Source: an uncultured Solibacteraceae bacterium (lineage in GTDB: Bacteria; Acidobacteriota; Terriglobia; 20CM-2-55-15). From it: a stretch of 64,000 nt of DNA. Under the pieces are notes generated by a model. The model saw only the letters and a list, made by a program, of their open reading frames with translations, searched no databases and had not been told where the DNA came from. Both the position numbers and the translations under genes were made by a program. Where the stretch lies: assembly GCA_964584785.1 (NCBI GenBank), contig CAZPBY010000001.1, positions 74,718 through 138,717 on the forward strand, given 5' to 3'. The first letter of the stretch is position 1. Each line of letters opens with the position of its first letter. This document shows, one piece after another, positions 1-64,000 of the stretch.

Positions 1-190
1 GCTGGTGTGTTGCGGATTCAGCGCCCACTGGGGCCACGATTGAGCATTGGCGAAAAAAGCAAAAAGCACCATTAGGCTGCTGAATCGGACTATCGATAAC
101 AAGCGTTTCACGGGACCTCCTTCAAGTCGTGCGCAGCACGGCTGTTTTCGCCACTATCACTACACTTCGACGGGGCCTCCGATGGCTTAT

Positions 191-1639
191 TCAGCCCACG
201 ATTTGGGGAATCAAATCACCGTAAACGTCCGTCAGGCGCATATCGCGGCCATTGAAGCGATAGGTGAGTTTCGTGTGATCCAGACCGAGCAAATACAAAA
301 TGGTCGCGTGCAGGTCGTGAACGGACATCACCTGTTGTTCCGCCTTGAGGCCGAATTCATCGCTCGCTCCGATCACCTGGCCGCCCTTGATTCCCGCGCC
401 GGCCATCCAGACGGTCATGGCGCCGGGATTGTGATCGCGTCCGACACCGCGCTGGGAGATCGGCATCCGTCCGAACTCGCCATGCCAGACGATCAACGTG
501 GAATCCAGCAGGCCGCGGGCTTTCAAGTCCGTCAGCAGGCCGGCAATCGGACGGTCTGTTTCCGCAGCATGCAGCGAATGGTTGGCTTTGACATCGCCAT
601 GTGCGTCCCATGTGTCCGTGTTCTGATCGCCCAGACCTCCCGAAAAAACCTGAACGAAACGCACTCCGTGCTCCACCAGCCGCCGCGCCAGCAGGCACTG
701 CCTGCCGAAGCCTTCTGTGATCTTCTCGTCCATTCCATACAATTTTCGCGTCTCGGCCGTCTCATGCTCGAGGTCTACCGCTTCGGGCGCACAACCCTGC
801 ATGCGGAATGCGAGTTCGTAAGACGATATCCGCGCCGCCAGTTCGGAATCGCCGGGATACTTTTCGAGATCGTGCTCGTTAAGTTTTGCGAGAAGGTCCA
901 GCCGCGACCGCTGCTGTTCGACCGTCAAGCCGTCGGGGGGCTTCAAGTCCATGATCGGATCGCCGCCGGAAGAGCGGAAGGCTGTACCCTGATACGCAGC
1001 CGGCATGAAACCCGAATTCCAGACGCTGACGCCGCCGATGGGCCCGCCTCGCGCATCCGGTATCACGACGAATGCGGGCAGGCCGCTGCTCTCCGAGCCG
1101 AGTCCATAAGTGATCCACGATCCGATCGAGGGATAGCCGGCGCGAATCTGTCCCGACTGCAGCTCATACGTCGATTGCACGTGATCGTTGGACCGCGCAT
1201 AGATCGAACGCAGGATCGCGAGATCGTCAACGTGCCGGGCAAGATTCGGAAAGATCTCCGAGATCTCGATTCCGCTCTGTCCGTATTTCTGGAACTGAAA
1301 TGGGCTTGGCATCAGCGGACCCGGCCAGCCCTGCCGCACGATGATGTCGCCCTTGCCCGTGAGCGGCTGTCCCGCGTACCTGGCCAGCGCGGGTTTGGGA
1401 TCGAACGTATCCACGTGGCTCGGACCGCCGCTCATGAACAGCGAAATGACCGCTTTCGCGCGCGACTTGAAATGAGGCGCTCTTGCAGCGTACGGGTTTC
1501 CGGAAAGCGATGTGCCGCTGCAGCTTTTTTCGGTGGCCGCGAGCAGCCGGTCTTTGTCGAGCAAATAAGCGAGAGCAAGGCCGCTGATGCCGCCACCGGA
1601 TTCAAACAGGAACTTACGCCGGGACCAGAAATATTTCAC
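191..1639 (-). CDS. DUF1501 family protein (sulfatase-like), probably Tat-exported
   Basis: 482-aa ORF with a GTG start and an N-terminal twin-arginine motif (SRRKFL). DUF1501-type sequence, e.g. WHGEFGRMP and GRDHNPGAMTVWMAGAGIKGG. It starts 4 nt after the stop of the upstream DUF1553 gene, so the two are an operon. Confidence 0.8.
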   Translation of the reverse strand: MKYFWSRRKFLFESGGGISGLALAYLLDKDRLLAATEKSCSGTSLSGNPYAARAPHFKSRAKAVISLFMSGGPSHVDTFDPKPALARYAGQPLTGKGDIIVRQGWPGPLMPSPFQFQKYGQSGIEISEIFPNLARHVDDLAILRSIYARSNDHVQSTYELQSGQIRAGYPSIGSWITYGLGSESSGLPAFVVIPDARGGPIGGVSVWNSGFMPAAYQGTAFRSSGGDPIMDLKPPDGLTVEQQRSRLDLLAKLNEHDLEKYPGDSELAARISSYELAFRMQGCAPEAVDLEHETAETRKLYGMDEKITEGFGRQCLLARRLVEHGVRFVQVFSGGLGDQNTDTWDAHGDVKANHSLHAAETDRPIAGLLTDLKARGLLDSTLIVWHGEFGRMPISQRGVGRDHNPGAMTVWMAGAGIKGGQVIGASDEFGLKAEQQVMSVHDLHATILYLLGLDHTKLTYRFNGRDMRLTDVYGDLIPQIVG

Positions 1640-1642
1640 GCG

Positions 1643-4294
1643 TCACCTCACATAGAGGAATTCGCTCAAATTCAACAGGACGTGAGCCAAATCGACCAGG
1701 GAGTGAGTTCCCAAAAGGTCGGTCGCCATTGCCAGTTCGGAATCGTCGGGAGACCGCGTCAACGCAATCCGGAACGCCAGCTGAATCTGCTTGACCGGAT
1801 CGTCTCCCGCTTCTTTCTTCACTCTGTCTGCAAAGATTTGCGCCTGCTTCAGAACAAAGTCGTTGTTCATGAGAGTCAGCGCCTGTGTAGGAACGGTGGA
1901 GACCGTCCGCCTGCCGGCGCTGAAATTCGGGTCCGGTGTGTCGAACACCTCGAACATCGGAAACGCCATGCCGCGTTTGCGATATACGTAGATGCTGCGC
2001 CGCCAGACGCCGCTTCCGTCGTCCTGATTTTTCCAGACGTTGTAGATCGTCGACTTGACCAGCGTTTCCGGGAGAGGCGGACGAATGGGCTTGCCGCCGA
2101 CTTCTAAATTGATGGCTCCGCTTGCCGTCAGGATGCTGTCGCGCACGATTTCCGCGTCCAGTCTCTGCGGCCGGAAGCGCCATAAATAGAGGTTCTGCGA
2201 ATCCTTTTCCATGTCCTCGGCGACGGTATACGCCGACGCCATTTGATAGGCCTCCGAAGTCATGATCATCTTGTGAAGCTGTTTGATGCTCCAGCCGCGA
2301 TTCATGAATTCGACGGCCAGCCAGTCCAGCAATTCCGGATGGGTCGGCGCTTCGCCCATCTTGCCGAAATTATCCAGCGTGGCGACGATGCCTCGTCCGA
2401 AATGATGGTGCCAGACGCGATTGACGATCACGCGCGCCGTGAGCGGGTTCTCCCGTGAAGCGAGCCACTCGGCGAGGGCCCTTCGGCGTCCGGACGTCTT
2501 TCCATCCGCCGGCGGAATCTCCGTCGGCGGATTGCCGTAAGTGGCGACGGTGATAAATCCCGGCTTCATCCGGGATCCTCTGCTGTTCGGATCGCCTCGA
2601 ACGAGAAAATACGATGCTGGAACTTCATATCGGCCGGGGCCGCTATGCAGATAAGTCCCCTCGCTTTCCTGGATTCTGCACTTCACGCAACCCACCACGT
2701 CGTCGCCGTCTCCGAGAGGCGTGAATCGATAATCGCCGTCTGTAACGATGTCCGCCTCAGGAATCGGTTGCGGCTTCATTTTTTCGAGAGCGGCGACGCG
2801 ATCCGTCAGAGCCTTCCGTTCCGCGGCGTCTTTGGGACTCAGCGCGTTGGTCAAAGCACGCGCGTTGACGTTGAGTCCGCCTTCGAGGATTTGCGTCGCT
2901 AGCAATACCTCTCCAGGCGTCCGGTCTTTTTCGGGTTTCAACACCGCTCGCTGAACGTTGTCGGGAAACTTGCGAAGCGCATCCGCCTTCAACTTTTCCC
3001 GATACGGCGCTTCGATCGTTGAAACCTGCTCCTTCAGCGGCTTGATTTGCGTGTCGATTTCCGCGATTGTCCTGGCGTACGCATCGGCTTCTGCTTTGGA
3101 CACCAGCGGCGTGGTCGTTTCCACATAGCCGAAGATGGCGGCCTGCAGCGCGTAATAGTCTTTTTGCGGAATCGGATCGAACTTGTGGTTATGGCAGCGC
3201 GCGCACTGGATGGTGAGTCCGAGGATGCCGCGCCCGATCGTCGCAAGGACGTCGTCGAGATAGTCGAGCCGGCGTTCCGGATTGTCTTTTTCTCTGAAGT
3301 GCACTCGAGGGCCGGCACGGAGGAATCCGGTGGCAATCAAGGTGTCGAGACTTTTGTTTTCGAGTTCGTCACCCGCGATCTGCTCCTTGATAAAAACATG
3401 GTACGGCTTGTCTTCATTAAAGGACCGGATGACGTAGTCGCGATACATCCAGGCATTCGGACGATCGTAATCGTGCTCGAAACCGTCGGAGTCGGCGTAG
3501 CGCGCCACATCCAGCCAGTGGCGGCCCCACCGCTCCCCGTAATGGGGCGAGGCCAGAAGCTTGTCGATCAACCGCTCCCACGCACCCGGGGCATTGTCCG
3601 CTAAGAAACTCGCAGCTTCGGAAGGGCTCGGCGGCAGGCCGATGAGATCGAGATAGGCGCGCCGCAACAGTGTCAGCCGGTCGGCGCGTGGAGCCGCGGT
3701 GATGCCTTTTTCACGGCGGGATCTTTCGAGAAAACGATCGATGGGATTCGTCAGAGTTGAGGAAACATCCGGCACTGACGCCTGCACGGGAAGCTTGAAT
3801 GCCCAGTAATTGCGCGCCTCGGGCGGGATCTCCATGTTTTCGAGCGCTGCCAGCGCCGATGCGTCCACGGATTGCGGGCGTGCCTCAACCCCGGTATCCC
3901 AGTGCGCGCCTTGATCGATCCAGCCTTTGATCGCGGCAATCTGATCCGCATTGAGCTTGCCGTCCATGGGCATGGCCGGCCGTTCCAGACCGGCAACGCG
4001 CCGGTACAGCCGGCTTTCCTCGGCATTGCCCGGAACAATCGCTGTGCCTTTTTCGCCACCCTTGAGGGCGCCTTCGAGCGTCCGCAGATCCAGCTTCGAA
4101 AGCTGCATCGCCTCGCCATGGCATTTCCAGCAGCTGTTCAGGAAAATCGGCTGGATCTCCTTCGCGAACGAAACCGGCGCCTGGGCGCCGGACAACGCGT
4201 TGGACAAGTAAAATATGCCCGCGCTGAAAACCACTCCACAAACAGACCACGCGGCGGCTGTTGGTTTGGTCACGTTTCCCTCCGCGGCTGGCAA
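1643..4294 (-). CDS. PSCyt1/DUF1549/DUF1553 protein (usual partner of DUF1501)
   Basis: 883-aa ORF with a TTG start, verified in frame. CxxCH heme motif near the N-terminus (NSCWKCHGE). DUF1549-type block CARCHNHKFDPIPQKDYY and a C-terminal DUF1553-like region. Directly followed by the DUF1501 gene. Confidence 0.8.
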   Translation of the reverse strand: MPAAEGNVTKPTAAAWSVCGVVFSAGIFYLSNALSGAQAPVSFAKEIQPIFLNSCWKCHGEAMQLSKLDLRTLEGALKGGEKGTAIVPGNAEESRLYRRVAGLERPAMPMDGKLNADQIAAIKGWIDQGAHWDTGVEARPQSVDASALAALENMEIPPEARNYWAFKLPVQASVPDVSSTLTNPIDRFLERSRREKGITAAPRADRLTLLRRAYLDLIGLPPSPSEAASFLADNAPGAWERLIDKLLASPHYGERWGRHWLDVARYADSDGFEHDYDRPNAWMYRDYVIRSFNEDKPYHVFIKEQIAGDELENKSLDTLIATGFLRAGPRVHFREKDNPERRLDYLDDVLATIGRGILGLTIQCARCHNHKFDPIPQKDYYALQAAIFGYVETTTPLVSKAEADAYARTIAEIDTQIKPLKEQVSTIEAPYREKLKADALRKFPDNVQRAVLKPEKDRTPGEVLLATQILEGGLNVNARALTNALSPKDAAERKALTDRVAALEKMKPQPIPEADIVTDGDYRFTPLGDGDDVVGCVKCRIQESEGTYLHSGPGRYEVPASYFLVRGDPNSRGSRMKPGFITVATYGNPPTEIPPADGKTSGRRRALAEWLASRENPLTARVIVNRVWHHHFGRGIVATLDNFGKMGEAPTHPELLDWLAVEFMNRGWSIKQLHKMIMTSEAYQMASAYTVAEDMEKDSQNLYLWRFRPQRLDAEIVRDSILTASGAINLEVGGKPIRPPLPETLVKSTIYNVWKNQDDGSGVWRRSIYVYRKRGMAFPMFEVFDTPDPNFSAGRRTVSTVPTQALTLMNNDFVLKQAQIFADRVKKEAGDDPVKQIQLAFRIALTRSPDDSELAMATDLLGTHSLVDLAHVLLNLSEFLYVR

Positions 4295-4380
4295 TAATCA
4301 GACAGTGTTACTTGCGACGATACTCCGACTGTCCGCCTATGTCATCGGCAAAGGCCTGAACAGCGATACGGCTCCTCCGA

Positions 4381-5574
4381 TCAGCGTCGTCGTGAACTGG
4401 CTGGCCTCTTTTCATCGCTGGAGAGAGTTTCAAAACCGACGGCCTCAATGTGCCGATCTAAACGCGCGCGGCGTTTGCCTGGGTAGACAAAGTACAAGCG
4501 GTCGAGGCGGAGATCCTGTTGAGCAATGCGCATGGATCGGGTGATCGCCGGCTCGGCTGTGTACTTGACTTCATACCCGACGCGCTTGCCATCCCTGATG
4601 ATCAGTAAATCGAGATCGGCCTCATTATGAGTTCCCCAGAAATAAACCTCTTCCGGACGCGCTTTTTCTTTGCGGATGACTTCTTCGAGCGCGAACCCTT
4701 CCCAGCTCGCGCCAAGTTTCGGATGATGGATCACCTCTGCCTCAGAGTGGACGCCGAGAAGCGTGTGATACAGACCGGAATCGCGAAAATAAATCTTCGG
4801 AGATTTGATCTGCCGCTTTCCGAGGTTTTCGAACCATGGCGAGAGACGCCGAATCATGAACGTGCCGGTAAGGACGTCGAGGTAATGCGCGACGGTGTGG
4901 CCATCGATCGACATGGATTTCGCCAGATCGGCGGCGTGGAAGATCTGACCATGATAATGAGCCAGCATCAGCCAGAAACGGCGAAGCGTCTCAGCGGGAA
5001 TGCGGACGCCTAACGCAGGCACGTCCCGCTCGAGGAAGTTTCGGATGTAGGCTCTTCTCCATTCGGCGCTCGCCGCTTCGGTCCTCGCGGTATAGGAGAG
5101 AGGATATCCGCCGCGGCGCCACAACCGGCGGTAGTGTTGAGTTCCGGCTTCTTCTATCGAAAAGGGAGACAACTCGATGTAGTCGATTCGTCCAGCCAGG
5201 GTTTCGGAACTCTGCCGGAGCAGTTCCGGGAAGGCGCTTCCGAGTATGAGATATTTTACGCGACGCCGCTGCTCGTCAACCAGCACCCGCAATCGCCGGA
5301 ATAGATCGGGGAGACGCTGCACTTCATCGATAACGACGAGCCCTTGGAGCGGCGATAAAACCTCGGCCGGATGCCGGAACAGGGCCAGGTCCTCGTCCCT
5401 CTCGAGATCGAAGTACGTTACGTGGCCGCCTCTCGTCTTCTGCACTCGTGCAAACTCGCCGGCAAGCGTGCTCTTCCCGACCTGACGGGGACCGAGAATT
5501 CCCACGATCGGATGCACAGCTAACGCCTTTCGGATGCGCTGAAGATACCCTGTACGGTCGATCATCGAATGCAA
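4381..5574 (-). CDS. AAA+ ATPase with DUF4143-type C-terminus (COG1373-like)
   Basis: 397-aa ORF with a TTG start and Walker A GPRQVGKST. It is a paralogue of the ORF at 23409..24575. Confidence 0.75.
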   Translation of the reverse strand: MHSMIDRTGYLQRIRKALAVHPIVGILGPRQVGKSTLAGEFARVQKTRGGHVTYFDLERDEDLALFRHPAEVLSPLQGLVVIDEVQRLPDLFRRLRVLVDEQRRRVKYLILGSAFPELLRQSSETLAGRIDYIELSPFSIEEAGTQHYRRLWRRGGYPLSYTARTEAASAEWRRAYIRNFLERDVPALGVRIPAETLRRFWLMLAHYHGQIFHAADLAKSMSIDGHTVAHYLDVLTGTFMIRRLSPWFENLGKRQIKSPKIYFRDSGLYHTLLGVHSEAEVIHHPKLGASWEGFALEEVIRKEKARPEEVYFWGTHNEADLDLLIIRDGKRVGYEVKYTAEPAITRSMRIAQQDLRLDRLYFVYPGKRRARLDRHIEAVGFETLSSDEKRPASSRRR

Positions 5575-5680
5575 CTTACCATGAAATTATGGAGATAGAC
5601 TCCATAATTTCCGACGCGACTTTTTCAAAAGCAAATCGCAATCGGTGGCAGCGCTCGGTTATCGTTAAATTCGCCACGCC

Positions 5681-6517
5681 TCAAGCCGGCTGACCGTGCT
5701 GTGCCTTGCCACCAGGGGCTGGAGACCAGTCGGTCGGCGCCATCTCCGACATGTCGGGCTCCAGTTGTAGAACATCGGCGATCTTCGTATAGCTTGAGAA
5801 CATCTGGGTCATACCGAGCACTTCCATCACGCCATGGTCACCGACACCCAGCTTGCGCATTTGATCGAGGTGAAACGGCGCGCCAAACGTGGAGTGTGTC
5901 GTCACGGAAACAGCAAAGGCGAGTGCTTCCTTCAGCCGGCGCGTCAGACGATTGTCCGAGAACGCATGCCGGGTCGCGGCCCAGAAATCGGCGACATAGC
6001 CACTGTCATGAGCCATCACTCGGAATACGGCGGGCACATGATCGATTTGATAGAAAGTTCGGATGTCGGCGAAGACGGCGGACAGCTTGGGATTCGCATC
6101 TTCGTTGGCGACCGGTTCGATCAGCATCGCGCAACCTGGAATAGCCACGGCATCGGCAAGCACATTGATGGCGTTGGTGATCCCGGTCACAAACGCGGCC
6201 TCGTACCAGTACGAATCTTCCGGCAAACCTTGCAGCTTCCCGGCTGCAACATGCGACGTCACTCAATAGTCGCAGGCATTCACGCCACTCACCACCGCCG
6301 CTATCATTTCTTTTTCAGCGCGTGTGAACTCACCCGGATCGGCCGCACGCTTCATCGCACGGCGGTGCGGACCACCAAAGGCGGAATCCCATCCCATCAC
6401 GCGCGACATCGCGGGAGCTTGTTTAAAATCGTATTTGAACCACTCCTTAATGGATTCAAACAGCTTTTGAGTTTCCTCCGGATATTCGGAAGCATCGCGA
6501 ATTCGAACGGTCGGCAT
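5681..6517 (-). CDS. AhpD-like / carboxymuconolactone-decarboxylase family protein with in-frame UGA (candidate selenocysteine, residue 85)
   Basis: ATG at 6517..6515 with GGAGG 6 nt upstream. The reading frame is continuous through TGA at 6265..6263 into the 193-aa downstream ORF. The TGA replaces the second Cys of the family redox motif N-x-C-x-Y-C-x-x-x-H (here NACDY-U-VTSH). A second, degenerate CMD-like half follows. Confidence 0.6.
6230..6249 (-). promoter_or_regulatory. candidate bacterial SECIS hairpin downstream of the in-frame UGA
   Basis: mRNA 5'-UUGCAGC CGGGAA GCUGCAA-3': a perfect 7-bp stem with a G-rich 6-nt loop. The stem starts 13 nt after the UGA. Confidence 0.45.
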
Positions 6518-7111
6518 GGCAACCTCCAGGTGAGTGAAGGATTCTACCGCCAACCTCGCAATTTCGTAGAATGATTGGACGTTGCAGGCGCAAACCCGCG
6601 GGGCAGGACGCGGGGTCAGGCGGCTACTTGAGCTAAGGCCGCTCTGATGCGAAACGCTTGACTGGAAATCTGGGACGGAGGAAAGTTTTGAAACGTTGAG
6701 TATCGTTTGGCGCTCAAAATTTTTCCTCCGTCCACATTCCTCCTGTTTAGATGACCACGTCGGGAAGGCGCCACCCTGATCCACCGTTAAATGGGTTGCC
6801 GCTCCGGTAACGCTGTCCAGCGCCCAGATCGGCGATCCGACGGAGGGTTGGAGAATGTTGACGGCGATTTGCCGCTGGTTTGGAGAGAGCCTCAGATTCT
6901 GTGTCCGCTTCCCTTCCCGGGCGACCTGTTGCAATCAAGGCGCGCGTATTTTAGCAAATCGCGCGGCAAGTCCTTTCACCCCAGAGGACACAGAGGACCT
7001 CTATCCGGAAATTTCCACAGGCGGATGATGCATAATTTTGGTTTTTACGCTGGAACGGATACCCGTCAGGTAACGAAAATGCCGGACGGCGGCGTGGAGC
7101 TTGGTGAACGG

Positions 7112-8035
7112 ATGAAGGTCATGCTCTGGACAGCTTACGGGCCGCCCGAGGTTCTTCAGCCCGGCGAACTCCCCACGCCGGAACCGAAGCGGGGCCAGGT
7201 TCGGATCCGGATGCACGCAACCTCAGTCACTTATAGCGACGCCTTCGCGCGCGGGCTCGACATCCCGCCCGCCATTCGATTCGTGGCGCGGTTGTTCGTC
7301 GGCTTCCGCCGACCGAAGCGGTGGCCCGTGCTTGGCATCGTGGTCGCGGGCAGGATCGATCGCATCGGCGCGGGCGTGACGTCGTTTCGCGAAGGAGACG
7401 AAGTCTTCGGGATGAACCCTTTCGGTGCCGGCGCGTACGCGGAGTATCTGTGCATGAAGGCCGGGAAGTTGCTGGTCACCAAGCCGGCGAACCTGACCTA
7501 TCGTGAAGCCGCAGCGATTCCCTACGGCGGACTCCTGGCCCTCCACTTTTTGAGAGCGGCGAAGATCGCCGCGGGAATGCGCGTGCTCATCTATGGCGCC
7601 TCGGGCGCCACCGGCACCTCTGCGGTGCAGCTTGCGAAACACTTCGGCACTCATGTGACCGGCGTCTGCAGCGCGCGGAATCTCGACCTGGTGAAGTCAC
7701 TCGGCGCCGACGCGGTCATCGATTACGCGACCGACGACTTCAATACGATGACCGACCGGTACGACCTCATTTTCGCCGCCGTCGGCGGCCGATATCATCC
7801 GCCGTCCGAAGATGCGTGTCGCAGAGTCCTGGTTCCAGGCGGCCGATACGTTTCTGTAGATGGATGGAACCCGAAGATGACCTTGGCGCGATTGGTACAA
7901 CTCCGAGACTTCGCGGCGTCGGGCGCGCTCAGGGCGGTCATCGACCGCTGCTACCCGCTCGCCGACCTCGCGGAGGCGCATCGGTATGTCGAGACGCGGC
8001 GCAAGAAGGGAAACGTGGTGATCGACATCGCCTGA
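7112..8035 (+). CDS. zinc-type alcohol dehydrogenase / quinone oxidoreductase (MDR superfamily)
   Basis: ATG at 7112 (alternative 7079). GASGATGTSAVQLAK Rossmann motif. Overall MDR architecture. Confidence 0.8.
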   Translation: MKVMLWTAYGPPEVLQPGELPTPEPKRGQVRIRMHATSVTYSDAFARGLDIPPAIRFVARLFVGFRRPKRWPVLGIVVAGRIDRIGAGVTSFREGDEVFGMNPFGAGAYAEYLCMKAGKLLVTKPANLTYREAAAIPYGGLLALHFLRAAKIAAGMRVLIYGASGATGTSAVQLAKHFGTHVTGVCSARNLDLVKSLGADAVIDYATDDFNTMTDRYDLIFAAVGGRYHPPSEDACRRVLVPGGRYVSVDGWNPKMTLARLVQLRDFAASGALRAVIDRCYPLADLAEAHRYVETRRKKGNVVIDIA

Positions 8036-8052
8036 CGAAACGGCCCCACAGT

Positions 8053-9195
8053 TCATTTGCTCTCGAGCGTTGCCGGCAGTCCTTGACCGCTGATCCAGGT
8101 GTCCTTGTCGCGGATGATCGCCTGTGGCGGCAGGGTATCCGATCGCGGCGCGATATTCGCGGCGCGTTTCACGGCAGTGCCGACAGCCATGAATTCGAGA
8201 AGACTTCCCATTTCGTGAATGTGCGTGCGTATACCCACAACATTGTCCGCGCCGATGCCGGCTGCTTCGTCGCGGATGAGTCCGATGGCATGTTCGCGGG
8301 CATCGTAAATCAGCGAGGTGAGTTCCTGGATTTCGCCTTTGGCGAGGCTCTTGAATGCAGCCGTCAATCCGCCGACCACACCTAACGCATAAACCGCCGT
8401 GCCGAGGACCAGCTTGAGCGGCGCGTAGCCCATCGCTGCAAGGTTCCAGGTTTCTTCGGCAGTCATATCTGAAGTCACAATCGAACCGGTGGACGGCGCG
8501 GCCGGCAGACCGGGATGGTGACATGCGGTGCCCATCATCAACATTTCGTGGACACCCTGAAACGGAAGCACGGTCGTCTCGATGCCGATGACGGCGTTTG
8601 CGCCGTAACGTTTTGCGTCGTCGACGATGCGTTCCAAGGCCACATGCCGCGTGTGATTGAAGACGTCTGAAAATTCCTTAACCTCGCCGCGTCCGAGGGA
8701 CTTGAGCGTACCGAGAATGCCTCCGCCGACGCCGACCGAATACGCAATATTTCCGAAAGCGAAATGTCGTGGTGAGTAACCGGCGTCGAGCATGCAATAG
8801 AGTTCCTGCGCGTTGTGCGCGGTCGAAAAACTCAACTTCTCGATGGGTCCGCCTGCGACAGGAGATCGCGCGGCACCGTGAAGCGTCGAGCCAACCGAGA
8901 GAAATTCGATATTGCCGTGGAAATGACGCAGATCCGAGGTCACCCCGCTGATCCCCACTCCGCCGTGGCTTTCGGCTTCCTTCACCATGCGCTGAAACGC
9001 CTGCTGCCGGCCTTCATGGATGATTTCGGTAACCTGCGAAACCTCACCACCGATGATGTTCCGAAGTCCCGCGCCCAGCGATCCAACGAAACCCAGCGAG
9101 TGCACCGAATTTCCAACAACCAGCTCGCCCGCCGTCATTCCTTTGAGGTGCAGGCAATACATTTCGTTTCCCGAGAGTCCTGTCGCAATCGGCAT
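8053..9195 (-). CDS. protein with three tandem YbjQ/DUF74 (UPF0145) domains
   Basis: 380 aa. Three ~110-aa repeats, each with YbjQ-like blocks (GANAVIGIETTV, GADNVVGIRT, GGVGISGVTSD). Strong SD (AAGGAGAAGG) before the ATG at 9195. Confidence 0.65.
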   Translation of the reverse strand: MPIATGLSGNEMYCLHLKGMTAGELVVGNSVHSLGFVGSLGAGLRNIIGGEVSQVTEIIHEGRQQAFQRMVKEAESHGGVGISGVTSDLRHFHGNIEFLSVGSTLHGAARSPVAGGPIEKLSFSTAHNAQELYCMLDAGYSPRHFAFGNIAYSVGVGGGILGTLKSLGRGEVKEFSDVFNHTRHVALERIVDDAKRYGANAVIGIETTVLPFQGVHEMLMMGTACHHPGLPAAPSTGSIVTSDMTAEETWNLAAMGYAPLKLVLGTAVYALGVVGGLTAAFKSLAKGEIQELTSLIYDAREHAIGLIRDEAAGIGADNVVGIRTHIHEMGSLLEFMAVGTAVKRAANIAPRSDTLPPQAIIRDKDTWISGQGLPATLESK

Positions 9196-9301
9196 CGCCT
9201 TCTCCTTACCGGATGATCCTAATGCTTTCTCCTGCGCGACGCCAACGGCTTATTCCGCGATTAAGGATCAGCGAAAACGCCGGACGGGGCGGCGTGACCT
9301 G

Positions 9302-12148
9302 TCAGCGCGATGGTTTCGGAACCCAATTCAGGATGACTGTAATCGGAGAACTCAGAGAATCGCCTACTGTTGAATTGAGCATGAAAGATTGACCGTCCGG
9401 TAAGACAACGTACTGCTGCCGAAAGACGTTGACCGCGGTGCTGCCGATATTCGTCAGGAAGAGCGGAACCGGAGTACCGGGTTCCAACTCTTCGCCGTTA
9501 CGCAGGGATTGGATCGGAACCGCCATCATTCGATCATCCGGAGCAATGTAGAACAATTCCTTACCGTTCGGGTTCCAGCGCACCTGAGTGCCCCCGTCTG
9601 CGGTGACTGGCGTATCCGATCCCGAACCTGGAAATCTCCGCAGGTAGATTTCATTGCGGCCGGTCTTGTCGGATTGATAGGCGATCCATTTCCCATCCGG
9701 AGAGAACTGCGCGAGCTGTTCGTTGAATTCAGTTTTAATGACCTCTCGCGGAGTTTTGTCGCCTTCCATCGGGAGAACCCAAAGGTCTATGCCAGTTTGC
9801 GAAGTCAGGATGCCGTATAGCAGGAATCGCCCATCGCGTGACCAGTCCATCGGAAACTTCGGCTCTGCCGTGGACAGGAGAGTACTCTCGCCTTCCCCAG
9901 TTGGGGCGCTGAGTAGTTTCGAGTGCAAGTTGATGGCCCCACCAGCGCCTTCGTCTTCGGCGAACACGATGCGTAAGCCGTCCGGAGACCAAAGCGGATA
10001 GAGGTCGTCTCGCGGACTGACGGTGATTCGATCCCAAAGATGGCGCACGCGGTCATAGGACCAGATATCCATGTTCTCATTGACGAGCCTGAAAACACCC
10101 ACGTGACGGCCGTCCATGGAAAGGCCCGGACCGAGGGCAGCCGAGTCGGGATAGGTGACACGTTCGAGTTCTTTGCCTGTTCGATCGACCCAGACGAGCT
10201 GCCGTAGATTGCTGTCCGGTGACGGCGTTCGATATGCGATGGGCCCTGCCTGCGACGCCGACAGATAAGTTCCTCCGTTGACACCCTGCGCAATTGGAAA
10301 TGGCTCTCCCGTGACCTCCAGGCGATCTGCATCGAACGCCTGCGCGAACAGTGTTTGCTGGCGAACGAACAAGAGATGTCCAGTGGCGCTATACACGGCG
10401 GCTGAATCCGCATCGAACAAGCGTTTGGCATCCGGCTTATCAAGCTGGCCAACATACACGCCGCGAGCTTCAGCATTTCCACCGACGAAAAAAACAAAAT
10501 GACGGCCATCCGGCAGGAACTGGGGAAAGACGTGAGACCGATGAGTGGATTCGAGCCGCGTTACCGGCATCGGCTCTCCGCCCGCCGCTGGAATTCTAAG
10601 CAGAGGAACGCCAGGAGTCTTCGAAAACAGGATCACGTCGTCCGTGTTCCAGGTAAGCCCTTGCGGCAAGCCCGCGACCTTGAGGATGGTCGTCGCCACT
10701 CCCTTGTCGAGGTCGAAACGCTTGAGCTTGGAATCCGCATTGAAGACAATCGACCGGCTATTGGGTGACCAGCTCGGCGCCCCACCTCCCGCCGTTCCCG
10801 GACGAGGACGGGCAGACGTGGAGTCCAACGAACTCAGCCACAAGTGCACCTGCCCCTCAAATGGGGCATTGAAGACAATACTTCGCCCATCCGGCGAAAG
10901 GGCAATAGAACGGCTGCGTGCCGGTGGCGTATTGATCTCGAGACGGACCTCCGCCGCGGCAGCACGAGGTCTCGAGGCCAAAACACCGAAGACAACGGCT
11001 GCAATCGTTACCAGAGCTAATACGGATACCCAGGCAATGCGTTCGCCACGGCGCGAATCCGATTTCGCGGTTTCAAAGCGGTCCGCTGTATTCACTCGCG
11101 AATCGGCGACCTCGAGCTGCACATCATGGAAGTCGCGCAGCCGCAATGCCTGGTCTTTCTGCAAACTGCGCCGCAGCAAACGGCGGATACTCTCCGGCGT
11201 CGAGGCAGGCAATCGGCTCCAATCCGGCTCGCTCTTTAAAATCACGGCAATTATTTCGCCCACCGTCTCACCTGGAAAGGCGCACTGTCCAGTGAGCATT
11301 TCATAGAGCACGCAGCCAAATGCCCACACGTCCGAACTGCGATCGGCCTCCTTTCCGCTCGCCTGTTCCGGTGACATGTATTGCGCGGTTCCCAAAATCA
11401 TTCCGGGTATGGTGGGAGCCATTGTCGGCGAATTTGAAAGCTCGGAAACCGTGCCACTCGCCGCACGCGTCTTCGCCAGGCCAAAGTCGAGGACTTTAAC
11501 GGTGCCCTTCTCCGTAACTTTGATGTTCGCGGGCTTCAGGTCGCGATGAATGATCCCTTGTTCGTGCGCCGCTTCGAGTGCCTGAGCAATCTGACGCGAA
11601 ATCGATAGCGCCTCCTCGAGTGGAATGGGTTGCCGCGCGATGCGTTCCGCCAGCGTCGGTCCTTCAATCAACTCGAGCACGAGTGCGTGGCGCCCCTCAC
11701 CCTGTTCCAGGCCATAGATCGCGCCAATGTTGGGATGACTCAACGAAGCGAGAACGTGCGCTTCGCTGGTAAAACGGGCGAGCCGGTCGGCGTCCAGAAT
11801 AAAGCTCTGCGGCATGACTTTGACGGCGACATCGCGCCGGAGCTTCAGATCATGCGCGCGATACACTTCCCCCATGCCGCCTCTACCAATTAAAGAGTGA
11901 ACCTGGTAATGCGCGATCGTCCGGCCGATCAGCTCCGATGAATCGTTTCCAACGAGATTGGCTGCGATATTGGATAAGTCCCTGTCGAGGACGTTGTCTG
12001 CGATTCGCTGAAGTAATAAAGACTCCACCTCACGCCGCAATTCCGCATCGGCACATGCTTGCGTCAGAAAAGAAGAACGTTCAGGCGCGGCCAGCTCAGC
12101 GGCCGCCTGATAGAGTTTTTCAACTTCTTTCCAGCGCTCCGGCGTCAT
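9302..12148 (-). CDS. Ser/Thr protein kinase with C-terminal TolB-like (PD40) beta-propeller
   Basis: Hanks kinase motifs (GRGGMGEVYRA, VAVK, HRDLKPANI, DFGLAK). A transmembrane segment. PD40-type repeats (FSPDGKWIAYQSD...). ATG chosen at 12148 (MTPERWKEVEKLY); the track ORF extends to 12340. Confidence 0.85.
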   Translation of the reverse strand: MTPERWKEVEKLYQAAAELAAPERSSFLTQACADAELRREVESLLLQRIADNVLDRDLSNIAANLVGNDSSELIGRTIAHYQVHSLIGRGGMGEVYRAHDLKLRRDVAVKVMPQSFILDADRLARFTSEAHVLASLSHPNIGAIYGLEQGEGRHALVLELIEGPTLAERIARQPIPLEEALSISRQIAQALEAAHEQGIIHRDLKPANIKVTEKGTVKVLDFGLAKTRAASGTVSELSNSPTMAPTIPGMILGTAQYMSPEQASGKEADRSSDVWAFGCVLYEMLTGQCAFPGETVGEIIAVILKSEPDWSRLPASTPESIRRLLRRSLQKDQALRLRDFHDVQLEVADSRVNTADRFETAKSDSRRGERIAWVSVLALVTIAAVVFGVLASRPRAAAAEVRLEINTPPARSRSIALSPDGRSIVFNAPFEGQVHLWLSSLDSTSARPRPGTAGGGAPSWSPNSRSIVFNADSKLKRFDLDKGVATTILKVAGLPQGLTWNTDDVILFSKTPGVPLLRIPAAGGEPMPVTRLESTHRSHVFPQFLPDGRHFVFFVGGNAEARGVYVGQLDKPDAKRLFDADSAAVYSATGHLLFVRQQTLFAQAFDADRLEVTGEPFPIAQGVNGGTYLSASQAGPIAYRTPSPDSNLRQLVWVDRTGKELERVTYPDSAALGPGLSMDGRHVGVFRLVNENMDIWSYDRVRHLWDRITVSPRDDLYPLWSPDGLRIVFAEDEGAGGAINLHSKLLSAPTGEGESTLLSTAEPKFPMDWSRDGRFLLYGILTSQTGIDLWVLPMEGDKTPREVIKTEFNEQLAQFSPDGKWIAYQSDKTGRNEIYLRRFPGSGSDTPVTADGGTQVRWNPNGKELFYIAPDDRMMAVPIQSLRNGEELEPGTPVPLFLTNIGSTAVNVFRQQYVVLPDGQSFMLNSTVGDSLSSPITVILNWVPKPSR

Positions 12149-12276
12149 CGTTTTCGCGTCATTGTCGCACACAGTTTCAACTGCTTCCCGTGGTATGTTC
12201 AGTCCATGAGCGGGTGGCGTCAAACACCATGCGCCTGTTGGCGCACGCGGCGACTGGACACGGAAAATGAGGAGAA

Positions 12277-12963
12277 ATGACGACCAACGAAGTAATCCAG
12301 AAACTGAAATCGATGGGGACTGAACAGACTCGCAAGACATACCGGCGGCATGGCGTTCAGGGTGAATTGTTTGGTGTGAGCTACGCCGGCTACTCTGCGT
12401 TAAAGAAGCAGATCAGAGTCGATGCGGACCTTGCGGGGCAATTGTGGAAATCCGGCAATCACGACGCGCGAATTCTAGCCACGATGATTGTGGACCCGGC
12501 CGAAGGCCTCCGGCTGCTCGACGATTGGGTGAAGGATCTGGATAGCTATCCAATCGTGGACGCGCTTGCAACGTTTGCAGCTCAAACGGCTGTCGATGCT
12601 AAAAAAGTCGAGAAGTGGATGAACAGCAAAGACGAGTGGACGGGCAGTTTTGGTTGGACGCTGTTCGCCAGGCTCGCGCGAGAGGATGCGCATTTTTCAG
12701 ACGCGTCGCTCGCGAGCTATCTCGACGTCATCGAACGCAACATCCATCGGGCAACGAACCGCGTGCGCCATTCCATGAACTCGGGCCTGATTTCAATCGG
12801 CGCTCGCAATAAGGACCTGCAAAAGAAGGCGCTCGCTGTTGCGGCCCGCATCGGCAAAGTTGAAGTCGATCATGGCGACACCGACTGCAAAACACCCGAC
12901 GCTGCGCAATACATCCTGAAGATCGCCGCTCGCAACGCCAGGTCCAGGAGCGCCAAAGCCTGA
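12277..12963 (+). CDS. DNA alkylation repair enzyme (AlkD/AlkC-like HEAT-repeat family)
   Basis: 228-aa ORF that resembles the PF08713-type DNA alkylation repair protein family in size and composition. It is divergent from the kinase gene. Confidence 0.65.
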   Translation: MTTNEVIQKLKSMGTEQTRKTYRRHGVQGELFGVSYAGYSALKKQIRVDADLAGQLWKSGNHDARILATMIVDPAEGLRLLDDWVKDLDSYPIVDALATFAAQTAVDAKKVEKWMNSKDEWTGSFGWTLFARLAREDAHFSDASLASYLDVIERNIHRATNRVRHSMNSGLISIGARNKDLQKKALAVAARIGKVEVDHGDTDCKTPDAAQYILKIAARNARSRSAKA

Positions 12964-12993
12964 CGCTCAAAGTTTCCGCGAAAAATCGCAGCC

Positions 12994-13073
12994 CGAAAAA
13001 TCGAGGTCAGCCCGGTTGTTGTCTTTTTTCGGAACAATAAAAGGATCACAACCAGGCTGACCTCGATTTTTTC
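12994..13073. terminator. bidirectional intrinsic terminator between convergent genes
   Basis: CGAAAAATCGAGGTCAGCC ... GGCTGACCTCGATTTTTTC: a 19-nt inverted repeat with an A-run upstream and a T-run downstream. The ~42-nt centre can itself fold. GAAAAATCG and CGATTTTTTC are duplicated on either side. Confidence 0.45.
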
Positions 13074-13089
13074 CCGATTTTTTCACGCA

Positions 13090-13503
13090 TCACACTGGAG
13101 GGGCCAAGAAGCTGATGGGATCGCGGCCGAAGCGGCGGTACACCGTAAAATCAGCTCGATCGATCGTGATTACTGTGGATTCGCGCCAGACTTCCGCCAT
13201 ACGAACCATTGCGGCATCGGCCAGTGATACCTTTCTATCGGAGTAGTGCTCGATAATCCGGCGCAAGTCGGCGGTATGTTCTTCGAGTGTCAGTCCAACG
13301 ATCAAGTCTCCCGCCTCGACCATCTCCAGCAAAGGAACTGCGGTATTGAGCCAGTAGGCAGTTTCGGTGAGCACCGGCTCATTGGTATAGAGCGGCCATT
13401 GCAACGACTGAAGAGTTTCGGTCGCCCATATCCTCAACTTCTTGTTCTTTTCATTGCGATTGAGGAATGCCGCCAAAGGACCGGTGTCGACCAGATATTT
13501 CAA
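13090..13503 (-). CDS. vapC: type II toxin VapC (PIN domain)
   Basis: 137 aa with PIN acidic motifs (LVDTGPL, TNEPVLTE, DAAMV). Its ATG overlaps the antitoxin stop as ATGA. Confidence 0.8.
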   Translation of the reverse strand: MKYLVDTGPLAAFLNRNEKNKKLRIWATETLQSLQWPLYTNEPVLTETAYWLNTAVPLLEMVEAGDLIVGLTLEEHTADLRRIIEHYSDRKVSLADAAMVRMAEVWRESTVITIDRADFTVYRRFGRDPISFLAPPV

Positions 13504-13730
13504 TTGTGAAATTTTGCACGGATGGCGGCGTTGGTGGCAGTCGCGTTCGGGCCGGAGACCGCGCCCGCCCAGCGGGCTGCCACCGGAGGAAGACCGCGGC
13601 CCGAACGCCGGATCTTCTCGTCAATTCCGTTGCGGACAACCTCCGCCTTAGTCAGACCGTTCTTTTTACAGAACGCTTCCAGGTCAGCCGCCCGTTTTTT
13701 GCCAAGTCGAATCGTCAATAGGTCCTTCAT
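13500..13730 (-). CDS. vapB: ribbon-helix-helix type antitoxin (VapB-like)
   Basis: 76 aa. N-terminal beta-strand plus helix (LLTIRLGKKRAADLEAFCKKNGLTKAEVVRNGI). Translationally coupled to vapC. Confidence 0.6.
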   Translation of the reverse strand: MKDLLTIRLGKKRAADLEAFCKKNGLTKAEVVRNGIDEKIRRSGRGLPPVAARWAGAVSGPNATATNAAIRAKFHN

Positions 13731-14011
13731 GACTCAATGTTATACAAATTTGTGCAAAGTGCAATACATCACAGCCGCGCGACTCAGACGAGGATCACCC
13801 ACGTCAGGGTGGAGTACGGATTCACGGATTCGGAATCGACATCGACAATGCGTGCGGCGTTGAGACACGAATCCGTTCAGTTTTCGGTGGGATGGGCGAC
13901 GCTGTCGATGAGAATGAAATCGAGTTCGCCCTTGGGCGACAACCAGCGGACGGAATGACTGACTCACGCCAATACTTGCACGCGGCGTTCAAACATTCTA
14001 TCGTCCTGCTC

Positions 14012-15097
14012 ATGACGAAAATGTCGACTCTGCTCAGTGATCCCAACGGACAGATGATTTCCCGTCGCGAGTTGTTCGCCGCCATTGGCGCTGCGGCGGT
14101 CACGATACCGGTCGCGTCGTTCGGCCAGACGAGTGCCGGCGCGCAGCGCGGAACTGGGCGAGGCGGCGCTCAGCGCGATACCACGCCGCTTGTTCCGCCG
14201 TTCGCAGCGACCGGTTGGAAAACCGTGTGGCTCGATCACCTCTCCTATCGATGTTCGGACTACGCGAAGGCAGCGGCATTCTATGTCGCGCTCATGGGTT
14301 GGAAGGTGAAGAGCGACAACGGAACGCAGGCGGTGCTCGAAATCGGCGACGACTGCGGCGATATCATCATGCGGAGCGGTCTAACGGTGACTGCGCCGGC
14401 GGCGCTCACGGACGCCAGCCCCGGCGCCACACACGCACAAGCCATCTTCGACGGCTTCGCCTGGGGCATCGAGCCGTGGAATACGGATCAGGTGAAGGCG
14501 GAGTTGGACCGCCGCGGGCTTTCACCGGTCGCGGACCACGCGGGATCGGACTACAAGGCATTCCACATCAAAGATCCGGACGGCTTCGATCTCTGGATCA
14601 CCAATGGAACGCGATCGCTGCGACGGAAAACAGTCGCGAACGGAAAACTTCGGGCATCCTTGCCGTTCAAGCCCACGAACTGGACCACGCGTTTCGTCGA
14701 TCATCTCTCATTCGAGGTAGCGGACTATCGCCGCTCGACCGCGTTCTACCAGGCGCTGCTGGGCTGGCAGGTGCGTGGCGCGCCGGGCCCCGGCCCCGCC
14801 TGGCCGGACTCGCCCAACTCGTTCACGGTAAGGATGGGCGATGCGGCCGGCGCGATTATCCGTAACGGCGCAAGCGGCCAGGCCAATCGTGTCACGGCAA
14901 CCATCGGTCACATCAGCTTCGGAATCGCAGACTGGGACAAAGATCGCGTACGCGCCGAACTCATCGACCGCGGCATCGTGTACGACATCAATGGTCAACG
15001 CATGCCACGCGCCGATATGGCCGGAGGCCTGGAGAGTTACCACGTCCCCGATGCCATGGGCTGGGATCTACAGATCAGCAATCGAGTGACGCCCTAG
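14012..15097 (+). CDS. VOC (glyoxalase/bleomycin-resistance/extradiol dioxygenase) family protein with two VOC domains, Tat signal
   Basis: SRRELFAAIGAAAV twin-arginine signal. Two repeats, each with VDHLS...Y..A..FY..L.GW. ATG at 14012 (alternative 14021). Confidence 0.7.
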   Translation: MTKMSTLLSDPNGQMISRRELFAAIGAAAVTIPVASFGQTSAGAQRGTGRGGAQRDTTPLVPPFAATGWKTVWLDHLSYRCSDYAKAAAFYVALMGWKVKSDNGTQAVLEIGDDCGDIIMRSGLTVTAPAALTDASPGATHAQAIFDGFAWGIEPWNTDQVKAELDRRGLSPVADHAGSDYKAFHIKDPDGFDLWITNGTRSLRRKTVANGKLRASLPFKPTNWTTRFVDHLSFEVADYRRSTAFYQALLGWQVRGAPGPGPAWPDSPNSFTVRMGDAAGAIIRNGASGQANRVTATIGHISFGIADWDKDRVRAELIDRGIVYDINGQRMPRADMAGGLESYHVPDAMGWDLQISNRVTP

Positions 15098-15202
15098 CTC
15101 ATGAACCGAAAACGAAGACAGGCGGGTGCGGATGGAGTACAGCCGGAATCTTGAGAGAAATCTCTGTTGCACCTTTTTCTGAAGTGTTTTAAGAAATCTG
15201 AC

Positions 15203-15916
15203 ATGAATGCTGCGGCTACCGGCTCAAAATCTGCTATCGAACACAAACGGACGCAACCAAAACCGTGGCACTTGAAGTTGGAGGCCTACAAACGAGAGCA
15301 AGCCCGGATATCGCGGAAGAGCCTTTACAAGACGTCACTCTTTTATGCCAGCTACGGAATGATCGTTCTCGTCTTCACGTTGCGGTCGAAACATCCTGTG
15401 ATCGGCCTCATTTTCTATTTGCTGGGTATGGCCTCGTACACTCTGGTCGAGTACGTCACACACCGCTGGCTTTTCCACTTCAAGTTCCGGGACAGACCCG
15501 GAATCGAGCACTACCTGTACAAGATTTTCGACTCGCTGCACAGTGGGCATCACGCGAACCCTATAGATGGAGATCACATCAACGGTGACCTGCGTGATCT
15601 GTTGCCTCTCTTCATCGTCGCAGCTCCGCTGAGTTTTATCGCCCCGATTTACACGTTGCCGGTCATGCTCGCCGGCAACGTGCAGGGCTACGTCGTGACG
15701 GAGTGGATTCATCATTCGATGCACTTTTATAAATTCCGCGATCCTTATTTCCGCTACGTGCGCCGGCACCACTTCTATCATCACAGCCCCAAAGGTGTCG
15801 GTCGAGGGTTCGGAGTGACCAATGGCTTCTGGGACATCTGGTTCAGGACCCGCTATCCGGCTGAAATACGGTGGGCCCTGCATAAGAGGCCCAGAAGCAA
15901 AGTACCGCAGTCATAA
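15203..15916 (+). CDS. fatty acid hydroxylase / sterol desaturase superfamily membrane protein
   Basis: Histidine boxes HRWLFH, HSGHH, HHSMH and RRHHFYHH. Hydrophobic segments. The start is uncertain (ATG 15203 versus TTG 15167). Confidence 0.7.
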   Translation: MNAAATGSKSAIEHKRTQPKPWHLKLEAYKREQARISRKSLYKTSLFYASYGMIVLVFTLRSKHPVIGLIFYLLGMASYTLVEYVTHRWLFHFKFRDRPGIEHYLYKIFDSLHSGHHANPIDGDHINGDLRDLLPLFIVAAPLSFIAPIYTLPVMLAGNVQGYVVTEWIHHSMHFYKFRDPYFRYVRRHHFYHHSPKGVGRGFGVTNGFWDIWFRTRYPAEIRWALHKRPRSKVPQS

Positions 15917-15929
15917 TGATGAACCCATC

Positions 15930-16709
15930 ATGAATCCCCGGGGTTACGCTCTGGTAACCGGGTCTTCGCGAGGCATTGGAAGTTCCTTCGCTCGGGCTCT
16001 CGCCGCGCGTTCCTGGAATCTCATCCTGGTTGCCCGAACGAAGGATCAACTCGACCGGCTTGCGAGTGAGTTGTCAACCGCGTTCGGTATTCGCGTCGAA
16101 ACAGTCGCGCTCGACTTGGTGTCGCCTGAAGCCGCTGCCGATCTTGCCCGGTTCCTGTCGGAGCGAGCACTCGACGTGGAATTACTTGTCAACAATGCGG
16201 GGTTCGGCGATCGCGGAGAGTTCTCGAAGCTGTCCATAGACGAACAATTGAACATGATCCGGTTGAATGTTTTCACGCTGGTCGAGATCACACATCGGCT
16301 GCTGCCGGCGATGATCGCCAAAAAGCGCGGCGCGGTCATCAACGTATCTTCGACAGCCGGCTTTCAGCCCATGCCTTACGCCGCCGTTTACGCCGCAACG
16401 AAAGCCTTTGTCACAAGTTTTTCGATGGCACTATCCGAAGAGTGTCGACCTCATGGGATCGCCGTCGTGACCTTGTGTCCGGGCCCCACACGCACGGAAT
16501 CCCACACCAACGAAGATGCCCGGTCCGGTTTTCCTGGCGGACGCCAGCCCGCCGCCGAAGTTGTCGAGGAAGCTTTACGGCAAATGGATCACTCGGGCCT
16601 GGTCGTCCCACGGCTGATCAATAAACTGATGGCGTTTTCAAATCGTTTGATGCCGCTTCAAGTGAGCGCGAAGATTGTTGCACGCACCATGCGCGTAGAG
16701 GACACATAG
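15930..16709 (+). CDS. short-chain dehydrogenase/reductase (SDR)
   Basis: TGSSRGIG cofactor motif, NNAG, and the YAATKAF catalytic Y-x-x-x-K. ATG at 15930, 14 nt after the upstream stop. Confidence 0.85.
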   Translation: MNPRGYALVTGSSRGIGSSFARALAARSWNLILVARTKDQLDRLASELSTAFGIRVETVALDLVSPEAAADLARFLSERALDVELLVNNAGFGDRGEFSKLSIDEQLNMIRLNVFTLVEITHRLLPAMIAKKRGAVINVSSTAGFQPMPYAAVYAATKAFVTSFSMALSEECRPHGIAVVTLCPGPTRTESHTNEDARSGFPGGRQPAAEVVEEALRQMDHSGLVVPRLINKLMAFSNRLMPLQVSAKIVARTMRVEDT

Positions 16710-16818
16710 CTTCCCGAAAGACGAAGCGTAATTGTCGGCAAGTGGTTTGCCTCAAGAGTTCTAATGAGGAACGAAACAGTACCCGAACGGGCCACTTTTC
16801 GCCAAGACGATGACTTTT

Positions 16819-16852
16819 GAGGCAAAGCCTCCGGCAAGCCTTTTTTTGCCTC
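16819..16852 (+). terminator. possible intrinsic terminator after the SDR gene
   Basis: GAGGCAAA...(GCC-UCC-GGC)...UUUGCCUC with an internal U7 run. The structure is ambiguous. Confidence 0.3.
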
Positions 16853-16876
16853 TTCTTCCCCGTCTTTAGTTTTTGT

Positions 16877-16946
16877 TAATTAAATCAATTTATAAATTGA
16901 ATAAATTAATTGACACGTCTATTTAAATTCATTAATAATCGTTCAT
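16877..16946 (+). promoter_or_regulatory. AT-rich promoter/operator region with a 16-bp perfect palindrome
   Basis: About 80% AT island in a high-GC genome. Perfect palindrome TCAATTTATAAATTGA at 16885..16900. TTGACA (16910..16915), a 17-nt spacer, then TAATAA (16933..16938). The ATG at 16948 lies ~9 nt after the -10 element, so the leader is very short or absent. Confidence 0.4.
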
Positions 16947-16947
16947 C

Positions 16948-17331
16948 ATGGATATTTCGAAGGCGCTCTGCCCCGATTGCCGACAGCCCTTGAAAGTTGG
17001 TCGAATGTCTTGTTCGTCGTGCGGTCTCTCGATGGAGGGTGATTTCGACCTGTCCCCGCTCGGCAAACTATCACCCGACGATCAGGCCTTCGTCATCGCC
17101 TTCGTCCGGCATCACGGATCGATCAAGAAAATGGAGAGCCTGTTCGACATCAGTTACCCCACCGTTAAAAACCGGCTCAACGCCATCGGAGCCCTGCTCG
17201 ACAAAAGCTTCGAAGCCCCGACCCCGAACTTATATGTGCTCGAGCAACTCTCCCGCGGCGAGCTAACCGTCAGCGAAGCCCTCGACCGTCTCAGCTCTTC
17301 AGGTTCGGCTAAAGAAAAAGGAGAAAAATGA
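16948..17331 (+). CDS. DUF2089-type zinc-ribbon + HTH protein
   Basis: CPDCRQPL...CSSCG zinc ribbon followed by a helix-turn-helix-like C-terminal half. 127 aa. Confidence 0.65.
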   Translation: MDISKALCPDCRQPLKVGRMSCSSCGLSMEGDFDLSPLGKLSPDDQAFVIAFVRHHGSIKKMESLFDISYPTVKNRLNAIGALLDKSFEAPTPNLYVLEQLSRGELTVSEALDRLSSSGSAKEKGEK

Positions 17332-17735
17332 TTATGTCGGTTGAAACCAGGAAAGTGCTCGAAATGCTGGCTGCCGGAAAGATTACACCGGACGACGCCG
17401 AAAAACTTCTGGATGCGCTGAACGCATCTCCCACGGATTCCCCGGAAGCTTCAGCGGAGGCTGGAGCAGCCGGAACCAGGAAGCAGCGATTCCTGCGCAT
17501 CGTTGTCGAGAAGCCAGGAGAAAAACAGACCAATGTTCGAATACCGCTGGCGTTTGCAGGTTTGAAACTCCTCGGTGTACTTCCCACTAATGTCAGCGAG
17601 GGGCTGAGCGAGTACGGGATCGACGTGCGGAATCTCAGCTCGATGAAGGAAGAGGATCTGGCGAGGATTTGCGAGCAGATGAATATCGACATCGACAAAG
17701 GAAACGGCAAGAAGGTGCGGATCTTTTGCGAATGA
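17328..17735 (+). CDS. small SHOCT-like/YvlB-N-terminal-like protein, partner of DUF2089
   Basis: ATGA overlap with the upstream stop and an AGGAG SD. N-terminus VETRKVLEMLAAGKITPDDAEKLLDAL. Confidence 0.5.
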   Translation: MIMSVETRKVLEMLAAGKITPDDAEKLLDALNASPTDSPEASAEAGAAGTRKQRFLRIVVEKPGEKQTNVRIPLAFAGLKLLGVLPTNVSEGLSEYGIDVRNLSSMKEEDLARICEQMNIDIDKGNGKKVRIFCE

Positions 17736-17772
17736 CTGTCGTTCCTTCGAACAAAATCCGTTCTGGAGATGC

Positions 17773-20397
<2,625 letters not shown>

Positions 20398-20628
20398 CGA
20401 TGGTCTGCGGACAGCATCTTACCAAAAGGTGCCCTTCATGCATCCGAGGCTGTCGCGCCCTAGTATCGGCGGGTGGGTATGGATTTTCGTTTCGGCTTAC
20501 AACCGCTGGATTATCGCGCCCTGGCGCTGCTCCATGAACTGGTCATTTGATGGGAAGACTCAAGCCGGACGCCTCGAATACCGAGTTATCGACAACCTAC
20601 ACGCTTGTCCTCGAAAATTGCTTCTGAG

Positions 20629-23298
20629 TTATTTCTTCTGGGTAGCAGCGAGCCAGTTGACGACGACCGCGATGGGCGGAACGGCAGATGGTTCGGAGGC
20701 CGGCGGTTGCAGCACCAGGAATCTCTCACCATCCGGGGTGACATCATACTTGCCGTTGGTAAAATCCGAACCGGTGTTCCGCGTTTGAAACAGCGGCCTT
20801 GGAATGCCCGTTTCAATGGTGGTTCCGTTCGGCTTGACATCGACTGCCATCAACTTTCCATCTGGAGCGAGATAGAATATTTCCTTTCCATCCTTCCGCC
20901 AACGAGGTATTCCGCCTCCCGCATTTGATACCTGACGTCGGTCCGTCATGGACGGAAAGGCGGCGACCCATACTTGGGTCGAACCCGACTCATCGGAGTT
21001 GTAGGCTATCCAGCGGACGTCATACGACAGATTGAACTGCCTGCTTGTCGAAGGACCACCAACCAGCCGCACGGGTGTTGGATCACCGGTCAACGGGATA
21101 GCGGATACCGATTGATCTTCCGAACTTCGGTAAATGATGTAACGTCCATCCTTTGACCAGTCATCGATGGTTCCACTGTCCTTAAAGAGCGACGTCTCCT
21201 CACTTCCTCCTACATTCTTTCTATAAACGTGGTTGGAGCCTTTGCGGTTGGACGCGAATACAACTTCTTGTCCATTGGGTGACCAGACTGGATCAATGGA
21301 GCTGGAGGGTCCGAAGGTGAAGCGCGATAGGATGCCGGTCGATAGCTCTGCGAGCCAGAGCTCGTAACTGCCGATCCTCGGATCGAAACGGTCGAAAACC
21401 GCTCGCTTACCGTCGAGTGAAAGGTGGACATTATTGAAAAAATCGGGGTCGCCAATTGTTCCGAGCGGTCGCCCTGAGCGGTCGAACCAAGCCAATTGAG
21501 CGCCCCGAGCGTTTTCGGGGCCTCCATAAGCAAGAATGCCCGTACTCGACGTAGATACGCTGGCGAGCCAACCATTCTGGCCCACATCTTCTGCTACAAG
21601 AAACGCCTCTCCTCGAGTCTCCAGGTCGGCTAAGTCAAATGGCTGTGCCATCAAGGAATTTCCTCGCACCCACAGCAGATGACCGTCGCTATAGATTGTG
21701 CGAGTGTTCACATTCAGGACCCGCTTTCGGTCCCTCGAATCGAGAGAGCCAACGTAGATTCCACTTACTTCGGCCTCCGAGCTGACGACCCCATATAGAA
21801 AATGCCGGCCATCTGGTAGGAAAAAGGGGAATATGTGCCGAGCTTCATGTGAATTCAGCAATGTTACCGGTGCGCGATCTCCCCCTCTGGCGGAGAGGCT
21901 GTAGATACCCGTGTCCGAGCCGCCGCAGAGAAGGACGCCATCGCGATTCCACGTGCCGAACCCACACGGTGTGTTACTGACCAGTTCAGGAGGGCCGCCG
22001 CCAACCGCGATCTTCTTGAATTTTCCACCGGCGTTAAAACCAATAAACTTGCTGTCCGTCGACCAGGACGGCGCACCTCCGCCATCCGTGCCTTGCAAAA
22101 TTCGCGCGTCTAGTGAATCAATCCCACGAACCCATAGCTTCGATGTAGGTTCGTCTATTGCACTGAAAACAAGGTACCGGCCATCGGGAGACAGTGCAAA
22201 CTCCGGAACACCCGAACTCTGAAAGACCTTCTGAGGTGGTGGAGGAATCGTGAAACGAACAACGGTTGTGTTGCGAGTCGGCGGCGAACGCCAATACGCA
22301 ATCGCAACGCTGGCTGCGGCGACGACAAGCGCGATGCCAGCCACGAACCACGCCCAACGTTCACGAGTCTGTCGAGGCTGTTGGATAACACCCGCGGCAG
22401 CGTTCGACGCCTCTTCGATCTCGATTCGTGCGTCAGCAATGTCGTGAAGACGGCGGTTTGGATCCTTCTGAAGTGCGCGTCGCAGGAGCGTCCGAATCGA
22501 AAGTGGTGTTTCGGCGGGGAGCCTCGTCCAGTCAGGCTCTTCGGCGACGATCTGCGCAAGGACATCGGTTGTTGTCTCGCCGTCGAATGTGGGGCGTCCG
22601 CTTAACATCTCGTACAACACGCAGCCCCAGGCCCAGATGTCCGTGCGCTTATCGATGTCTTTGCCGCGCGCCTGCTCCGGCGACATGTAGCCTACGGTGC
22701 CGAGGATGAGGTTGTCTTCGGTCGAGACAACCGCCTTCGTCACCATGTCCGATGACGCAATCTTGGACTCGAAAATCTTTGCCAACCCGAAGTCGAGGAC
22801 CTTCACCGTGCCGTCTCGCGTGATCTTGATGTTGGCGGGTTTCAGATCGCGATGAACGACTCCCTTCGCGTGAGCCGCTTCCAGTGCCTCAGCTATCTGG
22901 CGAGCGATCGCCAACGCTTCTTCTACCGGCACACGGCCACGAGCAATACGCTCGGCGAGCGCGTCGCCATCGATGAACTCCAGGGCCAGACCACAGAGCC
23001 CATCGCTTTCTTCGAGACCGTAGATGGCTGCGATTCGCGGATGATTCAAGGAGGCAAGAAGCTGCGCTTCGCGATGAAATCGGGCGACCCGTTCGCGATC
23101 CTGAGCGAACGCTTCGGGCAGCACTTTGATCGCAACGTCACGATTCAGTTTCGAGTCGCGCGCCCGATAGACTTCAGCCATTCCACCGGCCCCGATGGAC
23201 GCGATGATTTCGTACGGTCCGAGCCGTGTTCCGGCAGCCAGCCGCCAGGACGACTGAATCCCACTGACCATTTGCTGCCGGTCTTCAGGCCGATCCAT
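20629..23298 (-). CDS. Ser/Thr protein kinase with TolB-like beta-propeller (paralogue 3)
   Basis: GAGGMAEVYRARD, HRDLKPANIKI, DFGLAK. A transmembrane segment. PD40 repeats. Alternative start at 23271. Confidence 0.85.
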   Translation of the reverse strand: MDRPEDRQQMVSGIQSSWRLAAGTRLGPYEIIASIGAGGMAEVYRARDSKLNRDVAIKVLPEAFAQDRERVARFHREAQLLASLNHPRIAAIYGLEESDGLCGLALEFIDGDALAERIARGRVPVEEALAIARQIAEALEAAHAKGVVHRDLKPANIKITRDGTVKVLDFGLAKIFESKIASSDMVTKAVVSTEDNLILGTVGYMSPEQARGKDIDKRTDIWAWGCVLYEMLSGRPTFDGETTTDVLAQIVAEEPDWTRLPAETPLSIRTLLRRALQKDPNRRLHDIADARIEIEEASNAAAGVIQQPRQTRERWAWFVAGIALVVAAASVAIAYWRSPPTRNTTVVRFTIPPPPQKVFQSSGVPEFALSPDGRYLVFSAIDEPTSKLWVRGIDSLDARILQGTDGGGAPSWSTDSKFIGFNAGGKFKKIAVGGGPPELVSNTPCGFGTWNRDGVLLCGGSDTGIYSLSARGGDRAPVTLLNSHEARHIFPFFLPDGRHFLYGVVSSEAEVSGIYVGSLDSRDRKRVLNVNTRTIYSDGHLLWVRGNSLMAQPFDLADLETRGEAFLVAEDVGQNGWLASVSTSSTGILAYGGPENARGAQLAWFDRSGRPLGTIGDPDFFNNVHLSLDGKRAVFDRFDPRIGSYELWLAELSTGILSRFTFGPSSSIDPVWSPNGQEVVFASNRKGSNHVYRKNVGGSEETSLFKDSGTIDDWSKDGRYIIYRSSEDQSVSAIPLTGDPTPVRLVGGPSTSRQFNLSYDVRWIAYNSDESGSTQVWVAAFPSMTDRRQVSNAGGGIPRWRKDGKEIFYLAPDGKLMAVDVKPNGTTIETGIPRPLFQTRNTGSDFTNGKYDVTPDGERFLVLQPPASEPSAVPPIAVVVNWLAATQKK

Positions 23299-23408
23299 TC
23301 AACACACCCGCGGTTTCGATTCCAACCAGTTCATCATTGATTTTCGAGTCGTAGCTTAACACTGATAGTTTTTCGACAGCATCTCAGGCTGGGTCGACTC
23401 GATCGCCT

Positions 23409-24575
23409 CTAGGATTCGATCAGCCTGAAGAGTTCGTCGACCGCCAGTACTTTCATATTCCCAGCGGACACGGTTGTGGAGGGTGCGCCTCGCACGGCCC
23501 GGTGAACGATGAACCCATCGACCTGATAGCCCTTGCCGGCCTCGCGGAGCCGCCGATATGGACCTGCCATGGCAGGCGTCACGGTTCGGGTTGCTTTCGC
23601 TTCGATGGCCATCAGTCTCCGCCGGGAACCGGGAACAACAAAATCGATCTCGAGTCCCTGTTGATCGCGAAAAAAGTACAGCGTTCTGGCCTTTCCAAGC
23701 GAAAGCTGCAGCTTCACGATCTCAGACGCAACGAAGCCTTCAAAGACAGGGCCGAGAAACGGCGATCCGTTGAGCATCGATTGAGATTCGATTCCGAGAA
23801 GGTGGCACGCCAGGCCCGAATCCGCAAAATACAACTTTGGCGATTTGATGAGTCGCTTCCCAAAGTTCTCGTAAAACGGAGGAATCAGGAAAATTTGTGA
23901 TGTCACTTCAAGGATCCCGAGCCATTCCGAAATCGTCGGAACAGAAACTCCGAGCGGGGCTGCGAGTTCCGTCCGATTGAGAATTTGCCCGCATCTCGTG
24001 GCGAGCAGCGACAGGAACCGCCGAAATGTCGCGAGGTCGCGAATGGAGCTAATGGCGCGGACATCCCGTTCCAGGTAGGTCTGCACGTATGAACGAAACC
24101 AGATGTCGGATGTTGATGGCCGCGCCAAAACCTCCGGAAACCCACCGCGAAGAAGCGATACCTTTGGTGATTCCTTCAATGAGAGCGGCATCAACTGAAA
24201 CACCGCGGCACGTCCGGCCATGGACTCGCTAACGCCGCGCATTAACGGAGCATCCTGCGAACCGGTAAGCAGCCACTGTCCTTTCTTTTCCGGATGGCGG
24301 TCAATACGCGTCCGGATGTAATTGAGAACCTCCGGCACGTTTTGAATTTCGTCGAAAATCGCCGGAACGGAAGTCTCTTCAACAAACGTTCGCGGATCGT
24401 AGCTGAGGCGCGCGACAACATCCGGATCCTCGAGGAGGTAATACGCCGCGTTGGGAAACATCCGGCGTAGCAGAGTGGTCTTTCCGGAGCGGCGCGGGCC
24501 CGTCAAGATCACCGCCGAAAAAGATTTGACGGCACGCGCCAGGGGATTGCTCAAGAGCCGCGGGATGAATTTCAT
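23409..24575 (-). CDS. AAA+ ATPase with DUF4143-type C-terminus (paralogue of 4381..5574)
   Basis: Walker A GPRRSGKTT. Same architecture as the first copy. Confidence 0.8.
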   Translation of the reverse strand: MKFIPRLLSNPLARAVKSFSAVILTGPRRSGKTTLLRRMFPNAAYYLLEDPDVVARLSYDPRTFVEETSVPAIFDEIQNVPEVLNYIRTRIDRHPEKKGQWLLTGSQDAPLMRGVSESMAGRAAVFQLMPLSLKESPKVSLLRGGFPEVLARPSTSDIWFRSYVQTYLERDVRAISSIRDLATFRRFLSLLATRCGQILNRTELAAPLGVSVPTISEWLGILEVTSQIFLIPPFYENFGKRLIKSPKLYFADSGLACHLLGIESQSMLNGSPFLGPVFEGFVASEIVKLQLSLGKARTLYFFRDQQGLEIDFVVPGSRRRLMAIEAKATRTVTPAMAGPYRRLREAGKGYQVDGFIVHRAVRGAPSTTVSAGNMKVLAVDELFRLIES

Positions 24576-25066
24576 TTGAGAATCCTAAGGTAGAATCTTA
24601 AAAAACTCAAAGCAGGTATGGTGTCCGCATGCGCAGCCGCTGGCCTGTCCGGGGCGGGTGCCTCCCCAGGAGGTAATTCACCTTGTAAGAGGTCGTTATT
24701 TTGCCGGGGCGCTTCAGCGTCCAGGTGTTTCTGCACTCACCCAGTGGCCAGGCGAAGCAGCTGTTCAGCGCGCCTCTCGCAACCACGGCCAACAAGCCAC
24801 AAGGCGCTGCAGACCGTCGAGCGGCGTGTGGGCCGGCTAGTCGTCAGTTGGACCGGCATATTGCGTCTCGACGGCTAAGCCTTGGAAATGATCAGGATGC
24901 CTGCGGGGCCAGACCCGGACCATAGTACCATTCGCGAGGACATGGCTCGGTTTTACGATCTCTTTCACCAAGGATTGGTACAGCGGATCAGGAAGATCCG
25001 CCGGACAAGGAAGTCACGCGAGGCAGGATACTCAGGAACATCAAAAACAAGGACTCTTAAGAGTTG

Positions 25067-25112
25067 ACGGAGCGAATCAGCCAAGATGGCGGGTTCGCTC
25101 CGTTTTCATTTT
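25067..25112 (+). terminator. rho-independent terminator
   Basis: ACGGAGCGAA (25067..25076), a 17-nt loop, then TTCGCTCCGT (25094..25103), followed by TTTCATTTT. It sits directly after the TGA of a 61-codon ORF (24882..25067). Confidence 0.5.
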
Positions 25113-25130
25113 AAGCTGCATCGTGATAAC

Positions 25131-25420
25131 TCTTTCATCCACCACAGTCGTTCTCCGAGGCCATTTTATTTGCGGCCGCGAAGATCGTTTGCGGCGCGAA
25201 GAAGATCATTTCGGAAGCGGAAAAGGTTTTGTCCGTTCCGCTAAATACCTTTTCCATCACCGTCAAAGTCTTGTCCGACAGAGAGAACGCCTTTTCCGCC
25301 GATCAAATCATCGTTGCCGCGTCGGCAAAGGCTTTTTGTAGTTCCGCGAATACCTTGTCCGGCACGAACAAAATCATTTCCATCGATGAAAAGATCTTTT
25401 CCGGCGCTGAAATGATGGCC
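25131..25420. repeat. array of ~14 degenerate, head-to-tail ~21-bp direct repeats (noncoding)
   Basis: Units of 19-22 nt with consensus tTCCGnnnnGnaAAAnnnCtt. Examples: gtccgttccgctaaatacctt, ttccatcaccgtcaaagtctt, gtccgacagagagaacgcctt, ttccgccgatcaaatcatcgt. Each unit alternates a GC-rich dyad (e.g. GCCGCGTCGGC, TTCCGCGAA) with an A3-N3-T3 block. The period is about two helical turns. Confidence 0.6.
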
Positions 25421-25592
25421 TCAGCCGGCCACCCTTACAACCAATAGATTGTGTGTTACTTACGCCGTAACCAAACGATCGTTTCAGCGGCTCAAATGAT
25501 CTTTTCAGTGACGGAAAGATCATGTCCGTCTCCCACCAACCTTTTCCCGTGGCGAAGCGAACCGTGGGAGACGGCCAGATCGTCTTGTTCAC

Positions 25593-25817
25593 CTAAAAGA
25601 TGAAGCGCGCCTGCAGTTGGAACATTCGCGGCGGATCGATGTTGGCGAACACCGGGATCGCATTTGTTGCGGCGCCGGCAGCGACGAACTGTCCGAACGT
25701 CGGGTTAACCGTTCCGCTGTCACTGTACACGGTTTGTCCGCGTCTCCTTGCCCATCCGGTGAACCGGGGCCACTCCTCAAAGACATGTCGTACGAACGCC
25801 ACAGGGAACAGCCACAC
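25593..25817 (-). pseudogene. C-terminal remnant of a TonB-dependent-receptor-like outer-membrane protein gene
   Basis: The 74-aa ORF ends ...NIDPPRMFQLQARFIF. This resembles the C-terminal beta-barrel signature of the intact gene at 56613..59630 (...SRQIQLALRFDF). No upstream body is present. It is followed by hairpins GTCTCCCAC/GTGGGAGAC and TGATCTTT/AAAGATCA. Confidence 0.35.
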
Positions 25818-25952
25818 GCGAAAACGTCAATGCTGTGTTGAACATTGGTCCTCCTTGTAATGATGTCTGTATGCCGTGGCGGGTCAGAAATATTCCCTCG
25901 ACTCTGAGGGGCCCTAACACGTGGTAAAGTCTCCCTGCTGTTTGGAGAGACC

Positions 25953-27152
25953 ATGAGCTACATCAGTGGGGCGGCGGCGGACGAAAGAGACTTTCCGACC
26001 CTTCTCGCCATCGAGGCTCAGTTCGGCTTTATCCCGAACTTCTTCCGAGCCCAAACGATTCGGCCCGACCTGATCGATGCGGAAGTCGGTCTTGTCGGAG
26101 CGGTGATGCTGCAAGAACGCGCGCTGAGCCGGAAACAGAAGGAGTACATCTTTCTGGCGTGCTCGGCCGACAACCTCAGCACCTATTGCGTCACGGCGCA
26201 CTGTGAGATCGTTCGCATGCTCGGCATCGAAGGGCCCGAGCCGGAGCAGATCGCGCTCGACCATACTGTGGCCGATATTGCCGACGCCGATAAAGCTCTC
26301 CTGGACTTTGCGGTGAAATTAAACAACCACCCCACGAACCTGAGTCGTTCGGACATCGACTCGCTGCGCGGGCACGGCTTTGGCGATGGTCATATCCTCG
26401 AGACGGTCCTCATGGTCGGCCTGGCTAAGTTCGCGAACTTTGTGGCGTTCGGCCTGGGGACGGCGCCGGATTTCGATTCGACGAAAGTGGCCAGTGTTCT
26501 TGGATTGGGAGAGGTTTCCGAAGGACGCGAAAAAGATTTGAATCCTCCGGCCCGAAATTTCACTCTAATAAAGGATGATGATGCGGGTTTAGTCGAACGC
26601 ACTCGACGCGGCGAGCTGGAAGCCTTCGACGAACTCGTGCGGCGCCATCAACAAAGGATCTACCGGACGTTGATGGCAATCACCCGCAAGCCGGACGAAG
26701 CGGAAGATGGGGTCCAGAACGTGTTTATCAAAGCGTTCGAGCATATCGCCGGATTTCAGGGGGCGTCGAAATTCGTGACGTGGCTGACTCGCATCGCAAT
26801 CAATGAAGGGGCGGAACACCTGCGCATGCGTAAGAACCTGGACAGTCTGGACGATCCAGCCGCCGGCGATGACGCCGCCTTTCGGCCACGCAACGTCTCG
26901 CCCTGGGGAAACCCCGAGCAGCTCTATTCCCAGTCAGAACTGCGGCGCACCGTGGAACAAGAACTCCTGAAGCTGCCGGCGAAATACCGCGTACCCGTCA
27001 TACTGCGCGATCTTCAGGAATTTACCGCCGAAGAAACTGCCGAAGTTCTAGGCATCGCCGTGCCGGCGCTGAAATCCCGTTTGTTGCGCGGGCGGATGAT
27101 GTTGCGAGAGGCCCTGGCTCCCAGCATGGGAAGGAGAGCGGCGAATGTTTAA
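25953..27152 (+). CDS. fusion protein: N-terminal AhpD-like/CMD (peroxidase-related) domain + C-terminal ECF sigma-70 family factor
   Basis: Residues 1-~200: CMD family (FGFIPNFFRAQ..., redox motif reduced to S-x-x-x-Y-C-V-T-A-H). Residues ~205-399: sigma region 2 (FDELVRRHQQRIYRTLMAIT...FVTWLTRIAINEGAEHLRMRK) and region 4 (LPAKYRVPVILRDLQEFTAEETAEVLGIAVPALKSRLLRGR). It is a single uninterrupted ORF. Confidence 0.75.
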   Translation: MSYISGAAADERDFPTLLAIEAQFGFIPNFFRAQTIRPDLIDAEVGLVGAVMLQERALSRKQKEYIFLACSADNLSTYCVTAHCEIVRMLGIEGPEPEQIALDHTVADIADADKALLDFAVKLNNHPTNLSRSDIDSLRGHGFGDGHILETVLMVGLAKFANFVAFGLGTAPDFDSTKVASVLGLGEVSEGREKDLNPPARNFTLIKDDDAGLVERTRRGELEAFDELVRRHQQRIYRTLMAITRKPDEAEDGVQNVFIKAFEHIAGFQGASKFVTWLTRIAINEGAEHLRMRKNLDSLDDPAAGDDAAFRPRNVSPWGNPEQLYSQSELRRTVEQELLKLPAKYRVPVILRDLQEFTAEETAEVLGIAVPALKSRLLRGRMMLREALAPSMGRRAANV

Positions 27153-27381
27153 GTGTGAAGAAGTCCTGGCCGAACTGTCGAATTATCTCGACGACCAGGC
27201 AAGCCGGAACATTCGCCAAAAGGTGGAAGAGCATATGCTGCACTGCAACTCGTGCCGGGCGGTATATGACTCGACCCGCAAAACGCTCCGCATCGTGACG
27301 GAAACCGGTTCGTTCGAGTTGTCCGAAAGCGTCTCTACCCGAATCGCGAACAACATCCGAGCCAGGATTCGCGCCAAATAA
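27145..27381 (+). CDS. small soluble zinc-finger (ZAS-type, RsrA-like) anti-sigma factor
   Basis: 78 aa. C4...H30-x3-C34-x2-C37 (MFKCEE...EEHMLHCNSCRAV). It overlaps the sigma gene stop by 8 nt and has an AGGAG SD. Confidence 0.7.
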   Translation: MFKCEEVLAELSNYLDDQASRNIRQKVEEHMLHCNSCRAVYDSTRKTLRIVTETGSFELSESVSTRIANNIRARIRAK

Positions 27382-27714
27382 TGTCTCAGCTTGCATCCTG
27401 GCAGCGGCTGAGAAAGATTTTTTGAATCCTACCGCCCGGCTGATTCATCTAACTTCCCAGAGCAGCACAAAAGCGTATGCGATCCGCCGGAAACCAAGAC
27501 TTCGAAGCCTTACTGTTGCCGCACTTGAACGCTTGTTTCAAACGGCGTTGCGGCCCACGGATCATCGAATCGCGGAGGAGACAGCCGTTCACGAGGTTTA
27601 CAGCCGGGCGTTGAGGACATCGAGTTCGCACGAGTGACAAGTTTCTCTTTCGGGAATAAGACCGCGCCCCGATGTTTTTTGTCGGCAGGACGCGAATTGC
27701 CTGAGGATCTATAA

Positions 27715-28275
27715 GTGCTTTTTGCAAGGAAAGTCGAGTCTGGAGAATTTGAGGCTGTAGCCCTTCCACACCTGAATGATCTGTACCGGACGGCCGTGCA
27801 CCTTGTACGGGACCGGACCGAGGCTCAGGACCTGGTGCAAGAAGCGTATATGCAGGCCTGGAAGGCGTTTCATCGATTCCAGCCGGGGACTAATTGCAGG
27901 GCGTGGCTCTTCAAGATTCTCATCAATGAAGTCCGGCACTATCGCCGCCGTTGGTTCAATAAGAAGACCGTTCCGGAAGGGGAGCAATCGTTCGAAGAGA
28001 CATTGGCCTTCGAGCCGCCGATTCCGGAAGACATCACAGACGAAGACATCCTGGCCGCGCTGGCCGATGTTCCGAAAGATTTTCGTGAGGTCGTTCTGCT
28101 GGCCGACGTCCAGGAGTTTTCGTACAACGAGATTGCGGAGATGCTGGGCATCCCCGTCGGAACAGTGATGTCTCGATTGAGCCGAGGAAGAAAGCGCCTG
28201 CGCGAAAAACTGTCCGGCTATGCGAGTTCGAGCGGGATTGGCAGGACGCTACGGGAGGGCGCCTTGACGGGCTGA
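27715..28275 (+). CDS. ECF (sigma-24) RNA polymerase sigma factor with no adjacent anti-sigma
   Basis: GTG start with a GAGGA SD. Region 2 (DLVQEAYMQAWKAFHRFQ...AWLFKILINEVRH) and region 4 (VVLLADVQEFSYNEIAEMLGIPVGTVMSRLSRGRKRL). Confidence 0.8.
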   Translation: MLFARKVESGEFEAVALPHLNDLYRTAVHLVRDRTEAQDLVQEAYMQAWKAFHRFQPGTNCRAWLFKILINEVRHYRRRWFNKKTVPEGEQSFEETLAFEPPIPEDITDEDILAALADVPKDFREVVLLADVQEFSYNEIAEMLGIPVGTVMSRLSRGRKRLREKLSGYASSSGIGRTLREGALTG

Positions 28276-28638
28276 GCGCATTGTTAGCCAGCGTTCTTGT
28301 TCAGGGACTTCCTCCAGTTTGCAAGTCTCGTCCAACGTCGTCTGACCGGTATCCGTCCAGATTACCTTTCTGAGTCGACGAGCCATTTCTTCCGGAGAGC
28401 TTCGGCGACTTGTTCATGGGACATCGTACGCCCTGCTCGGGAATCGGCCTGGCCCTGCTCAATTGTCTGGATTACGTGAAGATGATACAGAACGTCGTCC
28501 AAGCTACAGTCGCCATTCGGCTAGTGCGAGAATACTCAGCGCCGGCTGTTTGAAAGAACCCGGAACGCGTGTCGGAAGTCACGGATACCTTGCACTTCGA
28601 CACGTGGTTGCGCTAACGTGTCGAAGGGCGAGGTATCG

Positions 28639-28986
28639 ATGGCAATTTCCCAACCGGATCTGCCCCAGGGCACGCTCGACATGCTGATTCTGAAAGTCGT
28701 TGCAGCGGGCCCGATTCACGGTTACGCGATCGCTCAGCGAATCCAGCAAATCTCCAAAGACGCTTTGCTGGTGAGGCAGGGTTCGCTTTATCCCGCTCTC
28801 CATCGTTTGGAAAACCGCGAACTGCTCGACGCGGAATGGAAAGGTTCCGACACCGGGCGTGAAGCGAAGTTCTACCGCCTCACACGAAAGGGCAGGAAGG
28901 AACTCGAAGCCGAAAGCGAAAACTGGAACCACCTGCGAAACGCCATCGAACTCATCATGCGGGGCGTGGGAGGAGAGTCGGCATGA
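28639..28986 (+). CDS. PadR-family transcriptional regulator (acidobacterial type)
   Basis: GTLDMLILKVVAAGPIHGYAIAQRI...GSLYPALHRLE winged helix. ATG at 28639 preceded by GAGG (track ORF from GTG 28618). ATGA overlap with the downstream permease gene. Confidence 0.8.
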   Translation: MAISQPDLPQGTLDMLILKVVAAGPIHGYAIAQRIQQISKDALLVRQGSLYPALHRLENRELLDAEWKGSDTGREAKFYRLTRKGRKELEAESENWNHLRNAIELIMRGVGGESA

Positions 28987-31580
28987 ACTGGCTGAAGCGA
29001 CTCTTCAATCGACGCCGGATGGAAGCGGATCTGGAGAAGGAACTTGAATTTCACCTCGACGAACAGACTCGCGACGCATTAAAAAATGGCGCGGACGAAG
29101 CGGAAGCGCGGCGAGCCGCACGGCTCGCGTTCGGAACGCTGGACGGGATTAAGGAAGAGTGCCACGACGCGCGGGGGACGCGCTGGTTGGAGGATTTCGT
29201 TCAAGACTGCCGTTATGGATTGCGCGTGTTGCGGCGAAGTCCGGTGTTCACTGCCGTCGCGATTCTCTCGTTGGGACTCGGCATCGGCGCGAACACGGCA
29301 ATCTTCAGTCTGATGGATCGCGTGATGTTCCGAATGCTGCCGGGCGTTCGCGAGCCTCGGCAACTGGTCGAAGTCGGCCCGTGCTGCTTCTCATATCCAA
29401 TGGTGTCTGAACTTGCGAAGCTGACGAGTTTCGATGGCATCTTTGCGCGCATGAATCTTGGCGTGATGGACATCGTGGTCGATGGACATCCGGAAACCGC
29501 CCAAACGGATCTCGTGTCCGCTTCCTATTATTCCGCGCTCGGCGTCAAGGCAGCCGCCGGCCGCGCGTTTAGCGAAGATGCGGCGGTCGCCGTAATCAGT
29601 CATCCATACTGGAAGCGGCGGTTCGCGGCCGATCCTGCGGTGATCGGTCGAACGTTTCGGCGGCTGAATTCGGTGTTTACGATCGTCGGTGTGACGCCAC
29701 CCGAATTCTTCGGCACCACCGTCGGGCAGCAACCGGACATCGCCATTCCACTATCCATGGAGCCTTTCGTCCGCGGTGGGCCCTCCTATTTAGGTGAGCA
29801 GGAGTACTGGTGGCTGGCCGTTATGGGACGGCTGAAACCGAGCGTCACCGTGGCGCAGGCACAAGCGGAGATTGAAGCGCTTCGCGGCGATGCAGTGGAC
29901 GCCTGGAGAGCGAATTACGCTCCGCACGGCGTGAAGTTGCAACTGCAGCCAGGCGGCAACGGATTCGACAGCCTTCGCGAACGTTACAGCGAACCGCTGA
30001 CGATTCTCATGTTCACCGTCGGCATGGTGTTGCTGCTGGCATGCGCAAATCTCGCGAACTTATTGCTTGCGAAATCCGCGGCACGCCAGCGCGAAATCGC
30101 CGTGCGGCTGGCGATCGGCGCGCGGCGTGGCCGCGTGATTCGTCAGTTGTTCGTCGAAGGCATGTTGCTTTCTTTGGGTGGCGCGATTCTCGGCGTGGCC
30201 GTCGCTTACGTATTCGCCGACAACCTCCTGAACATGACTTCGTTGGGCGGGCCGCGCATGCCTTTGGACGTCCGTCCCGACGCCCGTGTTCTTCTTTTTG
30301 CTCTCGTTATTTCTGTCGTCGCGTGTGTTTTGTTTTCGCTGGCGCCGGCGCTGCATGCCACCCGCCGCAGCGTCAGGGTCGCGATTGCAAATTCGAAGCT
30401 TCGTGGCTGGCGATTGGGTCGTATGTTGATCGGCGCTCAAATGGCGATCTCCGTTGTGCTGCTCGTCGGCGCGGGATTGTTCGGCCGCACAATCTTGAAT
30501 TTCTACACGATCGATGCCGGTTTCGACGCGCGCGATGTCACGGTGTTTTCGAGCAACCTGGCGTTTCTTGGATTCGATTCGAAGCGAGTTCAAACGCTGC
30601 AGGCTCAGGTCCTCGCGTCGTTGAATGCGATGCCTGGCGTGCATTCCGCCACCGTGTCGAAATATCCGCCGGTCAGCCGCGGCAGTTGGCAACAAGGACT
30701 CATGGTTCAGGCGCAATCCGCCGCCGATGGAAAGCCGGATCACCTCAATTCCGTAGGACCGAAGTTCTTCGAGACATACGGAACGCCTCTTGTGTCGGGC
30801 CGCGAGTTCGACGACCGAGACACTGAGACGTCGCCGCGTGTTGCGATCGTCAACGAATCGTTCGCGAGGCGCTATGTCAACGGGAGTTCGCCTGTGGGGC
30901 AATGGGTCGCATTCAAAGGTCGCGAGAAAGATGTCCACTACACGATCGTCGGCGTGGTGAAGGACGCCAGGTACGAAAGCCTTCGCACAGAAAGTCCGGC
31001 GACAGTCTATTTCTCGTCCGCGCAGGTACCGCCTGGTGCAAGCTCGCACACTTTCGCGGTTCGAATGAAACCCGGAGTGGTTCTCAGCGCAGCGGAATTA
31101 CAAAACGCATTCGCCCGGGTCGATCCGTCGGTGCATGGGGGCCTGGTGCTGAGTCTGTCCAATCATGTCGCGCGATCGCTCATGCCGGAACGCATGTTGG
31201 CAACGCTCGGGGCGTTCTTCGCCCTGCTCGCTCTGATGCTGAGTGCGATCGGAGTGTACGGAATGATGGCGTTCCAGGTGGCTCGGCAGCGGAGAGAAAT
31301 CGGAATCCGCATGGCGCTCGGTGCGGACGCACGATCAGTCGTCCGGATGATCCTCCGCGAAACTACCCGGTTGACAGTCGCCGGCTGTCTTATCGGCGCC
31401 GTGGCGGGCCTCGTTCTGACGCGAGGCTTGCAGCAAGTGCTGTACGGCATCCAGCCGCACGATCCCGCGACATTCGCAGCTGCGATCCTCGTGCTCCTGC
31501 TGGTGTCTTTGTTAGCCTCATACCTGCCGGGTCGAACGGCGGCTCGCACCAATCCCATAGACACCCTTCGCTCCGAATAG
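28983..31580 (+). CDS. duplicated FtsX/MacB-type ABC permease (acidobacterial duplicated orphan permease, ADOP family)
   Basis: 865 aa. N-terminus MNWLKRLFNRRRMEADLEKELEFHLDE. Two FtsX 4-TM modules, each preceded by a MacB-like periplasmic domain. Confidence 0.85.
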   Translation: MNWLKRLFNRRRMEADLEKELEFHLDEQTRDALKNGADEAEARRAARLAFGTLDGIKEECHDARGTRWLEDFVQDCRYGLRVLRRSPVFTAVAILSLGLGIGANTAIFSLMDRVMFRMLPGVREPRQLVEVGPCCFSYPMVSELAKLTSFDGIFARMNLGVMDIVVDGHPETAQTDLVSASYYSALGVKAAAGRAFSEDAAVAVISHPYWKRRFAADPAVIGRTFRRLNSVFTIVGVTPPEFFGTTVGQQPDIAIPLSMEPFVRGGPSYLGEQEYWWLAVMGRLKPSVTVAQAQAEIEALRGDAVDAWRANYAPHGVKLQLQPGGNGFDSLRERYSEPLTILMFTVGMVLLLACANLANLLLAKSAARQREIAVRLAIGARRGRVIRQLFVEGMLLSLGGAILGVAVAYVFADNLLNMTSLGGPRMPLDVRPDARVLLFALVISVVACVLFSLAPALHATRRSVRVAIANSKLRGWRLGRMLIGAQMAISVVLLVGAGLFGRTILNFYTIDAGFDARDVTVFSSNLAFLGFDSKRVQTLQAQVLASLNAMPGVHSATVSKYPPVSRGSWQQGLMVQAQSAADGKPDHLNSVGPKFFETYGTPLVSGREFDDRDTETSPRVAIVNESFARRYVNGSSPVGQWVAFKGREKDVHYTIVGVVKDARYESLRTESPATVYFSSAQVPPGASSHTFAVRMKPGVVLSAAELQNAFARVDPSVHGGLVLSLSNHVARSLMPERMLATLGAFFALLALMLSAIGVYGMMAFQVARQRREIGIRMALGADARSVVRMILRETTRLTVAGCLIGAVAGLVLTRGLQQVLYGIQPHDPATFAAAILVLLLVSLLASYLPGRTAARTNPIDTLRSE

Positions 31581-31787
31581 AGAGGCAAAGCCGGGATCGA
31601 GCGTCACGGCTTACCCGAATGTGACAAGGCCTGCTCGAGATCCACGTTTGTCCCTAGCGCATTTAAGATCGTCGACGGCACAGGACGGAAGAACCGAGCA
31701 GTTGAAGGCGGGAACGTACACAGGACGTCTGTTTGCCGGATGGGCCGCTCGTTTCCGAGTATCGACTTCAGATCCAAAGGTAGTAAG

Positions 31788-34700
31788 ATGCGCCGCATGT
31801 TCGCACAACTTTTGGCTGTGTTGGGTTTGTTGTTACCCGGCGCGGCTTTTGGGCAGGACGTCCCGCTCGAGACTGGACACGTTGTCCAGCGCGAGATTAA
31901 GGGAGGCGCGACACACACCTATCCGTTGCACCTCGATCGGGATCAGTACATTCACGTCATTGCCGATCAGGACGACATCGATGTGTCGATGACACTCCGC
32001 GCGCCCGATGGCAAAACGTTGGTGGATGTAAACCGGCTCGCAGAAGGCCCTGAGGACCTCTTCTGGATTGCCGCAGAGGCCGGCAACTACGCCGTAGCGA
32101 TTCAGGCAGAGAAAGCCGTCGAGTCGGGTCACTACAGAATTGCACTGGAAAGCCGGCTCGTTCCTGCTGCCGAGGACCGAAATCGCTTCACCGCGTTTCG
32201 CACGACCGTTGTGGAAGCGAACGCGCTGATGGCGCAAGGGACTGCGGATTCGCTCAACAAAGCCGCCACCAAATATGAAGAGGCGCTGGCGCTTTGGCGC
32301 GAAGTGAAGGATCTGCGGTGGAATGGCTATACCGCCCATCAACTGGGGGCGCTTTACGAACAACTCAGCCAGCTGCCACGCGCCAGGGATCTGTTGCTCG
32401 AGGCGTTGTCGATGCGGCGGACGACCAGCGAGCGCAGAGGAATATCTTCAACGCTGAACTCGCTCGGTTACGTGTATTACAGGCTTGGAGATTCACGCCT
32501 CGCCTTGCAGCACTACGCCGAAGCCATCGATTTGCGTCGTGAATTGCACGATCGACGGGGTGAAGCAATATCACTGAATAACGAAGGATTGGCTTATGAG
32601 CGCCTAGGCGAAAGAGAGAAGGCGCTCGAGGCGTATCAGGGTTCACTGAAGATTCGCCGCGAGGTTGGTGATACTCGAGGCGAGGCGGTCACGTTAAGCA
32701 ACCTCGCCATTACCTACAGGTACATGGGAGACCTTCAAAAATCGCTGGATTTGCTCGTCGAGTCGTTACCTCTCCGCCGCAGCAGCGGTGATCGCCGTGG
32801 CGAGGGAAGCACGCTCAACGGTATCGCTCAGGCCTATAGCCAGCTGGGTGATTACCGAAAGGCTGAAGAATACTGGATTCAGGCGGAGAAGATCTTCGAA
32901 GAAACCGGTGAGATCAACGGGCGGGCCAGTGTCCTGGAAGGACTTGGACGAGTCAGCCAGTCACTGAACAATTACAGGGATTCGCAGAATTATTACGAGC
33001 GGTCGCTGGTCCTCAGACGGCAAAGCGGAAGCAAGCAGGGCGAGCTCAACGGATTGGTCGGTCTGTGTTACACATTTCAAAATCTGTCGGACTTCAGCAA
33101 AGCTCGTGATAATGCCGAGCACGCGCTGACGCTTGCGACGGAGATTGAGGACCGCTTCGGGATCTCGGAAGCTCACAGCTGCCTCGGTGAGTCTCTCTAC
33201 CGATTGGGCGACCTCACTAACGCGCTGGAGCACCTCCAGGCCGCTGCGACGCTGACTCGAACAATCGGCAATGACTCCGCTCTTGGCGTCGCATTAGCCC
33301 TGATGGCCATGGTGGAGGCCGACATGGGCAGGTTGCCGGAAGCCCTTTCGCGAGTCCAGGAAGCCCTTATCCTGAAGGAGGCGACGCGGGCCGGCGTAGC
33401 GAATCCAGACCTTCGAGCCTCCTACCGCTCATTGCAGGCGGACTTGTATGCCGTCGAAACGGATGTGCTCATGCGGATGCACGCGGCGAATCCGCAAGGC
33501 GGCTTCGCCGCCCGCGCCCTCGATGCGAATGAGCATTGGCGAGCTCGCAGCCTGATCGAGATGGTTGCCGAATCCGGCACGGATTTGCGACAGGAATTAA
33601 CAGACGCACAGCGCAAACGTGAAGACGGAATTGTGACGCGCATCACTTCAATCCAACGAGAACTGTTTCGCACCGATGTCTCGACGGCGCGTAAGAAGGA
33701 ACTCCAACAGCAATTGGCTGCCGCCGAGCGCGATCTCGATTTGTATCAGGTTGAATTGAGATCGGCCGGAAGCCGGTACGCAGCGGTACACTACCCGCCG
33801 CCGTTGCAAACGGACCGGCTACGAACCGAGTTGCTCGGACCAAACGCGGCGCTGATCGAGTACGCGCTGGGAGAGAAACGATCATACGCCTGGGTGCTCA
33901 CACCGGAAGGGTTGAGCAGTGCCACATTACCGGGCCGGCAGGAGATTGAGCGTGAAGTCTCCGCGTACCGGAAGGAACTTTCAGAGCGTGTTTCGAGCCT
34001 CACGGTGGGGCAATCACTGGCGCGCCTGAACTCACAAAGCAGACAGCTATACAGGACGCTGTTGTGGCCTTTCGAAAGGACGCTGTCGACAAGCCATTCG
34101 CTGATCGTCGTGACGGATGGAATCCTTGCGTATCTGCCGTTCGAAACATTAATGAATGTCGACCAATCTCCGCTCATCGAACACTTCTCCGTCTCGTATG
34201 CTCCATCTGGCACGACCCTGGCTGTTTTGAAGTCACGCAAAGACCAGCAAAGGCCTTTCAAGACCCTGCTCGCGTTCGCGGATCCGAAGGTTGTCACAAC
34301 AGGAAAAGCAGAGCTGAATAGTGCCGCCGAACGCGGCCTGGACCTGACTCCTCTTCCCAATTCGAGATCGGAAGTGACCGCCATCGGTTCCTTATATAAA
34401 GCGGGACAGACCCGGATCTACATGGGTGCTGAAGCAACGGAGCAGACGGTAAAGGCGGAAGACCTGAGCGGCTACCGGTTTCTCCATTTCGCCACACATG
34501 GTTACTTCGATGAAGAGCGACCTTCGCGGTCCGGCATTGTGCTCGTTCCCGGCCCCGACAATAGCCAGGACGGAATACTGCAGGTTGGAGAGATCATGCA
34601 TCTCCATTTGAATGCAGACCTGGTGACGCTGTCCGCGTGCCAGACCGGGCTGGGGCAGGTGTTGGCCGGCGAGGGCGTCATGGGTATGACGCGCGCCTTC

Positions 34701-34898
34701 TTGTATGCGGGCGCGCAAAGCGTCGTCGTGAGCCTTTGGAACGTCAACGACGCGGCCACGGCGCAGCTGATGAAGGCGTTCTACAGAGAACTCAGCCGTG
34801 GGGTGTCTCGTGAAGAGGCCCTGAGAAAAGCCAAGCTCTCTATGATGCATCCCAAAACGTCTGGCGACACCCTTATTTCTGGGCTCCTTTCATCCTGA
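31788..34898 (+). CDS. secreted multidomain protein: N-terminal PPC-like domain, ~12 TPR repeats, C-terminal CHAT (caspase-like) peptidase domain
   Basis: Signal peptide MRRMFAQLLAVLGLLLPGAAFGQ. TPR consensus repeats. CHAT His/Cys dyad context FLHFATHGYFDE and LVTLSACQTGLG. ATG at 31788 preceded by AAGGTAG. Confidence 0.8.
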   Translation: MRRMFAQLLAVLGLLLPGAAFGQDVPLETGHVVQREIKGGATHTYPLHLDRDQYIHVIADQDDIDVSMTLRAPDGKTLVDVNRLAEGPEDLFWIAAEAGNYAVAIQAEKAVESGHYRIALESRLVPAAEDRNRFTAFRTTVVEANALMAQGTADSLNKAATKYEEALALWREVKDLRWNGYTAHQLGALYEQLSQLPRARDLLLEALSMRRTTSERRGISSTLNSLGYVYYRLGDSRLALQHYAEAIDLRRELHDRRGEAISLNNEGLAYERLGEREKALEAYQGSLKIRREVGDTRGEAVTLSNLAITYRYMGDLQKSLDLLVESLPLRRSSGDRRGEGSTLNGIAQAYSQLGDYRKAEEYWIQAEKIFEETGEINGRASVLEGLGRVSQSLNNYRDSQNYYERSLVLRRQSGSKQGELNGLVGLCYTFQNLSDFSKARDNAEHALTLATEIEDRFGISEAHSCLGESLYRLGDLTNALEHLQAAATLTRTIGNDSALGVALALMAMVEADMGRLPEALSRVQEALILKEATRAGVANPDLRASYRSLQADLYAVETDVLMRMHAANPQGGFAARALDANEHWRARSLIEMVAESGTDLRQELTDAQRKREDGIVTRITSIQRELFRTDVSTARKKELQQQLAAAERDLDLYQVELRSAGSRYAAVHYPPPLQTDRLRTELLGPNAALIEYALGEKRSYAWVLTPEGLSSATLPGRQEIEREVSAYRKELSERVSSLTVGQSLARLNSQSRQLYRTLLWPFERTLSTSHSLIVVTDGILAYLPFETLMNVDQSPLIEHFSVSYAPSGTTLAVLKSRKDQQRPFKTLLAFADPKVVTTGKAELNSAAERGLDLTPLPNSRSEVTAIGSLYKAGQTRIYMGAEATEQTVKAEDLSGYRFLHFATHGYFDEERPSRSGIVLVPGPDNSQDGILQVGEIMHLHLNADLVTLSACQTGLGQVLAGEGVMGMTRAFLYAGAQSVVVSLWNVNDAATAQLMKAFYRELSRGVSREEALRKAKLSMMHPKTSGDTLISGLLSS

Positions 34899-34948
34899 CT
34901 ATGCCCCAGTCGTAAGTTCGTTAACGATGACTTGACGGGAGGTTCCTG

Positions 34949-35109
34949 ATGACCCGCAGACTGCGGACCCTTGCCCTTCTTCTCGCATCCTTATTTACTG
35001 TCGCCTCGCTTGCGTGTGCGCAGGGCGGCAGCACGGCAGCCTCGCTCTCCGGGACCGTCGCCGACACGTCGGGCGCCCTCAATGCGACGCACCGATCAAG
35101 TGCCGTTTC
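34949..35109 (+). pseudogene. N-terminal fragment of a TonB-dependent-receptor-like gene, truncated at the adjacent toxin-antitoxin module
   Basis: GGGAGG SD, signal peptide MTRRLRTLALLLASLFTVASLACAQG, then SLSGTVADTSGA. This resembles the N-terminal carboxypeptidase-regulatory-like start of 56613..59630 (VTGRVTDSTGAV). After ~45 codons the frame runs into the convergent vapC. Confidence 0.25.
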
Positions 35110-35496
35110 TCACCAGGCCGTTCGAACGATGGACGCTTCACGGAGGCTTCGGTCTTTGGTAATCAATAGTGCGGAGTGCAAGGTCGCCGTCGCGGTGATC
35201 AACCGGTCGGCAGGATCGCCTGGGAAATCCGCGGGTAACTCCGCTGCTTTCACGGCAACTGCCGGGGTAAGGGCGAGCAGATCGACACGGTCAAGCGCCC
35301 GGCTGTCTTGCAACCACTGAAGCAGAGGTCGATCCAACGTGATTCGTCCACGGGCTGCAAGCGTTGCAACCTCCATACAACAAACCGCGGGAACCCCTAT
35401 CTTCGTCGTGCGATGGATCTCCTGCTTTGCGGCTCGTCCGAGCTTATGGGGATCGCTCACCCACCAGATCCAGGCGTGCGTGTCGAGAACAATCAC
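35110..35496 (-). CDS. vapC: type II toxin VapC (PIN domain)
   Basis: PIN motifs (VLDTHAWIWW..., CMEVA, ITATA...D). The likely GTG start at 35496 overlaps the antitoxin TGA as GTGA. The track ORF starts at TTG 35511. Confidence 0.75.
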   Translation of the reverse strand: MIVLDTHAWIWWVSDPHKLGRAAKQEIHRTTKIGVPAVCCMEVATLAARGRITLDRPLLQWLQDSRALDRVDLLALTPAVAVKAAELPADFPGDPADRLITATATLHSALLITKDRSLREASIVRTAW

Positions 35497-35717
35497 CGCG
35501 CCATGTCCCAATCACCAAGAATCGGGCCGACGATATCTCCATGAATCTTGACGCTGCCGCGGAGCGGTTTAGGAGCTTCAACCTGTGCTGGGATGACCTC
35601 GACGACGGGCTGACCCCGCTTCGTGACAATGACGGACTCACGCGTCTTCGCCACTATATCTATCAGACCGAGGCATTCGGCTTTGAACTTACCAGCGGGT
35701 ATCGTGCGTTTCTTCAT
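35493..35717 (-). CDS. Phd/YefM-family antitoxin
   Basis: MKKRTIPAGKFKAECLGLIDIVAKTRESVIVTKRGQPVVEVIP is the typical Phd/YefM fold sequence. ATG at 35717. Confidence 0.75.
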   Translation of the reverse strand: MKKRTIPAGKFKAECLGLIDIVAKTRESVIVTKRGQPVVEVIPAQVEAPKPLRGSVKIHGDIVGPILGDWDMAR

Positions 35718-35813
35718 AGTCACGATCAAATGACCACTTAATAACCGCGTCAACGCAGAGCAACCCGGCTGCCCGAACGACGCTCACGAGTTCCACATAA
35801 AGTCCAAGGTTTT

Positions 35814-36206
35814 TCATTTAACGAAGACTTCGAGGATTTCGACCGCACTGGATCCGTTGTTGTGAAAACCATGCAAAGTTCCGCGCTTCATGAGATAGGG
35901 CTGCCACGGCTTGACCTCAACGGACTTGCCGTCGGCCAATCGGAGTTCCATCGGTCCGGTTATTGGAATGAAAAGATGATATTGCACGTCGTCATGCTGA
36001 TGCATGACTCGGGTTGCACCGGCCTCGACGAGCACGCGAAGGATCCGCGCTTCCTGATCCAGCAACGTCGCATTGCTCACTCCGACGTTGCCCTCCCCGG
36101 CAAGTGGACGCAGGGGCGTGCTTCTGTCTCCTGTCGCGATCTGGCCGATCACACAAACAGGTTGTAGCATCGTCGCTAATGTCAGCAATGCCGCTACTCT
36201 TTTCAT
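35814..36206 (-). CDS. secreted cupin-domain protein
   Basis: Signal peptide MKRVAALLTLATMLQPV. Cupin-like core (HQHDDVQYHLFI...GTLHGFHNNG). Confidence 0.55.
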   Translation of the reverse strand: MKRVAALLTLATMLQPVCVIGQIATGDRSTPLRPLAGEGNVGVSNATLLDQEARILRVLVEAGATRVMHQHDDVQYHLFIPITGPMELRLADGKSVEVKPWQPYLMKRGTLHGFHNNGSSAVEILEVFVK

Positions 36207-36405
36207 CGAACGGCTCTCCTTTCGTGACCGCGCCAATGTTATGACGTTCTCATTACACCCGGCTACAAGATATGATTCGCGACGACAAACCGAAACTCTG
36301 CTGAATGAACCGGCTCATCCGACAAGTTTTGTTTACTGCCACGGCCGATCTGGATCGCAGTGTCGCACCGATCCGAATCCACGCAACATACGGCGCTTCC
36401 AAAGA

Positions 36406-37065
36406 ATGGGTTCTGTCGTGACGGGTCTTTTTGACAGACAACCGATGGTGCGGGCGCGCGAACCGCTTGGAGAAGGTGCCGTGTTGTTGCGCGGCTTTGT
36501 CGCGGCCGAAGTCGCTTTGCTGTTGGAAGGAGTGGCCCAGGTGGCGGACGCGGTTCCGTTCCGCCACCTCGTGACGCCCGGTGGTTATTCCATGTCTGTC
36601 GCGATGACGAACTGCGGCCGTGTGGGTTGGGTGTCCGACCGAACCGGATACCGGTATGATCCCCTGGACCCGCAGACCGGAGTCCGCTGGCCCGCGATGC
36701 CCGCGTTGTTTCTCGAAGTTGCTGCACGAGCGGCAGCGGACGCCGGATTCGCTCACTATGATCCTGACGCTTGCCTGATCAATCGCTATGTTCCGGGCAG
36801 CAAACTCAGTCTTCATCAAGACCGCGACGAAAACGATGCATGGGCTCCGATTGTTTCCGTCTCGCTTGGCGTGCCGGCCACATTCCTTTGGGGCGGCAAC
36901 CGGCGTTCCGACCAGGTGCGCCGTCTGTATCTTGAAAGCGGTGACATCGTGGTGTGGGGCGGTCCCGCTCGTTTCACCTATCATGGTGTCGCGCCTCTGC
37001 GCGAAGCCGAGCATCCGCTGACCGGCAAGGAGCGCTTCAATCTCACTTTCAGAAAAGTGTTCTGA
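36406..37065 (+). CDS. alkB: alpha-ketoglutarate/Fe(II)-dependent dioxygenase AlkB (DNA/RNA alkylation repair)
   Basis: Near-colinear similarity to E. coli AlkB: VTPGGYSMSVAMTNCG, DACLINRY.PG.KLSLHQD.DE, APIVSVSLG.PA.F, GD.VVWGG..R..YHG..PL, NLTFR. Confidence 0.85.
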   Translation: MGSVVTGLFDRQPMVRAREPLGEGAVLLRGFVAAEVALLLEGVAQVADAVPFRHLVTPGGYSMSVAMTNCGRVGWVSDRTGYRYDPLDPQTGVRWPAMPALFLEVAARAAADAGFAHYDPDACLINRYVPGSKLSLHQDRDENDAWAPIVSVSLGVPATFLWGGNRRSDQVRRLYLESGDIVVWGGPARFTYHGVAPLREAEHPLTGKERFNLTFRKVF

Positions 37066-37082
37066 CCGACGTTCATGTAGCC

Positions 37083-37895
37083 TCAGTGGCTCAGCGCGTA
37101 CACAATCAAATTGATGGCCATCTGATACGCGAAATCCGAAAACGGAAGTGGGTACTTCGGATCGTCGGCGAACTCGAAAGCTTCGTTCAGGTGCGTGTTG
37201 TGGTTGATAACAACCATCAACCGACCTTGACGGTCCCTCACGCCTTTGCATTCCACGACCACCCCGTCGAGTTCGTAAGTAATTCCGCCATTCAGTGTGT
37301 ACGCGTAGCTGGGGACCTGGACCAATTCGTCAATGTGGTAAAAAGCGCCAAAGAGTGGATCTATCAGTTCGATATCCTCAATCGTTGCGCCGGGGAGCAC
37401 CTTCTTGAATTCTGCGGCAAAGTTGTCCCATTCGAGTGAGCCCCAGAAGTCATCCAGTATCCAGAAGCCACCGCGTGCGAGATATTCACGTAAGATCGCG
37501 GCATCGCCCTCGGTCAGGACCATTTGGCCCGGCTGGCTCGTATAGATGAATGGATATTTGAAGAGATCGGAATCGTTGATCGCGACGACACGTTCGTAAT
37601 TGGCGATATTGAGATTCGTCAGCCTTTTCAGTCCGGCGATCAGTAGTAGATCGCTCTTGGGATAGTCGTTGAACCAATTTTTGTAGTACCGCGGCATGCG
37701 GCCGTTATAGATCATCCGCGCGAATACAAACTGGTCGGTCGGGCGTTTGTCTTGTTTGATGCGCTCTTCGTCGTTATAGTTTCCGTCGAAGAGCGGACGG
37801 AACTGAGCAACCAAACCGGACGCGCCCACCATGAGCGCTAAAACAAAACTAAAGTGTTTCAACGGTCCGCCAGGGTCTTCCAGTTTTTGGCGCAA
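37083..37895 (-). CDS. secreted DUF4159-like protein
   Basis: Signal-peptide-like N-terminus (LKHFSFVLALMVGASGLVAQ). Block LREYLARGGFWILDDFWG. The DUF4159 assignment is from memory of the family, not a search. It overlaps the 3' end of the upstream PDZ gene by 37 nt. Confidence 0.5.
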   Translation of the reverse strand: MRQKLEDPGGPLKHFSFVLALMVGASGLVAQFRPLFDGNYNDEERIKQDKRPTDQFVFARMIYNGRMPRYYKNWFNDYPKSDLLLIAGLKRLTNLNIANYERVVAINDSDLFKYPFIYTSQPGQMVLTEGDAAILREYLARGGFWILDDFWGSLEWDNFAAEFKKVLPGATIEDIELIDPLFGAFYHIDELVQVPSYAYTLNGGITYELDGVVVECKGVRDRQGRLMVVINHNTHLNEAFEFADDPKYPLPFSDFAYQMAINLIVYALSH

Positions 37896-39085
37896 TCCGG
37901 GTAGGTTACCGCCAAGTAATCGTAAACACTTTGCCAGTCCGGCTTACCTTTCCATTTCATGACGAGACTTGTGGCTTCGTCTTTGTGGTTTGTAGAAACA
38001 AGGACGAACGCCCGAAAAGCGTCTAGATATGGTGGGAGAGATTGAAACATGGGTCCGCCGAATCCCTGCGCCAACCTTAATGCCTCCTGGAATACATCGA
38101 TGTCTCTTAAGTGAGCGGCAAGCGCGACATGTCGAAGGGCGGAGTCTCTCGCGTAAGCGCCTGTTCCGTAACCTTCCGCGCTTTTCAGTTGGTATTCGAT
38201 GGCTTGGACATGGTGCTCGTACGCCTCACGCCATTGTTCTCGGTTCGCGGCAATCGTGCTCAGGCAGTCTTCTTCAACAGAGAACCCATGGTTATTCAGC
38301 GGTAGTCTGTGCTCGACGCGATAACGGATGTTTTGTTCGGCTTCGTCGCTGAGTTTTTGCCGCGCCAGAAGTTGCGCCAGGTTCAATCTATGGTTCACGT
38401 CATTCGGCGCCATCGCGACGAGTTTGCGACGCACGGGTATCGCCGGCCACGGCCGTCCATAGTGTTGAAGCCTGAAGGCGGTCGCCGAGAGTTCCACCGT
38501 TGTGGATATGGTTTCGACTAACTCCCGAGTGAGCTTGTCCTGTTCGCTGCCGGGAACAGGAACATCATTTGGCAGAAGCAGAAGTTTCGCGATGAGCGAG
38601 TTCCTCTGCGTCAAGAGATGGGCAGCTTCAGCCTGTTGAGCCAGCGTGCCGGCCGTGTCCATGTCCCCAGCTTCGATGCGCAGCAGTATTTGCGACATCG
38701 AATACGACCATTCTTCACCGGTTATTCCCACCGCCGGAGGCATAACAATTTCTGAAGAAGTGATGTACTTCCCTTCCCGCCAGAAGGTGAATTTCACGAG
38801 AGAACCGCGGAGCCGATCCCGAATTGACACAAACTGGGTAGTACTGCTGACAGGTTCGTCGTTGATCTTGAGAATCAGATCTCCTTCGAGTAGTCCCGCT
38901 TCGTCGGCAGCGCCGCCCTTAGTCATCGAGGCGACGAGTACTCCAGACTCAATTCGAGTGGCTCGCAGTTTTTCACGAATGGGCTCAAGCATCTTCTCAA
39001 TCGGGTCGTCTTGGCTGAACCCGTTTGTCGTCTGCAAGACGACAAAGAAAAGAACGCCACGTAGAACACGCATCGTGCGTTGCAT
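37859..39085 (-). CDS. secreted PDZ-domain protein with ~300-aa C-terminal domain of unknown function (paralogue A)
   Basis: Signal peptide, PDZ (GVLVASMTKGGAADEAGLLEGDLILKINDEPV), conserved C-terminal domain ending CAKNWKTLADR. Its ATG at 39085 overlaps the upstream stop as TGATG. Confidence 0.7.
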   Translation of the reverse strand: MQRTMRVLRGVLFFVVLQTTNGFSQDDPIEKMLEPIREKLRATRIESGVLVASMTKGGAADEAGLLEGDLILKINDEPVSSTTQFVSIRDRLRGSLVKFTFWREGKYITSSEIVMPPAVGITGEEWSYSMSQILLRIEAGDMDTAGTLAQQAEAAHLLTQRNSLIAKLLLLPNDVPVPGSEQDKLTRELVETISTTVELSATAFRLQHYGRPWPAIPVRRKLVAMAPNDVNHRLNLAQLLARQKLSDEAEQNIRYRVEHRLPLNNHGFSVEEDCLSTIAANREQWREAYEHHVQAIEYQLKSAEGYGTGAYARDSALRHVALAAHLRDIDVFQEALRLAQGFGGPMFQSLPPYLDAFRAFVLVSTNHKDEATSLVMKWKGKPDWQSVYDYLAVTYPDCAKNWKTLADR

Positions 39086-40290
39086 CAGCGTTCGGCCAGG
39101 GTTTTCCAGGATTGTGCACACTGCGGAAAGGCGCCTGCCCAGTAGTCGTACACCCTTTTCCATTCCGGCTTATCCTTCCAACGATTGACGAGTTCACGCG
39201 CGTCATCCTTATGGTTCGCCGCGACAAGCACGTAAGCCTCAAGAGCATCGACAAATGCTGTCCATTCCGCAAAGCCTTTTCCGCCGAAACTGAGGGCGAA
39301 ACTTCTTGCCTGTCGGAATACATCGATATCCCTCAGATGTGCGGCGATGTTGAGGTGCCGAAGGGCTGAGTTCCGGGCTTGCGCTTCCGTATCAAAATCC
39401 GATTCGTACTTCAGGGATCGCAGATTGTGGTCGTAGGCACCTTGCCAGTCTTCGCGGTTTCCGGCGACAACCCCTAAAACTCTTTCGGCAACATGAAACC
39501 CGTGCGCGCTCAGTCCGGGTCGGGTGCGGTCCAGAATGTAGTGAACGTTCTTCTCCGCCTCATCGTTCTGCTCGAGATCGGCAAGCAACGATGCGAAATT
39601 CAGGCGCTTGCTGACGTCTTCCGGCGCGGACGCGACAATCTTCCGATGTAATGGGATTGCGGGCCACGGACGTCCATGGGTCTGCAATAAGGAAGCCGGC
39701 GCGATGCTCTCATTCGGCGTAAGCATGTTCGTCAATTCGCGCGTCAGCTTATCCTGATCGCTTCCAGGCCCGGGCGCCTCTCCAGGCAAGACCAGCAATT
39801 TGACGATCAGCAAGTCTTTCGGGCTGAGTGAATGGTTTTCCTCCGCTTGCTGGACAAGCGTGCCGACCGTATCCACATCACCAGCATCCAGACGAAAGAG
39901 GATTTGCGCCATTAGATAGGACCAGTCCGATCCACTAATGTTCACGGCAGCCGGAAGTACAATCGGTGTCGTTGTGATGTACTGTCCATCCCGCCAGACT
40001 GTAAATGTCGACACAGTTCCACGGTATTTATCTCGAAGGTTCGCGAATGATCCGGCGTCGCTGACGGTGTCACCATTCAACTTCACAATGAGATCTCCCA
40101 GCTTCAATCCCGCACGATCTCCCGCTCCGTCCCTGGCGATGCTCGTCACAATCAACCCGGAATCGACTTTTGCCGCCCTCAGCTTCTCAGCCACCGACGC
40201 CACTATCTTATCGGCGGGCGTCTGTTGAGCATCTATGGCAGTGCTCTGGAAGAATGCGATCAGACAGATCAAAACGGCGCGATGTGACAT
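39085..40290 (-). CDS. secreted PDZ-domain protein (paralogue B, tandem duplicate)
   Basis: MSHRAVLICLIAFFQSTAIDAQQ signal. PDZ (GLIVTSIARDGAGDRAGLKLGDLIVKLNGDTV). Same C-terminal domain, ending CAQSWKTLAER. Confidence 0.7.
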   Translation of the reverse strand: MSHRAVLICLIAFFQSTAIDAQQTPADKIVASVAEKLRAAKVDSGLIVTSIARDGAGDRAGLKLGDLIVKLNGDTVSDAGSFANLRDKYRGTVSTFTVWRDGQYITTTPIVLPAAVNISGSDWSYLMAQILFRLDAGDVDTVGTLVQQAEENHSLSPKDLLIVKLLVLPGEAPGPGSDQDKLTRELTNMLTPNESIAPASLLQTHGRPWPAIPLHRKIVASAPEDVSKRLNFASLLADLEQNDEAEKNVHYILDRTRPGLSAHGFHVAERVLGVVAGNREDWQGAYDHNLRSLKYESDFDTEAQARNSALRHLNIAAHLRDIDVFRQARSFALSFGGKGFAEWTAFVDALEAYVLVAANHKDDARELVNRWKDKPEWKRVYDYWAGAFPQCAQSWKTLAER

Positions 40291-40620
40291 ACCATCAGGA
40301 GGATATCCCGGCAAACGGGATGTAACAAACAAAACACTGGCGTCTGGAAATGGCCTTCAGTCTTCCCCGTCAATACGAACAGAAATGCAAAGCGACATCG
40401 GTTCAGAGCACCTGGCGGACAAAAGTGTCGCAGGCCGCCGGCACAGGTAGGGATAGTCGACAGATTTCGGGGCGCGCGGTAGAATTCGCCGTCCTGCATG
40501 TCCCGCGACGACAACGTGAGCGCCGGCTTCGATGCTGCTCATGATCTTCGGGCGAGCTTTAGAGGCGTCGCCGCGCGTTGCGGAACCGGCGCACCAACGG
40601 TTGGGAGGATTTGAGTTCCC

Positions 40621-40710
40621 GATGAGCGGAGCGAATGCAAGCCCGACAGGGCGCAGCTATTAAACGATGAGCGGAGCGAATGCAAGCCCGACAGGGCGCA
40701 GCTATTAAAT
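40621..40710 (+). repeat. two tandem copies of a 45-nt element carrying a 13-codon ORF ([13 protein letters not shown]), abutting the MFS start codon
   Basis: GATGAGCGGAGCGAATGCAAGCCCGACAGGGCGCAGCTATTAAAC, then the same ending ...AAAT. Each copy contains ATG...TAA. The second TAA is 3 nt before the MFS ATG (40712). A third copy lies at 50635. Confidence 0.7.
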
Positions 40711-40711
40711 A

Positions 40712-42154
40712 ATGTCACGGATTGCTGCAAGATTGGAGAGGCTGCCATTCTCGGTGTTTCATCGCCGCCTGCTGCTGATGGGCGGTCTTGGTTACTGCTT
40801 TGACGCCATGGACGCCGCGGTCATCGCCTTCGTGTTACCGGCGTTAATGACTCAGTGGTCGTTGACGAGCGTGCAAGCAGGCGTTCTCTCGAGCGCCACC
40901 TTCATCGGGTACTTCTTTGGGGCATTGGGGGCAGGCACGGCCGGCGATCTGATCGGCCGGCGCAGGATCATGATGTGGGCTCTGGTGATCTACTGCGTGG
41001 CCTCCTTCATCAGTGCCTTCGTTACATCGGCCACTCCGTTTTTCTGGCTGCGCGTCCTTGCGGGCGTCGGCACAGGCGCGGAAAGCGTCATCGTCGCTCC
41101 GTTTCTTTCGGAGTTCGTGCCGAAAACCTACCGCGGTCGATTCATTGGCGCCTTGGCGGGTTTCTTTTCATTCGGATTTTTCGGTGCCGCCGTCCTCGGC
41201 TACGCGCTGGTGCCGGCCACACTGTGGGGATGGCGGCTTGCGATCGTCATTACCGCACTCCCGATCCTGTTGCTCCTGTGGTGGCGAAGGGCGTTGCCGG
41301 AGTCGCCGCGCTGGCTCGAGAGCCGCGGCCGAATATCCGCGGCCGAAGCCGTTATGACGCGCATCGAAGAGGAAATTCTCCAGACACGCCGGCAACCGCT
41401 GACGCAGCCGGAACCCGTGCCGGCTTTCGATTTCAATCAGCAAGGCGGGTCGCAGGGCGGATCGGTCTGGACCAATATCGCAACCCTCGTTTCTCCTCCG
41501 CTGACGCGTATCGCCGTAATGACGTGGGCGCTGTGGCTGTCGATCACGTTTTCCTATTACAGCTTCTTTACCTGGATACCGACTCTGCTGGTTCAAAGCG
41601 GCATGACCATGACGCGCAGTTTCGCCTATTCGATCTCGATTTATGCCGCGATGATTCCCGGCTACTACTCTGCAGCTTTTTTCAACGACCGCATCGGCCG
41701 TCGGGCGATCATTGTGTCGTACCTGCTCCTGGGTGGTGTGGCGGCGATAGGGCTTGCCATGGCCCACTCCAACCCGCAGATTATTCTTGCCGGCGTGTGT
41801 TTATCTTTCTTTATGAACGGGGTCTACGCAGGCGTGTATGCCTACACTGCCGAGGTCTTTCCGACGCGGATCCGAACGACGGGAGTCGGTCTGGCGTCAG
41901 CGGTGGGCCGACTGGGCGCCATCAGTGCTCCGATTCTCGTCGGAGCGATCTTCCCCAGATTCGGTTTCGCAGGTGTGTTCGGTGTGACGACATTCGTTTT
42001 GATCGCCGGAGCGGTGGTGGTTTTTGTGTTCGGGATACGCACGGAGGGGCGTTCCCTGGAGGCCATTGCTGCCGGGGCACAACTGACACGGAAGAGGAAT
42101 TCGAAATTGAACGAGTCCTGCATCTCAAATCCGAAATCCGAAATTTCAAAATGA
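40712..42154 (+). CDS. MFS transporter (metabolite:H+ symporter type)
   Basis: 480 aa with 12 predicted TM segments. MFS motifs (GDLIGRRRIM, ...FNDRIGRR). Confidence 0.85.
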   Translation: MSRIAARLERLPFSVFHRRLLLMGGLGYCFDAMDAAVIAFVLPALMTQWSLTSVQAGVLSSATFIGYFFGALGAGTAGDLIGRRRIMMWALVIYCVASFISAFVTSATPFFWLRVLAGVGTGAESVIVAPFLSEFVPKTYRGRFIGALAGFFSFGFFGAAVLGYALVPATLWGWRLAIVITALPILLLLWWRRALPESPRWLESRGRISAAEAVMTRIEEEILQTRRQPLTQPEPVPAFDFNQQGGSQGGSVWTNIATLVSPPLTRIAVMTWALWLSITFSYYSFFTWIPTLLVQSGMTMTRSFAYSISIYAAMIPGYYSAAFFNDRIGRRAIIVSYLLLGGVAAIGLAMAHSNPQIILAGVCLSFFMNGVYAGVYAYTAEVFPTRIRTTGVGLASAVGRLGAISAPILVGAIFPRFGFAGVFGVTTFVLIAGAVVVFVFGIRTEGRSLEAIAAGAQLTRKRNSKLNESCISNPKSEISK

Positions 42155-42238
42155 ACCTCGACACCCCGCGTCCCGGCGTTCAATTTTGAGATTTCGGTTT
42201 TCGGATTTGAGATGCAGGACGGGTGCAATTTCAAAATT
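42097..42238. repeat. ~140-bp foldback (two ~60-bp imperfect inverted arms) spanning the MFS stop codon
   Basis: Left arm gaattcgaaattgaacgagtcctgcatctcaaatccgaaatccgaaatttcaaaatgaac. The reverse complement of the right arm matches it at ~88%. A ~21-nt spacer separates the arms. The MFS stop (42152..42154) and its last ~19 codons lie in the left arm. Confidence 0.5.
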
Positions 42239-42280
42239 CCTTTGCCTCGGTCAAGTATGTTGCAGCCGTGAGGTAAATCC

Positions 42281-43525
42281 ATGCAGCAGGAAAGCTACCT
42301 GTTTCGAAACCTGATGCTCCTCGACCCGCGCTTCGAGGAATCCCGCGGCGGGTACGAAGTGCTGGTCGAGGATGGTCATTTCAAGGAAGTCTCAGACCGG
42401 CCGGTTTCTTCGAAGACAGCGCGAGTCATCGATTGCGGCGGACGAACACTGATGCCGGGCCTCATCGACTGCCACGTGCATGTCTACTTGAGCGAGGTCA
42501 ATCTCTCGATGCTGGAGCACTTGTCGGTATCGCTGCTCGCGGCGCGTGCGGCACCGGTTTTGGCAGGGATGCTCAATCGGGGGTTTACAACGGTTCGCGA
42601 TACCGGCGGCGCCGATTGGGGAATCCGGGAAGCCGTCGAAAAAGGGTACTTCGCAGGGCCGCGAATGTTCATCTGCGGGCGCGCCATCGGTCCGACGGGC
42701 GGCCATTCCGACATGCGCCGACGAACCGACCAACGCCACGACGGCTGCCGGTGTTGCGATGGCCTGAAGTTTACGATGGCCACGGCCGACGGTGCGGATC
42801 AGGTGCGCGCGACAGTTCGCGAGGAACTGCGGCAGGGCGCGGATGCCATCAAGATCATGGTCTCCGGCGGTGTGGCCTCGCCTTACGATCCGCTCGATTC
42901 GCGTCAATTCTCACTGCCGGAAATTGCCGCGGCCGTCGAAGAGGCCACCGCATTCAAACGGTATGTTCTCGCGCACGCGTACACGGCGGAGGCCATCACC
43001 CGGGCCGTCAGTCAGGGCGTCCGAACGATCGAGCATGGCAACTTGATCGATGCGACCTCCGCTCAGTTGCTCGCCGAACGCAAGGGCTACATGGTCGCCA
43101 ACCTTGTGGCCTACGTCGTCATGAAGGAGCGCGCCGCACAGCTCGGCATGAGCGCTGAAAAGCTCGAAAAGAACGACCTGGTTATCAAAGGCGGATTCGA
43201 ATCTCTCGAGATCTGCAGGCGGGCAGGCGTGAAGGTGGCGTATGGCAGCGACCTGCTCGGGCAATTACAGGATGAGCAATCGCGCGAATTCGTGCTGCGC
43301 CGTGAGGTCGTGAGTCCCATCGAGATCATCCGCTCGGCGACATCGATCGGTGCCGAGGTGGTACGGATGCAGGGCAAGCTCGGCATCATCGACCCCGGTG
43401 CGATTGCGGATCTGCTCATCGTGGACGGCGATCCGCTGAAGAACTTGAGCCTGCTCCAGGACCAGGGCCAGCACCTCTCGCTCATCATGAAAGACGGGCG
43501 CCTTCATAAAAATCGGCTAACGTGA
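42281..43525 (+). CDS. metal-dependent amidohydrolase family protein
   Basis: LMPGLIDCHVHVY metal-binding HxH motif. Later metal ligands (H, H, D). 414 aa. Confidence 0.8.
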   Translation: MQQESYLFRNLMLLDPRFEESRGGYEVLVEDGHFKEVSDRPVSSKTARVIDCGGRTLMPGLIDCHVHVYLSEVNLSMLEHLSVSLLAARAAPVLAGMLNRGFTTVRDTGGADWGIREAVEKGYFAGPRMFICGRAIGPTGGHSDMRRRTDQRHDGCRCCDGLKFTMATADGADQVRATVREELRQGADAIKIMVSGGVASPYDPLDSRQFSLPEIAAAVEEATAFKRYVLAHAYTAEAITRAVSQGVRTIEHGNLIDATSAQLLAERKGYMVANLVAYVVMKERAAQLGMSAEKLEKNDLVIKGGFESLEICRRAGVKVAYGSDLLGQLQDEQSREFVLRREVVSPIEIIRSATSIGAEVVRMQGKLGIIDPGAIADLLIVDGDPLKNLSLLQDQGQHLSLIMKDGRLHKNRLT

Positions 43526-43562
43526 AGTTAGTTGATCGGATATTCCATGGTAAATTATAGCT

Positions 43563-43796
43563 ATGAAGACTATACAGATTACTGTGGACGAAGAGTTGTT
43601 GAAAAAGGTCGACGCACACGAAGAAACGCAGCGTGACGGAAGATCTGCGGTCTTTCGGCGTGCAGTCAGCGAATACCTTCGACAAAGCAAACGGGATGCG
43701 ATCGCCAGCAGTTATCGTAGAGGCTATTCGAGGAAAGCCGGCCTCGGTCCGGAATTCGAAAACTGGGAGAAGGAGAGTTCATGGCCGAACGATTGA
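43563..43796 (+). CDS. ribbon-helix-helix (CopG/MazE-like) antitoxin
   Basis: KTIQITVDEELLKKVD beta-strand plus helices. It overlaps the toxin gene by 16 nt. Confidence 0.65.
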   Translation: MKTIQITVDEELLKKVDAHEETQRDGRSAVFRRAVSEYLRQSKRDAIASSYRRGYSRKAGLGPEFENWEKESSWPND

Positions 43797-44110
43797 TGCG
43801 CGGCCAAATCTGGCAATACCAGTTTTCGCGTCCAGACAAAAGGCGGCCCGTTGTAATTCTGACCCGACCGGAGGTCATCGATCTGTTGCACACGGTTATG
43901 GTCGCGCCGGTCACTTCCACAATTCATGGCATCCCCAGCGAGGTGCTGGTTGGGGTCGACGAGGGTTTGAAAGCAGATTCCGCGATAAATCTGGACCACG
44001 TCCAGACTGTTGAGAAATCCAGGCTGCATCGCTTGATCGGCTCGGTCGCCCCCCAAAAGATGAAAGCGGTTTGCCGTGCGCTTGCCGTCGCGACCGGCTG
44101 TGGCGACTGA
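43781..44110 (+). CDS. mazF: MazF/PemK-family endoribonuclease toxin
   Basis: GQIWQYQFSRPDKRRPVVILTRPEV...VMVAPVTSTIHGIPSEVLV...DSAINLDHVQTVEKSRL is the characteristic PemK/MazF signature. Confidence 0.8.
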   Translation: MAERLMRGQIWQYQFSRPDKRRPVVILTRPEVIDLLHTVMVAPVTSTIHGIPSEVLVGVDEGLKADSAINLDHVQTVEKSRLHRLIGSVAPQKMKAVCRALAVATGCGD

Positions 44111-44237
44111 ACATTTCCCGCCTGGGCACTCGACGATTGTCGCGACGAGGTTCGGTCCGTGAAGTTGGGCGCCACGGGAAAAAGGGCGCCACCAGCCTCA
44201 ACGGTGGAATGACAAACCGCGATGTATACTTGGCGGC

Positions 44238-46733
44238 ATGTCTACATCCAGACGAACATTTCTGCGACTCTCGGCGTCCACGCTCGCTGCCACGACGCTC
44301 CGTCCGTATATGTCCGAAGGCGGTACAGCAGGTCAGCTGACGGCGGTAAGCGCCCTCGAACAGAACCTGCTCAAGGCGCATCCGGTCCCGCTATCGAAAG
44401 TCCGCGTGCTTGGCGGTCCGCTAAAACTTGCGCAGGATGCGGACGCGAAATATCTGCTCGAACTCGAACCCGACCGGATGATGGCCTTCTACCGCGTGCG
44501 CGCCGGACTTCCGCAAAAGGCGCAGGCTTACGGCGGTTGGGATGCCGGCGGCCGCAACCTGACAGGTCATATCGCAGGACATCACCTGTCGGCCGTAAGC
44601 CTGATGTATCTCGCCACAGGCGATGCGCGCTTCAAATCACGTGCCGATTATCTTGTCGCCGAACTCCAGGAAGTGCAGGACAAGAACGGCGATGGATATT
44701 TGAGCGCGCTCGAAGGCGGACGCGAAATGTGGGCCTCAGTATCGAAAGGTGAAATTCGCTCGAGCGGCTTTGACCTCAACGGTCTTTGGTCACCGTGGTA
44801 CACGCTGCACAAAACTTTTGCCGGACTCCGCGATGCTTACCGGCATGCCGGCAATCGCACGGCGCTTGATCTCGAAGTCAAATATGCAGACTGGGCTGCC
44901 GGCGTGCTTGCGCCGATGAGCGACGTTCAGATTCAACGCATGCTCAATACCGAGCACGGTGGGATGAACGAAGTGCTTGCCGATCTCTACGCCGACACCG
45001 GAAATCGGCGCTGGCTCGATCTTTCGTACAAGTTCGAACACCGCGCCTTCACCGATGCGCTGAAGCGCCATCAAGACAATCTCAACGGCAAGCATGGAAA
45101 TTGTCAGATCCCGAAACTCATCGGATCGGCCGTTCGTTACGGCTATACAGCCGACGCCGGCGATATCGAAGCCGCATCCTTCTTCTGGGATCGCGTCACG
45201 CAGCACCACACTTATGCCAGCGGTGGGCACGGCCTGGCGGAATACTTCGGACCGGCGGATCAACTCAGTCCGCGCGTCGATGGACGCACCTGCGAGACGT
45301 GCAACGTGTACAACATGCTCAAGCTCACGCGCCGGCTTTTTTCGATTCGACCGGACGCGTTTTACGCCGATTTTCACGAGCGGGCTCTCTTTAATCACAT
45401 TCTCGCGTCGCTCGATCCGCAGACCGGCCGGTCATCATATATGGTGCCCGTCGGACGCGGCGTCCAACAGGAATACCAGAACATGCTGCAGAGCTTTACG
45501 TGCTGCGTCGGAACCGGTATGGAGAGCCATGCGCTGCACGGCTACGGAATCTATTACGAGTCGGCCGACACAGCGAGTCCGATGCTCTGGGTAAATCTCT
45601 TCGTGCCATCGACAGCCGAGTTTGCGGCGGGTGTGAATCTCAGGATGGACACCGGTTTTCCCGATGAAGACAACGCGACGATCTCGCTGACGATGGCGGC
45701 GCCAAAGAAATTCACACTGGCGATCCGGCGGCCGAGTTGGGCCGGTGATGGATTCAGGGTGAAACTGAATGGCGCCGCGGTTGAGGTTCCGCCATTGGCG
45801 AGTCTGCGTGCAGGAAGCGCCGGCGGCCGCAACGTCGGTACGGATGAAAGGGTGCTGCAGCCGAGCTCGTACGTCGAGATCGATCGCACCTGGAACTCGG
45901 GCGATAAGATTGAGCTTCAACTGCCAAAGTCGCTGCGACTGGAAGCCACAGCCGACAATCGCCGCGTTGCCGCAGTCATGTGGGGCCCGCTGGTACTTGT
46001 GGGCGATTTGGGTCCGCGACGCGAGGGTCCCGGCACCGCTGCCGTAGCGCCGGTTCCGGTACTTGTTGCCGCCGAACGCCCGCCGGCCGAGTGGATCGTT
46101 CCTTCACAAGCGCGACCGGGTGACTTTCTCGCAAGCAACGTCGCGCGAGTTCCGGCTCAACCGGCTCCGCCCGGCGATGTGACGCTCACACCGTTCTATC
46201 GAACGCATGGCCGTACTTACAGCTTGTACTTCGATGTGATCTCGCCTGAGGAATTCGACGTCCGGGCCACTGAAGTCGTTGCGGAGCGCGAACGGCTCCG
46301 TCGCCTGGATGCTGCGACAATCGCCCTCGTGCAACTCGGCGACGCGCAGAGCGAACAACATTTCAACTATCAGAGCGATCCCGCAAATCGTCCCGCACCG
46401 CGTACCAACGGCCGCGCGAACCGCAGCGGCACGGGATGGTTTTCTTTGGACCTTCCGGTTGACGGCAACAAAGAGATGGCCGTCGTTGTGACCTATTTGA
46501 ATGAACTGGGACTCGAGCCCGCGGCCGGCAACTTCCAGATCCTGGTCGACGGCACAGAGATCGCACGGTTCCAATCCAATCCCATGTCGACCGGCTTCTA
46601 TGATGCACAGTACGCCATTCCTTCAAATCTGCTCAGCGGCAAAACTAAAGTGACGGTCCGCTTTCAAGCGCTGGCCAACGGCAGGATCGCTCCGGTGTTC
46701 GGAGTGCGCATGATCCGCGCGAAGGAGGCATGA
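44238..46733 (+). CDS. glycoside hydrolase family 127 (DUF1680; beta-L-arabinofuranosidase-like), Tat signal
   Basis: SRRTFLRLSASTLAATT twin-arginine signal. Conserved Cys-rich blocks CETCN and CCVGTG, typical of GH127. Confidence 0.8.
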   Translation: MSTSRRTFLRLSASTLAATTLRPYMSEGGTAGQLTAVSALEQNLLKAHPVPLSKVRVLGGPLKLAQDADAKYLLELEPDRMMAFYRVRAGLPQKAQAYGGWDAGGRNLTGHIAGHHLSAVSLMYLATGDARFKSRADYLVAELQEVQDKNGDGYLSALEGGREMWASVSKGEIRSSGFDLNGLWSPWYTLHKTFAGLRDAYRHAGNRTALDLEVKYADWAAGVLAPMSDVQIQRMLNTEHGGMNEVLADLYADTGNRRWLDLSYKFEHRAFTDALKRHQDNLNGKHGNCQIPKLIGSAVRYGYTADAGDIEAASFFWDRVTQHHTYASGGHGLAEYFGPADQLSPRVDGRTCETCNVYNMLKLTRRLFSIRPDAFYADFHERALFNHILASLDPQTGRSSYMVPVGRGVQQEYQNMLQSFTCCVGTGMESHALHGYGIYYESADTASPMLWVNLFVPSTAEFAAGVNLRMDTGFPDEDNATISLTMAAPKKFTLAIRRPSWAGDGFRVKLNGAAVEVPPLASLRAGSAGGRNVGTDERVLQPSSYVEIDRTWNSGDKIELQLPKSLRLEATADNRRVAAVMWGPLVLVGDLGPRREGPGTAAVAPVPVLVAAERPPAEWIVPSQARPGDFLASNVARVPAQPAPPGDVTLTPFYRTHGRTYSLYFDVISPEEFDVRATEVVAERERLRRLDAATIALVQLGDAQSEQHFNYQSDPANRPAPRTNGRANRSGTGWFSLDLPVDGNKEMAVVVTYLNELGLEPAAGNFQILVDGTEIARFQSNPMSTGFYDAQYAIPSNLLSGKTKVTVRFQALANGRIAPVFGVRMIRAKEA

Positions 46734-46737
46734 AACG

Positions 46738-49455
46738 ATGAATTCAGCCGGCGCCAGGAAGAGCGTGCCTGCTCTCCTCCTTGTCCTCGGATTGCTTACA
46801 CTGTCGGTCGCGGCTGCGCAAGCTCTAGACACGCTGACTTTGGATACTCCCGATTTCACGCTGAAGCTTCTGGCATCGTCTCAAACCATGGCCTCGCTTC
46901 AACCTAAAGGGGCAGGTAGTTTTGATTTCGCTCCGGCGGATCGACTCGAGAGCCGTGCCGGCGACGGATTCAACGCAATTGGTGACATAACCCTGCGCAT
47001 ACGCAAAGGCACATCTGGATCCTGGGAAAACTATTCAACGAGCGCAGCGCGGCATCCGGTTCGTGCAATGAGTGGGCCCGGTTTCCTTGCCGTCGCTGAT
47101 CTTTCGCCGACTCTGGCGCCGGACTGTCCAATCCAGGTCACGCGACGCTGGTTGCTGGACGATGGCCGCCTTGTCCTCCGTTTCGAATTGAAGAACACGT
47201 CTTCAGACACCGTGCAAGTCGGCGCCCTCGGTCTGCCGATGGTCTTCAACAATATGCTGAAGGGCCGTCCGCTGACGGAAATGGTTGAGGTCAATTCCTT
47301 CTCGGACCCTGCGATCAATCAGGATGGCGGTTATCTTCAGGTCACGCGGCTGAACGGTCATGGTCCGGCGCTTGTTGTCGTACCGGCCGACGGCAAGACA
47401 CCCTTCGAAGCATGGCGATTACTTAATGAACCTAACGGGCCAAACAACCTCTTCAGCCGGGGCAATCCATACGAAGGCGCGTTCGAGTGGATGGTTCACT
47501 CCGCGGCTTATGCGGAAAACGAGTGGAAGGGCAAAGAGCAGTGGAGTCCACCGACGATGGCTTCACTGGAGCCGGGCCAAAGCCGAAGTTACAGTGTGAA
47601 GTTCCTCGTCTCACCCGACATCCGCAACATTGAAAAAACGCTGATCGCCAACAAACGGCCTGTGGCCGTCGGAATCCCGGGCTATATCCTCCCGATGGAT
47701 TTGAACGCGAAGTTGTTTTTGAACTATCCATCCAGAGTCACCTCCATCAAAAGTGAACCAGCCGGTGCGATTGTTGTTCAGGAGAACAAACCCACACAAG
47801 GTGGCTGGAAAGATTACACGCTGCAAGGCAAAACCTGGGGACGTGTGCGCCTCTCCATAAGCTATGCGGACCGCACGACTCAGGCCTTGAGTTATTACGT
47901 CATCAAGCCCGCGTCCCAACCGGTGGCCGACCTGGGAAACTTCCTGTTCACAAAACAGTGGTACGTCAATCCTGACGATCCTTTCCATCGCAGTCCGTCC
48001 GTGATGACATACGATCGTGCCAACAACCGCCTCGTCCTGCAGGACGCGCGCGCCTGGATTGCCGGCCTCGGCGATGAAGGAGGCGCCGGTTCATGGCTGG
48101 CCGCGGCGATGAAGGAATTTGGCCAGCCGCGCAAAGACGAGATTGCGAAGTTCGAACAGTTCGTGGATGGAGTTCTGTGGGGACAACTGCAGTACAGCGA
48201 AGGTCCGCGCCAATACGGCGTGAAAAAGAGTTTGTTCTATTACGATCCCGCCGCGCTTCCCTCCTTTCCTTATGAAGAACGGTTCAATTGGACGACATGG
48301 ACCAGCTGGAACAAACCCGCCGCAGAGTCCGTGAATCGCGCTTATGACTATCCACACGTTGTAGCGGCGTATTGGGCCATGTACCGGATTGCGCGAAACT
48401 ACGACGGTCTGGTGACGCACCATGCATGGGATTGGTATCTGAATCAGGCCTTCCAGACCGCCAACTATCTCGGCACTCATGCCAACATCGGCAACAGTCG
48501 CGACGGTCTCATGGACGGCACTATTTTTCTGATGTTGCTGGATGATCTGAAACGCGAGGGCTGGAAGAGTCAGTCCGAGACGCTCGAGGGCCAACTGAAA
48601 ACGCGCGCCGAAGACTGGAACAAGCGTGCTTTACCATACGGCAGCGAAATGGCGTGGGATTCCACAGGTCAGGAGCAGATTTACGGAATCACCAAATACT
48701 TCGGCAATGACGAAAAGGCGCGAATCACTCTGGACTCCGTGTTGGGTTACATGCCGTCCATTCCGCATTGGGGCTACAACGGCAGCGCCCGCCGTTTTTG
48801 GGACTTCTTTTACGGCGCGGCGCCAGGAGGTACCGCCGAACGGCAGTTGCATCATTACGGCTCCGGACTCAACGCGATTCCGGTGCTTTCCGCATTCCGC
48901 GGCGATCCCGATGATTTCCACCTGCTGCGCACCGGCTACGCCGGCGCTATGGGCGGATTAAGCAACATCGATCAGGAAGGCTTCGCCGGCACTGCGTTTC
49001 ACTCCTTTCCGCAGAACATGCGGTGGGATACCTACTCCGGCGATTATGGTCCGAACTTTTTCGGCGTTGCCGTGAATGCGGGAACTTACATTATCAATCA
49101 TCCGGAATTCGGCTGGCAGGCCTTTGGCGGGAACACGAAGACCGATAGCGACTGGATTCGAGTTCAACCGCTCGATGCGTTTCGGCAACGCGTTTATGTC
49201 GGACCGCTGGGATTGTGGCTCACCCTCGATTCCGGGACGTTCGACAACATCGAAATCAACAGCAGGACGCACGCCGTGCGCGCCGGTCTTGCCGCCGCTA
49301 CACCATCCACGAAGTCCGCGCGGCTGCGCATTGAACAGCCCGCGAAAATTCCAGGAGTCGGCGTTTACCATCCCAAAGGAAACTTCGAGAAGGAACGGGA
49401 CGCATTTACGATCGCGCTTCAGAACGGAATTTCATGGATCGAGTTGGTTCCGTGA
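46738..49455 (+). CDS. large secreted protein of unknown function (possible glycoside-hydrolase accessory/enzyme)
   Basis: Signal peptide, 905 aa. GGAGG SD. It starts 4 nt after the GH127 stop. No recognisable catalytic motif. Confidence 0.55.
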   Translation: MNSAGARKSVPALLLVLGLLTLSVAAAQALDTLTLDTPDFTLKLLASSQTMASLQPKGAGSFDFAPADRLESRAGDGFNAIGDITLRIRKGTSGSWENYSTSAARHPVRAMSGPGFLAVADLSPTLAPDCPIQVTRRWLLDDGRLVLRFELKNTSSDTVQVGALGLPMVFNNMLKGRPLTEMVEVNSFSDPAINQDGGYLQVTRLNGHGPALVVVPADGKTPFEAWRLLNEPNGPNNLFSRGNPYEGAFEWMVHSAAYAENEWKGKEQWSPPTMASLEPGQSRSYSVKFLVSPDIRNIEKTLIANKRPVAVGIPGYILPMDLNAKLFLNYPSRVTSIKSEPAGAIVVQENKPTQGGWKDYTLQGKTWGRVRLSISYADRTTQALSYYVIKPASQPVADLGNFLFTKQWYVNPDDPFHRSPSVMTYDRANNRLVLQDARAWIAGLGDEGGAGSWLAAAMKEFGQPRKDEIAKFEQFVDGVLWGQLQYSEGPRQYGVKKSLFYYDPAALPSFPYEERFNWTTWTSWNKPAAESVNRAYDYPHVVAAYWAMYRIARNYDGLVTHHAWDWYLNQAFQTANYLGTHANIGNSRDGLMDGTIFLMLLDDLKREGWKSQSETLEGQLKTRAEDWNKRALPYGSEMAWDSTGQEQIYGITKYFGNDEKARITLDSVLGYMPSIPHWGYNGSARRFWDFFYGAAPGGTAERQLHHYGSGLNAIPVLSAFRGDPDDFHLLRTGYAGAMGGLSNIDQEGFAGTAFHSFPQNMRWDTYSGDYGPNFFGVAVNAGTYIINHPEFGWQAFGGNTKTDSDWIRVQPLDAFRQRVYVGPLGLWLTLDSGTFDNIEINSRTHAVRAGLAAATPSTKSARLRIEQPAKIPGVGVYHPKGNFEKERDAFTIALQNGISWIELVP

Positions 49456-49475
49456 GGATGTCACGATCGAGCTGT

Positions 49476-49570
49476 GTTTCGTCACGAAGCCCGTCGCTGC
49501 GCTCCGGGTTCTGCACAATGTGCCAAACCTGACAGAACCCGGAGCGCAGCGACGGGCTTCGTGACGAAAC
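49476..49570. repeat. perfect 38-bp inverted repeat (95-bp hairpin element) between the secreted-protein gene and galT
   Basis: GTTTCGTCACGAAGCCCGTCGCTGCGCTCCGGGTTCTG, a 19-nt loop, then the exact reverse complement. There is no U-tract after it. Confidence 0.8.
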
Positions 49571-49598
49571 GCAAAGTCCGCTCCCGTGGATAACGCGA

Positions 49599-50675
49599 AT
49601 GAATGATCCAAACAAGTGGGAAGAACGATGGCATCCGCTGCGGGAGGAATGGGTCATCATCGCGGCGCACCGTCAGGACAGGCCGTGGCATGGCGAAACG
49701 AAAGGTGCGACGTCCGCTAATGCCTCTACGCCGGAGTACCACGAGCGATGCTATTTCTGTCCCGGTAACCGGCGAGTCGGCGGCGCCCGTAACGAAAACT
49801 ACAGCGGCATATTTGTTTTCGATAACGATCATCCCTGCGTTGGACCAAACGCGCCAGATGTGCTTGATCCTGCGACCGGCATCTACCGCAATCGGCCGGC
49901 ACAAGGCCTGGCCCGCGTCATCTGCTACAGCCCGAAACATAACCTCACGCTCGCCGAGATGGAGATTCCTGAAATCGAAAACCTTATGAAAGCCTGGCGA
50001 GATCAGTACGTCGAACTAGGCGACAGGCCGCAAGTCCGCCACGTTTTGGTGTTCGAGAATAAGGGCGAGGTCGTCGGCGTTTCGAACCCGCATCCACACT
50101 GTCAGATCTACGCGACCAATTTTGTGTTCAAGTTCATCGAGACCGAGGCGGAGGTTTCACGCAAGTATTACGAAGACAAAGGCCGGAGCCTGTTCGAAGA
50201 CATCATCAAAACCGAACGTGACGATGGACGCCGCGTCATTTATGAAAACTCTTCGGCGATCGCATTCATGCCGTACTTCGCGAGGTACGCTTACGAATCC
50301 TATGTTGCGCCCCGGGCGATGCATCCGGATCTGGCGAGTCTCAACAAAGACGAAATAAAGGACCTCGCCGAGGCTTTGAAAATCATGCTGGTGCGTTATG
50401 ACAACTTATGGCGGATGCCGTTTCCGTACGTGATGACGCTGCACCACGCTCCGCTGGATGGCGCGAATCACGACGGCTTTCATTTCCACATCGAGTTCCA
50501 TCCTCCACTGCGCAAACCGAATCTGCTGAAATATCTCGCCGGCCCGGAGATCGGCGGCGGTAACTTTCTCAGTGACACATTGCCGGAAGAAAAGGCGCAA
50601 GAGCTGAGGAACTTACCTGACGTTCACTACAAACATGAGCGGAGCGAATGCAAGCCCGATAGGGCGCAGCCTTAA
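49599..50675 (+). CDS. galT: galactose-1-phosphate uridylyltransferase (HIT superfamily)
   Basis: Zn site CYFCPGN. Active-site HPHCQ. Overall GalT colinearity. The C-terminal 13 residues and the stop come from the 45-nt repeat copy. Confidence 0.85.
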
Positions 50676-50679
50676 GTAA
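50635..50679 (+). repeat. third copy of the 45-nt element/13-14-codon ORF ([14 protein letters not shown]) at the galT/IMPase junction
   Basis: ATGAGCGGAGCGAATGCAAGCCCGATAGGGCGCAGC is near-identical to 40621..40710. It overlaps the galT 3' end in another frame. Its TAA (50677..50679) is 1 nt before the downstream ATG at 50681. Confidence 0.6.
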
Positions 50680-50680
50680 G

Positions 50681-51685
50681 ATGAACCCGCGTAGCCTCCT
50701 TCAGCCGCTGAAAACCATTCACGACCGCATTCGGGACGCTGTTCAGGCAGCGACTGAAAATCAGCAACCCGGCGAACTCGCCCGCGTCCGGAGAGACGAT
50801 GCCGGCGACACGATCTACGGAATCGACGTCGTCAGCGAAGAGACGCTGCTGGACCTTTTTGAAGAGTTGAGTCAACGCGAGTCGTTTGTGTTGGTCGCTG
50901 AAGGACTGCGTGACGGCCAGATTGTTTTTCCTCGCGGCGCCGACGAAGCGAAAGTGACCTGGCGGATCATCGTGGATCCGATCGACGGAACACGCGGGAT
51001 CATGTATCAGAAGCGCAGCGCGTGGGTGCTGACGGGTCTCGCTCCGAATCGTGGACCTGAGACGTCGCTGCAGGATGTTGTGCTCGCGATTCAAACGGAA
51101 ATTCCCCTCATCAAACAACACCTTTCGGATCAGCTGTGGGCAATTCGTGGCCAGGGAGCCGAGGCGCTGCGCTACAACCGGCTCACCGGAACATACTCCA
51201 CATTCGTGCCTCGGCCGTCACAAGCGAGCACGATCGCGCATGGTTTCGCGATGATTTCGAGATTCGTTCCCGGCGTGCGTGACGAATTGGCCGCAATCGA
51301 TGAAGAGATCGTGATCGCCGCGCTGGGGCCGGTCGAACCAGGAAAGGCGCACTGCTTCGAGGATCAGTACATTTCCAATGGCGGCCAGCTTTACGAATTG
51401 ATGGCCGGCCACGACCGGTTTGTCGCCGACTTGCGGCCGTTGCTGGAACCCATTGCCGCACGACGCGGAATGCGGCTTGGCCTTTGCTGTCATCCTTATG
51501 ATCTCTGCACTGCGTTGATCGCAACGGAACTGGGTGTGATGATCACCGACGTCCGCGGCGGAGTCCTGGACGCGCCCATGAATGTTTCTGCAAATGTCGC
51601 GTGGGCCGGATATGCGAATGAGCAGATCCGGCGCCAGATCGAGCCCCTGCTGCAATCGGCTTTGCGTAAACGCGGGTTGTTGTGA
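50681..51685 (+). CDS. inositol-monophosphatase/FBPase superfamily protein
   Basis: IVDPIDGT metal-binding motif and a WVLTGLA-type second motif. 334 aa. Confidence 0.6.
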
Positions 51686-53043
51686 TGCCTGCCGAACAGC
51701 CAAACGGCTTGCCCGAATTCCTGGAGACCATCCGAAGGCAAAAGTTATTTGAACCTGGAGCATCGTTGATTGTCGCGCGAGCGCCTGGACGTCTGGACGT
51801 GATGGGAGGGATTGCGGATTATTCGGGCTCGCTCGTCCTGCAACGTCCCCTCGCTGAAGCAACATTCGCGGCGTGCCAGCGGCGGCGTGAAGCGATTATC
51901 GAGATGGTCAGCGTGGGTCGACGGCCTGTAACGATACCGGGTGCTTCGTTCGCTCCGCATGGTGAGCCGATCGATTACGACGAGGCGCGGACACTTTTTC
52001 GTCGCGTCGAGGAGGATCGCTGGTCGGCATACGTGGCCGGAGTCTTACTTACGCTGATGCGTGAACGCAACTTGTCTTTCGCTGAGGGCTCCGATGGCGT
52101 CAGAATCGTCATTTCATCCACCGTCCCTCAAGGCAAGGGTGTTGCGTCATCCGCGGCCGTCGAGGTCGCGGCGATGACAGCCGTAGCTGCGGCTTTCGAT
52201 ATTCCACTCGAGCCTCACGAGATCGCGCTGCTTTGTCAGAAGGCAGAGAATCTCGTCGCAGGCGCGCCGTGCGGAGTGATGGACCAGATGACTTCGGTCT
52301 TTGGTGAACCGGATGCCTTGATGGCGCTGCTCTGCCAGCCCGCTGAATTGCAGGCGCCGGTGCCCGTTCCGGAAGGAATCTCGTTTTGGGGGTTGGATTC
52401 CGGTGAGCGCCACTCGGTGGGCGGCTCCGATTATGAATCGGTCCGAACGGGAACTTTTATGGGGCGTCGCCTGATCGCTGAAATCGATGCGACACGCGGC
52501 TACCTGGCGAACATTTCACCTGAAGACTTCGAACATCAGTTTATCCCGCACCTGCCTGAAGAGATGTCCGGCAAGGCGTTTCTGTCTCGGTATTCCGGAA
52601 CAGCGGATCCCGTCACGACGGTTTCATCCGAGCGCACGTACAAAATCCGTCAACCAACAGCGCATCCTATCTACGAAAATCATCGAGTTCATGCATTCCG
52701 GCGACTGCTGCTGGACCGCGTCGGCGAAAGTGAACGAATCGAGCTCGGTCAGCTGATGTATCAATCGCACGCGAGCTATTCCGCCTGCAGGCTGGGCTCG
52801 CGAGGAACGGACTTAATTGTGGAGCTTGTACGCAGGCAAGGACCACGAAACGGATTCTATGGCGCGAGGATCACGGGCGGAGGCAGTGGCGGAACGGTCG
52901 CCATCCTCGGCCGCAACGACGCAGGTACAGCCATCGCGAAAGTCGTTGATGAGTACGAACGCATCACCGGCTATCGCCCATACGTCTTCTCCGGCTCGTC
53001 AGCCGGAGCTTTAGCATTCGGCAAAGTCGCTCTGGTCTTCTAA
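51682..53043 (+). CDS. GHMP-family sugar kinase (galactokinase-like)
   Basis: Galactokinase-type signature [16 protein letters not shown] (canonical GRVNLIGEHxDY with E-H replaced by G-G). GHMP motif [15 protein letters not shown]. The start overlaps the upstream stop (GTGATG). Confidence 0.75.
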
Positions 53044-53104
53044 CGAGCGATGCGGATTCGCTTGGACGCTTGACGTTAGTAGAACTTCTCCGCCGCGTGA
53101 CCGT

Positions 53105-55846
53105 CTAGTGGAGAAGCGCCGGCCAGTTCACGATCACGTTTAACTGAGGGGAATCCTGGAGAGTCGCGCTTACTAAAAAGGGGCGGCGGGCATCGGCCGT
53201 TACCTCATAAAAGTTACTGCCGCTGGGCAGCAAAAACAACTCGTGAGGGGACGAAGTCGTGATGGAGCGACCTTCCAGCTTGATGTCGACGCTCTGCAAC
53301 TTTTTTTCGGGTGAGATGTAAAACAACTTGTGCCCGTCGGCGCTCCAGGCTGGGACGGTTCCTCCGCGTGCGGAAATCTGGAACTTCCGCTCCGCATCCG
53401 GAAAAGAACGAACATAGATTTCATACCGCCCCGATTCGTCGGACTCATATGCAACCCAGCGGGGACTCGGCTCCGGGGAGAATCGCGCGTTGAGTTCATT
53501 AAACCGCGTGCGGAGGTACGGTCTGGGTTGCGCGTCCTCGGGTGAACTTCCCGTGGACGCCACGGGCAGGATCCAAAGATCGCGATTGGTTTGCGTATCG
53601 CTGCTGAAGTAGATGATTTGACGGCCGTCGCCCGACCAGTCCGTCGCATGAGCAAATTGGTGGGTCATCTGACGTTCGCTGCCGTTTCCTGTTACGTCTT
53701 TGAGGAACAGGTAAGGGGGCCGTGTGAACACCATCTGCCGGCCATCGGGCGACCACAACGGATCAAAATTAATGCCCGGGCCGAATGTAAATCTCGTCGA
53801 TACATCCCGATCGATATCGACGATCCACAAATCGTAGTCCGGACCGCTCGTGTTGCGCGCTAAAACAATACGGCGGCCATCGGGCGACAAAGCGAAGTTC
53901 CTGACCAATCCCGGTTCTCCGACTGTGCCAATGGGCCTGCCCGATGAATCCACCCATGTCAACTGGCGATGATTGCCGGAAGAGCGATAAAGAAGAACGC
54001 CACTGCCCGACGCGTCCGCCTCTATTCGATATGAGTATCCGCTGTCAACCGGATCTGCGATGGCCGTAAGTTCGCCCGTCAGTTTGAGGGAGGTTGCATC
54101 AAACTCCTGTGCCACAAGGGTCCCATTGCGCCGCCATAGAAGGTACGTATTCCCACGCACTCCTTTCGCAAAAACTGCATTCGAATCCGTAATCAAAATC
54201 CGAATGGCCTCGTCGGGTTTTGTCAACGATGCAACGTATATGCCCGTGTCGCTGGAATTCTCGCTGACGCTGAAATACAAGAAGTGACCACCGGACAAGA
54301 ACTGCGGCCACATATGAAATCTTTCGCGACGTGCGGCGTTGAGCGCCGTGAACTGCACCGGTTCGCCGCCCGACGCAGGCACTCGGAACAACGTTTGTGC
54401 GGCGACCGAAAAAATAATTTGTCCGTCCTCACTCCAGGCGCCGCCTCGTGTTCCGAGCGCCATTTTGCAGATTATGGCCGGTGCCCCACCTGCAAGATCG
54501 ATGCGTTGCAGCTTTCCTGCGGCAAAGAATGCAAGAGACTTGCTGTCGGGAGACCCCAAAGGTTGCTGTGCTCCTTCCGTATCAGGAATCAATCTGGCCT
54601 CGGCGGCATCCAGAGGCCGGATCCACAGTCCCGTCTTCTCCTTCACCGTGGCAACAAACGCGATGGTTGTTCCGTCTGGCGATACGGCAAAACTAGCCTG
54701 AAAAAACTGGCCCCCCTCGGGGGGCACAATCTGCAAACGGAATGCGCGTTGTCCATTCGAGGTGTTGCCGCGGAAGCGAAACATCGACCAGCCGACAGCT
54801 ACAACGCCGAGCAACAACGCCACAGCGATTATCCATCGCCACGCGGAACGCGAAGTTGTGGCCAGCTGCTTTGGCGTTTGCGCCGCCCATTCCAATTCCG
54901 CCTTAACATCCGCCGCGTTCTGCCAGCGATCGTCCGGTTCAAGAGCCAAACATCTTTCCATGATGTGAGCGCACTTCTCATCAAACACGCGGATGGTGCT
55001 TTGACCTTGTACATAGAAATGTCCGGCCGCCATCTCGAACAGGATGAGGCCCAACGCGAAGATGTCGGTCCGCGCATCCGTCTCGCGGCCGGCGGTCTGC
55101 TCGGGCGCCATGTATTGCGGCGTCCCCATCACGGCTCCACGCTGCGTTATTGTCGCGTCGCCTTTGAATTTTGCCAAACCGAAGTCCAGAACTTTCACTC
55201 CGGATTTCGTGACCATGATGTTGCCGGGTTTCAGGTCGCGATGAGTAATCCCGCGACTGTGTGCGACGGCGAGAGCGTCCGCAATCTGTGCCCCATATCG
55301 CAGTACTTGCGGTATTGCGAGAGCGCCACTCTTCAGCCGGACCGACAACGATTCTCCTTCGACGAGTTCCATCACCAGATAATCCAGGCCGTCAATCTGC
55401 AGCACGTCGTGGAGAACGCAGATGTGTGGGTGATTCAACGCCGCGAGAGCCTGAGCTTCGCGCTCGAAGCGCTGCTTCATTGCGACATCGGTGGAGAATT
55501 GCGGCGGTAGTGCTTTGATGGCAACGGTACGGCCCAGCCGGGAGTCGCGGGCGCGAAAGACCTGGCCCATGCCGCCCTGGCCCAACAGTTGTTCGATGAC
55601 ATAAGGTCCGATGCGAGCACCGATCGTGAGCAGGCTTTTCGTTTCATTCACTTCATTGTTCATAGCACCAACGGCCCGAATGAAGTCGCCGGTTTTGTTG
55701 TCCTGCTCGAGCAACCCTTCCACTTCGCGCCGCAGCTCGGTATCCGTACCGCACTGTTCATTGAGGAATTGCCGACGCGCCTCCGGTCCGAGTTCGTTTG
55801 CAGCGTGATACAACGACTCCACTTTTTTCGACGATTCACGTTTCAT
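53105..55846 (-). CDS. Ser/Thr protein kinase with TolB-like beta-propeller (paralogue 4)
   Basis: GQGGMGQVFRARD, HRDLKPGNIMV, DFGLAK. A transmembrane segment. PD40 repeats. ATG at 55846. Confidence 0.85.
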   Translation of the reverse strand: MKRESSKKVESLYHAANELGPEARRQFLNEQCGTDTELRREVEGLLEQDNKTGDFIRAVGAMNNEVNETKSLLTIGARIGPYVIEQLLGQGGMGQVFRARDSRLGRTVAIKALPPQFSTDVAMKQRFEREAQALAALNHPHICVLHDVLQIDGLDYLVMELVEGESLSVRLKSGALAIPQVLRYGAQIADALAVAHSRGITHRDLKPGNIMVTKSGVKVLDFGLAKFKGDATITQRGAVMGTPQYMAPEQTAGRETDARTDIFALGLILFEMAAGHFYVQGQSTIRVFDEKCAHIMERCLALEPDDRWQNAADVKAELEWAAQTPKQLATTSRSAWRWIIAVALLLGVVAVGWSMFRFRGNTSNGQRAFRLQIVPPEGGQFFQASFAVSPDGTTIAFVATVKEKTGLWIRPLDAAEARLIPDTEGAQQPLGSPDSKSLAFFAAGKLQRIDLAGGAPAIICKMALGTRGGAWSEDGQIIFSVAAQTLFRVPASGGEPVQFTALNAARRERFHMWPQFLSGGHFLYFSVSENSSDTGIYVASLTKPDEAIRILITDSNAVFAKGVRGNTYLLWRRNGTLVAQEFDATSLKLTGELTAIADPVDSGYSYRIEADASGSGVLLYRSSGNHRQLTWVDSSGRPIGTVGEPGLVRNFALSPDGRRIVLARNTSGPDYDLWIVDIDRDVSTRFTFGPGINFDPLWSPDGRQMVFTRPPYLFLKDVTGNGSERQMTHQFAHATDWSGDGRQIIYFSSDTQTNRDLWILPVASTGSSPEDAQPRPYLRTRFNELNARFSPEPSPRWVAYESDESGRYEIYVRSFPDAERKFQISARGGTVPAWSADGHKLFYISPEKKLQSVDIKLEGRSITTSSPHELFLLPSGSNFYEVTADARRPFLVSATLQDSPQLNVIVNWPALLH

Positions 55847-56109
55847 AGGGCAGCGCGGCAAAGTTCACTGACGGCCAGATGGCGCTAAAAATATTGCCTC
55901 GCGACCCAATGTGCAACCTGATTTGGTCTGGTCCGCCTGACGAATCGATTCACAGCGCTTGGCTATGCGCCGGTATCTGAAGGCGGTGAGGCGTGAACGT
56001 CGCGTGTGGCAGCGACCTGCAAGGGCAAACAGTCGAAAATTGACGAGGTGTATTGGCCGCGCTATGCTCACGCGCCATCAACCAGCACGACAACCCGAGG
56101 GGACGTTCA

Positions 56110-56427
56110 ATGGCCAAGATCAAGGGCATCGAAGGCATGACCGACGAGCTCATCATGTTCGAAGTGCAAAACGGCGCCAAATTCGTCATCTATGAATACT
56201 GCATCTCGGCTTTGATCGTCACGTTCAGACGCAGTTCGGATGTCTACTTCATCAGGCCGGGAGAAAGCGCCGTGGCGAAGGGAATGCCTTATACGCTCTT
56301 GTCTCTGGTCGCCGGGTGGTGGGGCTTCCCGTTTGGATTCATTTACACGCCCATGAGTCTTTATACGAATCTGCGGGGCGGCAAGAACGTCACCGCGCAG
56401 ATTGTCTCGGCGGTGAGGACGAAGTAA
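56110..56427 (+). CDS. small hypothetical protein (hydrophobic C-terminal half)
   Basis: 105-aa ORF from the ATG at 56110. No recognisable motif. Low confidence. Confidence 0.35.
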   Translation: MAKIKGIEGMTDELIMFEVQNGAKFVIYEYCISALIVTFRRSSDVYFIRPGESAVAKGMPYTLLSLVAGWWGFPFGFIYTPMSLYTNLRGGKNVTAQIVSAVRTK

Positions 56428-56612
56428 CCGGCGCGTTAGCCGAGCATACGCACTTTTGCGGCTCCCGATGATCATCGATTGCAATCGCTTGTGCCCTCCA
56501 TGACGGCCGAGGACACCCGCTATGTTTGCTGGCCGTATCTTGACAACGCATGTTGGGCGGAGCACGATAACTCAAAATCTTCAAGCACAAGCTGGGTAGA
56601 AGGAGGACGGTC

Positions 56613-59600
56613 ATGGAGCAGCGTCGCTGTCTCGCCATAGCTACGGTCCTGATGGGTCTTTTCGCATCGGGCGTTGCAGTTATCGCGCAAACGACGTCGG
56701 GCATGGTAACCGGCCGTGTCACCGATTCTACGGGCGCGGTCCTGCCCGGCGTCACGGTCACTGTCGTCAACGTGCGTACCGGGGATACGCGCGTCGCGTT
56801 GACCAATGAGCAGGGATTATTTCGAGCGCCGAACCTCAACCCGAGCCGGTACGAAGTGCGTGTGGAATTGTCCGGCTTTCGCAAGATCATTCAGCAGAAC
56901 CTCGAACTGGGCGTCAGCGAGACGATCAACCTGACGTTCAAGCTCGAGATCGAAACCGTTGAACAGGCCATCACCGTGAGCGGCGAATCGCCGCTCATCA
57001 ACACGACGAATGCGGAGGTCGGAACGAAGATCGAAGCCCGGCAGGTCGTGGACCTGCCGATCAATAGCCGTGACTTCTCACGTCTGGCGCTCTTTTCACC
57101 TGCAGCCAAGGCGACAAGCAGTGGCGTTGCCTCGCTAACATTCAATGGCACCGATTCGGCGCAGAACAACTTCCTGCTCGACGGCACGGACGCAACACAC
57201 GTGGACAATTCATTTATGTCGAACGGGCGCGAGCGGGGCGCCCGTTTGCAGACGGCGAGCAGCGAGAGTGTCGAAGAATTCCGCGTCTTATCCACCAACT
57301 ACTCCGCAGAATATGGCCGGGCGGCCGGCGCCGTCGTCACCGCGATAACGAAGTCCGGGACCAATCAATTCCACGGCTCAACTTACTTCTTCCTGCGCAA
57401 TGACCGCCTGGACGCGCGGAACTTCTTCGATCCTCCGGCGAAGCCGGACTTCAACCTGAAGCAGTTCGGCGCGAGTCTCGGTGGTCCCCTTCGTCACGAC
57501 CGCCTCTTTTTCTTCGGCAACTATGAAGGATCGCGCAAGCATCTCGGCTCGAGTCAGACCGGTACGGTTCCCAGTGAGTCGCTGCGAGCGCGTGTCGATC
57601 CACGGCTGCGGCCAATTCTGGACACGATTCCACTGCCCATTGAGCCGACGACGAACCCGGACGTCGGCATTGCTCGGCTCAGCGGCGTTACAGATATCAC
57701 CGAAAACATCGGTTCGTTGCGCGTGGACTGGCACCCCACCCCGAAAGACAACGTGTTCGGGCGGTTCAACGTCCAGGACTCGTTGGTCGACGGTCCGCTG
57801 TTTGTTCTCACGGGCTCGCGGTTTGCGAACCAGCGTCAATACGCCCCTATCATTACAGGCTCGTCGACGGTCTCTTATACGCGGACGATCCGGTCGAACT
57901 TGATCAATGAAGCAAAGTTCGGATTCAATCGCGTGCACCTGATCCTCAACCAGACAATCAACGGCGCGTTTCCGGATTCGGCTTCGCTGCGGACGCCGAC
58001 GGCGAAAGGATTTCCATCGGTCACGATCACTGGCGTTGATGTCCAGCCCGGGCAACTGCAGGACATCGATCGCACCAACACCGGCTTCGAGTTGATCGAC
58101 GGCGTGAGCTGGTTCAGAGGGAAGCATGCTGTCACTACCGGCGTCAATGTTCGCCACAAGCAGACACTGGCGTTCTCCGGTGGTTATCCCACAATCAGCT
58201 TCGCCTCGCTTGCTGATTTCGCCGCGAACCGCATCCTCAACATGACCGCGCAGGAAGATGGTGGGCCCGGGACCGTGTATGGATGGGAATACAGCGGCTA
58301 TTTCCAGGACAACATCAAAGCCGCCAAACGTCTCACGTTGAACTTAGGTTTGCGGTACGACTACGGTACGCCCGTCAAAGGTGGCGCCCATACCCGAATT
58401 GCGAACTTCGATCTCACGACGCTCTCGCTGGTGTTCAATGCGCCTTTTTACGAGGCCGATCGAAACAACTTCGCGCCGCGTATCGGCGTTACTTATGACG
58501 TGACCGGTTCGGGACGTACCATTCTCGGCGGTGGGTACGGGATTTATTACAACCCGTATGCGCTCCAATCGTTCTTTGGGGACACGCTGTTTTCCAACGT
58601 GCAGGCTTCGGTTACGCTGAACCAAACAACGACGCCCGGTCTGTCGTTCCCATTACCTTCGTTGACCGGAGGCATATCCCCCGCACCGAACGAAACGGCG
58701 ATTAATCCGCACCGTCGCGATAACTACAATCACCAATTCAATGTCAACATCCAGCAACAGTTCGGAAGCGCGATGTCGGGACAGATCTCGTATGTCGGCA
58801 ATCGCACGCGGAACAATCCGCGGTCGAAGCCGGGCAACCTCATCGATCCCGCGCTCGGTCGTCGACCATATCCTCAGTTCTCCGAGTTTACGATCCGGAC
58901 CGAAACCGGTACGGGGCAGTATGATGCGCTGCAGCTGCAGGTCAACCGGCGGCTGGTGAGAGGCGTCGCCTTCAACCTGGCGTACACCTGGTCGAAGTTC
59001 ATGAACGACATTACCTCGCCGCAGACGCCTTGCCCGAACTTCCTTGACTTCAAGTCATGCCCCGCCTGGGATCTGGAGTGGGCGCCCGCATCGGAGGATA
59101 CGCCGCACAACCTGTCGCTCAATTCCATCTGGGAATTACCGCTCGGCAAAGGGTGGCTGCGCAGCGGTTGGCAACTGAACACGGTGTTTTTGGCCAGGAG
59201 CGGCTTGCCCTATACGGTAAATCTCGGAACCTCTCGCGCCGGCCAGGGCTGGTTTACAAACCAGCGGCCTGATCGCGTCGCCGGCGTGTCCACCGGTCAT
59301 CCGCAAGGGCCAATCGGTTGGCTGAATCGCGATGCCTTCGCTGACGTCCCCTCCGGTCTCTACGGAAACCTGGGACGCAATACGGAATACGGTCCGCGGT
59401 TCGTTCAACTCGATGCGTCGCTGCTGAGGAACATCCGGATCGGCGACCTGGGACGCGTTCAGTTCCGCGCAGAAGTCTTTAACGTGCCGAACAAACCGAT
59501 TTGGGCCACTGCTCCCCAGCGAACGTACCTGACGCCGGCCTCGTTCGGGCGCGTTCTGAACACATTCGGCCGTACCGAGTCGCTTGGCACTTCGCGTCAG

Positions 59601-59630
59601 ATCCAGCTCGCCTTGCGCTTCGATTTCTAA
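56613..59630 (+). CDS. TonB-dependent-receptor-like outer-membrane protein with N-terminal carboxypeptidase-regulatory-like domain
   Basis: Signal peptide. N-terminus VTGRVTDSTGAVLPGVTVTVVNVRTGDTR. ~1000 aa. C-terminal beta-barrel terminus ...QLALRFDF. Confidence 0.8.
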   Translation: MEQRRCLAIATVLMGLFASGVAVIAQTTSGMVTGRVTDSTGAVLPGVTVTVVNVRTGDTRVALTNEQGLFRAPNLNPSRYEVRVELSGFRKIIQQNLELGVSETINLTFKLEIETVEQAITVSGESPLINTTNAEVGTKIEARQVVDLPINSRDFSRLALFSPAAKATSSGVASLTFNGTDSAQNNFLLDGTDATHVDNSFMSNGRERGARLQTASSESVEEFRVLSTNYSAEYGRAAGAVVTAITKSGTNQFHGSTYFFLRNDRLDARNFFDPPAKPDFNLKQFGASLGGPLRHDRLFFFGNYEGSRKHLGSSQTGTVPSESLRARVDPRLRPILDTIPLPIEPTTNPDVGIARLSGVTDITENIGSLRVDWHPTPKDNVFGRFNVQDSLVDGPLFVLTGSRFANQRQYAPIITGSSTVSYTRTIRSNLINEAKFGFNRVHLILNQTINGAFPDSASLRTPTAKGFPSVTITGVDVQPGQLQDIDRTNTGFELIDGVSWFRGKHAVTTGVNVRHKQTLAFSGGYPTISFASLADFAANRILNMTAQEDGGPGTVYGWEYSGYFQDNIKAAKRLTLNLGLRYDYGTPVKGGAHTRIANFDLTTLSLVFNAPFYEADRNNFAPRIGVTYDVTGSGRTILGGGYGIYYNPYALQSFFGDTLFSNVQASVTLNQTTTPGLSFPLPSLTGGISPAPNETAINPHRRDNYNHQFNVNIQQQFGSAMSGQISYVGNRTRNNPRSKPGNLIDPALGRRPYPQFSEFTIRTETGTGQYDALQLQVNRRLVRGVAFNLAYTWSKFMNDITSPQTPCPNFLDFKSCPAWDLEWAPASEDTPHNLSLNSIWELPLGKGWLRSGWQLNTVFLARSGLPYTVNLGTSRAGQGWFTNQRPDRVAGVSTGHPQGPIGWLNRDAFADVPSGLYGNLGRNTEYGPRFVQLDASLLRNIRIGDLGRVQFRAEVFNVPNKPIWATAPQRTYLTPASFGRVLNTFGRTESLGTSRQIQLALRFDF

Positions 59631-59726
59631 TAACGACGTCATGCTGAAAATGAATTTTCGCCAGGCCGCCGTACGGCGAATGAGATAGGACTTTTGCGGG
59701 CAAAGCCTCGCCGCTGCGGAGAAAAC

Positions 59727-61331
59727 ATGGATCGCCGTGAGTCCGATCTGAAGTTTATTAAAGCTCTTAGCCGAACCGGCGGACTTCGTTCCGAATCGTC
59801 ACCATTTCGTGAACAACTCGCCGGCTTGTTCGCGCTGGAAAAAGTCGACCTGCATGTGCTCGGGCATGTGGCGGTCGGATCACTGAGGCTCCAACCCCGC
59901 TTTGACGAACTCGTTAAAGACGCCGAGCTTGCGGACCTTGCCGGCCTTCAGCGCAAGTTGACGGTTTCTGAATACTGCGAATCACTGGACCAGCCTTTGT
60001 TTCATCGATTGCTGCGCAGAACCGTTGTGCGTGATCTCGCGATAGAACATTTATTGACGAAGGTGCGCCGGTTGTATCTGCAGTGGGTGGATGAGGGCAA
60101 ACTCGACGGAAATCCCGGTCAGTTTCGCATCATGGTGTCGGTTGCGGCGCAGGCATTCAACAACGAGTACGTACAACCCTGCGAAGCTGTCGAGGCGGAG
60201 ATACTCGAACGCGTGCGGTCGCGTTTGATGCAGCAGATTGCGGCCGAAGACGGCGAGTGCTTGATCGAGAGGCTGGTCGTTTCCGCCATGTATGCGCCGT
60301 TATGGACGCTTGGCCACGACGTCAGAATTCTGTCGATTCAGCCGCTGGCCAACAGATCGGACTTCGTCGAACTTGTCGAGCGCCAGGTTCGAGAGCACAT
60401 GGAAGAGCAGCGGATCCGCAAGGAAATCCGGTCCTTCGGGGTCGATGAAGGAGGAGTAGCTACACGAGTTCGAAGGCAATATGAAGAGTCGCCCTATCCG
60501 CGGTGGATCGATGTCACCGTGGCGCGTTCGGTTCCGTTCGCCCAGGCAATCACCGGCCGCTTTCCCTTTTTGGAGCCGCGGGAAATCCCGTCCCCAATCC
60601 AAATCCTCGTTGCCGGCTGCGGCACAGGCCATGACGCCATTCGCACGGCTACGAGTTTCTCCGATGCGTCGGTCATCGCCGTCGATGTAAGCAAGGCAAG
60701 CCTCGCTTACGCCATTCGGCAGGCGCGGCGCTACAAACTGTCCAACATCGAGTTTTTACACGGCGACCTTCACTATATTGAAAGGCTCGGGGTTCAGTTT
60801 GATTTCATCGAATCCGCTGGAGTTCTGCACCACCTCGAGGATCCGCTGCAAGGTTTTCGTGCGCTGACGGCTGTACTGAAGCCCGGAGGATTGATGATGG
60901 TCGCAGTTTACAGTAGACGAGATCGCCTGTGTCTGGAACTCACGAAACGTTGGCTCGATTCACGTCCCCTTGATCTTACGCCACGAGGCTTGCGCGCTTT
61001 GCGGCAAGAGATTCTGGCAAATCACCCCGAACAAGTGCGGACCCTCGTGACATGTACCGAATTTTTCTATCTGAGCGGTTTTCGGGATTTGCTGTGTCAT
61101 GTACACGAGGTCGCTTTCACGCCGGCGGAATTACGGACATTCTTGCAGGATTCCAACGTTTCATTCCTCGGCTACGAGATGGACGGAAAGGCGCGCAGAG
61201 CCTACGCGGAGCATTTTCCCGACGACGCCGTCATTCTTGATCTCGATAAAGTCGACCGCTTTGAAGCGGAGAATCTCCACCTGACCAGCGGCCTGCATCG
61301 ATTCTGGGTCCGCAAGAACTTCTCGCGATAG
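59727..61331 (+). CDS. class I SAM-dependent methyltransferase with large N-terminal domain
   Basis: Motif I ILVAGCGTGHDAI. Later LKPGGLMMV. ATG at 59727 with a GGAG SD. Confidence 0.7.
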   Translation: MDRRESDLKFIKALSRTGGLRSESSPFREQLAGLFALEKVDLHVLGHVAVGSLRLQPRFDELVKDAELADLAGLQRKLTVSEYCESLDQPLFHRLLRRTVVRDLAIEHLLTKVRRLYLQWVDEGKLDGNPGQFRIMVSVAAQAFNNEYVQPCEAVEAEILERVRSRLMQQIAAEDGECLIERLVVSAMYAPLWTLGHDVRILSIQPLANRSDFVELVERQVREHMEEQRIRKEIRSFGVDEGGVATRVRRQYEESPYPRWIDVTVARSVPFAQAITGRFPFLEPREIPSPIQILVAGCGTGHDAIRTATSFSDASVIAVDVSKASLAYAIRQARRYKLSNIEFLHGDLHYIERLGVQFDFIESAGVLHHLEDPLQGFRALTAVLKPGGLMMVAVYSRRDRLCLELTKRWLDSRPLDLTPRGLRALRQEILANHPEQVRTLVTCTEFFYLSGFRDLLCHVHEVAFTPAELRTFLQDSNVSFLGYEMDGKARRAYAEHFPDDAVILDLDKVDRFEAENLHLTSGLHRFWVRKNFSR

Positions 61332-61403
61332 AGCATCCTTTTTCCTAGATGCTGCTTCGATATCGCAGAACGCGATGTGTAGAATTGTGTGTAGAGACAA
61401 CAC

Positions 61404-61604
61404 ATGGCGACGAACCTTTCCCTGGATCCGGATTTGCTTGAAAGAACCTTGCGTGTGAGCGGTGAAAAGACAAAAAAAGCAGCCGTGACCAAAGCTTTGA
61501 AGGAATTTGTTGCAAGACATGAACAGCGACGAGTGGCCAGGCTCTTCGGCAAGCTCGATTGGGACTCATCGTACGATTACAAAAAAGGCAGATCGCGGAA
61601 GTGA
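61404..61604 (+). CDS. vapB: VapB-type antitoxin (DUF2191 family)
   Basis: MATNLSLDPDLLERTLRVSGEKTKKAAVTKALKEFVARHEQRR...KLDWD has the family-typical TKK.AV..AL.E motif. Confidence 0.75.
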   Translation: MATNLSLDPDLLERTLRVSGEKTKKAAVTKALKEFVARHEQRRVARLFGKLDWDSSYDYKKGRSRK

Positions 61605-61916
61605 ATGGTCTCGTCGACACGAGCGTCTGGTCGCTGGCATTTCGTCGCGATGCACCACCTGACGTTGCGGGAACACGAATTCTCGCTCGTTGTCTCGAAA
61701 GGCAAGACATCCTTTTCTCGACCGGAATCATTGTTCAGGAGTTGCTACAGGGATTCCGCGGACCGAAGCACGTGCCGCCGGAAAGGCATTCAGGTCGGAA
61801 CGGTTGACGCCCTGCTGGCTCAACTGGCAATCGGTCACGATCTTGAATTCCTCACAACGGACAACGATTTCATTTTGATATCCCGTCATGTGCCGCTCCG
61901 TATCCTGGCAAACTAG
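61601..61916 (+). pseudogene. vapC: vapC (PIN toxin) disrupted by ~90-nt internal deletion plus frameshift
   Basis: GTG at 61601 overlaps the vapB TGA (GTGA). The N-terminal half is LVDTSVWSLAFRRD...LLQGFRGPKH and stops at 61807. The C-terminal half (RRKGIQVGTVDALLAQLAIGHDLEFLTTDNDF) is in the +1 frame. About 30 residues between them are missing relative to intact PIN proteins. Confidence 0.6.
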
Positions 61917-64000
61917 TGAAGGACAATGTTGAACAAAGACGCACTCCACGCGTTTAAAGATGTGTCGATGCGCAGGGCGCCCGATGGGTGATTCAAGCTC
62001 GTGTAAAAGAGCGTGCCATTCTTCCAGTAACGGACGACAGTTCCCTGAACTTCAACACGCAGACGGTCGCCGGCGACGTAGGTGCCAAAGTCACCCTTGT
62101 AGGCACCGGCCTCGTATATGCCAATCGTGGTATCGGAGCGCAGGAGGATCGCAAAATCAATGTCGGTGTAATCCTGGTTCGAGTCTCCGTTGCTCAGACC
62201 CGCAATGCGGTAGGTCGATGCTTCGGATGCCGTGAACTCCATATATCCCGACGTGATTGTCCGCGTCGAAACCGCCCCCGCGTTCCATGTTGCACTGGTG
62301 GAAGTTTTCAACAACGTGCGTCCTTGAACGCGTGTGTTGACGCTATTCATCCAGACAAGATCGCCCATGGCCACATCGAAGAGTGTCGCGCCCTGCGAGT
62401 AGAGTGCCGTCTCAACGTGCAGGGGATAAGCCGGCGAAACCGCGCTGGAGTACATCAGCACGTCGTTCCTGAGGTATCTGACGATCCCATTCTGAATGTC
62501 GATTCGGAAGCGGTCACCGTTTTGATAGGAGCCGAACGGACCGCGGCTGTTACCGAGTTCGACCACTTCGACGATGCCCGTTTCATTCAGAGCGATCGCA
62601 AAATCGATCTGCTGAAGCGACTGCGCCGAGCCGGCCGTCTTGAGTCCCAGGCCGCGACGGCTGTTGGTTTCGAGGGCTGTGAACTCCACATAGCCATCGC
62701 CGGATTGGAGGTTGTTGGTTGACGACGACGTGCTTGTCCAGCCGTCGGTGCTTGTCTTGATGAGTAGTGCGCCATCGGTATACACGCTCTGCGCGGCTGC
62801 CCACACAATCGGTTCGAGACTGACGTCGGTGAGCGTGGCCCCAGGCGTGTTCAGAGCCGAGTCGGCCCGAAGAGGATAGGTTGGTATTTGAAGACTCATG
62901 TAGAGCTGGATGTTGTTTCGGAAATAGCGGACCACGCCGTTGACAAGTTCGACGCGGAACCGATCACCTGTGACGTATCCACCGAAAACGCCGCGCGATG
63001 CTCCACCTTCCACTACTTCGACCGTTCCATCGCTGTTCAGCAACACGCCAAACTGAATGTCGGCGACAGCCACTCCCGTGACGAGGTTCCCGAGACCTCC
63101 AACACGCTGGGTATTTGTCTCGCTTGCAGTGAATTCCAGATAGCCGTCACCGGATTCGATCGTGTTCGTCGAAACGGCTCCCGCGTTCCACCCGGCGGCG
63201 CCGGTTTTGACCAGACTCTCGCCCGAAATGCGTACGCCGGTGCCATCCGTCCAAACAAAGTTGCCTACTCGAACATCACTCAGCGTAGCGCCGGGAGTGA
63301 ATAGCGAAGTATCGACACGAGTGGGATACCTGACGGTAACCGGAGACGTGAAAAACAGTGCTCCATTTCGATAGTAGCGGACCACTCCGTAACGGACTTC
63401 GACACGAAACCGGTCGCCGGCCGCATACGAGCCGAATTCACCGCGGTACACTCCACTTTCATAGATCGCCAGGCTGCTATCGCTCCGGAGCAGGACGCCC
63501 CAATCCAGGTCGGTGTAATCCTGATTCGAATCCGCCACGCCGAGGCCGGCCATTCGTGCAGTATTCGTCTCCGTCGCCGTGAACTCGACGAAACCATACC
63601 CATCGCGCAGCACCTGTGCGCTATCCGCGCCCGAGTTCCACGCACTGGAGGCATTGGTCTTGGTCAGACTGTTCCCAGGCGTGGCTACGCCGACTGCATT
63701 GATCCACGAAACGGCGGCCGGCCCAAAAGGCGGCGGCACGAATGTGGTCAGATTGACACTCACCGACGACATGGTCTGATTGCCGGCGGCATCGACGGCG
63801 GACACATTAATCGTGTTCGATCCCTCCGCCAGGTTGAGCGCGCAACTGAAGGCGCTTCCGGAAACCGAAGCGCCGACGCCATTGCAAGTGACGCCGGATA
63901 CTCCGGAAAGGCCATCCGACGCCGTTCCCGTCAGAGTCAGCCCTGAACTGGAGACCGTTGGCGGCGGCGACACGATGGACATAGCCGGCGGAGTTTTGTC
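61913..64000 (-). CDS. large repeat-containing (probably cell-surface) protein, 5' end beyond window
   Basis: At least 5 tandem ~130-aa modules (W.AGAVST.TI.SGDGY.EFTA.ETN...D..F..LL.SD....IYE.G...G.FG.Y..GDR.RVEV..G.VRY..NG). The N-terminal part is Ser/Thr/Gly-rich and Ig-like. No stop upstream of 63982 up to the window end. Confidence 0.55.
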   Translation of the reverse strand, partial: DKTPPAMSIVSPPPTVSSSGLTLTGTASDGLSGVSGVTCNGVGASVSGSAFSCALNLAEGSNTINVSAVDAAGNQTMSSVSVNLTTFVPPPFGPAAVSWINAVGVATPGNSLTKTNASSAWNSGADSAQVLRDGYGFVEFTATETNTARMAGLGVADSNQDYTDLDWGVLLRSDSSLAIYESGVYRGEFGSYAAGDRFRVEVRYGVVRYYRNGALFFTSPVTVRYPTRVDTSLFTPGATLSDVRVGNFVWTDGTGVRISGESLVKTGAAGWNAGAVSTNTIESGDGYLEFTASETNTQRVGGLGNLVTGVAVADIQFGVLLNSDGTVEVVEGGASRGVFGGYVTGDRFRVELVNGVVRYFRNNIQLYMSLQIPTYPLRADSALNTPGATLTDVSLEPIVWAAAQSVYTDGALLIKTSTDGWTSTSSSTNNLQSGDGYVEFTALETNSRRGLGLKTAGSAQSLQQIDFAIALNETGIVEVVELGNSRGPFGSYQNGDRFRIDIQNGIVRYLRNDVLMYSSAVSPAYPLHVETALYSQGATLFDVAMGDLVWMNSVNTRVQGRTLLKTSTSATWNAGAVSTRTITSGYMEFTASEASTYRIAGLSNGDSNQDYTDIDFAILLRSDTTIGIYEAGAYKGDFGTYVAGDRLRVEVQGTVVRYWKNGTLFYTSLNHPSGALRIDTSLNAWSASLFNIVLH

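Follow-up and report, generated by a model that had tools for sequence, protein, structure and literature searches.

The AhpD-like gene on the minus strand at positions 5681..6517 of the window, the whole 64-kb stretch of DNA that was analysed, is interrupted by an in-frame TGA, and the question raised by this locus is whether the codon ends the protein or is decoded as selenocysteine (Sec). The open reading frames at 6263..6934 and 5681..6262 share one minus-strand frame and, as the first-pass annotation had stated, are split by the TGA at 6265..6263 alone. Translation through this codon, from the ATG at 6517..6515 to the terminal TGA at 5683..5681, gives a complete coding sequence of 278 codons (278 residues) whose single internal stop lies in the local context SGVNACDY*VTSH; the minus-strand sequence of the locus, as read, is cctGGAGGttgccATG. 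A Shine–Dalgarno (SD) motif, GGAGG, is present before the ATG at 6523..6527 (minus strand), as had been claimed, with a spacer of 5 nt in place of the claimed 6 nt, and an SD-like motif is found at the start in 72 of the 81 orthologues. A scan for promoters and terminators found none on the strand of the gene. In NCBI and Logan, the gene is split into an 84-aa "hypothetical protein" and a 169-aa CMD (carboxymuconolactone decarboxylase) fragment, and the 90%-identity cluster of the N-terminal fragment has one member annotated "Acidobacteria bacterium."

Judged from sequence comparison, the region is very probably a functional selenoprotein gene of the AhpD/CMD family, in which the UGA at 6265..6263 would be decoded as selenocysteine (U85). 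A total of 440 in-frame TGAs in the window were screened by coding potential, and only the one at 6265..6263 has long coding-like flanks on both sides, with the exception of an ordinary gene junction at 1645. Elsewhere, the window contains a PSCyt/DUF1553 and DUF1501 pair, a duplicated MacB/FtsX permease, and kinase-PD40 proteins, a gene content in keeping with an acidobacterium, which the window organism probably is.

The predicted protein was compared with family profiles using the read-through product with Cys in place of the internal stop. PF02627, the Pfam CMD family (58.9 bits versus a cutoff of 23, in two stretches), and TIGR00778, the AhpD core domain (49.2 bits versus 27.8), were both matched above their curated cutoffs, which places the protein in the CMD/AhpD superfamily. 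Narrower families were matched below their cutoffs: TIGR01926 at 65.2 bits versus 81.8, over profile positions 3–89 of 178 only; NF041238 (AhpD_rel_CFYUT) at 29.3 bits versus 175; and TIGR00777, the true AhpC-reducing AhpD, at 17.9 bits versus 191.95.

The protein is composed of two domains. The N-terminal catalytic CMD/AhpD domain comprises approximately residues 1–125 (6143..6517, minus strand), as delimited by PF02627, TIGR00778, and PDB alignments. The second, CMD-like domain comprises approximately residues 135–255 (5753..6115, minus strand), corresponds to the second Pfam CMD stretch, and aligns to 15–56 of 2ouw and 123–188 of 2oyo. In this C-terminal domain, S209, G212, and H216, all three invariant, stand at the Cys, Sec, and His positions; the second repeat is thus catalytically degenerate and not redox active.

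The redox and proton-relay motif of the first domain, E70-x11-C82-x-Y84-U85-x3-H89, is located at 6251..6310 (minus strand), and all five positions are invariant in the 81 sequences. The proton relay is composed of Glu36/Cys48/Tyr50/Cys51/His55 in PA0269 and of Glu118/Cys130/His132/Cys133/His137 in M. tuberculosis AhpD, and the AhpD-like pattern Glu-x11-Cys-x-(His/Tyr)-Cys-x3-His is found complete in the window protein, with U85 standing for Cys (PMC3141380). The nearest solved structures are 2oyo, 2ouw, 2pfx, 6k40, 3c1l, and 2prr, structural-genomics entries described as "peroxidase-related" or AhpD-like, and in the three PDB alignments examined (2oyo, 2ouw, and 2pfx), Cys stands opposite the UGA position. 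BLASTP against P0187, a 257-aa Cys-form homologue, is collinear over residues 1–254 (E = 3e-24) with U85 opposite Cys, and the two residues are, on this alignment, a classical Sec/Cys pair. The UGA therefore falls on the second Cys of the family redox motif, as had been proposed, both in distant homologues and in solved AhpD-like structures.

Orthologues were sought in one genome per GTDB species with two patterns taken from the C-terminal half, FSSYTKIAD and VG[IV]TNA[LMI]NV, so that the scan is blind to, and not biased toward, the TGA codon. The orthologue set consists of 80 of the 104 genome hits confirmed by tblastn, and in these 80 genomes, the tblastn matches extend over residues 1 to ~270. 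The window protein shares 59–68% identity with the 80 orthologues, and no two of the 81 sequences are less than 58% identical. TGA occupies the same codon in every one of the 80 orthologues examined (81 of 81 aligned genes with that of the window), and TGC or TGT, which the first-pass annotation had named as the sign of a nonsense-mutated gene if found in close relatives, occurs in none. The genomes are labelled Methylomirabilota/Rokubacteria, Acidobacteriota, Dehalococcoidia, Chloroflexia, and a few others; several of the phylum labels belong to soil-MAG bins whose synteny is identical to that of the Methylomirabilota loci and which may be mis-binned, and the robust taxonomic breadth of the gene is Methylomirabilota, Acidobacteriota, and Chloroflexota. 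The orthologues come from soil and groundwater.

Among the 1097 hits obtained from 5.8 billion protein clusters, the best 120 are all 169–238 residues long and contain the post-UGA part only. Many of these 120 begin exactly at the post-TGA codon (V/M-x-A-H-T-A-A-G-K-L-Q-G), and a full-length form, Cys form included, is not found among them. In addition, 1.84 billion representatives were searched exhaustively with HMMER, the query being the 193 residues of the C-terminal part; close relatives were retrieved as fragments only, and full-length two-domain proteins at 24–33% identity. Alignment to Cys-containing homologues, which had been suggested as a check, places the UGA opposite Cys in these distant two-domain proteins, and several distant full-length homologues have CxYC at the site (P0187, P0194, P0214, P0220, and P0261). 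No Cys orthologue above ~33% identity was found by HMMER or among the best 120 of the 1097 cluster hits.

The second line of evidence is an RNA hairpin on the 3' side of the UGA. The SECIS-like hairpin is located at 6230..6249 (minus strand) and is separated from the UGA by 13 nt (6262..6250); it has a 5' arm UUGCAGC (6249..6243), a loop CGGGAA (6242..6237), and a 3' arm GCUGCAA (6236..6230), which form the 7-bp stem and 6-nt loop first described. The published bacterial SECIS (bSECIS) model has an apical loop of 3–9 nt and an upper stem of 4–16 bp, requires a G in the first two loop positions, and sets a distance of 16–37 nt from UGA to loop and an energy of −7.5 kcal/mol or lower (PMC13188914). 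All four published criteria agree with the earlier proposal that the hairpin sits where bacterial SECIS elements do: the loop is 6 nt and the stem 7 bp, G occupies loop position 2 and is followed by another G, the loop begins 20 nt after the UGA, and the energy is −9.9 kcal/mol.

Folding of the single sequence was not significant, with z-scores of −1.3 and −1.7. The minimum free energy structure of the isolated 51–71 nt is a competing helix, CCGG.AAGCU / GGUUU.GCCGG, at 6243..6220; within a segment of 54 nt, an extended stem that includes the hairpin is isoenergetic with this competitor (−17.1 versus −17.2 kcal/mol) and makes up ~0.67 of the ensemble. It is the comparison of orthologues, not the single sequence, that marks the feature as beyond chance. 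In alignment A2, which covers the UGA and the next 51 nt in 79 distinct sequences, columns 18–35 are essentially invariant, and RNAalifold gives exactly this hairpin as the only consensus structure. Standard pairs fill 98.9% of the pair cells of the 7-bp helix. Pair 21–32 is A-U in 75 sequences and G-U in four; the basal pair 17–36 is C-G in 72, mismatched in six, and U-A in the window only. This change from C-G to U-A in the window is compensatory, and its 5' half is the nonsynonymous replacement of Thr90 (ACU) by Val (GUU). Covariation is minimal, with a single double change that is matched by 41 of 500 shuffles.

Since the hairpin hardly varies, the argument for an RNA-level constraint is carried by frozen synonymous sites and not by compensatory pairs. 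Codons 90–95 (ACT GCA GCC GGG AAG CTG) have a codon entropy of 0–0.28, compared with a mean of 1.28 and a minimum of 0.46 in 84 further conserved columns of amino acids with four- to six-fold degeneracy (Mann–Whitney p = 9e-5), and these genes, which are GC-rich, rarely use ACT and GCA elsewhere. Both synonymous loop positions, C24 and G27 of A2, are invariant, which suggests that the loop sequence itself is read. The peptide encoded here, [T/V]-A-A-G-K-L-Q, is conserved in the clade but not in the Cys homologues, which fits a constraint imposed by the RNA; the hairpin may dictate this peptide, which those homologues lack. Furthermore, the 18-nt hairpin core occurs exactly once per locus and at a fixed offset in 83 of 83 loci, and within the window, a 16-nt core with two or fewer mismatches is found once against an expectation of 0.09. 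Conservation of the hairpin in relatives, the other test that the first-pass annotation had set, thus turned out almost complete at the nucleotide level.

The components of Sec insertion were looked for both in the window and beside the orthologues. No tRNA gene and no Rfam match is present in the 64 kb, and SelA, SelB, and SelD domains are absent from the 27 window ORFs screened with Pfam, which bears out the earlier statement that selA, selB, selD, and tRNA-Sec are not in the window. In the 80 orthologous loci, ARAGORN detected a tRNA-Sec ~1.35 kb downstream of the gene and on the same strand in 13 species, and no other tRNA in any locus. RF01852 confirms 13 of 13 at 69–71 bits (gathering score 47). 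These tRNAs have the anticodon UCA together with G73, an encoded CCA, and a long variable arm, and the latter three features identify them as canonical tRNA-Sec; the carriers of the gene therefore include organisms that encode tRNA-Sec. The gene adjoins selC in one Methylomirabilota lineage. Selenoprotein-rich Methylomirabilota and Dehalococcoidia, and selenoproteins in Acidobacteria, have been reported (PMC13188914, PMC13326102, PMC1794560). By its possession of this gene, the window organism is presumably Sec competent.

The alternative that survives best is that the UGA is recoded to a residue other than Sec, for instance to Cys by a tRNA-Sec-like Cys tRNA working with SelB, or under selenium limitation. 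Cys insertion by such a tRNA together with SelB is reported for some bacteria; the sequence cannot tell which residue enters at a SECIS-dependent UGA, and none of the Sec machinery was seen in the 64-kb window. This reading is nevertheless improbable: the tRNA adjacent to the orthologues, with its G73, long variable arm, and full match to RF01852, has the features of a canonical serine-charged tRNA-Sec and not of a U73 Cys-type tRNA, and the retention of TGA throughout, with TGC or TGT in none of the 80 orthologues, argues against plain Cys.

That the gene is dead, its Cys codon having mutated to TGA, is very unlikely. Such a pseudogene would be compatible with the two fragments made by public gene callers (the 84-aa "hypothetical protein" and the 169-aa CMD fragment) and with a window free of Sec machinery, but the same TGA is found in all 80 orthologues examined, which belong to other species, and the frame contains no further stops or frameshifts. 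The hairpin, moreover, is conserved with its synonymous sites frozen. Between the window gene and the orthologues, pN/pS is 0.21 over residues 1–84, upstream of the UGA, and 0.38 over residues 98–270, downstream of it. Both halves are thus under purifying selection, by which a pseudogene is excluded, and the pattern recognized in selenoprotein genes, TGA-bearing orthologues with coding conservation on both sides of the codon, is found in 80 of 80.

Just as unlikely is a pair of polypeptides, in which translation would stop at the UGA and restart at the adjacent GTG (TGAGTG), the resulting proteins of 84 and 193 aa then assembling. In the window gene, and in 45 of the 81 genes in all, the UGA is followed directly by GTG, which could serve as a start, and gene callers begin many relatives exactly at the post-UGA codon. 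In the other 36 of 81, however, this codon is GTC, GTA, or ACN and unable to initiate, and in none of the 81 genes does an SD-like motif lie ahead of the post-UGA codon, as against 72 of 81 at the true ATG; termination and reinitiation is therefore not a conserved design. The split would also interrupt the active-site helix (CxxC-x3-H) and deprive it of its second redox residue, a Cys in distant homologues and solved structures, and it would leave a frozen hairpin at SECIS distance unexplained. The weakest alternative, a genome-wide use of TGA as a sense codon for Trp or Gly in these organisms, can hardly be entertained: 36 of the 81 genes (the window gene and 35 of the 80 orthologues) have TGA as their normal stop codon, from which it follows that the genetic code is not reassigned, TGA also ends ordinary neighbours such as the DUF1553 gene at 1645, and the position aligns with Cys, not with Trp or Gly.

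The neighbourhood of the gene has no universal operon partner, and the best real neighbours are found in at most 24 of the 81 loci. In 21 of 81 loci, the next gene upstream, in the same orientation, encodes a homologue of the ferredoxin:thioredoxin reductase catalytic subunit (PF02943), which hints at a possible electron donor; this neighbour is not in the window. No ahpC is located next to the gene in the window either.

For the selenoprotein reading, the following course of events is proposed. When the ribosome arrives at the UGA, the hairpin 13 nt downstream, with its loop starting 20 nt after the codon, would act as a bacterial SECIS and recruit SelB-GTP carrying Sec-tRNA(Sec). Sec would be inserted, and translation would continue into the remaining 193 codons. 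The product would be a 278-residue two-domain AhpD/CMD thiol-selenol oxidoreductase, with a C82-x-x-U85 centre predicted at the start of a helix and within a proton relay of E70, Y84, and H89. In M. tuberculosis AhpD, the second Cys is the nucleophile. By analogy, Sec85 would be the attacking nucleophile and Cys82 the resolving residue, with a selenenylsulfide Sec85–Cys82 as the probable intermediate, and the cycle may reduce a peroxide or an oxidised peroxiredoxin-type partner, as in the characterised Cys enzymes. The second domain, having lost its redox residues, would presumably play a structural role. This chemistry is extrapolated from characterised Cys enzymes (PMC3141380) and from the way Sec generally takes the place of a catalytic Cys, and the electron donor, the substrate, the binding of SelB, and the incorporation of selenium in the window organism are accordingly put forward here as expectations.

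The gene is a further member of an established selenoprotein family whose mechanism is already known, and general knowledge of selenoproteins is unchanged by it. What it corrects is a recurrent annotation error, in this genome and in its relatives, by which one gene becomes two entries, a "hypothetical protein" of 84 aa and a truncated "carboxymuconolactone decarboxylase family protein." It also implies that this acidobacterial organism probably decodes UGA as selenocysteine, a trait worth recording. As close Cys orthologues were not found and the SECIS is frozen, the subfamily offers clean material for training and testing programs that look for selenoprotein genes in soil phyla, and for finding out what SelB reads in a SECIS.

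A more tentative proposal, and one that we regard as somewhat doubtful, is that the clade constitutes a distinct, obligately Sec-dependent, and uncatalogued AhpD-like subfamily of 270–280 residues with two domains. It is prompted by the absence of a full-length form among the best 120 of the 1097 protein-cluster hits, by a SECIS whose sequence, and not its structure alone, is fixed in at least three phyla, by the conserved peptide that the hairpin may dictate and that the Cys homologues lack, and by the place of the gene beside selC in one Methylomirabilota lineage. If the proposal holds, the clade would provide a natural system for sequence-specific recognition between SelB and SECIS and for the spread of a selenoprotein gene, along with its SECIS, by horizontal transfer.

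AhpD-like proteins had been put forward for this locus as a known bacterial selenoprotein family, which the literature supports: CxxU AhpD-like and CMD families are established (PMC1088965, PMC2398784, PMC13188914). In 2005, work on the Sargasso Sea reported CxxU selenoproteins of both the AhpD-like (COG2128/TIGR01926) and the CMD-domain (PF02627) type (PMC1088965), and the TIGR01926-type family was named "AhpD-like 1" in the GOS data in 2008 (PMC2398784). Such proteins number in the hundreds in the GOS data, and they are listed in 2026 reviews and in BSepDB. Among published papers, a literature search found none on the specific subfamily described here.

The window protein shares with the AhpD-like family (COG2128/TIGR01926) the CMD/AhpD fold, Sec in place of the second Cys of CxxC, and a SECIS immediately downstream of the UGA and inside the coding region. 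Its N-terminal 90 residues align to positions 3–89 of the TIGR01926 profile and to 2oyo and 2pfx ("peroxidase-related protein"), but it is ~90 residues longer, with an inserted segment leading to a second, Cys-less CMD repeat. Cys forms are common in AhpD-like 1, with about three times more Cys than Sec members in the GOS data, whereas in the window clade, no Cys form closer than ~33% identity was found. With the CMD selenoprotein, or "AhpD-like 2," the comparison is by definition only, and both the PF02627 hit and CxxU are present in the window protein (PMC1088965, PMC2398784, PMC13188914). AhpD-like 2 has been reported to be more abundant in non-marine samples, in agreement with the derivation of the orthologues from soil and groundwater. 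The two-domain architecture and invariant hairpin of the window clade are not mentioned in these accounts.

Another Sargasso Sea family, NF041238 ("hypothetical protein 1"), has the motif C-F-Y-U-T, compared with C-x-Y-U-[VT] here, and matches locally over residues 61–91; it is 357 residues long with its motif near residue 230, an architecture unlike that of the window protein. Compared with M. tuberculosis AhpD and PA0269, the five proton-relay residues are spaced identically and the middle Tyr is as in PA0269, while Sec replaces the second Cys, ahpC is not adjacent, and both domain order and duplication differ. Finally, like the bSECIS consensus, which has E. coli fdhF as its prototype, the hairpin lies in frame immediately 3' of the UGA and carries a small apical loop containing G. 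It differs in that bSECIS elements usually share structure only (PMC13188914), whereas the hairpin of the window clade is near-invariant in sequence across several phyla.

The AhpD-like selenoprotein gene is followed approximately 1.35 kb downstream by a canonical tRNA-Sec gene in 13 of the 80 other species with an orthologous locus (L010, L013, L016, L017, L019, L024, L028, L030, L031, L043, L054, L056, and L071). These tRNAs, such as the one at L010:5169-5266 on the plus strand, match the Rfam tRNA-Sec model RF01852 with 69–71 bits, and have G73 and a UCA anticodon. In these loci, a multihaem cytochrome gene on the opposite strand lies between the two, and a DUF3105 gene comes next after the tRNA; selA, selB, and selD were not found in the flanks of the 13 loci. 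Four of them (L071, L016, L017, and L028), which carry the labels Nitrosotalea (an archaeon), Deferrimicrobiaceae, Acidoferrum, and Limnocylindria, share with the Methylomirabilota loci the gene order SLT/LysM, AhpD-like gene, cytochrome, tRNA-Sec, and DUF3105. Mis-binning is probable for these soil-MAG contigs, so that the family may span fewer phyla than its labels suggest.

Of the 81 loci, a total that counts the window, 21 possess directly upstream on the same strand a homologue of the ferredoxin:thioredoxin reductase catalytic beta chain (PF02943, 84 bits), for instance L058:1486-2160 (plus strand), a possible redox partner of the selenoprotein; the window is not one of the 21.

Some orthologues (P0030, P0055, P0061, P0118, and L010:3292-3954) have a C-terminal tail of 40–50 residues in which Ser, Arg, Lys, and Pro are abundant (...GTSRAKISKGERRVASRASR..SPAPAPVSRRAAKKPV); no such tail is present in the window protein. 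The protein P0168, a full-length relative of 252 aa with 33% identity, carries Gly in place of Sec (ACQYG-TRSRTAAG), and its TAAGxxxG segment is degraded. Possibly this copy is decayed or error-rich, its TGA having changed to GGA. In the database proteins P0008, P0039, P0046, and P0095 (source 'src'), the N-terminal part is fused straight to the C-terminal part and the UGA region is missing. Their gene models appear to bypass the stop codon by splicing; if so, the Sec codon has caused an annotation artefact here.

In the window RNA, a helix (CCGG.AAGCU / GGUUU.GCCGG; 6220..6243, minus strand) competes with the SECIS-like hairpin, whose 3' half it overlaps; when the segment is folded in isolation, this helix is the minimum-free-energy structure. 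This helix is specific to the window and is not present in the orthologues.

The next gene downstream of the selenoprotein gene encodes an AAA_14/DUF4143 ATPase (4381..5574, minus strand) and has a paralogue at 23409..24575 on the same strand. Other window genes include three for large Ser/Thr protein kinases with C-terminal PD40 (TolB-like beta-propeller) repeats (9302..12340, 17773..20397, and 20629..23298, all minus strand), a CHAT-TPR protein (31740..34898), and, at 8053..9195, a protein that has YbjQ_1 in three stretches. A single TGA at 1645 separates a PSCyt1/PSCyt2/PSD1 (DUF1549/DUF1553) gene from a DUF1501 gene that shares its frame (191..4294, minus strand); this TGA was rejected as a recoding site, being an ordinary stop that divides well-known partner genes.

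Follow-up and report, generated by a model that had tools for sequence, protein, structure and literature searches.

A phased array of degenerate 21-bp units around a 42-bp unique core in an uncultured Solibacteraceae bacterium belongs to a small family of repeat elements and does not appear to be protein-coding

To our knowledge, long, strictly phased arrays of degenerate sites are few in bacterial chromosomes, and the known examples of such arrangements (plasmid centromeres, iterons and tandem operators) are all protein-coating platforms. Tandem ARG boxes, the sites of hexameric ArgR/AhrC, are 18-bp palindromes of the consensus TNTGAATWWWWATTCANW with 3 bp between them and centres 21 bp apart, and ArgR operators comprise two to three such boxes at the promoters of arginine genes. 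The R1 parC/ParR, F sopC/SopB and pSK41 parC systems and the P1 incA iterons use phased repeats of about 11–43 bp as cooperative protein-binding scaffolds, and in R1 parC two repeat clusters flank a promoter-bearing core. REPs, another kind of repeat, are targeted by IS110-family elements. REP/BIME sequences are short imperfect palindromes of 20–40 bp, intergenic, often located past the 3′ ends of convergent genes and sometimes clustered, REPs having well-formed 8–13-bp stems and a GTAG or CGTC tag; termination, mRNA stability and supercoiling have been proposed as their roles (PMC3733652).

The window analysed here, meaning the whole 64-kb stretch of DNA, contains an array of about 400 bases in which some 17 degenerate units of 21 bases flank a short unique core. 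Autocorrelation over 25131–25560 gave 0.44 at lag 21, 0.35 at lag 42 and 0.39 at lag 63, the highest value at any lag in 2000 shuffles being 0.358, which confirmed that the predicted 21-nt periodicity is present at this place and above chance. A repeat search returned eight copies with start-to-start spacings of 21, 84, 63, 21, 21, 84 and 21, each a multiple of 21, and TRF picked up just two short pieces of the array, given the low identity of about 50% between units. The original prediction had placed units of varying length (19–22 nt) between 25131 and 25420; instead, the units stack at exactly 21 nt without an indel, and the strict register, which begins at 25158 and extends to about 25556, comprises 13 units, a 42-nt core, and two clear and two degenerate units. 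The stretch 25131–25157 is not clearly repeat, and the array does not end at 25420, as units resume in phase after the non-repeat core. The AAAGATC hairpins at 25485–25530, regarded earlier as a downstream echo of the unit, thus form the second arm of the array. With one unit length running head to tail and whole units gained or lost between copies, the array is a tandem repeat of the minisatellite kind. A two-unit consensus pattern matched the 64-kb window three times against 0.19 expected, all at the array and at no second place, and a search of relatives for the unit found related arrays in a few metagenome contigs. The features of the locus are as follows, L004 being one of these related contigs.

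24878–25066, plus strand: head, the conserved non-coding part of the homology block with L004 (95% identical to L004)
25067–25112, plus strand: intrinsic terminator of the head (13-bp stem plus UUUUCAUUUU tail; −28.8 kcal/mol, z −5.9)
25158–25430, no strand assigned: left arm, 13 head-to-tail 21-nt units by exact-21-nt stacking and a position matrix, consensus AaAAgATCTTTTCCG.CgC.G.
25431–25472, plus strand: core, a non-repeat, asymmetric break of exactly 2 × 21 nt
25473–25556, no strand assigned: right arm, two clear units (25473, 25494) and two degenerate ones, in phase with the left arm
25523–25577, no strand assigned: closing hairpin, arms 25523–25536 and 25564–25577, an inverted repeat 93% complementary
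25593–25746, minus strand: last ~50 codons of a TonB-dependent-receptor-like outer-membrane gene remnant, marking where the homology block with L004 ends on the right

The unit consensus is AAAAGATCTTTT-CCGcCgCgG, at about 14.6 bits per unit, and conservation is unequal across unit positions in the window (chi-square p = 0.015). Among the 23 units of the related contig L010, A3, A6, T7 and T10 are kept in 22–23 and T12 in 21, with the other positions kept in about 12–14 (p = 3e-7). The same five positions are kept in window-type and L010-type arrays, which are otherwise unalignable to each other; together with the 21-bp register and flanking CCG/CGG they are what is held in the family, the rest drifting at about the neutral or synonymous rate. 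The symmetric invariants of the unit are the pairs A3/T10 and A6/T7, and reverse-complement self-similarity peaks at offsets 21 apart, up to 0.44, the same as the direct lag-21 value; taken alone, one such peak does not exceed the 0.447 reached in shuffles. Pairing is near random (0.2–0.5) at the variable pairs (5,8) and (2,11), and hairpins within single units contain just 36–57% Watson–Crick pairs in the 8 positions around either dyad. The asymmetric centre occurs in both orientations (AAGATGG, CCATCTT) on one strand, which fits duplex recognition better than a single-stranded RNA motif. The L010-type unit, CGGAAAAGATCTTTTCCG+TGA, consists of an ~18-bp dyad plus 3 bp.

The family comprises L004 and L006 and, more distantly, L010, L012, L141, L142 and L144, all contigs from soil or peat metagenomes and of Acidobacteriota type; about eight independent loci are known, metagenome-derived without exception. 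In every member an asymmetric core separates two arms made of 21-nt units, with whole-unit indels between copies, and the 21-nt register is common to L004, L006, L010, L012 and L144, L010 including one 20-nt unit. The left arm is 83% identical to L004 2312–2584, with two compensating 1-nt indels (25326 and 25351) 25 nt apart, and in the right arm, which is collinear with L006 645–686, the window lacks 1 nt at 25517 relative to L004. Compared with L006, the window is only 62.5% identical over 315 nt, yet the units are collinear one to one with one indel of exactly one unit; indels among L010-type copies measure 21, 42 and 147 nt. The array has 3 indels to 71 substitutions, in contrast to 5 to 17 in flanking non-coding DNA (Fisher p = 0.014). 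Divergence of the array (17–19%) is about as fast as that of neighbouring third codon positions (8/49), which indicates weak constraint on sequence. Higher-order repeats were found as a 168-nt pair in the window array and at 63 nt in L012.

The neighbours vary from locus to locus. The window has AAA-ATPase and CMD-sigma, L004 has HicAB and a receptor gene, and L006 has an RRM protein and DUF1326; toxin–antitoxin modules with IS91 or IS110 adjoin copies elsewhere, an IS110-family element lying alongside in L142. No constant gene for a DNA-binding partner adjoins the arrays, and the neighbours at the eight loci include no par or rep gene. A gene encoding MLQHVRIADGFRS..., without a Pfam or PHROG match, adjoins some L010-type copies and is missing from L010 and L144. 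A metagenome scan with the translated array returned the L004 contig alone, again, blastn of the array against 72,556 plasmids gave no match, and full-text literature searches found no account of such arrays. The core pattern CTTACAA-N15-17-TTANTTACNNCGTNAC had six matches in GTDB species genomes, from unrelated phyla, which are chance matches since none shows 21-nt periodicity. A four-unit degenerate pattern proved unspecific in viral contigs, where it matched more than 120 unrelated tandem repeats, and multi-unit patterns of adequate specificity overlook degenerate window-type arrays.

The core contains CTTACAA (25434–25440), a 16-nt spacer, TTACTTAC (25456–25463) and an in-frame TAG (25445–25447), which is the single stop previously noted in the K-x-F-S frame. 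Its hexamers are kept in the window, L004 and L006, while spacer and arms diverge, and the pair TTACAA-N16-TACTTA on the plus strand may be read, by resemblance, as a putative −35/−10 promoter; a simple promoter scan made no call at the core. The convergent receptor-gene remnant has its stop codon 16 nt from the closing hairpin, which folds as RNA at −30.8 kcal/mol (z −3.7) and probably terminates transcription in both directions; 25561–25592 is 97% identical to L004. The intact L004 receptor protein matches PF25183 at 9e-41 and PF00593 at 1e-9. The window copy of the repeat element is located in a rearranged, partly decayed region. The GGA-rich head has 12 GGA and 8 AGGA against 4.4 and 1.3 expected, with just one TCC, making it a candidate Csr/Rsm-like sRNA. 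With its terminator it forms a CsrB-like GGA-rich RNA candidate (24878–25112) directly upstream of the array. The GGA excess is absent from the heads of L006, L010, L012 and L144; the head is a neighbour of the array and no family-wide component.

Among the described systems, tandem ARG boxes share with the array a geometry of ~18-bp dyad plus ~3 bp, repeated every 21 bp on one helix face, and the likeness is clearest in the L010-type unit. It extends to geometry alone: the array does not match the ARG consensus, its GAA/TTC being 8 bp apart and those of ARG boxes 6, no argR or arginine genes lie near the arrays, and the arrays run to 13–36 units in two arms around a core, between or after genes. 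Plasmid centromeres and iterons have in common with the array exact-register phased repeats and whole-unit copy-number variation, and R1 parC also has two clusters around a core; however, the array has no adjacent par or rep gene and no similarity to the plasmids searched, its setting looks chromosomal, and known centromere repeats are far less degenerate than its ~50% identical units. REP/BIME units are likewise short, imperfectly palindromic and intergenic, and IS110 lies beside L142, but stems in the array are only about 50% paired, and REPs are scattered in tens to thousands of copies as single units or head-to-head pairs, whereas here one periodic head-to-tail array is found per locus. 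CGTC occurs in many L010-type spacers, not as an unpaired stem-side tag, and no RAYT gene turned up in the window or at the family loci. The sponge RNAs CsrB and RsmZ carry many short motif repeats per molecule, as an RNA from the array would; the array, however, has neither consistent GGA enrichment nor an Rfam match, and, unlike sponge RNAs, it combines dyad symmetry with strict spacing.

Several specific candidates were rejected. A Dam/SeqA-type GATC cluster was considered for the seven GATC in the window array, but four GATC-containing unit cores are altered in L004. A replication origin was dismissed, as neither a GC-skew switch nor a dnaA context is present. A CsrA sponge encoded by the array itself is not supported: GGA counts were 3 on the plus and 12 on the minus strand in the window (p = 0.05) and mixed in other arrays. 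A Fur-box-like reading (AATGAT/ATCATT near a TonB-dependent receptor gene) was set aside, since it is the 3′ end of that gene that adjoins the array and a gene of this kind is missing beside other copies.

That the array is, or recently was, a gene for a small heptad-repeat (beta-roll-like) protein, intact in relatives and frameshifted and stopped in the window, appears improbable. K-x-F-S-like heptads are indeed readable from both strands, as originally noted, and intact ORFs cross the array in L004 and L006 (P0001, 119 aa, in L004; P0004, 134 aa), with GGAG 13 nt upstream of the L004 ATG. The repeat period is divisible by 3 with indels of whole heptads alone, the least conserved unit positions recur at every third base, and the translation [NK]-x-[FLIV]-S-G-x-x resembles the NxVSGxN repeats of LbR ice-binding proteins (grass ice-binding beta-roll PF21300, E = 1.2e-5, 25.7 bits, below the cut-off of 30; 3ULT, E = 0.017). 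An intact ORF of the kind proposed does exist in P0001, but descent of the window array from a decayed gene is not supported, as the ORF shows no protein-level selection. Window–L004 substitutions at codon positions 1/2/3 number 9/21/17, and dN/dS is 0.78 for this pair and 0.57–0.65 among L010-type copies, inside the range of the other five frames; against L006, the three codon positions differ at 0.36/0.34/0.42, and amino-acid identity lies at 0.36–0.43 in every one of the six frames. The window, L012 and L142 do not keep the reading frame, which is broken or shifted in each: the ATG opening the L004 ORF (25086) sits in the loop of the head terminator and is thrown out of the heptad frame by window 1-nt insertions at 25127 and 25144, the L012 core has a 1-nt indel and its ATG-started ORF keeps a heptad frame other than that of L010, and the 20-nt unit of L010 breaks frame constancy between copies. 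The antisense strand is equally open with the same heptads, array ORF P0029 runs antisense through a ParE toxin gene, and codon use is atypical (TTT 78% vs 36% in genes; TTR Leu 63% vs 24%). AlphaFold2 gave a mean pLDDT of 36.9 and pTM of 0.26, from an alignment of three sequences and hence weak evidence, and an exhaustive search found similar short ORFs and unrelated tandem repeats, but no larger intact family. The array thus does not appear to be protein-coding, and the heptad likeness to ice-binding proteins, which is sub-threshold and comes without a conserved frame or confident fold, comes from DNA periodicity and composition. Still less credible is a role for the array as intrinsically curved DNA or as a regulatory region upstream of the CMD-sigma/anti-sigma operon. 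AT-rich and GC-rich blocks do alternate every 21 bp, and the L010 and L012 arms are moderately curved in a wedge model, but in that model the window array is no more curved than its shuffles (end-to-end/contour 0.914 vs 0.920 ± 0.048). The physical neighbourhood described earlier holds, the CMD-sigma start at 25953 being ~400 bp downstream of the array; a link to that operon is unsupported, because the L004 element is beside an intact TonB-dependent receptor gene, neither L004 nor L006 has any sigma gene there, and in the window the homology block with L004 stops at ~25746, the receptor-gene remnant and ~200 nt of unrelated DNA separating the array from the operon.

Two further readings carry more weight. 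The array may be a non-coding RNA gene, with candidate 21-nt modules serving as a multivalent scaffold or sponge that an RNA-binding protein would occupy, or with arms pairing into a long imperfect hairpin, a possibility that we regard as nearly as likely as DNA-binding sites. Such an RNA would measure ~1 kb in the L010 type and ~0.45 kb in the window type, where transcription would begin at the core or reach the array by reading through the upstream terminator. In its favour, L010/L012 homology begins exactly at a conserved TTGACA-N17/18-TAGGGT with differing spacer, and a GC-rich hairpin with a T-run, on the same strand, closes all L010-type copies that reach far enough; in L144 this hairpin is retained with a different stem and loop, and in L013 it contains a U–G wobble valid on that strand alone. 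The window array likewise closes with a strong hairpin and has conserved −35/−10-like hexamers in its core, and both strands of the window array fold far better than shuffles (z −5.1 and −4.4), z reaching −10.6 for L010. Yet the RNAalifold covariation term is +12.6, with compensatory pairs at 7 of 273 and breaks outnumbering compensations, the best window hairpin (25377–25416 with 25478–25517) gains three pairs and loses seven against L004, and stems per unit are ~50% paired. An RNA sponge or bulged duplex should also bear 1–2-nt indels, none of which persist, motif centres face both ways on one strand, GGA motifs show no consistent enrichment in the arrays, Rfam gave chance-level matches alone (window region, L004, L006 and L012), and the window array sits downstream of a strong terminator. 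A selfish or neutral palindromic minisatellite, prone to slippage and without host function in variable, mobile-element-rich regions, is rather unlikely in our estimation. It would explain the whole-unit indels and higher-order repeats, the divergence near the synonymous rate, the nearby IS91/IS110 transposases and toxin–antitoxin modules, the rearranged and partly decayed setting of the window copy and the rarity of the element in databases. It would not lead one to expect unhomogenised units in an exact register, compensated or depleted 1-nt indels, five positions alike in unalignable window-type and L010-type arrays, one-to-one collinearity of window and L006 units at 62% identity, or a conserved unique core.

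The array is accordingly a repeat element with two arms around a unique core, and our best guess as to its function, held tentatively, is a series of candidate same-face, dyad-symmetric sites for an oligomerising DNA-binding protein, a reading compatible with the spacing of two helical turns, the approximate dyad symmetry of the conserved positions and the maintenance of the register. Each unit would be a weak, roughly dyad-symmetric ~18-bp site followed by ~3 bp, so that successive site centres would fall on the same side of the duplex at a spacing of exactly two helical turns. Binding by a dimeric or oligomerising protein would start with nucleation, perhaps at the core, and go on to cooperative coating of both arms, in the manner of ArgR at its tandem ARG boxes or of ParR and SopB at plasmid centromeres, and the resulting nucleoprotein block would be positioned between convergent transcription units. 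Selection on register (the lone one-unit indel against L006 and the compensated 1-nt indels against L004), position-specific constraint in L010 and the window, and the dyad symmetry of the unit argue for DNA-binding sites. The lack of a constant binding-protein gene next to the arrays, the resemblance of L010-type copies to a transcription unit, which favours an RNA product, and the small number of independent loci, all metagenomic, argue against them.

The family possibly represents an undescribed Acidobacteriota class of element, either a chromosomal nucleoprotein scaffold or a ~1-kb modular repeat RNA, mis-annotated in either case, as public gene callers currently label the arrays hypothetical heptad-repeat proteins. 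The element yields spurious hypothetical proteins of 60–350 aa on either strand, one of which hides a real ParE gene, and the sub-threshold Pfam match could falsely imply an ice-binding protein; even a merely selfish minisatellite would be a clear case of an ORF that is no gene. If the scaffold is real, a protein would coat 0.3–0.8 kb from a unique core, forming a centromere-like, insulator-like or roadblock structure between transcription units. In a phylum that has been little studied, the 21-bp register and five positions kept amid neutral drift point to a binding factor or an RNA.

Within the 1.4-kb gap between an AAA-ATPase gene (23409-24575, -) and the CMD-sigma fusion gene (25953-27152, +), which holds no convincing gene, autocorrelation of the array region gave a base identity of 0.44 at lag 21 (lags 42 and 63 gave 0.35 and 0.39), compared with a maximum of 0.358 at any lag in 2000 shuffles, confirming the predicted 21-nt periodicity. 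In a repeat search a 28-nt reference matched eight times, with successive starts 21, 84, 63, 21, 21, 84 and 21 nt apart, and cutting every 21 nt from 25158 resolved the following parts:

25158-25430: left arm, 13 aligned units
25431-25472: core, two 21-nt rows unlike the unit
25473-25556: right arm, two clear and two degenerate units

The whole stack contains zero indels; the unit lengths of 19-22 nt in the original prediction were therefore wrong, and its downstream "echo" is the second arm of the array. The unit consensus AAAAGATCTTTT-CCGcCgCgG carries about 14.6 bits per unit, and a two-unit consensus pattern had no other occurrence within the 64-kb window. Tandem Repeats Finder reported just two short fragments of the array because its units are only about half identical. 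Elsewhere in the window, a 45-bp sequence is duplicated in tandem without a mismatch at 40620-40709 (2.0 copies, 100% match, TRF score 180) and overlaps a looser 24-nt period; the duplication lies just upstream of an ORF at 40712.

The array resembles its own reverse complement with a similarity of 0.44, equal to that of the 21-nt shift, at peak offsets 21 apart; this single value is not above the best shuffle, and it is the recurrence of the peaks that counts as evidence. The resemblance explains why both strands read as K-x-F-S-like heptads, as had been noticed. Single units are only 36-57% self-complementary and complementarity at the variable unit pairs, (5,8) and (2,11), is close to random. 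What carries the symmetry is the conservation of single bases, namely A3/T10, A6/T7 and the CGG/CCG flanks.

Among 5.8 billion protein clusters the translated array had a single homologue, the 119-aa P0001 from the 4.1-kb metagenome contig L004, for which protein-level selection is not supported. Window and L004 share a block from 24878 to about 25746, with these identities:

24878-25066 (+), non-coding head: 95%
25067-25112, terminator: 89%
25158-25556, array: 81-83%
last ~120 nt of the block, including the receptor-gene end: 94-97%

The TonB-dependent-receptor-like gene is whole in L004, and about 50 codons are left in the window. At 25593-25817 (-) a rearrangement scar joins these last codons, near 25746 and without loss of frame, to an N-terminus resembling HXXEE (PF13787, E=8e-5). 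Outside the block the flanks are unrelated, and the array is therefore not tied to the CMD-sigma operon. In that operon (25953-27381, +), the CMD-sigma gene is a fusion in which a weak carboxymuconolactone-decarboxylase-like domain at the N-terminus precedes ECF sigma regions 2 and 4; the last 8 nt of the gene are shared with a zf-HC2 anti-sigma ORF.

The 189-nt head contains 12 GGA and 8 AGGA where 4.4 and 1.3 would be expected (p<0.001), TCC occurs in it just once, no ORF is conserved across 24878-25112, and a strong intrinsic terminator (-28.8 kcal/mol, UUUUCAUUUU) closes this region. Judged by sequence, 24878-25112 (+) looks like a candidate Csr/Rsm-type sponge sRNA; the L004 copy gave a sub-threshold CsrB match, and the window has no csrA-like ORF.

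Exhaustive searching with HMMER, and another search based on words, retrieved about 30 short "hypothetical proteins" of [DEK]-K-[ITVM]-[FLV]-S-x-x heptads, together with unrelated perfect tandem repeats. The DNA behind the heptad ORFs falls into two groups:

Window type: window, L004, L006 to L009
L010 type: L010/L011, L012/L013 (annotated as an Acidobacteriota MAG), L141, L142/L143, L147 and the more distant L144 to L146

In all copies of both types, a left and a right arm in 21-nt register flank an asymmetric core of about 43 nt, with cores conserved within each type. The units follow one another in matching order in window and L006, which are 62.5% identical over 315 nt, with one indel the length of exactly one unit. 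A 14-unit 21-bp array of the same consensus (GGACAAnnCCTTTTCC) at 4885-5280 of L014, a probable cyanobacterial contig, lacks a core and is directly followed by STRR-like CAACCAT heptamer repeats; it was not counted as a homologue because it was found via its translation, and may be convergent rather than homologous.

IS91-family (Y2) and IS110-family (DEDD) transposase genes adjoin the left end of L010-type arrays, beside which the "head" is truncated at differing points; the surroundings of these arrays may be a hot spot for insertion, or the arrays themselves may be IS targets. After the terminator of several, a conserved small gene starts with AAAGGAG-N8-ATG, MLQHVRIADGFRSQSAEQLAATAGGIITGLTGNPAFP..., has no Pfam or PHROG match, and is interrupted by an in-frame stop in L013 and truncated in L142:

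L141 385-1749, L147 1291-2577, L142 3772-5220: transposase genes beside arrays
L142 6200-6321, L013 1-270 (-), L141 3260-3288: small gene after the terminator

Between window and L004 the array diverges by 17-19%, about the rate at third codon positions of the neighbouring gene (8/49), and despite this the register and five unit positions are held. The left arm has two 1-nt indels that compensate each other within 25 nt, and the array as a whole shows 3 indels per 71 substitutions, whereas its non-coding flanks show 5 per 17 (Fisher p=0.014). L010-type copies differ by indels of 21, 42 and 147 nt. A3, A6, T7, T10 and T12 are retained in 21-23 of 23 L010 units, compared with about half for other positions (p=3e-7; p=0.015 in the window test), and are held in both types alike.

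The array does not appear to be protein-coding. Window-L004 substitutions number 9, 21 and 17 at codon positions 1, 2 and 3, with a dN/dS of 0.78 alongside 0.53-1.43 in the other five frames; L010-type values are 0.57-0.65, with 0.64-1.35 in other frames. Window and L006 show no codon-position contrast (0.36, 0.34 and 0.42 differences per position) and similar amino-acid identity in all six frames (0.36-0.43). The reading frame is not preserved from copy to copy: in the window, two 1-nt insertions follow the ATG used by L004, both cores carry an in-frame TAG (the stop originally noted in one frame), one L010 unit is 20 nt long, the L012 core has a 1-nt indel and the ATG-started ORF of L012 keeps to a different heptad frame from that of L010, and gene callers pick opposite strands for the two arms of L012 and L142. 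In L010 the 349-aa ORF lies antisense across a gene for a ParE toxin (PF05016, E=3e-19), codon use is atypical, the AlphaFold model has a pLDDT of 36.9, and the Pfam match to the ice-binding beta-roll of grasses falls short of the threshold. One coding-like trait persists, namely that every third unit base is least conserved; this position set is invariant under the dyad and so does not pick a strand. We consider a coding array very unlikely, and the dN/dS values of 0.57-0.78, frame shifts and pLDDT also speak against the proposed decayed repeat-protein gene. The ParE gene itself (L010 5853-6152, -), adjoining a PhdYeFM antitoxin, is uncalled in the public annotation, where the spurious ORF overlaps it.

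Ranked first, though tentatively, is a same-face protein-binding scaffold. Duplex DNA is favoured by the 21.0-bp period, equal to two helical turns, by the dyad-symmetric conserved bases, by the asymmetric centre occurring in both orientations on one strand, and by the intolerance of small indels; the neighbouring genes are different at each locus and so point to no particular binding protein. A repeat RNA is ranked a close second. It would fit the start of L010/L012 homology at TTGACA-N17/18-TAGGGT, the GC hairpin and T-run that close L010-type arrays (both retained in L144 with another stem and loop), the -30.8 kcal/mol hairpin closing the window array, and the conserved TTACAA-N16-TAMTTA hexamers in the window-type core. 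Against a structured RNA, the RNAalifold covariation term is positive (penalising), only 7 of 273 pairs are compensatory, and in L004 the pairs lost from the best window hairpin outnumber those gained. A function-less minisatellite ranks third and is unlikely, coding comes fourth, and curved DNA or a CMD-sigma upstream region comes last and is scarcely credible. In a wedge-model calculation the window array was no more curved than shuffles, which fails to support the proposed curvature.

Tandem ARG boxes share the geometry of the array (18 + 3 bp) but their consensus is absent from it, and R1 parC has a similar layout of two clusters around a core, whereas no par or rep gene accompanies the array; no similarity to plasmids was found. 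REP/BIME elements are likewise intergenic, palindromic and clustered, but, unlike the array, they form real stems, carry sequence tags and are dispersed in many copies (PMC3733652). We found no description of such 21-bp arrays in the literature. The array family is small, and on these comparisons and the literature result we file it as a variant of known phased or palindromic intergenic repeats.

Follow-up and report, generated by a model that had tools for sequence, protein, structure and literature searches.

An ECF sigma factor carrying an N-terminal AhpD-like domain, and its zinc anti-sigma factor, in a conserved acidobacterial module

Described systems with related parts

Among the modes of bacterial signalling, pairs of ECF sigma and anti-sigma factors rank as the third major one. 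The route by which a signal reaches cytoplasmic, sensor-less anti-sigma factors is often obscure. The DNA analysed here (64 kb, called the window) encodes an ECF sigma factor preceded, in the same protein, by an AhpD-like (CMD) domain, and followed by a gene for a minimal zinc anti-sigma factor (ZAS). Several described systems share one or more of these parts.

In SigR–RsrA of Streptomyces coelicolor (ECF12), as in the window, a soluble ZAS-only anti-sigma factor is encoded right after the ECF sigma factor, with the spacing Cys-x25-His-x3-Cys-x2-Cys, and a housekeeping-type promoter is combined with an ECF-type one (both predicted in the window), so that two transcripts or isoforms are possible. 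The gene sigR has a constitutive promoter p1 and a SigR-dependent promoter p2 which gives a longer, unstable isoform (PMC7826278). The sigR extension is a 55-aa peptide, whereas that of the window is a folded enzyme-like domain of approximately 170 aa, and the promoter order is reversed, the ECF-type element of the window following the housekeeping one and lying within the gene. The sigma domain and the ZAS also differ from SigR and RsrA, as detailed below. The zinc site of RsiW, the anti-sigma factor of SigW in Bacillus subtilis (C3/H30/C34/C37), has the same spacing as the ZAS of the window, and an Arg follows the CxxC in both. RsiW is membrane-bound and inactivated by regulated proteolysis, whereas the ZAS of the window has no membrane or extracytoplasmic part. 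In RpoE–ChrR of Rhodobacter sphaeroides (ECF11), a cytoplasmic ZAS-type anti-sigma factor bears an additional sensor domain, and it is through this domain, not the ZAS zinc site, that ChrR senses reactive oxygen (PMC8999054). The cupin sensor of ChrR is located on the anti-sigma factor; in the window the extra domain is on the sigma factor and the anti-sigma factor is bare.

The ECF41 sigma factors are genomically linked to a gene of the carboxymuconolactone-decarboxylase/AhpD family (“COE”), but they lack an anti-sigma factor and carry a large regulatory extension at the C-terminus, and their CMD proteins are separate, keep the CxxC and have no signalling role (PMC3426412). The window protein has no such extension, is followed by a ZAS, and its CMD domain is fused N-terminally and has lost the CxxC. 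Extensions before sigma2 are known in BldN/ECF121 and SigC/ECF36s4, where they are short pro-sequences or transmembrane/DUF2275 segments, in contrast to the complete soluble enzyme fold, with stand-alone homologues, found here; the ECF121 extension coexists with an anti-sigma factor as a second regulatory layer (PMC7826278). N-terminal extensions of ECF sigma factors occur less often than C-terminal ones and tend to be shorter, and no CMD domain is named among them (Casas-Pastor 2021, PMC7826278), in agreement with the first-pass annotation, which had called an N-terminal enzyme-like module unusual. For the CMD domain, the closest solved proteins were DR1765 (6K40), 2PRR, 2OYO and 3C1L. Common to them and the window domain are the TIGR01926 assignment, the fold (TM approximately 0.7) and the second Cys together with the His that stands four positions after it. 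In the window family, unlike in these proteins, the first Cys is replaced by Ser, an invariant Cys has appeared after the His, and the domain, joined to a transcription factor, is always accompanied by a sigma/ZAS pair. New here are the stand-alone CMD partner, a second, independent fusion, a promoter motif in the linker and a ZAS devoid of the RsrA determinants.

The fusion protein and its family

The fusion gene and its parts are located as follows.

25944..25947, + strand: Shine-Dalgarno GGAG of the fusion gene, read directly from the sequence, in a GGAG/GGGG block aligned in the clade
25953..27152, + strand: CMD–ECF fusion gene, 399 aa (uninterrupted reading frame with ATG start; domain matches; 30 full-length orthologues)
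25995..26468, + strand: AhpD-like/TIGR01926 “peroxidase-related” CMD domain of the stand-alone-partner type, aa 15–172 (HMM, PDB, Foldseek, tree)
26178..26207, + strand: putative active-site helix S76-T-Y-C79-V-T-A-H83-C84-E85, SxxC-x3-HC and not CxxC-x3-H (alignment)
26469..26582, + strand: linker, aa 173–210, predicted disordered (pLDDT <50 at residues 166–180 and 182–207)
26634..26834, + strand: sigma region 2, aa 228–294 (Pfam Sigma70_r2, 52.9 bits)
26949..27104, + strand: sigma region 4, aa 333–384 (Pfam Sigma70_r4_2, 44.4 bits)

The first-pass annotation had read this frame as a complete CMD domain joined to complete sigma regions 2 and 4 and had suggested HMM searches of each half, which bear the reading out. 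The NCBIfam model TIGR01926 (“peroxidase-related enzyme”) matched with 99.0 bits (curated cutoff 81.8), aa 15–172 aligning with model positions 17–175 of 178. The Pfam CMD model (PF02627) reached only 17.8 bits, below the gathering threshold of 23, so that Pfam-based annotation overlooks the CMD domain in the 400-aa forms. Sequence matches in the PDB were 2PRR (E = 6.8e-21), 2OYO, 3C1L and 6K40. In a Foldseek comparison the all-helical AhpD-like fold was recovered with target TM scores of 0.68–0.71 to 2PRR, 6K40 and 3C1L, from a model of moderate quality (pLDDT 60–92). In the sigma half, the TIGR02937 sigma70-ECF model scored 87.2 bits (cutoff 42.9). Regions 2 and 4 are present and regions 1.1 and 3 absent, as expected of an ECF (group 4) factor; the segment between regions 2 and 4 (aa 294–322) is short and disordered, and the protein stops 15 residues past region 4. 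The matches of the sigma domain in the PDB were AlgU, SigW and RpoE (E = 1e-27 to 1e-21, 100–80 bits), SigW (5WUQ_A) being among the three closest after AlgU (8Z6G, 6IN7), compared to 46 bits for SigH and no more than 30 bits for region 4 of SigR. The sigma factor thus does not belong to the SigR/SigH (ECF12) type. None of the NCBIfam sigma equivalogs reached its cutoff, the best being PRK11922 (161.9 versus 204).

Thirty further proteins of 395–425 aa, 65–78% identical, aligned end to end with the fusion protein (NCBI, JGI, ENA and Logan assemblies), and the order of fusion gene and ZAS gene, overlapping by 8 nt, was found again in L002 and in L081–L085. The CMD–ECF fusion is genuine and conserved, and translationally coupled to a ZAS-only anti-sigma factor. 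A sequencing or assembly error masking a stop, which the first-pass annotation had named as one condition that would undo its reading, or a frameshift between two genes is thereby effectively refuted and can be considered next to impossible. Separate CMD and sigma genes do exist, in the same order, in L003 and L074, but no break was seen in the 30 independent orthologues from four data sources, the linker is in the same frame in L002, L081, L083 and L085, and the identical protein is recorded on a 245-kb NCBI contig.

The AF2 model of the fusion protein showed three folded helical modules (pTM 0.39), and the two halves of the protein resembled AhpD-like and ECF sigma structures in Foldseek. 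The linker protein sequence is little conserved outside the DNA motif described below. It could be imagined that the CMD domain oligomerises the sigma factor away from RNA polymerase, or folds back on sigma2/sigma4, until a ligand or oxidation relieves the inhibition, the ZAS serving as a second brake. AhpD-like proteins do oligomerise, and 2PRR, 3C1L and 6K40 were deposited with 12 chains per entry, which is a hint of oligomers and not a proof. The tandem CMD modules present in 600-aa forms of the family could mimic a dimer, and regulatory extensions replacing or supplementing anti-sigma factors are well known among ECF factors (PMC8999054; N-terminal in ECF36/SigC, PMC7826278). However, no CMD–sigma contact was confidently predicted in the model, with its low pTM and disordered linker, and a dedicated anti-sigma factor in essentially every locus makes a second inhibitor less needed. 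We regard such an inhibition in cis as improbable.

More than 1,000 relatives (clusters at 90% identity), mostly from Acidobacteriota, possess one or two CMD modules ahead of the same sigma factor. In public databases they are annotated as “ECF sigma factor” or as “peroxidase-related enzyme”, in no case as both. The family is large, undescribed and abundant in soil Acidobacteriota, a phylum dominant yet poorly studied. Among 80 related genome loci examined, 66 contained the fusion, and nearly all of these had a ZAS gene overlapping by 4–8 nt and, in addition, a stand-alone CMD gene. The stand-alone protein is approximately 190 aa long with an invariant SxxC-x3-HC site, and in many loci (e.g., L005, L024, L029, L036 and L064) its gene overlaps the ZAS stop codon by 4 nt. 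The fused CMD domain of the window was 55–69% identical (median 60.6%) to the stand-alone proteins versus 26–48% to the fused modules of other lineages, and it nested within the stand-alone clade in a neighbour-joining tree. In five clade loci no further CMD copy was detected at a distance of up to 6 kb, nor did the whole window contain one, and there was no ZAS–CMD fusion among the 120 best CMD matches. Since its CMD domain descends from the stand-alone protein, the window version is a second, independent fusion. By this comparison of sequences it is separate and younger, CMD–ECF fusions being otherwise old and widespread. The first-pass annotation had left it undecided whether the fusion was conserved or a local event, and both answers apply: the CMD–ECF family is old and conserved, and the fusion of the stand-alone partner is specific to the window lineage.

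At this locus lies the sigma/anti-sigma pair that forms the core of a three-part module conserved in Acidobacteriota. The parts are an RpoE/SigW/AlgU-like ECF sigma factor, a soluble ZAS of approximately 80 aa translationally coupled to it, and a TIGR01926 protein of the AhpD-like kind whose SxxC-x3-H-C site is invariant. The sigma N-terminus of most lineages bears older CMD modules, one or two in number and often degenerate, and a separate gene close by encodes the intact CMD protein. In the window lineage the intact CMD domain is itself fused to the sigma factor through a disordered linker of approximately 40 aa, with no separate copy nearby. It is the sigma factor, not the anti-sigma factor, that bears the extra domain; a free copy with an intact active site is usually next door, and fusion has occurred at least twice. 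The physical association looks selected.

The motif of the putative active-site helix, preceded by N-L, reads S76-T-Y-C79-V-T-A-H83-C84-E, the corresponding stretch of 2PRR and 2OYO, which are relatives of known structure, being C-x-Y-C-x-x-x-H. The catalytic site of Mycobacterium tuberculosis AhpD is C130-x-x-C133-x3-H137. The reduction of the CxxC to a single Cys, pointed out at first reading, is thus real (S76/C79), and an additional Cys, C84, lies right after H83. The SxxC-x3-HC site was invariant in the window clade and in all 75 stand-alone CMD proteins (75/75), so that the first Cys of the AhpD-type CxxC-x3-H is a Ser in every one of them. Because this CxxC is missing, peroxidase or reductase activity should not be assumed for the domain. 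The DR1765 deletion mutant is sensitive to H2O2 and the CxxC cysteines matter for complementation (PMC8945050). CMD-fold proteins also include decarboxylases and the debrominase Bmp8 (6OHJ), and for this reason the ligand may be something other than peroxide. Assigning a role to the CMD partner would give a function to the uncharacterised SxxC-x3-HC branch of AhpD-like proteins. A second AhpD-like gene, noticed earlier some 20 kb upstream, is indeed present (5681..6934, − strand), with an in-frame TGA in C-D-Y-U-V-T-S-H; it is not closely related to the fused domain (no tblastn match at 1e-3).

In the older fused modules C79, H83 or C84 are frequently missing, and the loss of these residues in modules that have nevertheless been retained argues for a non-catalytic, regulatory role of the CMD–sigma association. 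A different explanation is that the CMD domain is a passenger enzyme, an effector of the small regulon of the sigma factor, which was an operon neighbour until a stop codon disappeared and whose fusion has no bearing on regulation, the ZAS being the sole control. ECF41 offers a precedent, in which the CMD genes adjoin the ECF genes, no other targets of these sigma factors could be detected, and the CMD proteins take no part in signalling (PMC3426412). Consistent with it, the stand-alone CMD gene is co-operonic with the sigma and ZAS genes in many loci, the unfused order CMD, sigma, ZAS is seen in L003 and L074, and truncated derivatives retaining the CMD part only exist. But the fusion arose at least twice and was kept across several classes of Acidobacteriota, a mere passenger does not explain the many old modules preserved despite the lost Cys/His site, and, unlike in ECF41, an anti-sigma factor is present and the CMD domain has no CxxC. 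We consider the passenger explanation rather unlikely.

The zinc anti-sigma factor and the possible input

Two features define the start of the anti-sigma gene and its product.

27131..27136, + strand: strong Shine-Dalgarno AAGGAG, 8 nt ahead of the ZAS start codon (direct sequence reading)
27145..27381, + strand: minimal cytoplasmic ZAS, 78 aa, candidate ligands C4, H30, C34 and C37 (zf-HC2 match)

The gene overlaps the sigma stop codon by 8 nt and encodes a ZAS domain only, as first described, and overlaps of 4–8 nt recur across loci. Owing to its AAGGAG, the ZAS could be translated independently of the sigma factor. The zf-HC2 model (PF13490) matched with 32.8 bits (cutoff 22.2), and the protein is a predicted ZAS by its H-x3-C-x2-C motif within an anti-sigma domain and by the location of its gene beside that of an ECF sigma factor. 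The four candidate ligands were invariant in the 62 orthologues (62/62). C4 stands 26 residues before H30, as C11 before H37 in RsrA, a feature also found in RsiW, which is the only solved relative of the ZAS (5WUQ_C).

The ZAS had at first been called RsrA-type. Its Cys-His-Cys-Cys spacing agrees with that name; the rest does not. The RsrA equivalog TIGR03988, although the best NCBIfam match, scored 36.3 bits against a cutoff of 62.5. The redox sensitivity of RsrA depends on E39, E40, L45 and E46, which flank the cysteines (Jung et al. 2011, PMC3177212); these determinants were defined in actinomycetes only, so that a ZAS lacking them might still sense by itself. None of the four is present in the ZAS of the window (L32, H33, R38 and A39 at these positions), and in the family E32 was found in 1/62, E33 in 29/62, L38 in 0/62 and E39 in 0/62, with at most one of the four in any member. 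RsiW is insensitive to thiol oxidants despite having the same spacing (PMC3177212). The label “RsrA-type” appears too strong, and to judge from these residues the ZAS looks passive, devoid of sensing of its own.

This bears on the first-pass proposal of two sensing layers, in which the ZAS would sense by itself, through a disulfide of the C4–C37 type and loss of zinc, and the CMD domain would form a second, independent layer that senses peroxide or resets the system as a reductase. It draws on the C4/H30/C34/C37 spacing, identical to RsrA C11/H37/C41/C44 and invariant throughout the family, on the RsrA model being the best match, and on the solubility of a ZAS with no other domain, which makes control by membrane proteolysis impossible; AhpD-type proteins are, moreover, thiol-disulfide oxidoreductases (PMC8945050). 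Against it stand the RsrA score below cutoff, the missing redox determinants, a redox-insensitive sole solved match and a sigma factor of the AlgU/SigW/RpoE and not the SigR kind. We hold two-layer sensing to be unlikely; the observations are explained no less well by one sensor, the CMD domain, that acts on a passive ZAS.

We propose, with a confidence slightly short of even, that the tethered CMD domain supplies a thiol or peroxide input while the minimal ZAS holds the sigma factor. The signal is assigned to the tethered domain because the ZAS has neither a sensor domain nor the RsrA redox determinants. [quoted passage not shown] C79, which has no resolving partner at the CxxC position, would be oxidised by peroxide or disulfide stress and might then form a mixed disulfide with a cysteine of the ZAS, so handing the oxidation on, a step that we purely infer. 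Alternatively, the CMD domain could change its conformation or oligomeric state. By either route zinc would be lost and the sigma factor released.

The logic of such a relay is known in yeast, where the peroxidase-like cysteine of Orp1/Gpx3 is oxidised first and passes the oxidation to Yap1, a poorly reactive regulator. The likeness would be confined to this logic, the yeast system being eukaryotic, with no sequence kinship, and the relay in the window being hypothetical. A flexibly tethered monothiol AhpD-like domain, oxidised first and relaying to a non-self-sensing ZAS, would represent, in bacteria, a covalently tethered version of the relays that lead from a peroxidase to a transcription factor. 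The CMD–ECF–ZAS set offers a testable route to a new mechanism of ECF input.

Promoter-like elements and the downstream genes

Three promoter-like elements were found in and around the two genes.

25922..25930, + strand: extended −10 element of housekeeping type, TGGTAAAGT (TGnTAnnnT), approximately 22 nt before the start codon (clade alignment)
26531..26569, + strand: internal ECF-type promoter-like element in the reading frame, AAAAGATTTGAATCCT-N13-TCACTCTAAT (PWM 16.2, second-best in the window, both strands)
27415..27453, + strand: predicted ECF-type promoter, AGATTTTTTGAATCCT-N13-TTCATCTAAC (PWM 22.7, best in the window)

The TGnTAnnnT element was aligned in all five clade members (TGGTAAAGT in the window, TGCTAATAT in L081, TGATAGCAT in L083, TGGTACGAT in L085 and TGTTACCAT in L002), the flanking sequence being otherwise devoid of conservation. 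A TTGACA/TATAAT scan gave no match at this site. The element is likely the primary promoter of the operon.

The family motif of the other two elements is TG(A/C/T)ATCC-N16-CGTC, with TCTAA as the −10 in the window clade; its −35 box differs from the TGTCACA of the ECF41 promoter (TGTCACA-N16-CGTC). The two best matches in the window to a PWM trained on intergenic instances only were the element of the linker and the one following the ZAS gene. An element orthologous to the latter follows the ZAS gene in L001, L002, L081, L083 and L085. With 0.38 matches of at least 16 and 0.13 of at least 20 expected per shuffled window, the scores alone are mildly unusual. The internal −10 box of the window has no CGTC core and reads ACTCTAAT. 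The motif was present in the CMD–sigma linker of approximately 50 fusion loci, including all clade members examined, always on the coding strand and 8–38 nt ahead of the sigma domain. The two boxes had an information content of 1.39 and 1.19 bits per position, the spacer one of 0.35. The wobble bases (G of TTG/GTG, T of AAT/TAT/CAT, T of CGT) reached approximately 1.8 bits compared to 0.6 at first codon positions, and the encoded peptides vary by lineage (KEVNP, KDLYP, KDLNP, NSLNP). This wobble-conserved motif in a coding linker is a clean case of overlapping coding and regulatory constraint. The same motif lies ahead of ECF2-like and large-ZAS genes and, in L003 and L074, where the unfused sigma gene is presumed to start. 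If validated, the motif and the sigma factor could be used as an orthogonal sigma/promoter part. The internal element and the second promoter after the ZAS gene, like the stand-alone CMD gene, were absent from the first-pass annotation.

A promoter-like element kept exactly at the junction, as expected of a swallowed intergenic region, and its place at the sigma start in the unfused loci are in keeping with a passenger CMD enzyme, in which case the internal promoter would let the sigma factor and/or the ZAS be made without the enzyme part. However, no universally conserved in-frame ATG, GTG or TTG was found after the internal motif, which is why a sigma-only isoform is not demonstrated; most of the sigma factor must then carry the CMD domain.

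In the sensor model proposed above, the free sigma factor would use TGAATCC-N16-(C)TCTAA promoters. The one within the fusion gene, before the sigma-coding part, would raise the level of ZAS and possibly of a sigma-only product, and the one after the ZAS gene would drive the next sigma gene. The locus may thus work as a nested gene, the constitutive promoter giving the sensor–sigma protein and the sigma-dependent linker promoter a second transcript for the ZAS, with or without a sigma-only product, while use of the identical downstream promoter would also feed a sigma cascade. In sister lineages the older, catalytically degenerate CMD modules could serve to dock the free CMD enzyme and so bring it to the same complex. 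The relay from a sensor on the sigma factor, the nested gene and the docking modules, all taken together, make up a combination which we think doubtful.

Downstream of the last promoter two further sigma genes, one of them decayed, were recognised.

27477..27637, + strand: frameshifted, truncated remnant of a short “ECF2” sigma-like gene (tblastn with the L085 and L002 ECF2 proteins)
27715..28275, + strand: second intact ECF sigma gene, 186 aa (Sigma70_r2 and r4_2)

In relatives an intact ECF2 gene comes after the ZAS gene. In the window approximately 50 N-terminal residues were matched in two frames (E ~1e-6 against a 339-nt region). Counting downstream from the promoter at 27415, the sigma gene at 27715..28275 now comes first among the intact genes, and it has no adjoining anti-sigma gene. 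In L081 the corresponding sigma gene (9280–9834) is followed by a gene for a 298-aa ZAS-like protein, missing from the window; the two sigma factors are 80% identical.

The CMD-sigma fusion and its relatives

The fusion gene and the anti-sigma gene that follows it lie on the forward strand:

25953..27152 (+), CMD-sigma fusion ORF, uninterrupted, 399 aa (AhpD-like CMD domain, linker and ECF sigma factor)
27145..27381 (+), ZAS (zinc anti-sigma) gene, 78 aa, zf-HC2 domain (Pfam), overlapping the fusion ORF by 8 nt

The N-terminal half of the fusion protein matched the NCBIfam model TIGR01926 "peroxidase-related enzyme" over aa 15-172 (99.0 bits, cutoff 81.8); the general CMD model of Pfam reached 17.8, below its threshold of 23. 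The solved AhpD-like proteins 2PRR, 2OYO, 3C1L, 2PFX and 6K40 matched this half with E-values of 7e-21 to 4e-17, and their C-x-Y-C-x-x-x-H motif was replaced in the window by S76-T-Y-C79-V-T-A-H83-C84. Pfam placed Sigma70_r2 at aa 228-294 and Sigma70_r4_2 at aa 333-384, and the sigma70-ECF model TIGR02937 scored 87.2 bits (cutoff 42.9). The nearest solved structures of the sigma domain were AlgU (8Z6G, 6IN7), SigW (5WUQ) and RpoE (1OR7), and not SigR/SigH. The first-pass annotation, made from the sequence alone, had described the ORF, its domains, the active-site motif and the ZAS overlap correctly in every detail. An AlphaFold2 model built with 31 orthologues (mean pLDDT 65.5, pTM 0.39) showed a helical CMD module, sigma2 and sigma4, joined by low-confidence linkers at aa 166-207 and 294-322, so that the modules are held on a flexible tether. 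The model gave no confident packing of the CMD module against the sigma domains. Submitted to Foldseek, the two halves were matched separately, the N-terminal one by AhpD-like structures (target TM about 0.7) and the C-terminal one by AlgU, sigmaE and SigW.

A search of 5.8 billion proteins (E<=1e-10) returned 1,261 relatives, publicly named either "RNA polymerase sigma-70 factor (ECF subfamily)" or "peroxidase-related enzyme". All 120 of the best 120 among these 1,261 possessed sigma domains behind a CMD-like N-terminus. Two length classes were visible. The short class, which is the window clade, comprised about 30 relatives of 395-425 aa, 63-78% identical over the full length. The long class contained many relatives of about 590-690 aa with two tandem CMD modules, 45-55% identical. 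The alignment of 31 short-class sequences was collinear, with C70, C79, H83, C84 and E85 invariant. A sequencing or assembly error hiding a stop between the two halves, the danger named in the first-pass annotation, is excluded for practical purposes by this alignment.

The matches of 191-286 aa near the top of the search were considered as unfused members of the window clade and rejected, because they are fragments, either truncated or cut by a contig end; two of these adjoin IS-like genes. In two soil metagenome contigs (L086 4001-4861 and L088 4001-4702; P0123, P0124) the window-clade fusion gene was shortened. In one case the gene broke off inside sigma2, beside 23S_rRNA_IVP and HTH_28 (IS-like) genes; in the other it ended precisely where the sigma domain would begin, and the genes downstream were unrelated. 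What was left were ORFs of CMD plus linker, devoid of sigma and ZAS.

The free CMD enzyme and the origin of the fusion

In a scan of GTDB, with each species represented by a single genome, 80 loci were identified, nearly all from Acidobacteriota (Terriglobia, Pyrinomonadaceae/Blastocatellia, Bryobacterales, Vicinamibacterales, Thermoanaerobaculia and Polarisedimenticolia), with single loci labelled Chthonomonadales, Binatia and Verrucomicrobiia. All their ORFs were annotated with the three modules of the window. The fused gene was present in 66 of the 80, almost always followed by a small ZAS gene with an overlap of 4-8 nt. Nearly every locus also possessed a third component, a stand-alone CMD gene of about 188 aa. 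It lay directly 3' of the ZAS gene in some loci, often with a 4-nt overlap (L005, L024, L029, L036, L064), was convergent and downstream of ZAS in Pyrinomonadaceae, and divergent and upstream in Terriglobales. Neither the 64-kb window nor, within 6 kb, five additional loci of its clade contained a further CMD copy of the stand-alone type. In this clade the free partner is replaced by the fusion.

The fused CMD domain of the window was 55-69% identical to the stand-alone CMD proteins (median 60.6%); its identity with the modules fused in other lineages was only 26-48%. In a neighbour-joining tree of 78 leaves, it was nested with L001 and L002 inside the stand-alone clade, on a stem of length 0.105. 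The site S-T-Y-C-V-T-A-H-C-E was invariant in 75/75 stand-alone proteins. The older fused modules are degenerate, often with C79 changed to F or G, H83 to Q or Y, and C84 to S, G or A. The sigma domains of the window clade fell within the radiation of the fused family, near L003 and L074, the only two among the 80 in which the sigma factor is unfused; there a CMD gene of stand-alone type lay directly upstream of the sigma-ZAS pair. The question raised in the first-pass annotation, whether the fusion is conserved in relatives or local, has an answer in two parts. The CMD-to-sigma fusion is ancient in the family and widespread, and the window lineage, as judged from identity and tree, represents a second, separate and later event, by which the sigma factor acquired the intact partner enzyme as its N-terminal domain.

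The loci L003 (a Polarisedimenticolia MAG) and L074 (a Verrucomicrobiia MAG) showed the arrangement CMD, sigma, ZAS, sigma, ZAS. Their proteins were nearly identical despite the different phyla, which points to a binning error or a recent transfer. In Pyrinomonadaceae (L006-L022, L057, L060), a strongly conserved sigma70-like promoter, CTTGACGC-N17-TAGCATTGCG or CTTGACGC-N17-TAGCAT, was located 70-90 nt upstream of the stand-alone CMD gene. It was unrelated to the ECF-type element described below, and the free enzyme therefore looks constitutively expressed there and not sigma-dependent.

ECF sigma factors, class I ZAS anti-sigma factors, the AhpD-like fold and ECF-type promoters are all known. 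The literature searched contained no account of a CMD/AhpD-ECF fusion; supplementary tables of ECF classification papers, outside the scope of that search, could list such a group. Within the same literature, we found no description of a complete AhpD-like domain N-terminal to an ECF sigma factor alongside a minimal ZAS, of a free paralogous CMD partner accompanying the sigma/ZAS pair, or of a CMD-sigma fusion arising at least twice.

Promoter-like elements and neighbouring genes

A search for shared upstream motifs revealed a bipartite ECF-type element. The -35 box, TG(A/C/T)ATCC, is A/T-rich on its 5' side, and about 16 nt separate it from the -10 box, CGTC(T/C)(A/T)A. A position weight matrix (PWM) was trained on intergenic instances only, and the whole window was scanned on both strands. 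The two best matches were:

27415-27453 (+), predicted ECF-type promoter, downstream copy, between the ZAS stop codon and the next sigma gene (best match, 22.7)
26531-26569 (+), promoter-like element, internal copy, in the CMD-sigma linker of the fusion ORF (second-best match, 16.2)

No other match on either strand of the window exceeded 13. Shuffled windows gave 0.38 matches of at least 16 and 0.13 of at least 20; the window matches owe their weight solely to their orthologous positions. In about 50 of the 80 loci the fusion gene itself contained the element, on the coding strand in every instance and, with a single exception, 8-38 nt before the start of the sigma domain. Across the 80 loci it also preceded large ZAS genes and neighbouring sigma genes resembling ECF2, a short sigma-like gene 3' of ZAS. 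In the window clade, internal and downstream copies both read TTTGAATCCT-N13-nnn(C/T)TCTAA(T/C).

The internal copies are conserved as DNA and not as peptide. Per position, the two boxes held 1.39 and 1.19 bits of information, the flanks about 0.5 and the spacer 0.35. At wobble positions, the G of TTG/GTG and the T of AAT/TAT/CAT and of CGT were close to 1.8 bits, compared to some 0.6 at first codon positions, and rare A/T-ending codons were fixed at the element in GC-rich genomes. The encoded peptides varied (KEVNP, KDLYP, KDLNP, NSLNP). "LNP/VNL" as a protein motif was rejected in favour of a DNA-level element, the wobble bases being fixed while the residues change. A predicted promoter embedded in linker codons was likewise not described in the literature searched.

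No in-frame ATG, GTG or TTG with a ribosome-binding site 3' of the internal element, from which a putative sigma-only isoform could start, was universally conserved across the loci, and the ATGs right after it in the window were out of frame. The ZAS gene has its own strong Shine-Dalgarno sequence (AAGGAG, 8 nt before the ATG), so the predicted internal transcript would at least express ZAS. Upstream of the fusion start codon, five clade members shared only an extended -10 (TGnTAnnnT; window 25922-25930) and GGAG, which suggests that the long form is constitutively expressed. A consensus scanner for terminators and sigma70 promoters gave nothing above chance. Directly after the internal element, window positions 26575..26592 (+) read ATG ATG ATG CGG GTT TAG (MMMRV-stop) in the +1 frame, with AAAGGA before it. 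Other clade members did not show this frame, which may have arisen by chance from the D-D-D codons.

The surroundings of the pair in the window contained the following features:

27477..27637 (+, approximate), ECF2 remnant, frameshifted, about 50 N-terminal residues recognisable in two reading frames, the rest deleted
27715..28275 (+), intact ECF sigma gene, SigH-actino-like (TIGR02947, 152.7 bits, below cutoff)
25704..25826 (-), HXXEE-domain gene fragment within ORF 25593..25817
5681..6934 (-), AhpD-like candidate selenoprotein gene, with an in-frame TGA at 6263..6265

Intact ECF2 genes in the clade loci L081, L083 and L085 encoded sigma-like proteins of 142-153 aa, 3' of ZAS. The gene at 27715 was considered as this conserved neighbour and rejected, as it encodes a different sigma factor; of ECF2 proper, the window retains just the remnant listed above. 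The intact gene was 80% identical to L081 9280-9834 and is the orthologue of the more distal sigma factor in relatives. In L081 a 298-aa ZAS-like gene and a MIP channel gene come next; in the window (27715..28275 and 28276..28617) both are missing, and a PadR/ADOP-permease pair follows. The sigma factor is an orphan, with no adjacent anti-sigma. Through the decay of ECF2 and the loss of these neighbours, the predicted promoter at 27415 now points at it.

On the other side, the HXXEE fragment was 46% identical to residues 17-59 of a 167-aa protein encoded upstream of the fusion gene in L085, and is probably a truncated pseudogene. Between it and an AAA-ATPase-like gene (23409..24575, -), the segment 24576..25590 (about 1 kb) contained no convincing ORF and only short Arg-rich reading frames. 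The upstream AhpD-like candidate selenoprotein gene announced in the first-pass annotation was found at 5681..6934, as adjacent ORFs of 223 and 193 aa split only by the TGA, in the context A-C-D-Y-[TGA]-V-T-S-H, where the AhpD motif CxxC-x3-H takes a CxxU form. A tblastn comparison with the fused CMD domain gave no match at 1e-3, and the two are not closely related.

The anti-sigma factor and a possible input

The residues C4, H30, C34 and C37 were invariant in 62/62 small ZAS orthologues. Their spacing equals that of C11/H37/C41/C44 in RsrA and is also that of RsiW. The ZAS protein had initially been called RsrA-type, a label against which three results speak. The RsrA equivalog model scored 36.3 (cutoff 62.5), and the only solved relative was RsiW (E=0.32), which is insensitive to thiol oxidants (PMC3177212). 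At the positions of E39, E40, L45 and E46, which confer redox sensitivity on RsrA (PMC3177212), the window ZAS has L, H, R and A, and in the small ZAS family an E was found at only one of the four positions, in 29/62 members. A self-sensing, RsrA-like ZAS to which the enzyme would add an auxiliary layer is consistent with the ligand spacing and, with these determinants replaced, appears unlikely.

The ZAS protein is soluble and only 78 aa long, which excludes membrane proteolysis as the input and requires some cytoplasmic one. We tentatively propose, as the best explanation of the whole, that Zn-bound ZAS would hold sigma2 and sigma4 and that the CMD domain would be the input device, because ZAS consists of nothing but the anti-sigma domain and has none of the RsrA determinants. 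The CxxC position offers C79 no resolving Cys, so that the oxidised residue would need another thiol, and the ZAS cysteines, kept near by the tether, would be the obvious candidates. [quoted passage not shown] No ZAS-CMD fusion was present among the 120 best matches as Rosetta-stone evidence.

The main rival is that the CMD domain is only an effector of the regulon, fused by accident, for which the relationship of ECF41 with COE offers a precedent (PMC3426412). The fusion is repeated and catalytically dead modules are retained, both of which argue against an accident, and we consider this reading rather improbable. It seems quite improbable that the CMD domain acts structurally, by sequestration. 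In Terriglobales (L026, L035, L038-L040, L043-L047, L070, L079), the ZAS domain formed the N-terminal part of a much larger protein, about 735-916 aa in length, in place of an 80-aa one; the gene of this protein overlapped the 3' end of a sigma gene with two CMD modules. Members of the one sigma family thus have anti-sigma partners of either kind, some minimal and others very large.

Follow-up and report, generated by a model that had tools for sequence, protein, structure and literature searches.

A tandem repeat at the start codon of an acidobacterial MFS transporter gene probably belongs to a family of MIRU-like interspersed mini-ORF repeats

Why should the start codon of a transporter gene be preceded, with no spacer, by two copies of a 45-nt sequence that each contain a short reading frame of their own? 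The question was raised by a 64-kb stretch of DNA from an uncultured Solibacteraceae bacterium (hereafter the window). A preliminary description of the window had reported a tandem 45-nt element with a 13-codon ORF, placed flush against the ATG of an MFS transporter gene, with the second TAA 3 nt before this ATG. Analysis with Tandem Repeats Finder (TRF) confirmed this arrangement: positions 40620-40709 have a period of 45, with 2.0 copies, a 100% match and a score of 180. A 44-mer of the doublet has 2 exact occurrences in the window, as opposed to 0 expected in shuffles. The relevant features of this locus, and of a second locus with a related copy, are the following.

40457..40485, plus strand: promoter-like site TCGACA-17-TAGAAT (10/12), a consensus match only
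40604..40608, plus strand: GGAGG, Shine-Dalgarno (SD)-like, read from the sequence, 13 nt 5' of the unit 1 ATG
40622..40666, plus strand: repeat unit 1, 45 nt, GGAGCG-head sub-type, with a derived tail common with unit 2 (nhmmer against the family profile, E = 1e-15)
40667..40711, plus strand: repeat unit 2, 45 nt, identical to unit 1 over 40665-40709 (TRF, family profile)
40712..42154, plus strand: MFS transporter gene, start codon flush with unit 2 (MFS/sugar-transporter family match; N-terminus of orthologues)
49599..50675, plus strand: galT (galactose-1-phosphate uridylyltransferase), stop TAA at 50673-50675 (Pfam)
50635..50680, plus strand: repeat unit 3, 46 nt, insertion placed precisely at the following gene's start codon (36-nt core with 1 mismatch, at a loop position)
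50681..51685, plus strand: inositol-monophosphatase-like (IMPase-like) gene, ATG right after unit 3 (family match; 78 orthologous loci)

The mini-ORF of unit 1 consists of the ATG at 40622 and 12 further codons, and its stop (TAA, 40661-40663) is separated by 3 nt from the next ATG. Unit 2 repeats this pattern, with an ATG at 40667, 12 codons, a TAA at 40706-40708 and 3 nt (ATA) before the MFS ATG at 40712. The start of the transporter gene itself was validated, since the N-terminus MSxIAARLERLPF and the start codon are kept in orthologues without the element. The tail GCTATTAAA is a derived one and common to units 1 and 2, the duplicated block being CGATG...TTAAA, and this shared tail therefore points to a local tandem duplication as the origin of the doublet, not to two insertions. 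The upstream neighbour, a gene for a PDZ protein on the minus strand (39085-40332), is divergent, and thus the units sit in the promoter/leader region of the transporter gene. The promoter-like site at 40457-40485 would put both units inside the 5' leader of the MFS mRNA. An element-borne promoter for a leaderless mRNA was also considered, and it was rejected because inspection by eye revealed no convincing -10 box in the tail at a suitable spacing, and because the sole promoter-like site is the one upstream. The GGAGG at 40604-40608 is possibly the native ribosome-binding site of the transporter gene, now feeding unit 1, and its spacing of 13 nt to the unit 1 ATG is sub-optimal.

A third copy had been announced at 50635, and it was recovered as unit 3, between galT and the IMPase-like gene. 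A maximally sensitive profile search detected no copy in the 64-kb window beyond these three units. The ORF of unit 3 has its stop codon at 50677-50679, which leaves 1 nt to the ATG at 50681, and the galT stop lies 5 nt before the same ATG. Since the C-terminal domain of GalT ends near residue 346 of 358 according to Pfam, the last ~12 galT codons and the stop are supplied by unit 3. The claim of a further copy, in a terminator at 25067, had to be abandoned: the site shares with the element only the 10-mer CGGAGCGAAT, which has 11 matches (with at most 1 mismatch) versus 9.6 expected. The terminator was consequently rejected as a family member; it is an unrelated strong intrinsic terminator (z = -7.35) that has only this chance 10-mer in common with the repeat. 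An exact look-up of the MFS and IMPase proteins of the window returned no record.

Does the element exist outside the window? A genome scan with a 21-nt core (exact match, one genome per species) returned at least 112 loci, and these loci together with the window were subjected to a profile search, with genes called by our own ORF and periodicity calls and checked against Pfam for a subset. Because the bait was an exact 21-mer, the conservation of the core is inflated and the sample is skewed to young, uniform copies. The family obtained in this way comprises at least 170 units in 129 arrays from about 18 Acidobacteriota MAGs, mostly Bryobacterales, and one MAG alone contains at least 25 loci. 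Among the listed loci, the carriers are Ca. Sulfopaludibacter (Bryobacterales, Solibacteraceae), 'gp5' AA63-68, other Terriglobia and Bryobacterales, and the only carriers labelled otherwise than Acidobacteriota are two verrucomicrobial MAGs with an IS91-borne copy. No match to the element was found in a plasmid collection, and literature searches returned nothing, either on the sequence string or on repeats in Solibacter/Bryobacter. The doublet is part of a previously undescribed short-repeat family of soil Acidobacteria.

The units of this family are 45-47 nt long, with the consensus ATGAGCGGCTGCGAATGCAAGCCCGATAGGGCGCAGCCATCAAGAAA. They start with ATGA, continue with an imperfect palindrome, GGCTGCG...CGCAGCC around GCCC-GAYA-GGGC, and end with an A-rich tail, CATCAAGAAA; the terminal inverted arms match at 10 of 13 positions. 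Two sub-types, with heads of 12 nt and 13 nt, coexist within the same genomes. The GGCTGCG head (80 units) forms a perfect 7-bp inverted repeat with CGCAGCC, and the GGAGCG head, the type present in the window (62 units), is one base shorter and has a degraded stem. Due to this one-base difference the sub-types read the unit in different frames, and since the same nucleotides are read in two frames, the conservation is at the nucleotide level and not at the level of the peptide. A further sub-family is longer and has an insertion in its loop. Head sub-type showed no association with genomic context (p = 0.15).

The preliminary description had also proposed a small hairpin in each unit. Such a fold is indeed predicted, but in the window units it is no better than in shuffled sequence (z = -1.58). 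At the level of the family, the GGCTGCG consensus folds with -19.2 kcal/mol (z = -2.85) with its own AUG base-paired, the fold of the GGAGCG consensus is not significant (z = -0.37), and about 40% of the units, those of the GGAGCG type, are without the structure. Divergent copies exhibit the compensatory change GCCC/GGGC to GCGC/GCGC, and the copies retrieved with the exact 21-mer are too uniform for a formal covariation analysis. Comparison of the window with Rfam 15 produced 0 matches at the gathering threshold and only noise around the element at E <= 10, and for four loci with canonical copies there was only noise at E <= 1. The loop of tandem mini-ykkC hairpins is ACGR, unlike the GAYA loop of the repeat unit. 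A riboswitch or another known RNA motif was thus rejected, given the lack of an Rfam match and the GAYA loop.

What do the copies have in common with respect to their surroundings? Units sit on the sense strand, directly 5' of A[T/G]G(A) motifs which are usually gene start codons; the site is often an ATGA stop/start overlap within an operon, and less often an SD AGGAG. In a naive ORF test of context the background amounted to 46% of random positions, and longest-ORF calls misassigned several starts, so context was scored instead by fixed-offset statistics, codon periodicity and Pfam checks. The left edge of the unit is sharp, with 0 bits at positions -20 to -2 followed by an invariant ATGAGC. 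At the right edge, information decays after CATCAAGAAA, with tail positions only 53-87% conserved. Of 120 arrays, 98 have the downstream gene in the same orientation (82%, p = 1e-12), and in 57 arrays both neighbours are co-oriented, with operon pairs verified by Pfam. An ATG is present at offset +7 to +11 past the core in 59 of 126 arrays (47%, compared to 7% by chance, p = 8e-34). Where there is no flush ATG, an AGG-type motif (AGGAG-like, SD-like) occupies the same offset in 23 of 67 arrays (5% by chance, p = 8e-14); this class accounts for 18% of arrays, and the left end of its units is still ATGA. GTG or TTG was found at that offset in 7 arrays. The flush ATGs are genuine gene starts: 45 of 60 open ORFs of at least 60 codons, compared to 34% for random ATGs, codon periodicity is seen in the flush-ATG frame and only there (GC3-GC2 = 0.24), and in one case the pseudopilin N_methyl motif identified by Pfam starts at residue 1 after the flush ATG.

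The proteins encoded next to the repeats include ABC permeases, DnaJ/HspR (MerR), an SdhB-like protein, γ-glutamyltranspeptidase, a VWA protein, a pseudopilin, a transposase, and the MFS and IMPase proteins of the window. These neighbours are functionally unrelated, and therefore do not constitute a regulon. About 30% of arrays have no recognisable start alongside, and this fraction includes copies nested in other palindromic repeats and misprojected units of the long sub-family. The array L087 precedes a terminator-like hairpin, and some copies nest in GTAG-headed palindromes. When inspected, several of the 'exceptions' with respect to orientation turned out to be miscalls of the crude gene caller. 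As for the question whether copies are always found 5' of start codons, the bias towards the sense strand and this position is there, but not in every case, given the 30% without a recognisable start. Scatter without positional bias, which had been named beforehand as the sign of a generic REP-like repeat and as an argument against a leader element, was not seen; the sense and start bias is strong.

Are the repeats ancestral to these junctions, or were they inserted? At the IMPase junction the element is present in 0 of 78 orthologous metagenome loci (62-75% identity), and at the MFS locus in 0 of 3 orthologues (75-85% identity). These 78 and 3 orthologous loci without the element identify the two window loci as lineage-specific insertions at start codons. 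In many of the empty IMPase loci the galT ...HYK codons reach the ATG within 5-10 nt, as for example in cactacaagctcacATG. In the window, the unit ATG comes after cactacaaac, and the native second codon after the second ATG. If unit 3 and one ATG were excised, the galT frame would be terminated by a TAG that overlaps with the IMPase gene. Three MAGs have an IS91-family transposase that is interrupted by a unit, at an ATG within the gene, and in silico excision at locus L070 gave a continuous Zn_Tnp_IS91 domain again (E = 1.2e-16). IS91 itself is reported to insert beside CAAG or GAAC, and a CAAG target of the IS91 type was considered for the unit tail, whose positions are conserved at only 53-87%. 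In 59 of 126 arrays there is an ATG at either side of the unit, in 38 of the 60 flush cases it is an ATGA, and an AGG-type right flank is combined with a left ATGA in 23 arrays. A simple ATGA target-site duplication was rejected, in view of the AGGAG-flanked copies that still have ATGA on the left. With at least 112 loci in other genomes and orthologous loci devoid of the element, the suggestion of a small dispersed repeat co-opted as a 5' UTR, one of the two originally put forward, is the one that holds.

If the repeat inserts at start codons, how are the flanking genes still translated? Upstream co-oriented genes with coding periodicity stop at the TGA within the unit's ATGA in 19 of 48 cases, and a further 3 end as TAATG or TGATG, giving a total of 22/48 that stop inside or against the unit ATG. 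Among the 28 ORFs that reach the unit in one of its three frames, 19 use the ATGA frame, versus one third expected (p = 2e-4). On the downstream side, the ATG-to-ATG distance is 47 nt for 19 of 27 units of the GGCTGCG type, and 45 nt, hence in frame, for 13 of 17 of the GGAGCG type. With a spacing of 47 nt, the stop of the unit ORF therefore falls in the next ATGA, as a -4 overlap, and because every unit starts with ATGA, tandem units are chained by the same overlap. The 44 non-redundant flush junctions are divided as follows.

In-frame fusion of the unit ORF to the gene: 11/44
ATGA overlap of the unit ORF and the gene: 10/44
Stop of the unit ORF at most 5 nt before the gene ATG: 13/44
Unit ORF extending into the gene out of frame, over 7-161 nt: 10/44

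Fusion or coupling is thus compatible with 34 of the 44 junctions. The window copies, with gaps of 3 nt and 1 nt, have no stop/start overlap. In 38 of 60 cases the flush ATG is followed by an A, and this A is enriched in each frame class of the 44 non-redundant flush junctions (6/9, 13/19 and 10/16), which argues for a junction motif A[T/G]GA and not for selection of a TGA stop. The motif looks like the unit's own 5' end. An SD-like motif is present in the unit tail for only 6 of 45 flush genes, and 5' of the unit ATG in 11 of 45 flush cases, as compared to a background of 9%.

We consider it probable, with a likelihood of roughly 70%, that the doublet is a local duplication of a non-autonomous, apparently mobile mini-ORF repeat, interspersed in the manner of the mycobacterial MIRUs, and tolerated by means of a ribosome relay. 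In such a relay the unit would re-create an ATG and a short open frame, so that ribosomes reaching the native initiation site would translate the unit ORF or ORFs. Their source would be a preceding gene whose stop lies in the unit's ATGA, or else an SD 5' of the unit, and they would be handed over to the gene via the -4 ATGA overlap in the 47-nt sub-type, via in-frame read-through, or, in the 45-nt sub-type to which the window units belong, via a stop 0-5 nt before the ATG. At the MFS locus, the presumed path leads from the SD-like motif at 40604-40608 to uORF1, across 3 nt to uORF2, and across another 3 nt to the MFS gene. At the galT locus, it would lead from galT or the unit ORF, with stops 5 or 1 nt before the ATG, to the IMPase-like gene. 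Regarding the insertion step, it is tempting to speculate that an element with its own ATGA is placed beside a look-alike motif, by hairpin-guided single-strand insertion or by short-core recombination. Such placement fits better than a target-site duplication because the AGGAG-flanked copies keep their left ATGA.

Several facts count against this explanation. The 10 out-of-frame junctions among the 44 would be expected to interfere with translation, an uninterrupted frame of 13-16 codons is by itself not improbable, and an SD-like motif precedes the unit ATG in just 11 of the 45 flush cases. For insertion at start codons in particular, there are the 30% of arrays that are not beside a recognisable start. 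The relay resembles bacterial uORFs and termination-reinitiation coupling, in which a short ORF ends a few nucleotides from the main start or overlaps it as ATGA (PMC12548453); unlike in those cases, the uORF here comes from an inserted repeat, the peptide is not conserved and there is no specificity for a gene family. The initial proposal of translational control by a uORF therefore remains plausible as a ribosome relay common to the whole family, but not as a device specific to the MFS transporter.

The closest known system is that of the MIRUs, the interspersed repetitive units of mycobacteria (Supply et al., 1997; summarised in PMC12548453 and PMC3184786). These are described as units that 'insert themselves at start codons' and contain an ORF coupled at -4 nt (PMC12548453; PMC3184786). 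They measure 40-100 bp and occur in 40-50 copies, in polycistronic locations; both filled and empty sites are known, and the units have tetranucleotide direct repeats as well as imperfect inverted repeats, and ORFs that overlap with the neighbouring genes (PMC3184786). The acidobacterial family has similar characteristics: short dispersed units of 45-47 nt at tens of loci, variable-copy head-to-tail arrays, a location between co-transcribed genes and in their orientation, orthologous sites with and without the element, and imperfect inverted repeats. Short direct repeats at the two ends are seen in a part of the arrays, the AGGAG-flanked ones being different, and an overlap (-4) of the unit ORF with the stop and start codons next to it is common in this family, not universal. 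It differs from MIRUs in its occurrence in Acidobacteriota rather than Actinomycetota, in having two frame sub-types (47-nt with ATGA overlap and 45-nt in frame), in a sizeable class that abuts an AGGAG SD instead of an ATG, and in that only about three quarters of its flush copies have a geometry compatible with coupling. We liken the family to MIRUs by functional description and not by sequence, in which no relatedness is expected; it would work like MIRU without being filed as MIRU.

Could the units instead be useful to the host? They might constitute a domesticated global translational module, such as an SD-independent initiation region, a standby site or the site of an RNA-binding regulator, with the downstream genes as a post-transcriptional regulon. 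This possibility accounts for the fixed offset to ATG or SD and the sense orientation, for an A-rich unstructured tail right before the ATG of genes of which only 6 in 45 have their own SD, and for a core highly conserved across about 18 MAGs. There is also a precedent in repeats that co-regulate genes by bringing an RBS and an ATG, Neisseria REP2 (PMC3184786). The REP2 and Borrelia IR-A repeats resemble our units in being dispersed, directly 5' of ORFs, and in bringing a ribosome-binding region and an ATG, but they measure 120-150 bp, carry promoters, are not tandem mini-ORF units, and have not been reported to overlap upstream stops (PMC3184786). Moreover, occupancy is not kept at orthologous sites, copies interrupt a transposase gene, sit in other repeats or lie beside a terminator-like hairpin, the structure is gone in the GGAGCG type, and the exact-match bait makes the core look more conserved than it is. 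As a regulator site, an array with as many as 9 copies would also be hard to explain. We thus consider a host-beneficial module unlikely.

Classical REPs are headed by GTAG and are located preferentially at 3' ends and between convergent genes. A generic REP/MITE palindrome unrelated to translation, with a start-codon bias produced by purifying selection against insertions elsewhere and by chance, would be consistent with the imperfect palindrome and its 10/13 matching terminal arms, with the many copies per genome, and with the nesting in GTAG-headed palindromes and the position of L087 before a terminator-like hairpin. The units also share with REP/RAYT and IS200/IS605-type hairpin ends an imperfect palindrome that is short and G+C-rich, one sharply defined end with a conserved tetranucleotide, and the lack of a clear target duplication, and their sequence-specific flank would fit HUH-type single-strand insertion. 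However, selection alone leaves the invariant 5' ATGA unexplained, as well as the fixed +8/+9 offset to ATG or AGGAG, the predominant sense orientation and the excess of upstream stops within the unit's ATGA. The acidobacterial head is ATGA and not GTAG, the bias is towards the sense strand 5' of genes and not towards 3' or convergent positions, and the palindrome exists only in the GGCTGCG sub-type, while the sub-type of the window barely folds. This makes a generic palindrome very improbable.

The least probable alternative is a dedicated cis-regulatory leader of the MFS gene, in the form of a leader-peptide attenuator, a tandem riboswitch-like RNA or a protein-binding hairpin sensing a signal, which would agree with the tandem flush arrangement and the short ORF stopping 3 nt before the ATG, with the hairpin predicted in each unit, with the GGCTGCG-type fold that pairs its own AUG and with the compensatory change in divergent copies, but which as a gene-specific device is largely refuted by the three MFS orthologues without the element, the units 5' of unrelated genes from DnaJ/HspR to a transposase, the frame of the peptide that differs between sub-types, the failure of the window sub-type to fold better than shuffles, the lack of an Rfam match even at E <= 10, and the lack of a terminator between the uORFs and the gene. 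The leader peptide proposed in the preliminary description is not supported: the peptide is not conserved, the downstream genes are unrelated, and the window sequence contains no terminator/antiterminator alternative between the uORFs and the MFS gene.

What would be the consequences of the relay-tolerated repeat that we favour? The design of a repeat that inserts at start codons is already known from MIRU, and has so far been essentially that of a single family; by analogy, the acidobacterial family would be an independent second example. A second family of this design in an unrelated phylum argues that selfish DNA can exploit translational coupling as a general route to harmless insertion. 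We tentatively extend this to an independent, convergent counterpart of MIRU, consisting of selfish mini-ORFs that home to A[T/G]GA initiation sites, guided by sequence, and spare their hosts by ribosome relay, a notion which we hold to be possible rather than probable. If it is true, start-codon homing would be a general strategy of bacterial mobile DNA and not a mycobacterial curiosity. To our knowledge, no enzyme that mobilises MIRUs has been identified, and a comparison of both families could then reveal it. The many genomes, the two sub-types and the clear junction motif could yield the mechanism of mobilisation by phyletic co-occurrence. Insertions of this type reshape 5' ends and C-termini of genes, here with a new 12-residue tail of galT and two uORFs ahead of a transporter gene, and will mislead the annotation of starts in Acidobacteria MAGs.

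Finally, copy number varies among the arrays. There are 110 singletons, 10 doublets and 5 triplets, and one array each of 4, 5, 7 and 9 units, and the arrays expand by tandem duplication. The 45-nt type is enriched in arrays (12/19 versus 26/95, p = 0.006). Such arrays could serve as VNTR-type strain markers for uncultured Bryobacterales, and at orthologous loci the number of units was 2 in one case (L001) and 1 in the other (L088).

At three loci outside the window (L020, L064 and L070), an IS91-family transposase gene is split by the dispersed mini-ORF repeat, in the form of an element of about 46 nt located at an internal ATG. The insertion point lies directly after the CxxCGGRR zinc-binding motif, and when the unit was excised in silico from the transposase gene, the Zn_Tnp_IS91 domain was regained. 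Of these three carriers, two bear the label of Verrucomicrobia/Chthoniobacterales MAGs, which suggests either that the IS ferried the unit between lineages, or that the contigs concerned were mis-binned.

Units are also found nested in two other repeat families, at L002, L017, L025, L030, L044 and L048 of MAG JBGPBY and at L019, L031, L032 and L099 of MAG CAMBFR. The first host repeat is a GTAG-headed palindrome (GTAGGCGCGGTC ... TTTCCGCGC), and the second reads CCTTCTCCCTCCGGGAG ... GGCCCGAAGGGCCGGATGAGGG. The composites of unit and host repeat appear to have been later amplified whole. A longer sub-family was represented by L009, L026, L035, L057, L059, L078 and L110. Its members carry an extra stretch of about 25 nt inserted in the loop, similar to a diverged core (GCGAAGCGCAAGCGCGATAGCGCG), and their inner stem has undergone a compensatory change from GCCC/GGGC to GCGC/GCGC.

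At L102 (about 2520-2600), a histidine-kinase-like ORF of 568 aa takes its six initial codons (MSGANA) from a truncated second unit, and may thus have an N-terminus that derives from the repeat. The sole match in the viral collection was L196 (IMG/VR contig IMGVR_UViG_3300006854_000032), where one unit abuts the ATG that opens an ORF (MNDRTVGERV...).

The window itself contains other palindromic and repeated features:

25066-25103: strong intrinsic-terminator-type hairpin (z = -7.35)
12996-13071: strong intrinsic-terminator-type hairpin, arms of 33 nt
42100-42235: long inverted repeat, arms of 53 nt (89% complementary), loop of 30 nt
49473-49573: near-perfect inverted repeat, arms of 41 nt (98% complementary), loop of 19 nt
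37859-40332, minus strand: pair of paralogous PDZ-domain genes in tandem (repeat family D5)
11351-11593, 19810-20058, 22660-22899 and 55208-55288: members of repeat families D1 and D3, 63-82% identical to the reference copies

The preliminary description had linked the hairpin at 25066 to the repeat, a connection that did not hold, since the two have only a 10-mer in common. The hairpin at 12996 looks bidirectional, because A and T runs flank its arms. The inverted repeat at 42100-42235, placed between the MFS gene (stop at 42154) and the amidohydrolase gene (start at 42281), contains runs of the heptamers AAATCCG / GATTTCG, and could be a large terminator or a further palindromic element. That at 49473-49573 is placed between the end of the DUF5695 gene (49455) and the galT start (49599). 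The D1 and D3 repeats look like conserved stretches of paralogous genes. The products of the tandem PDZ-domain genes are 434 and 415 aa long, and their ORFs overlap by 79 nt.
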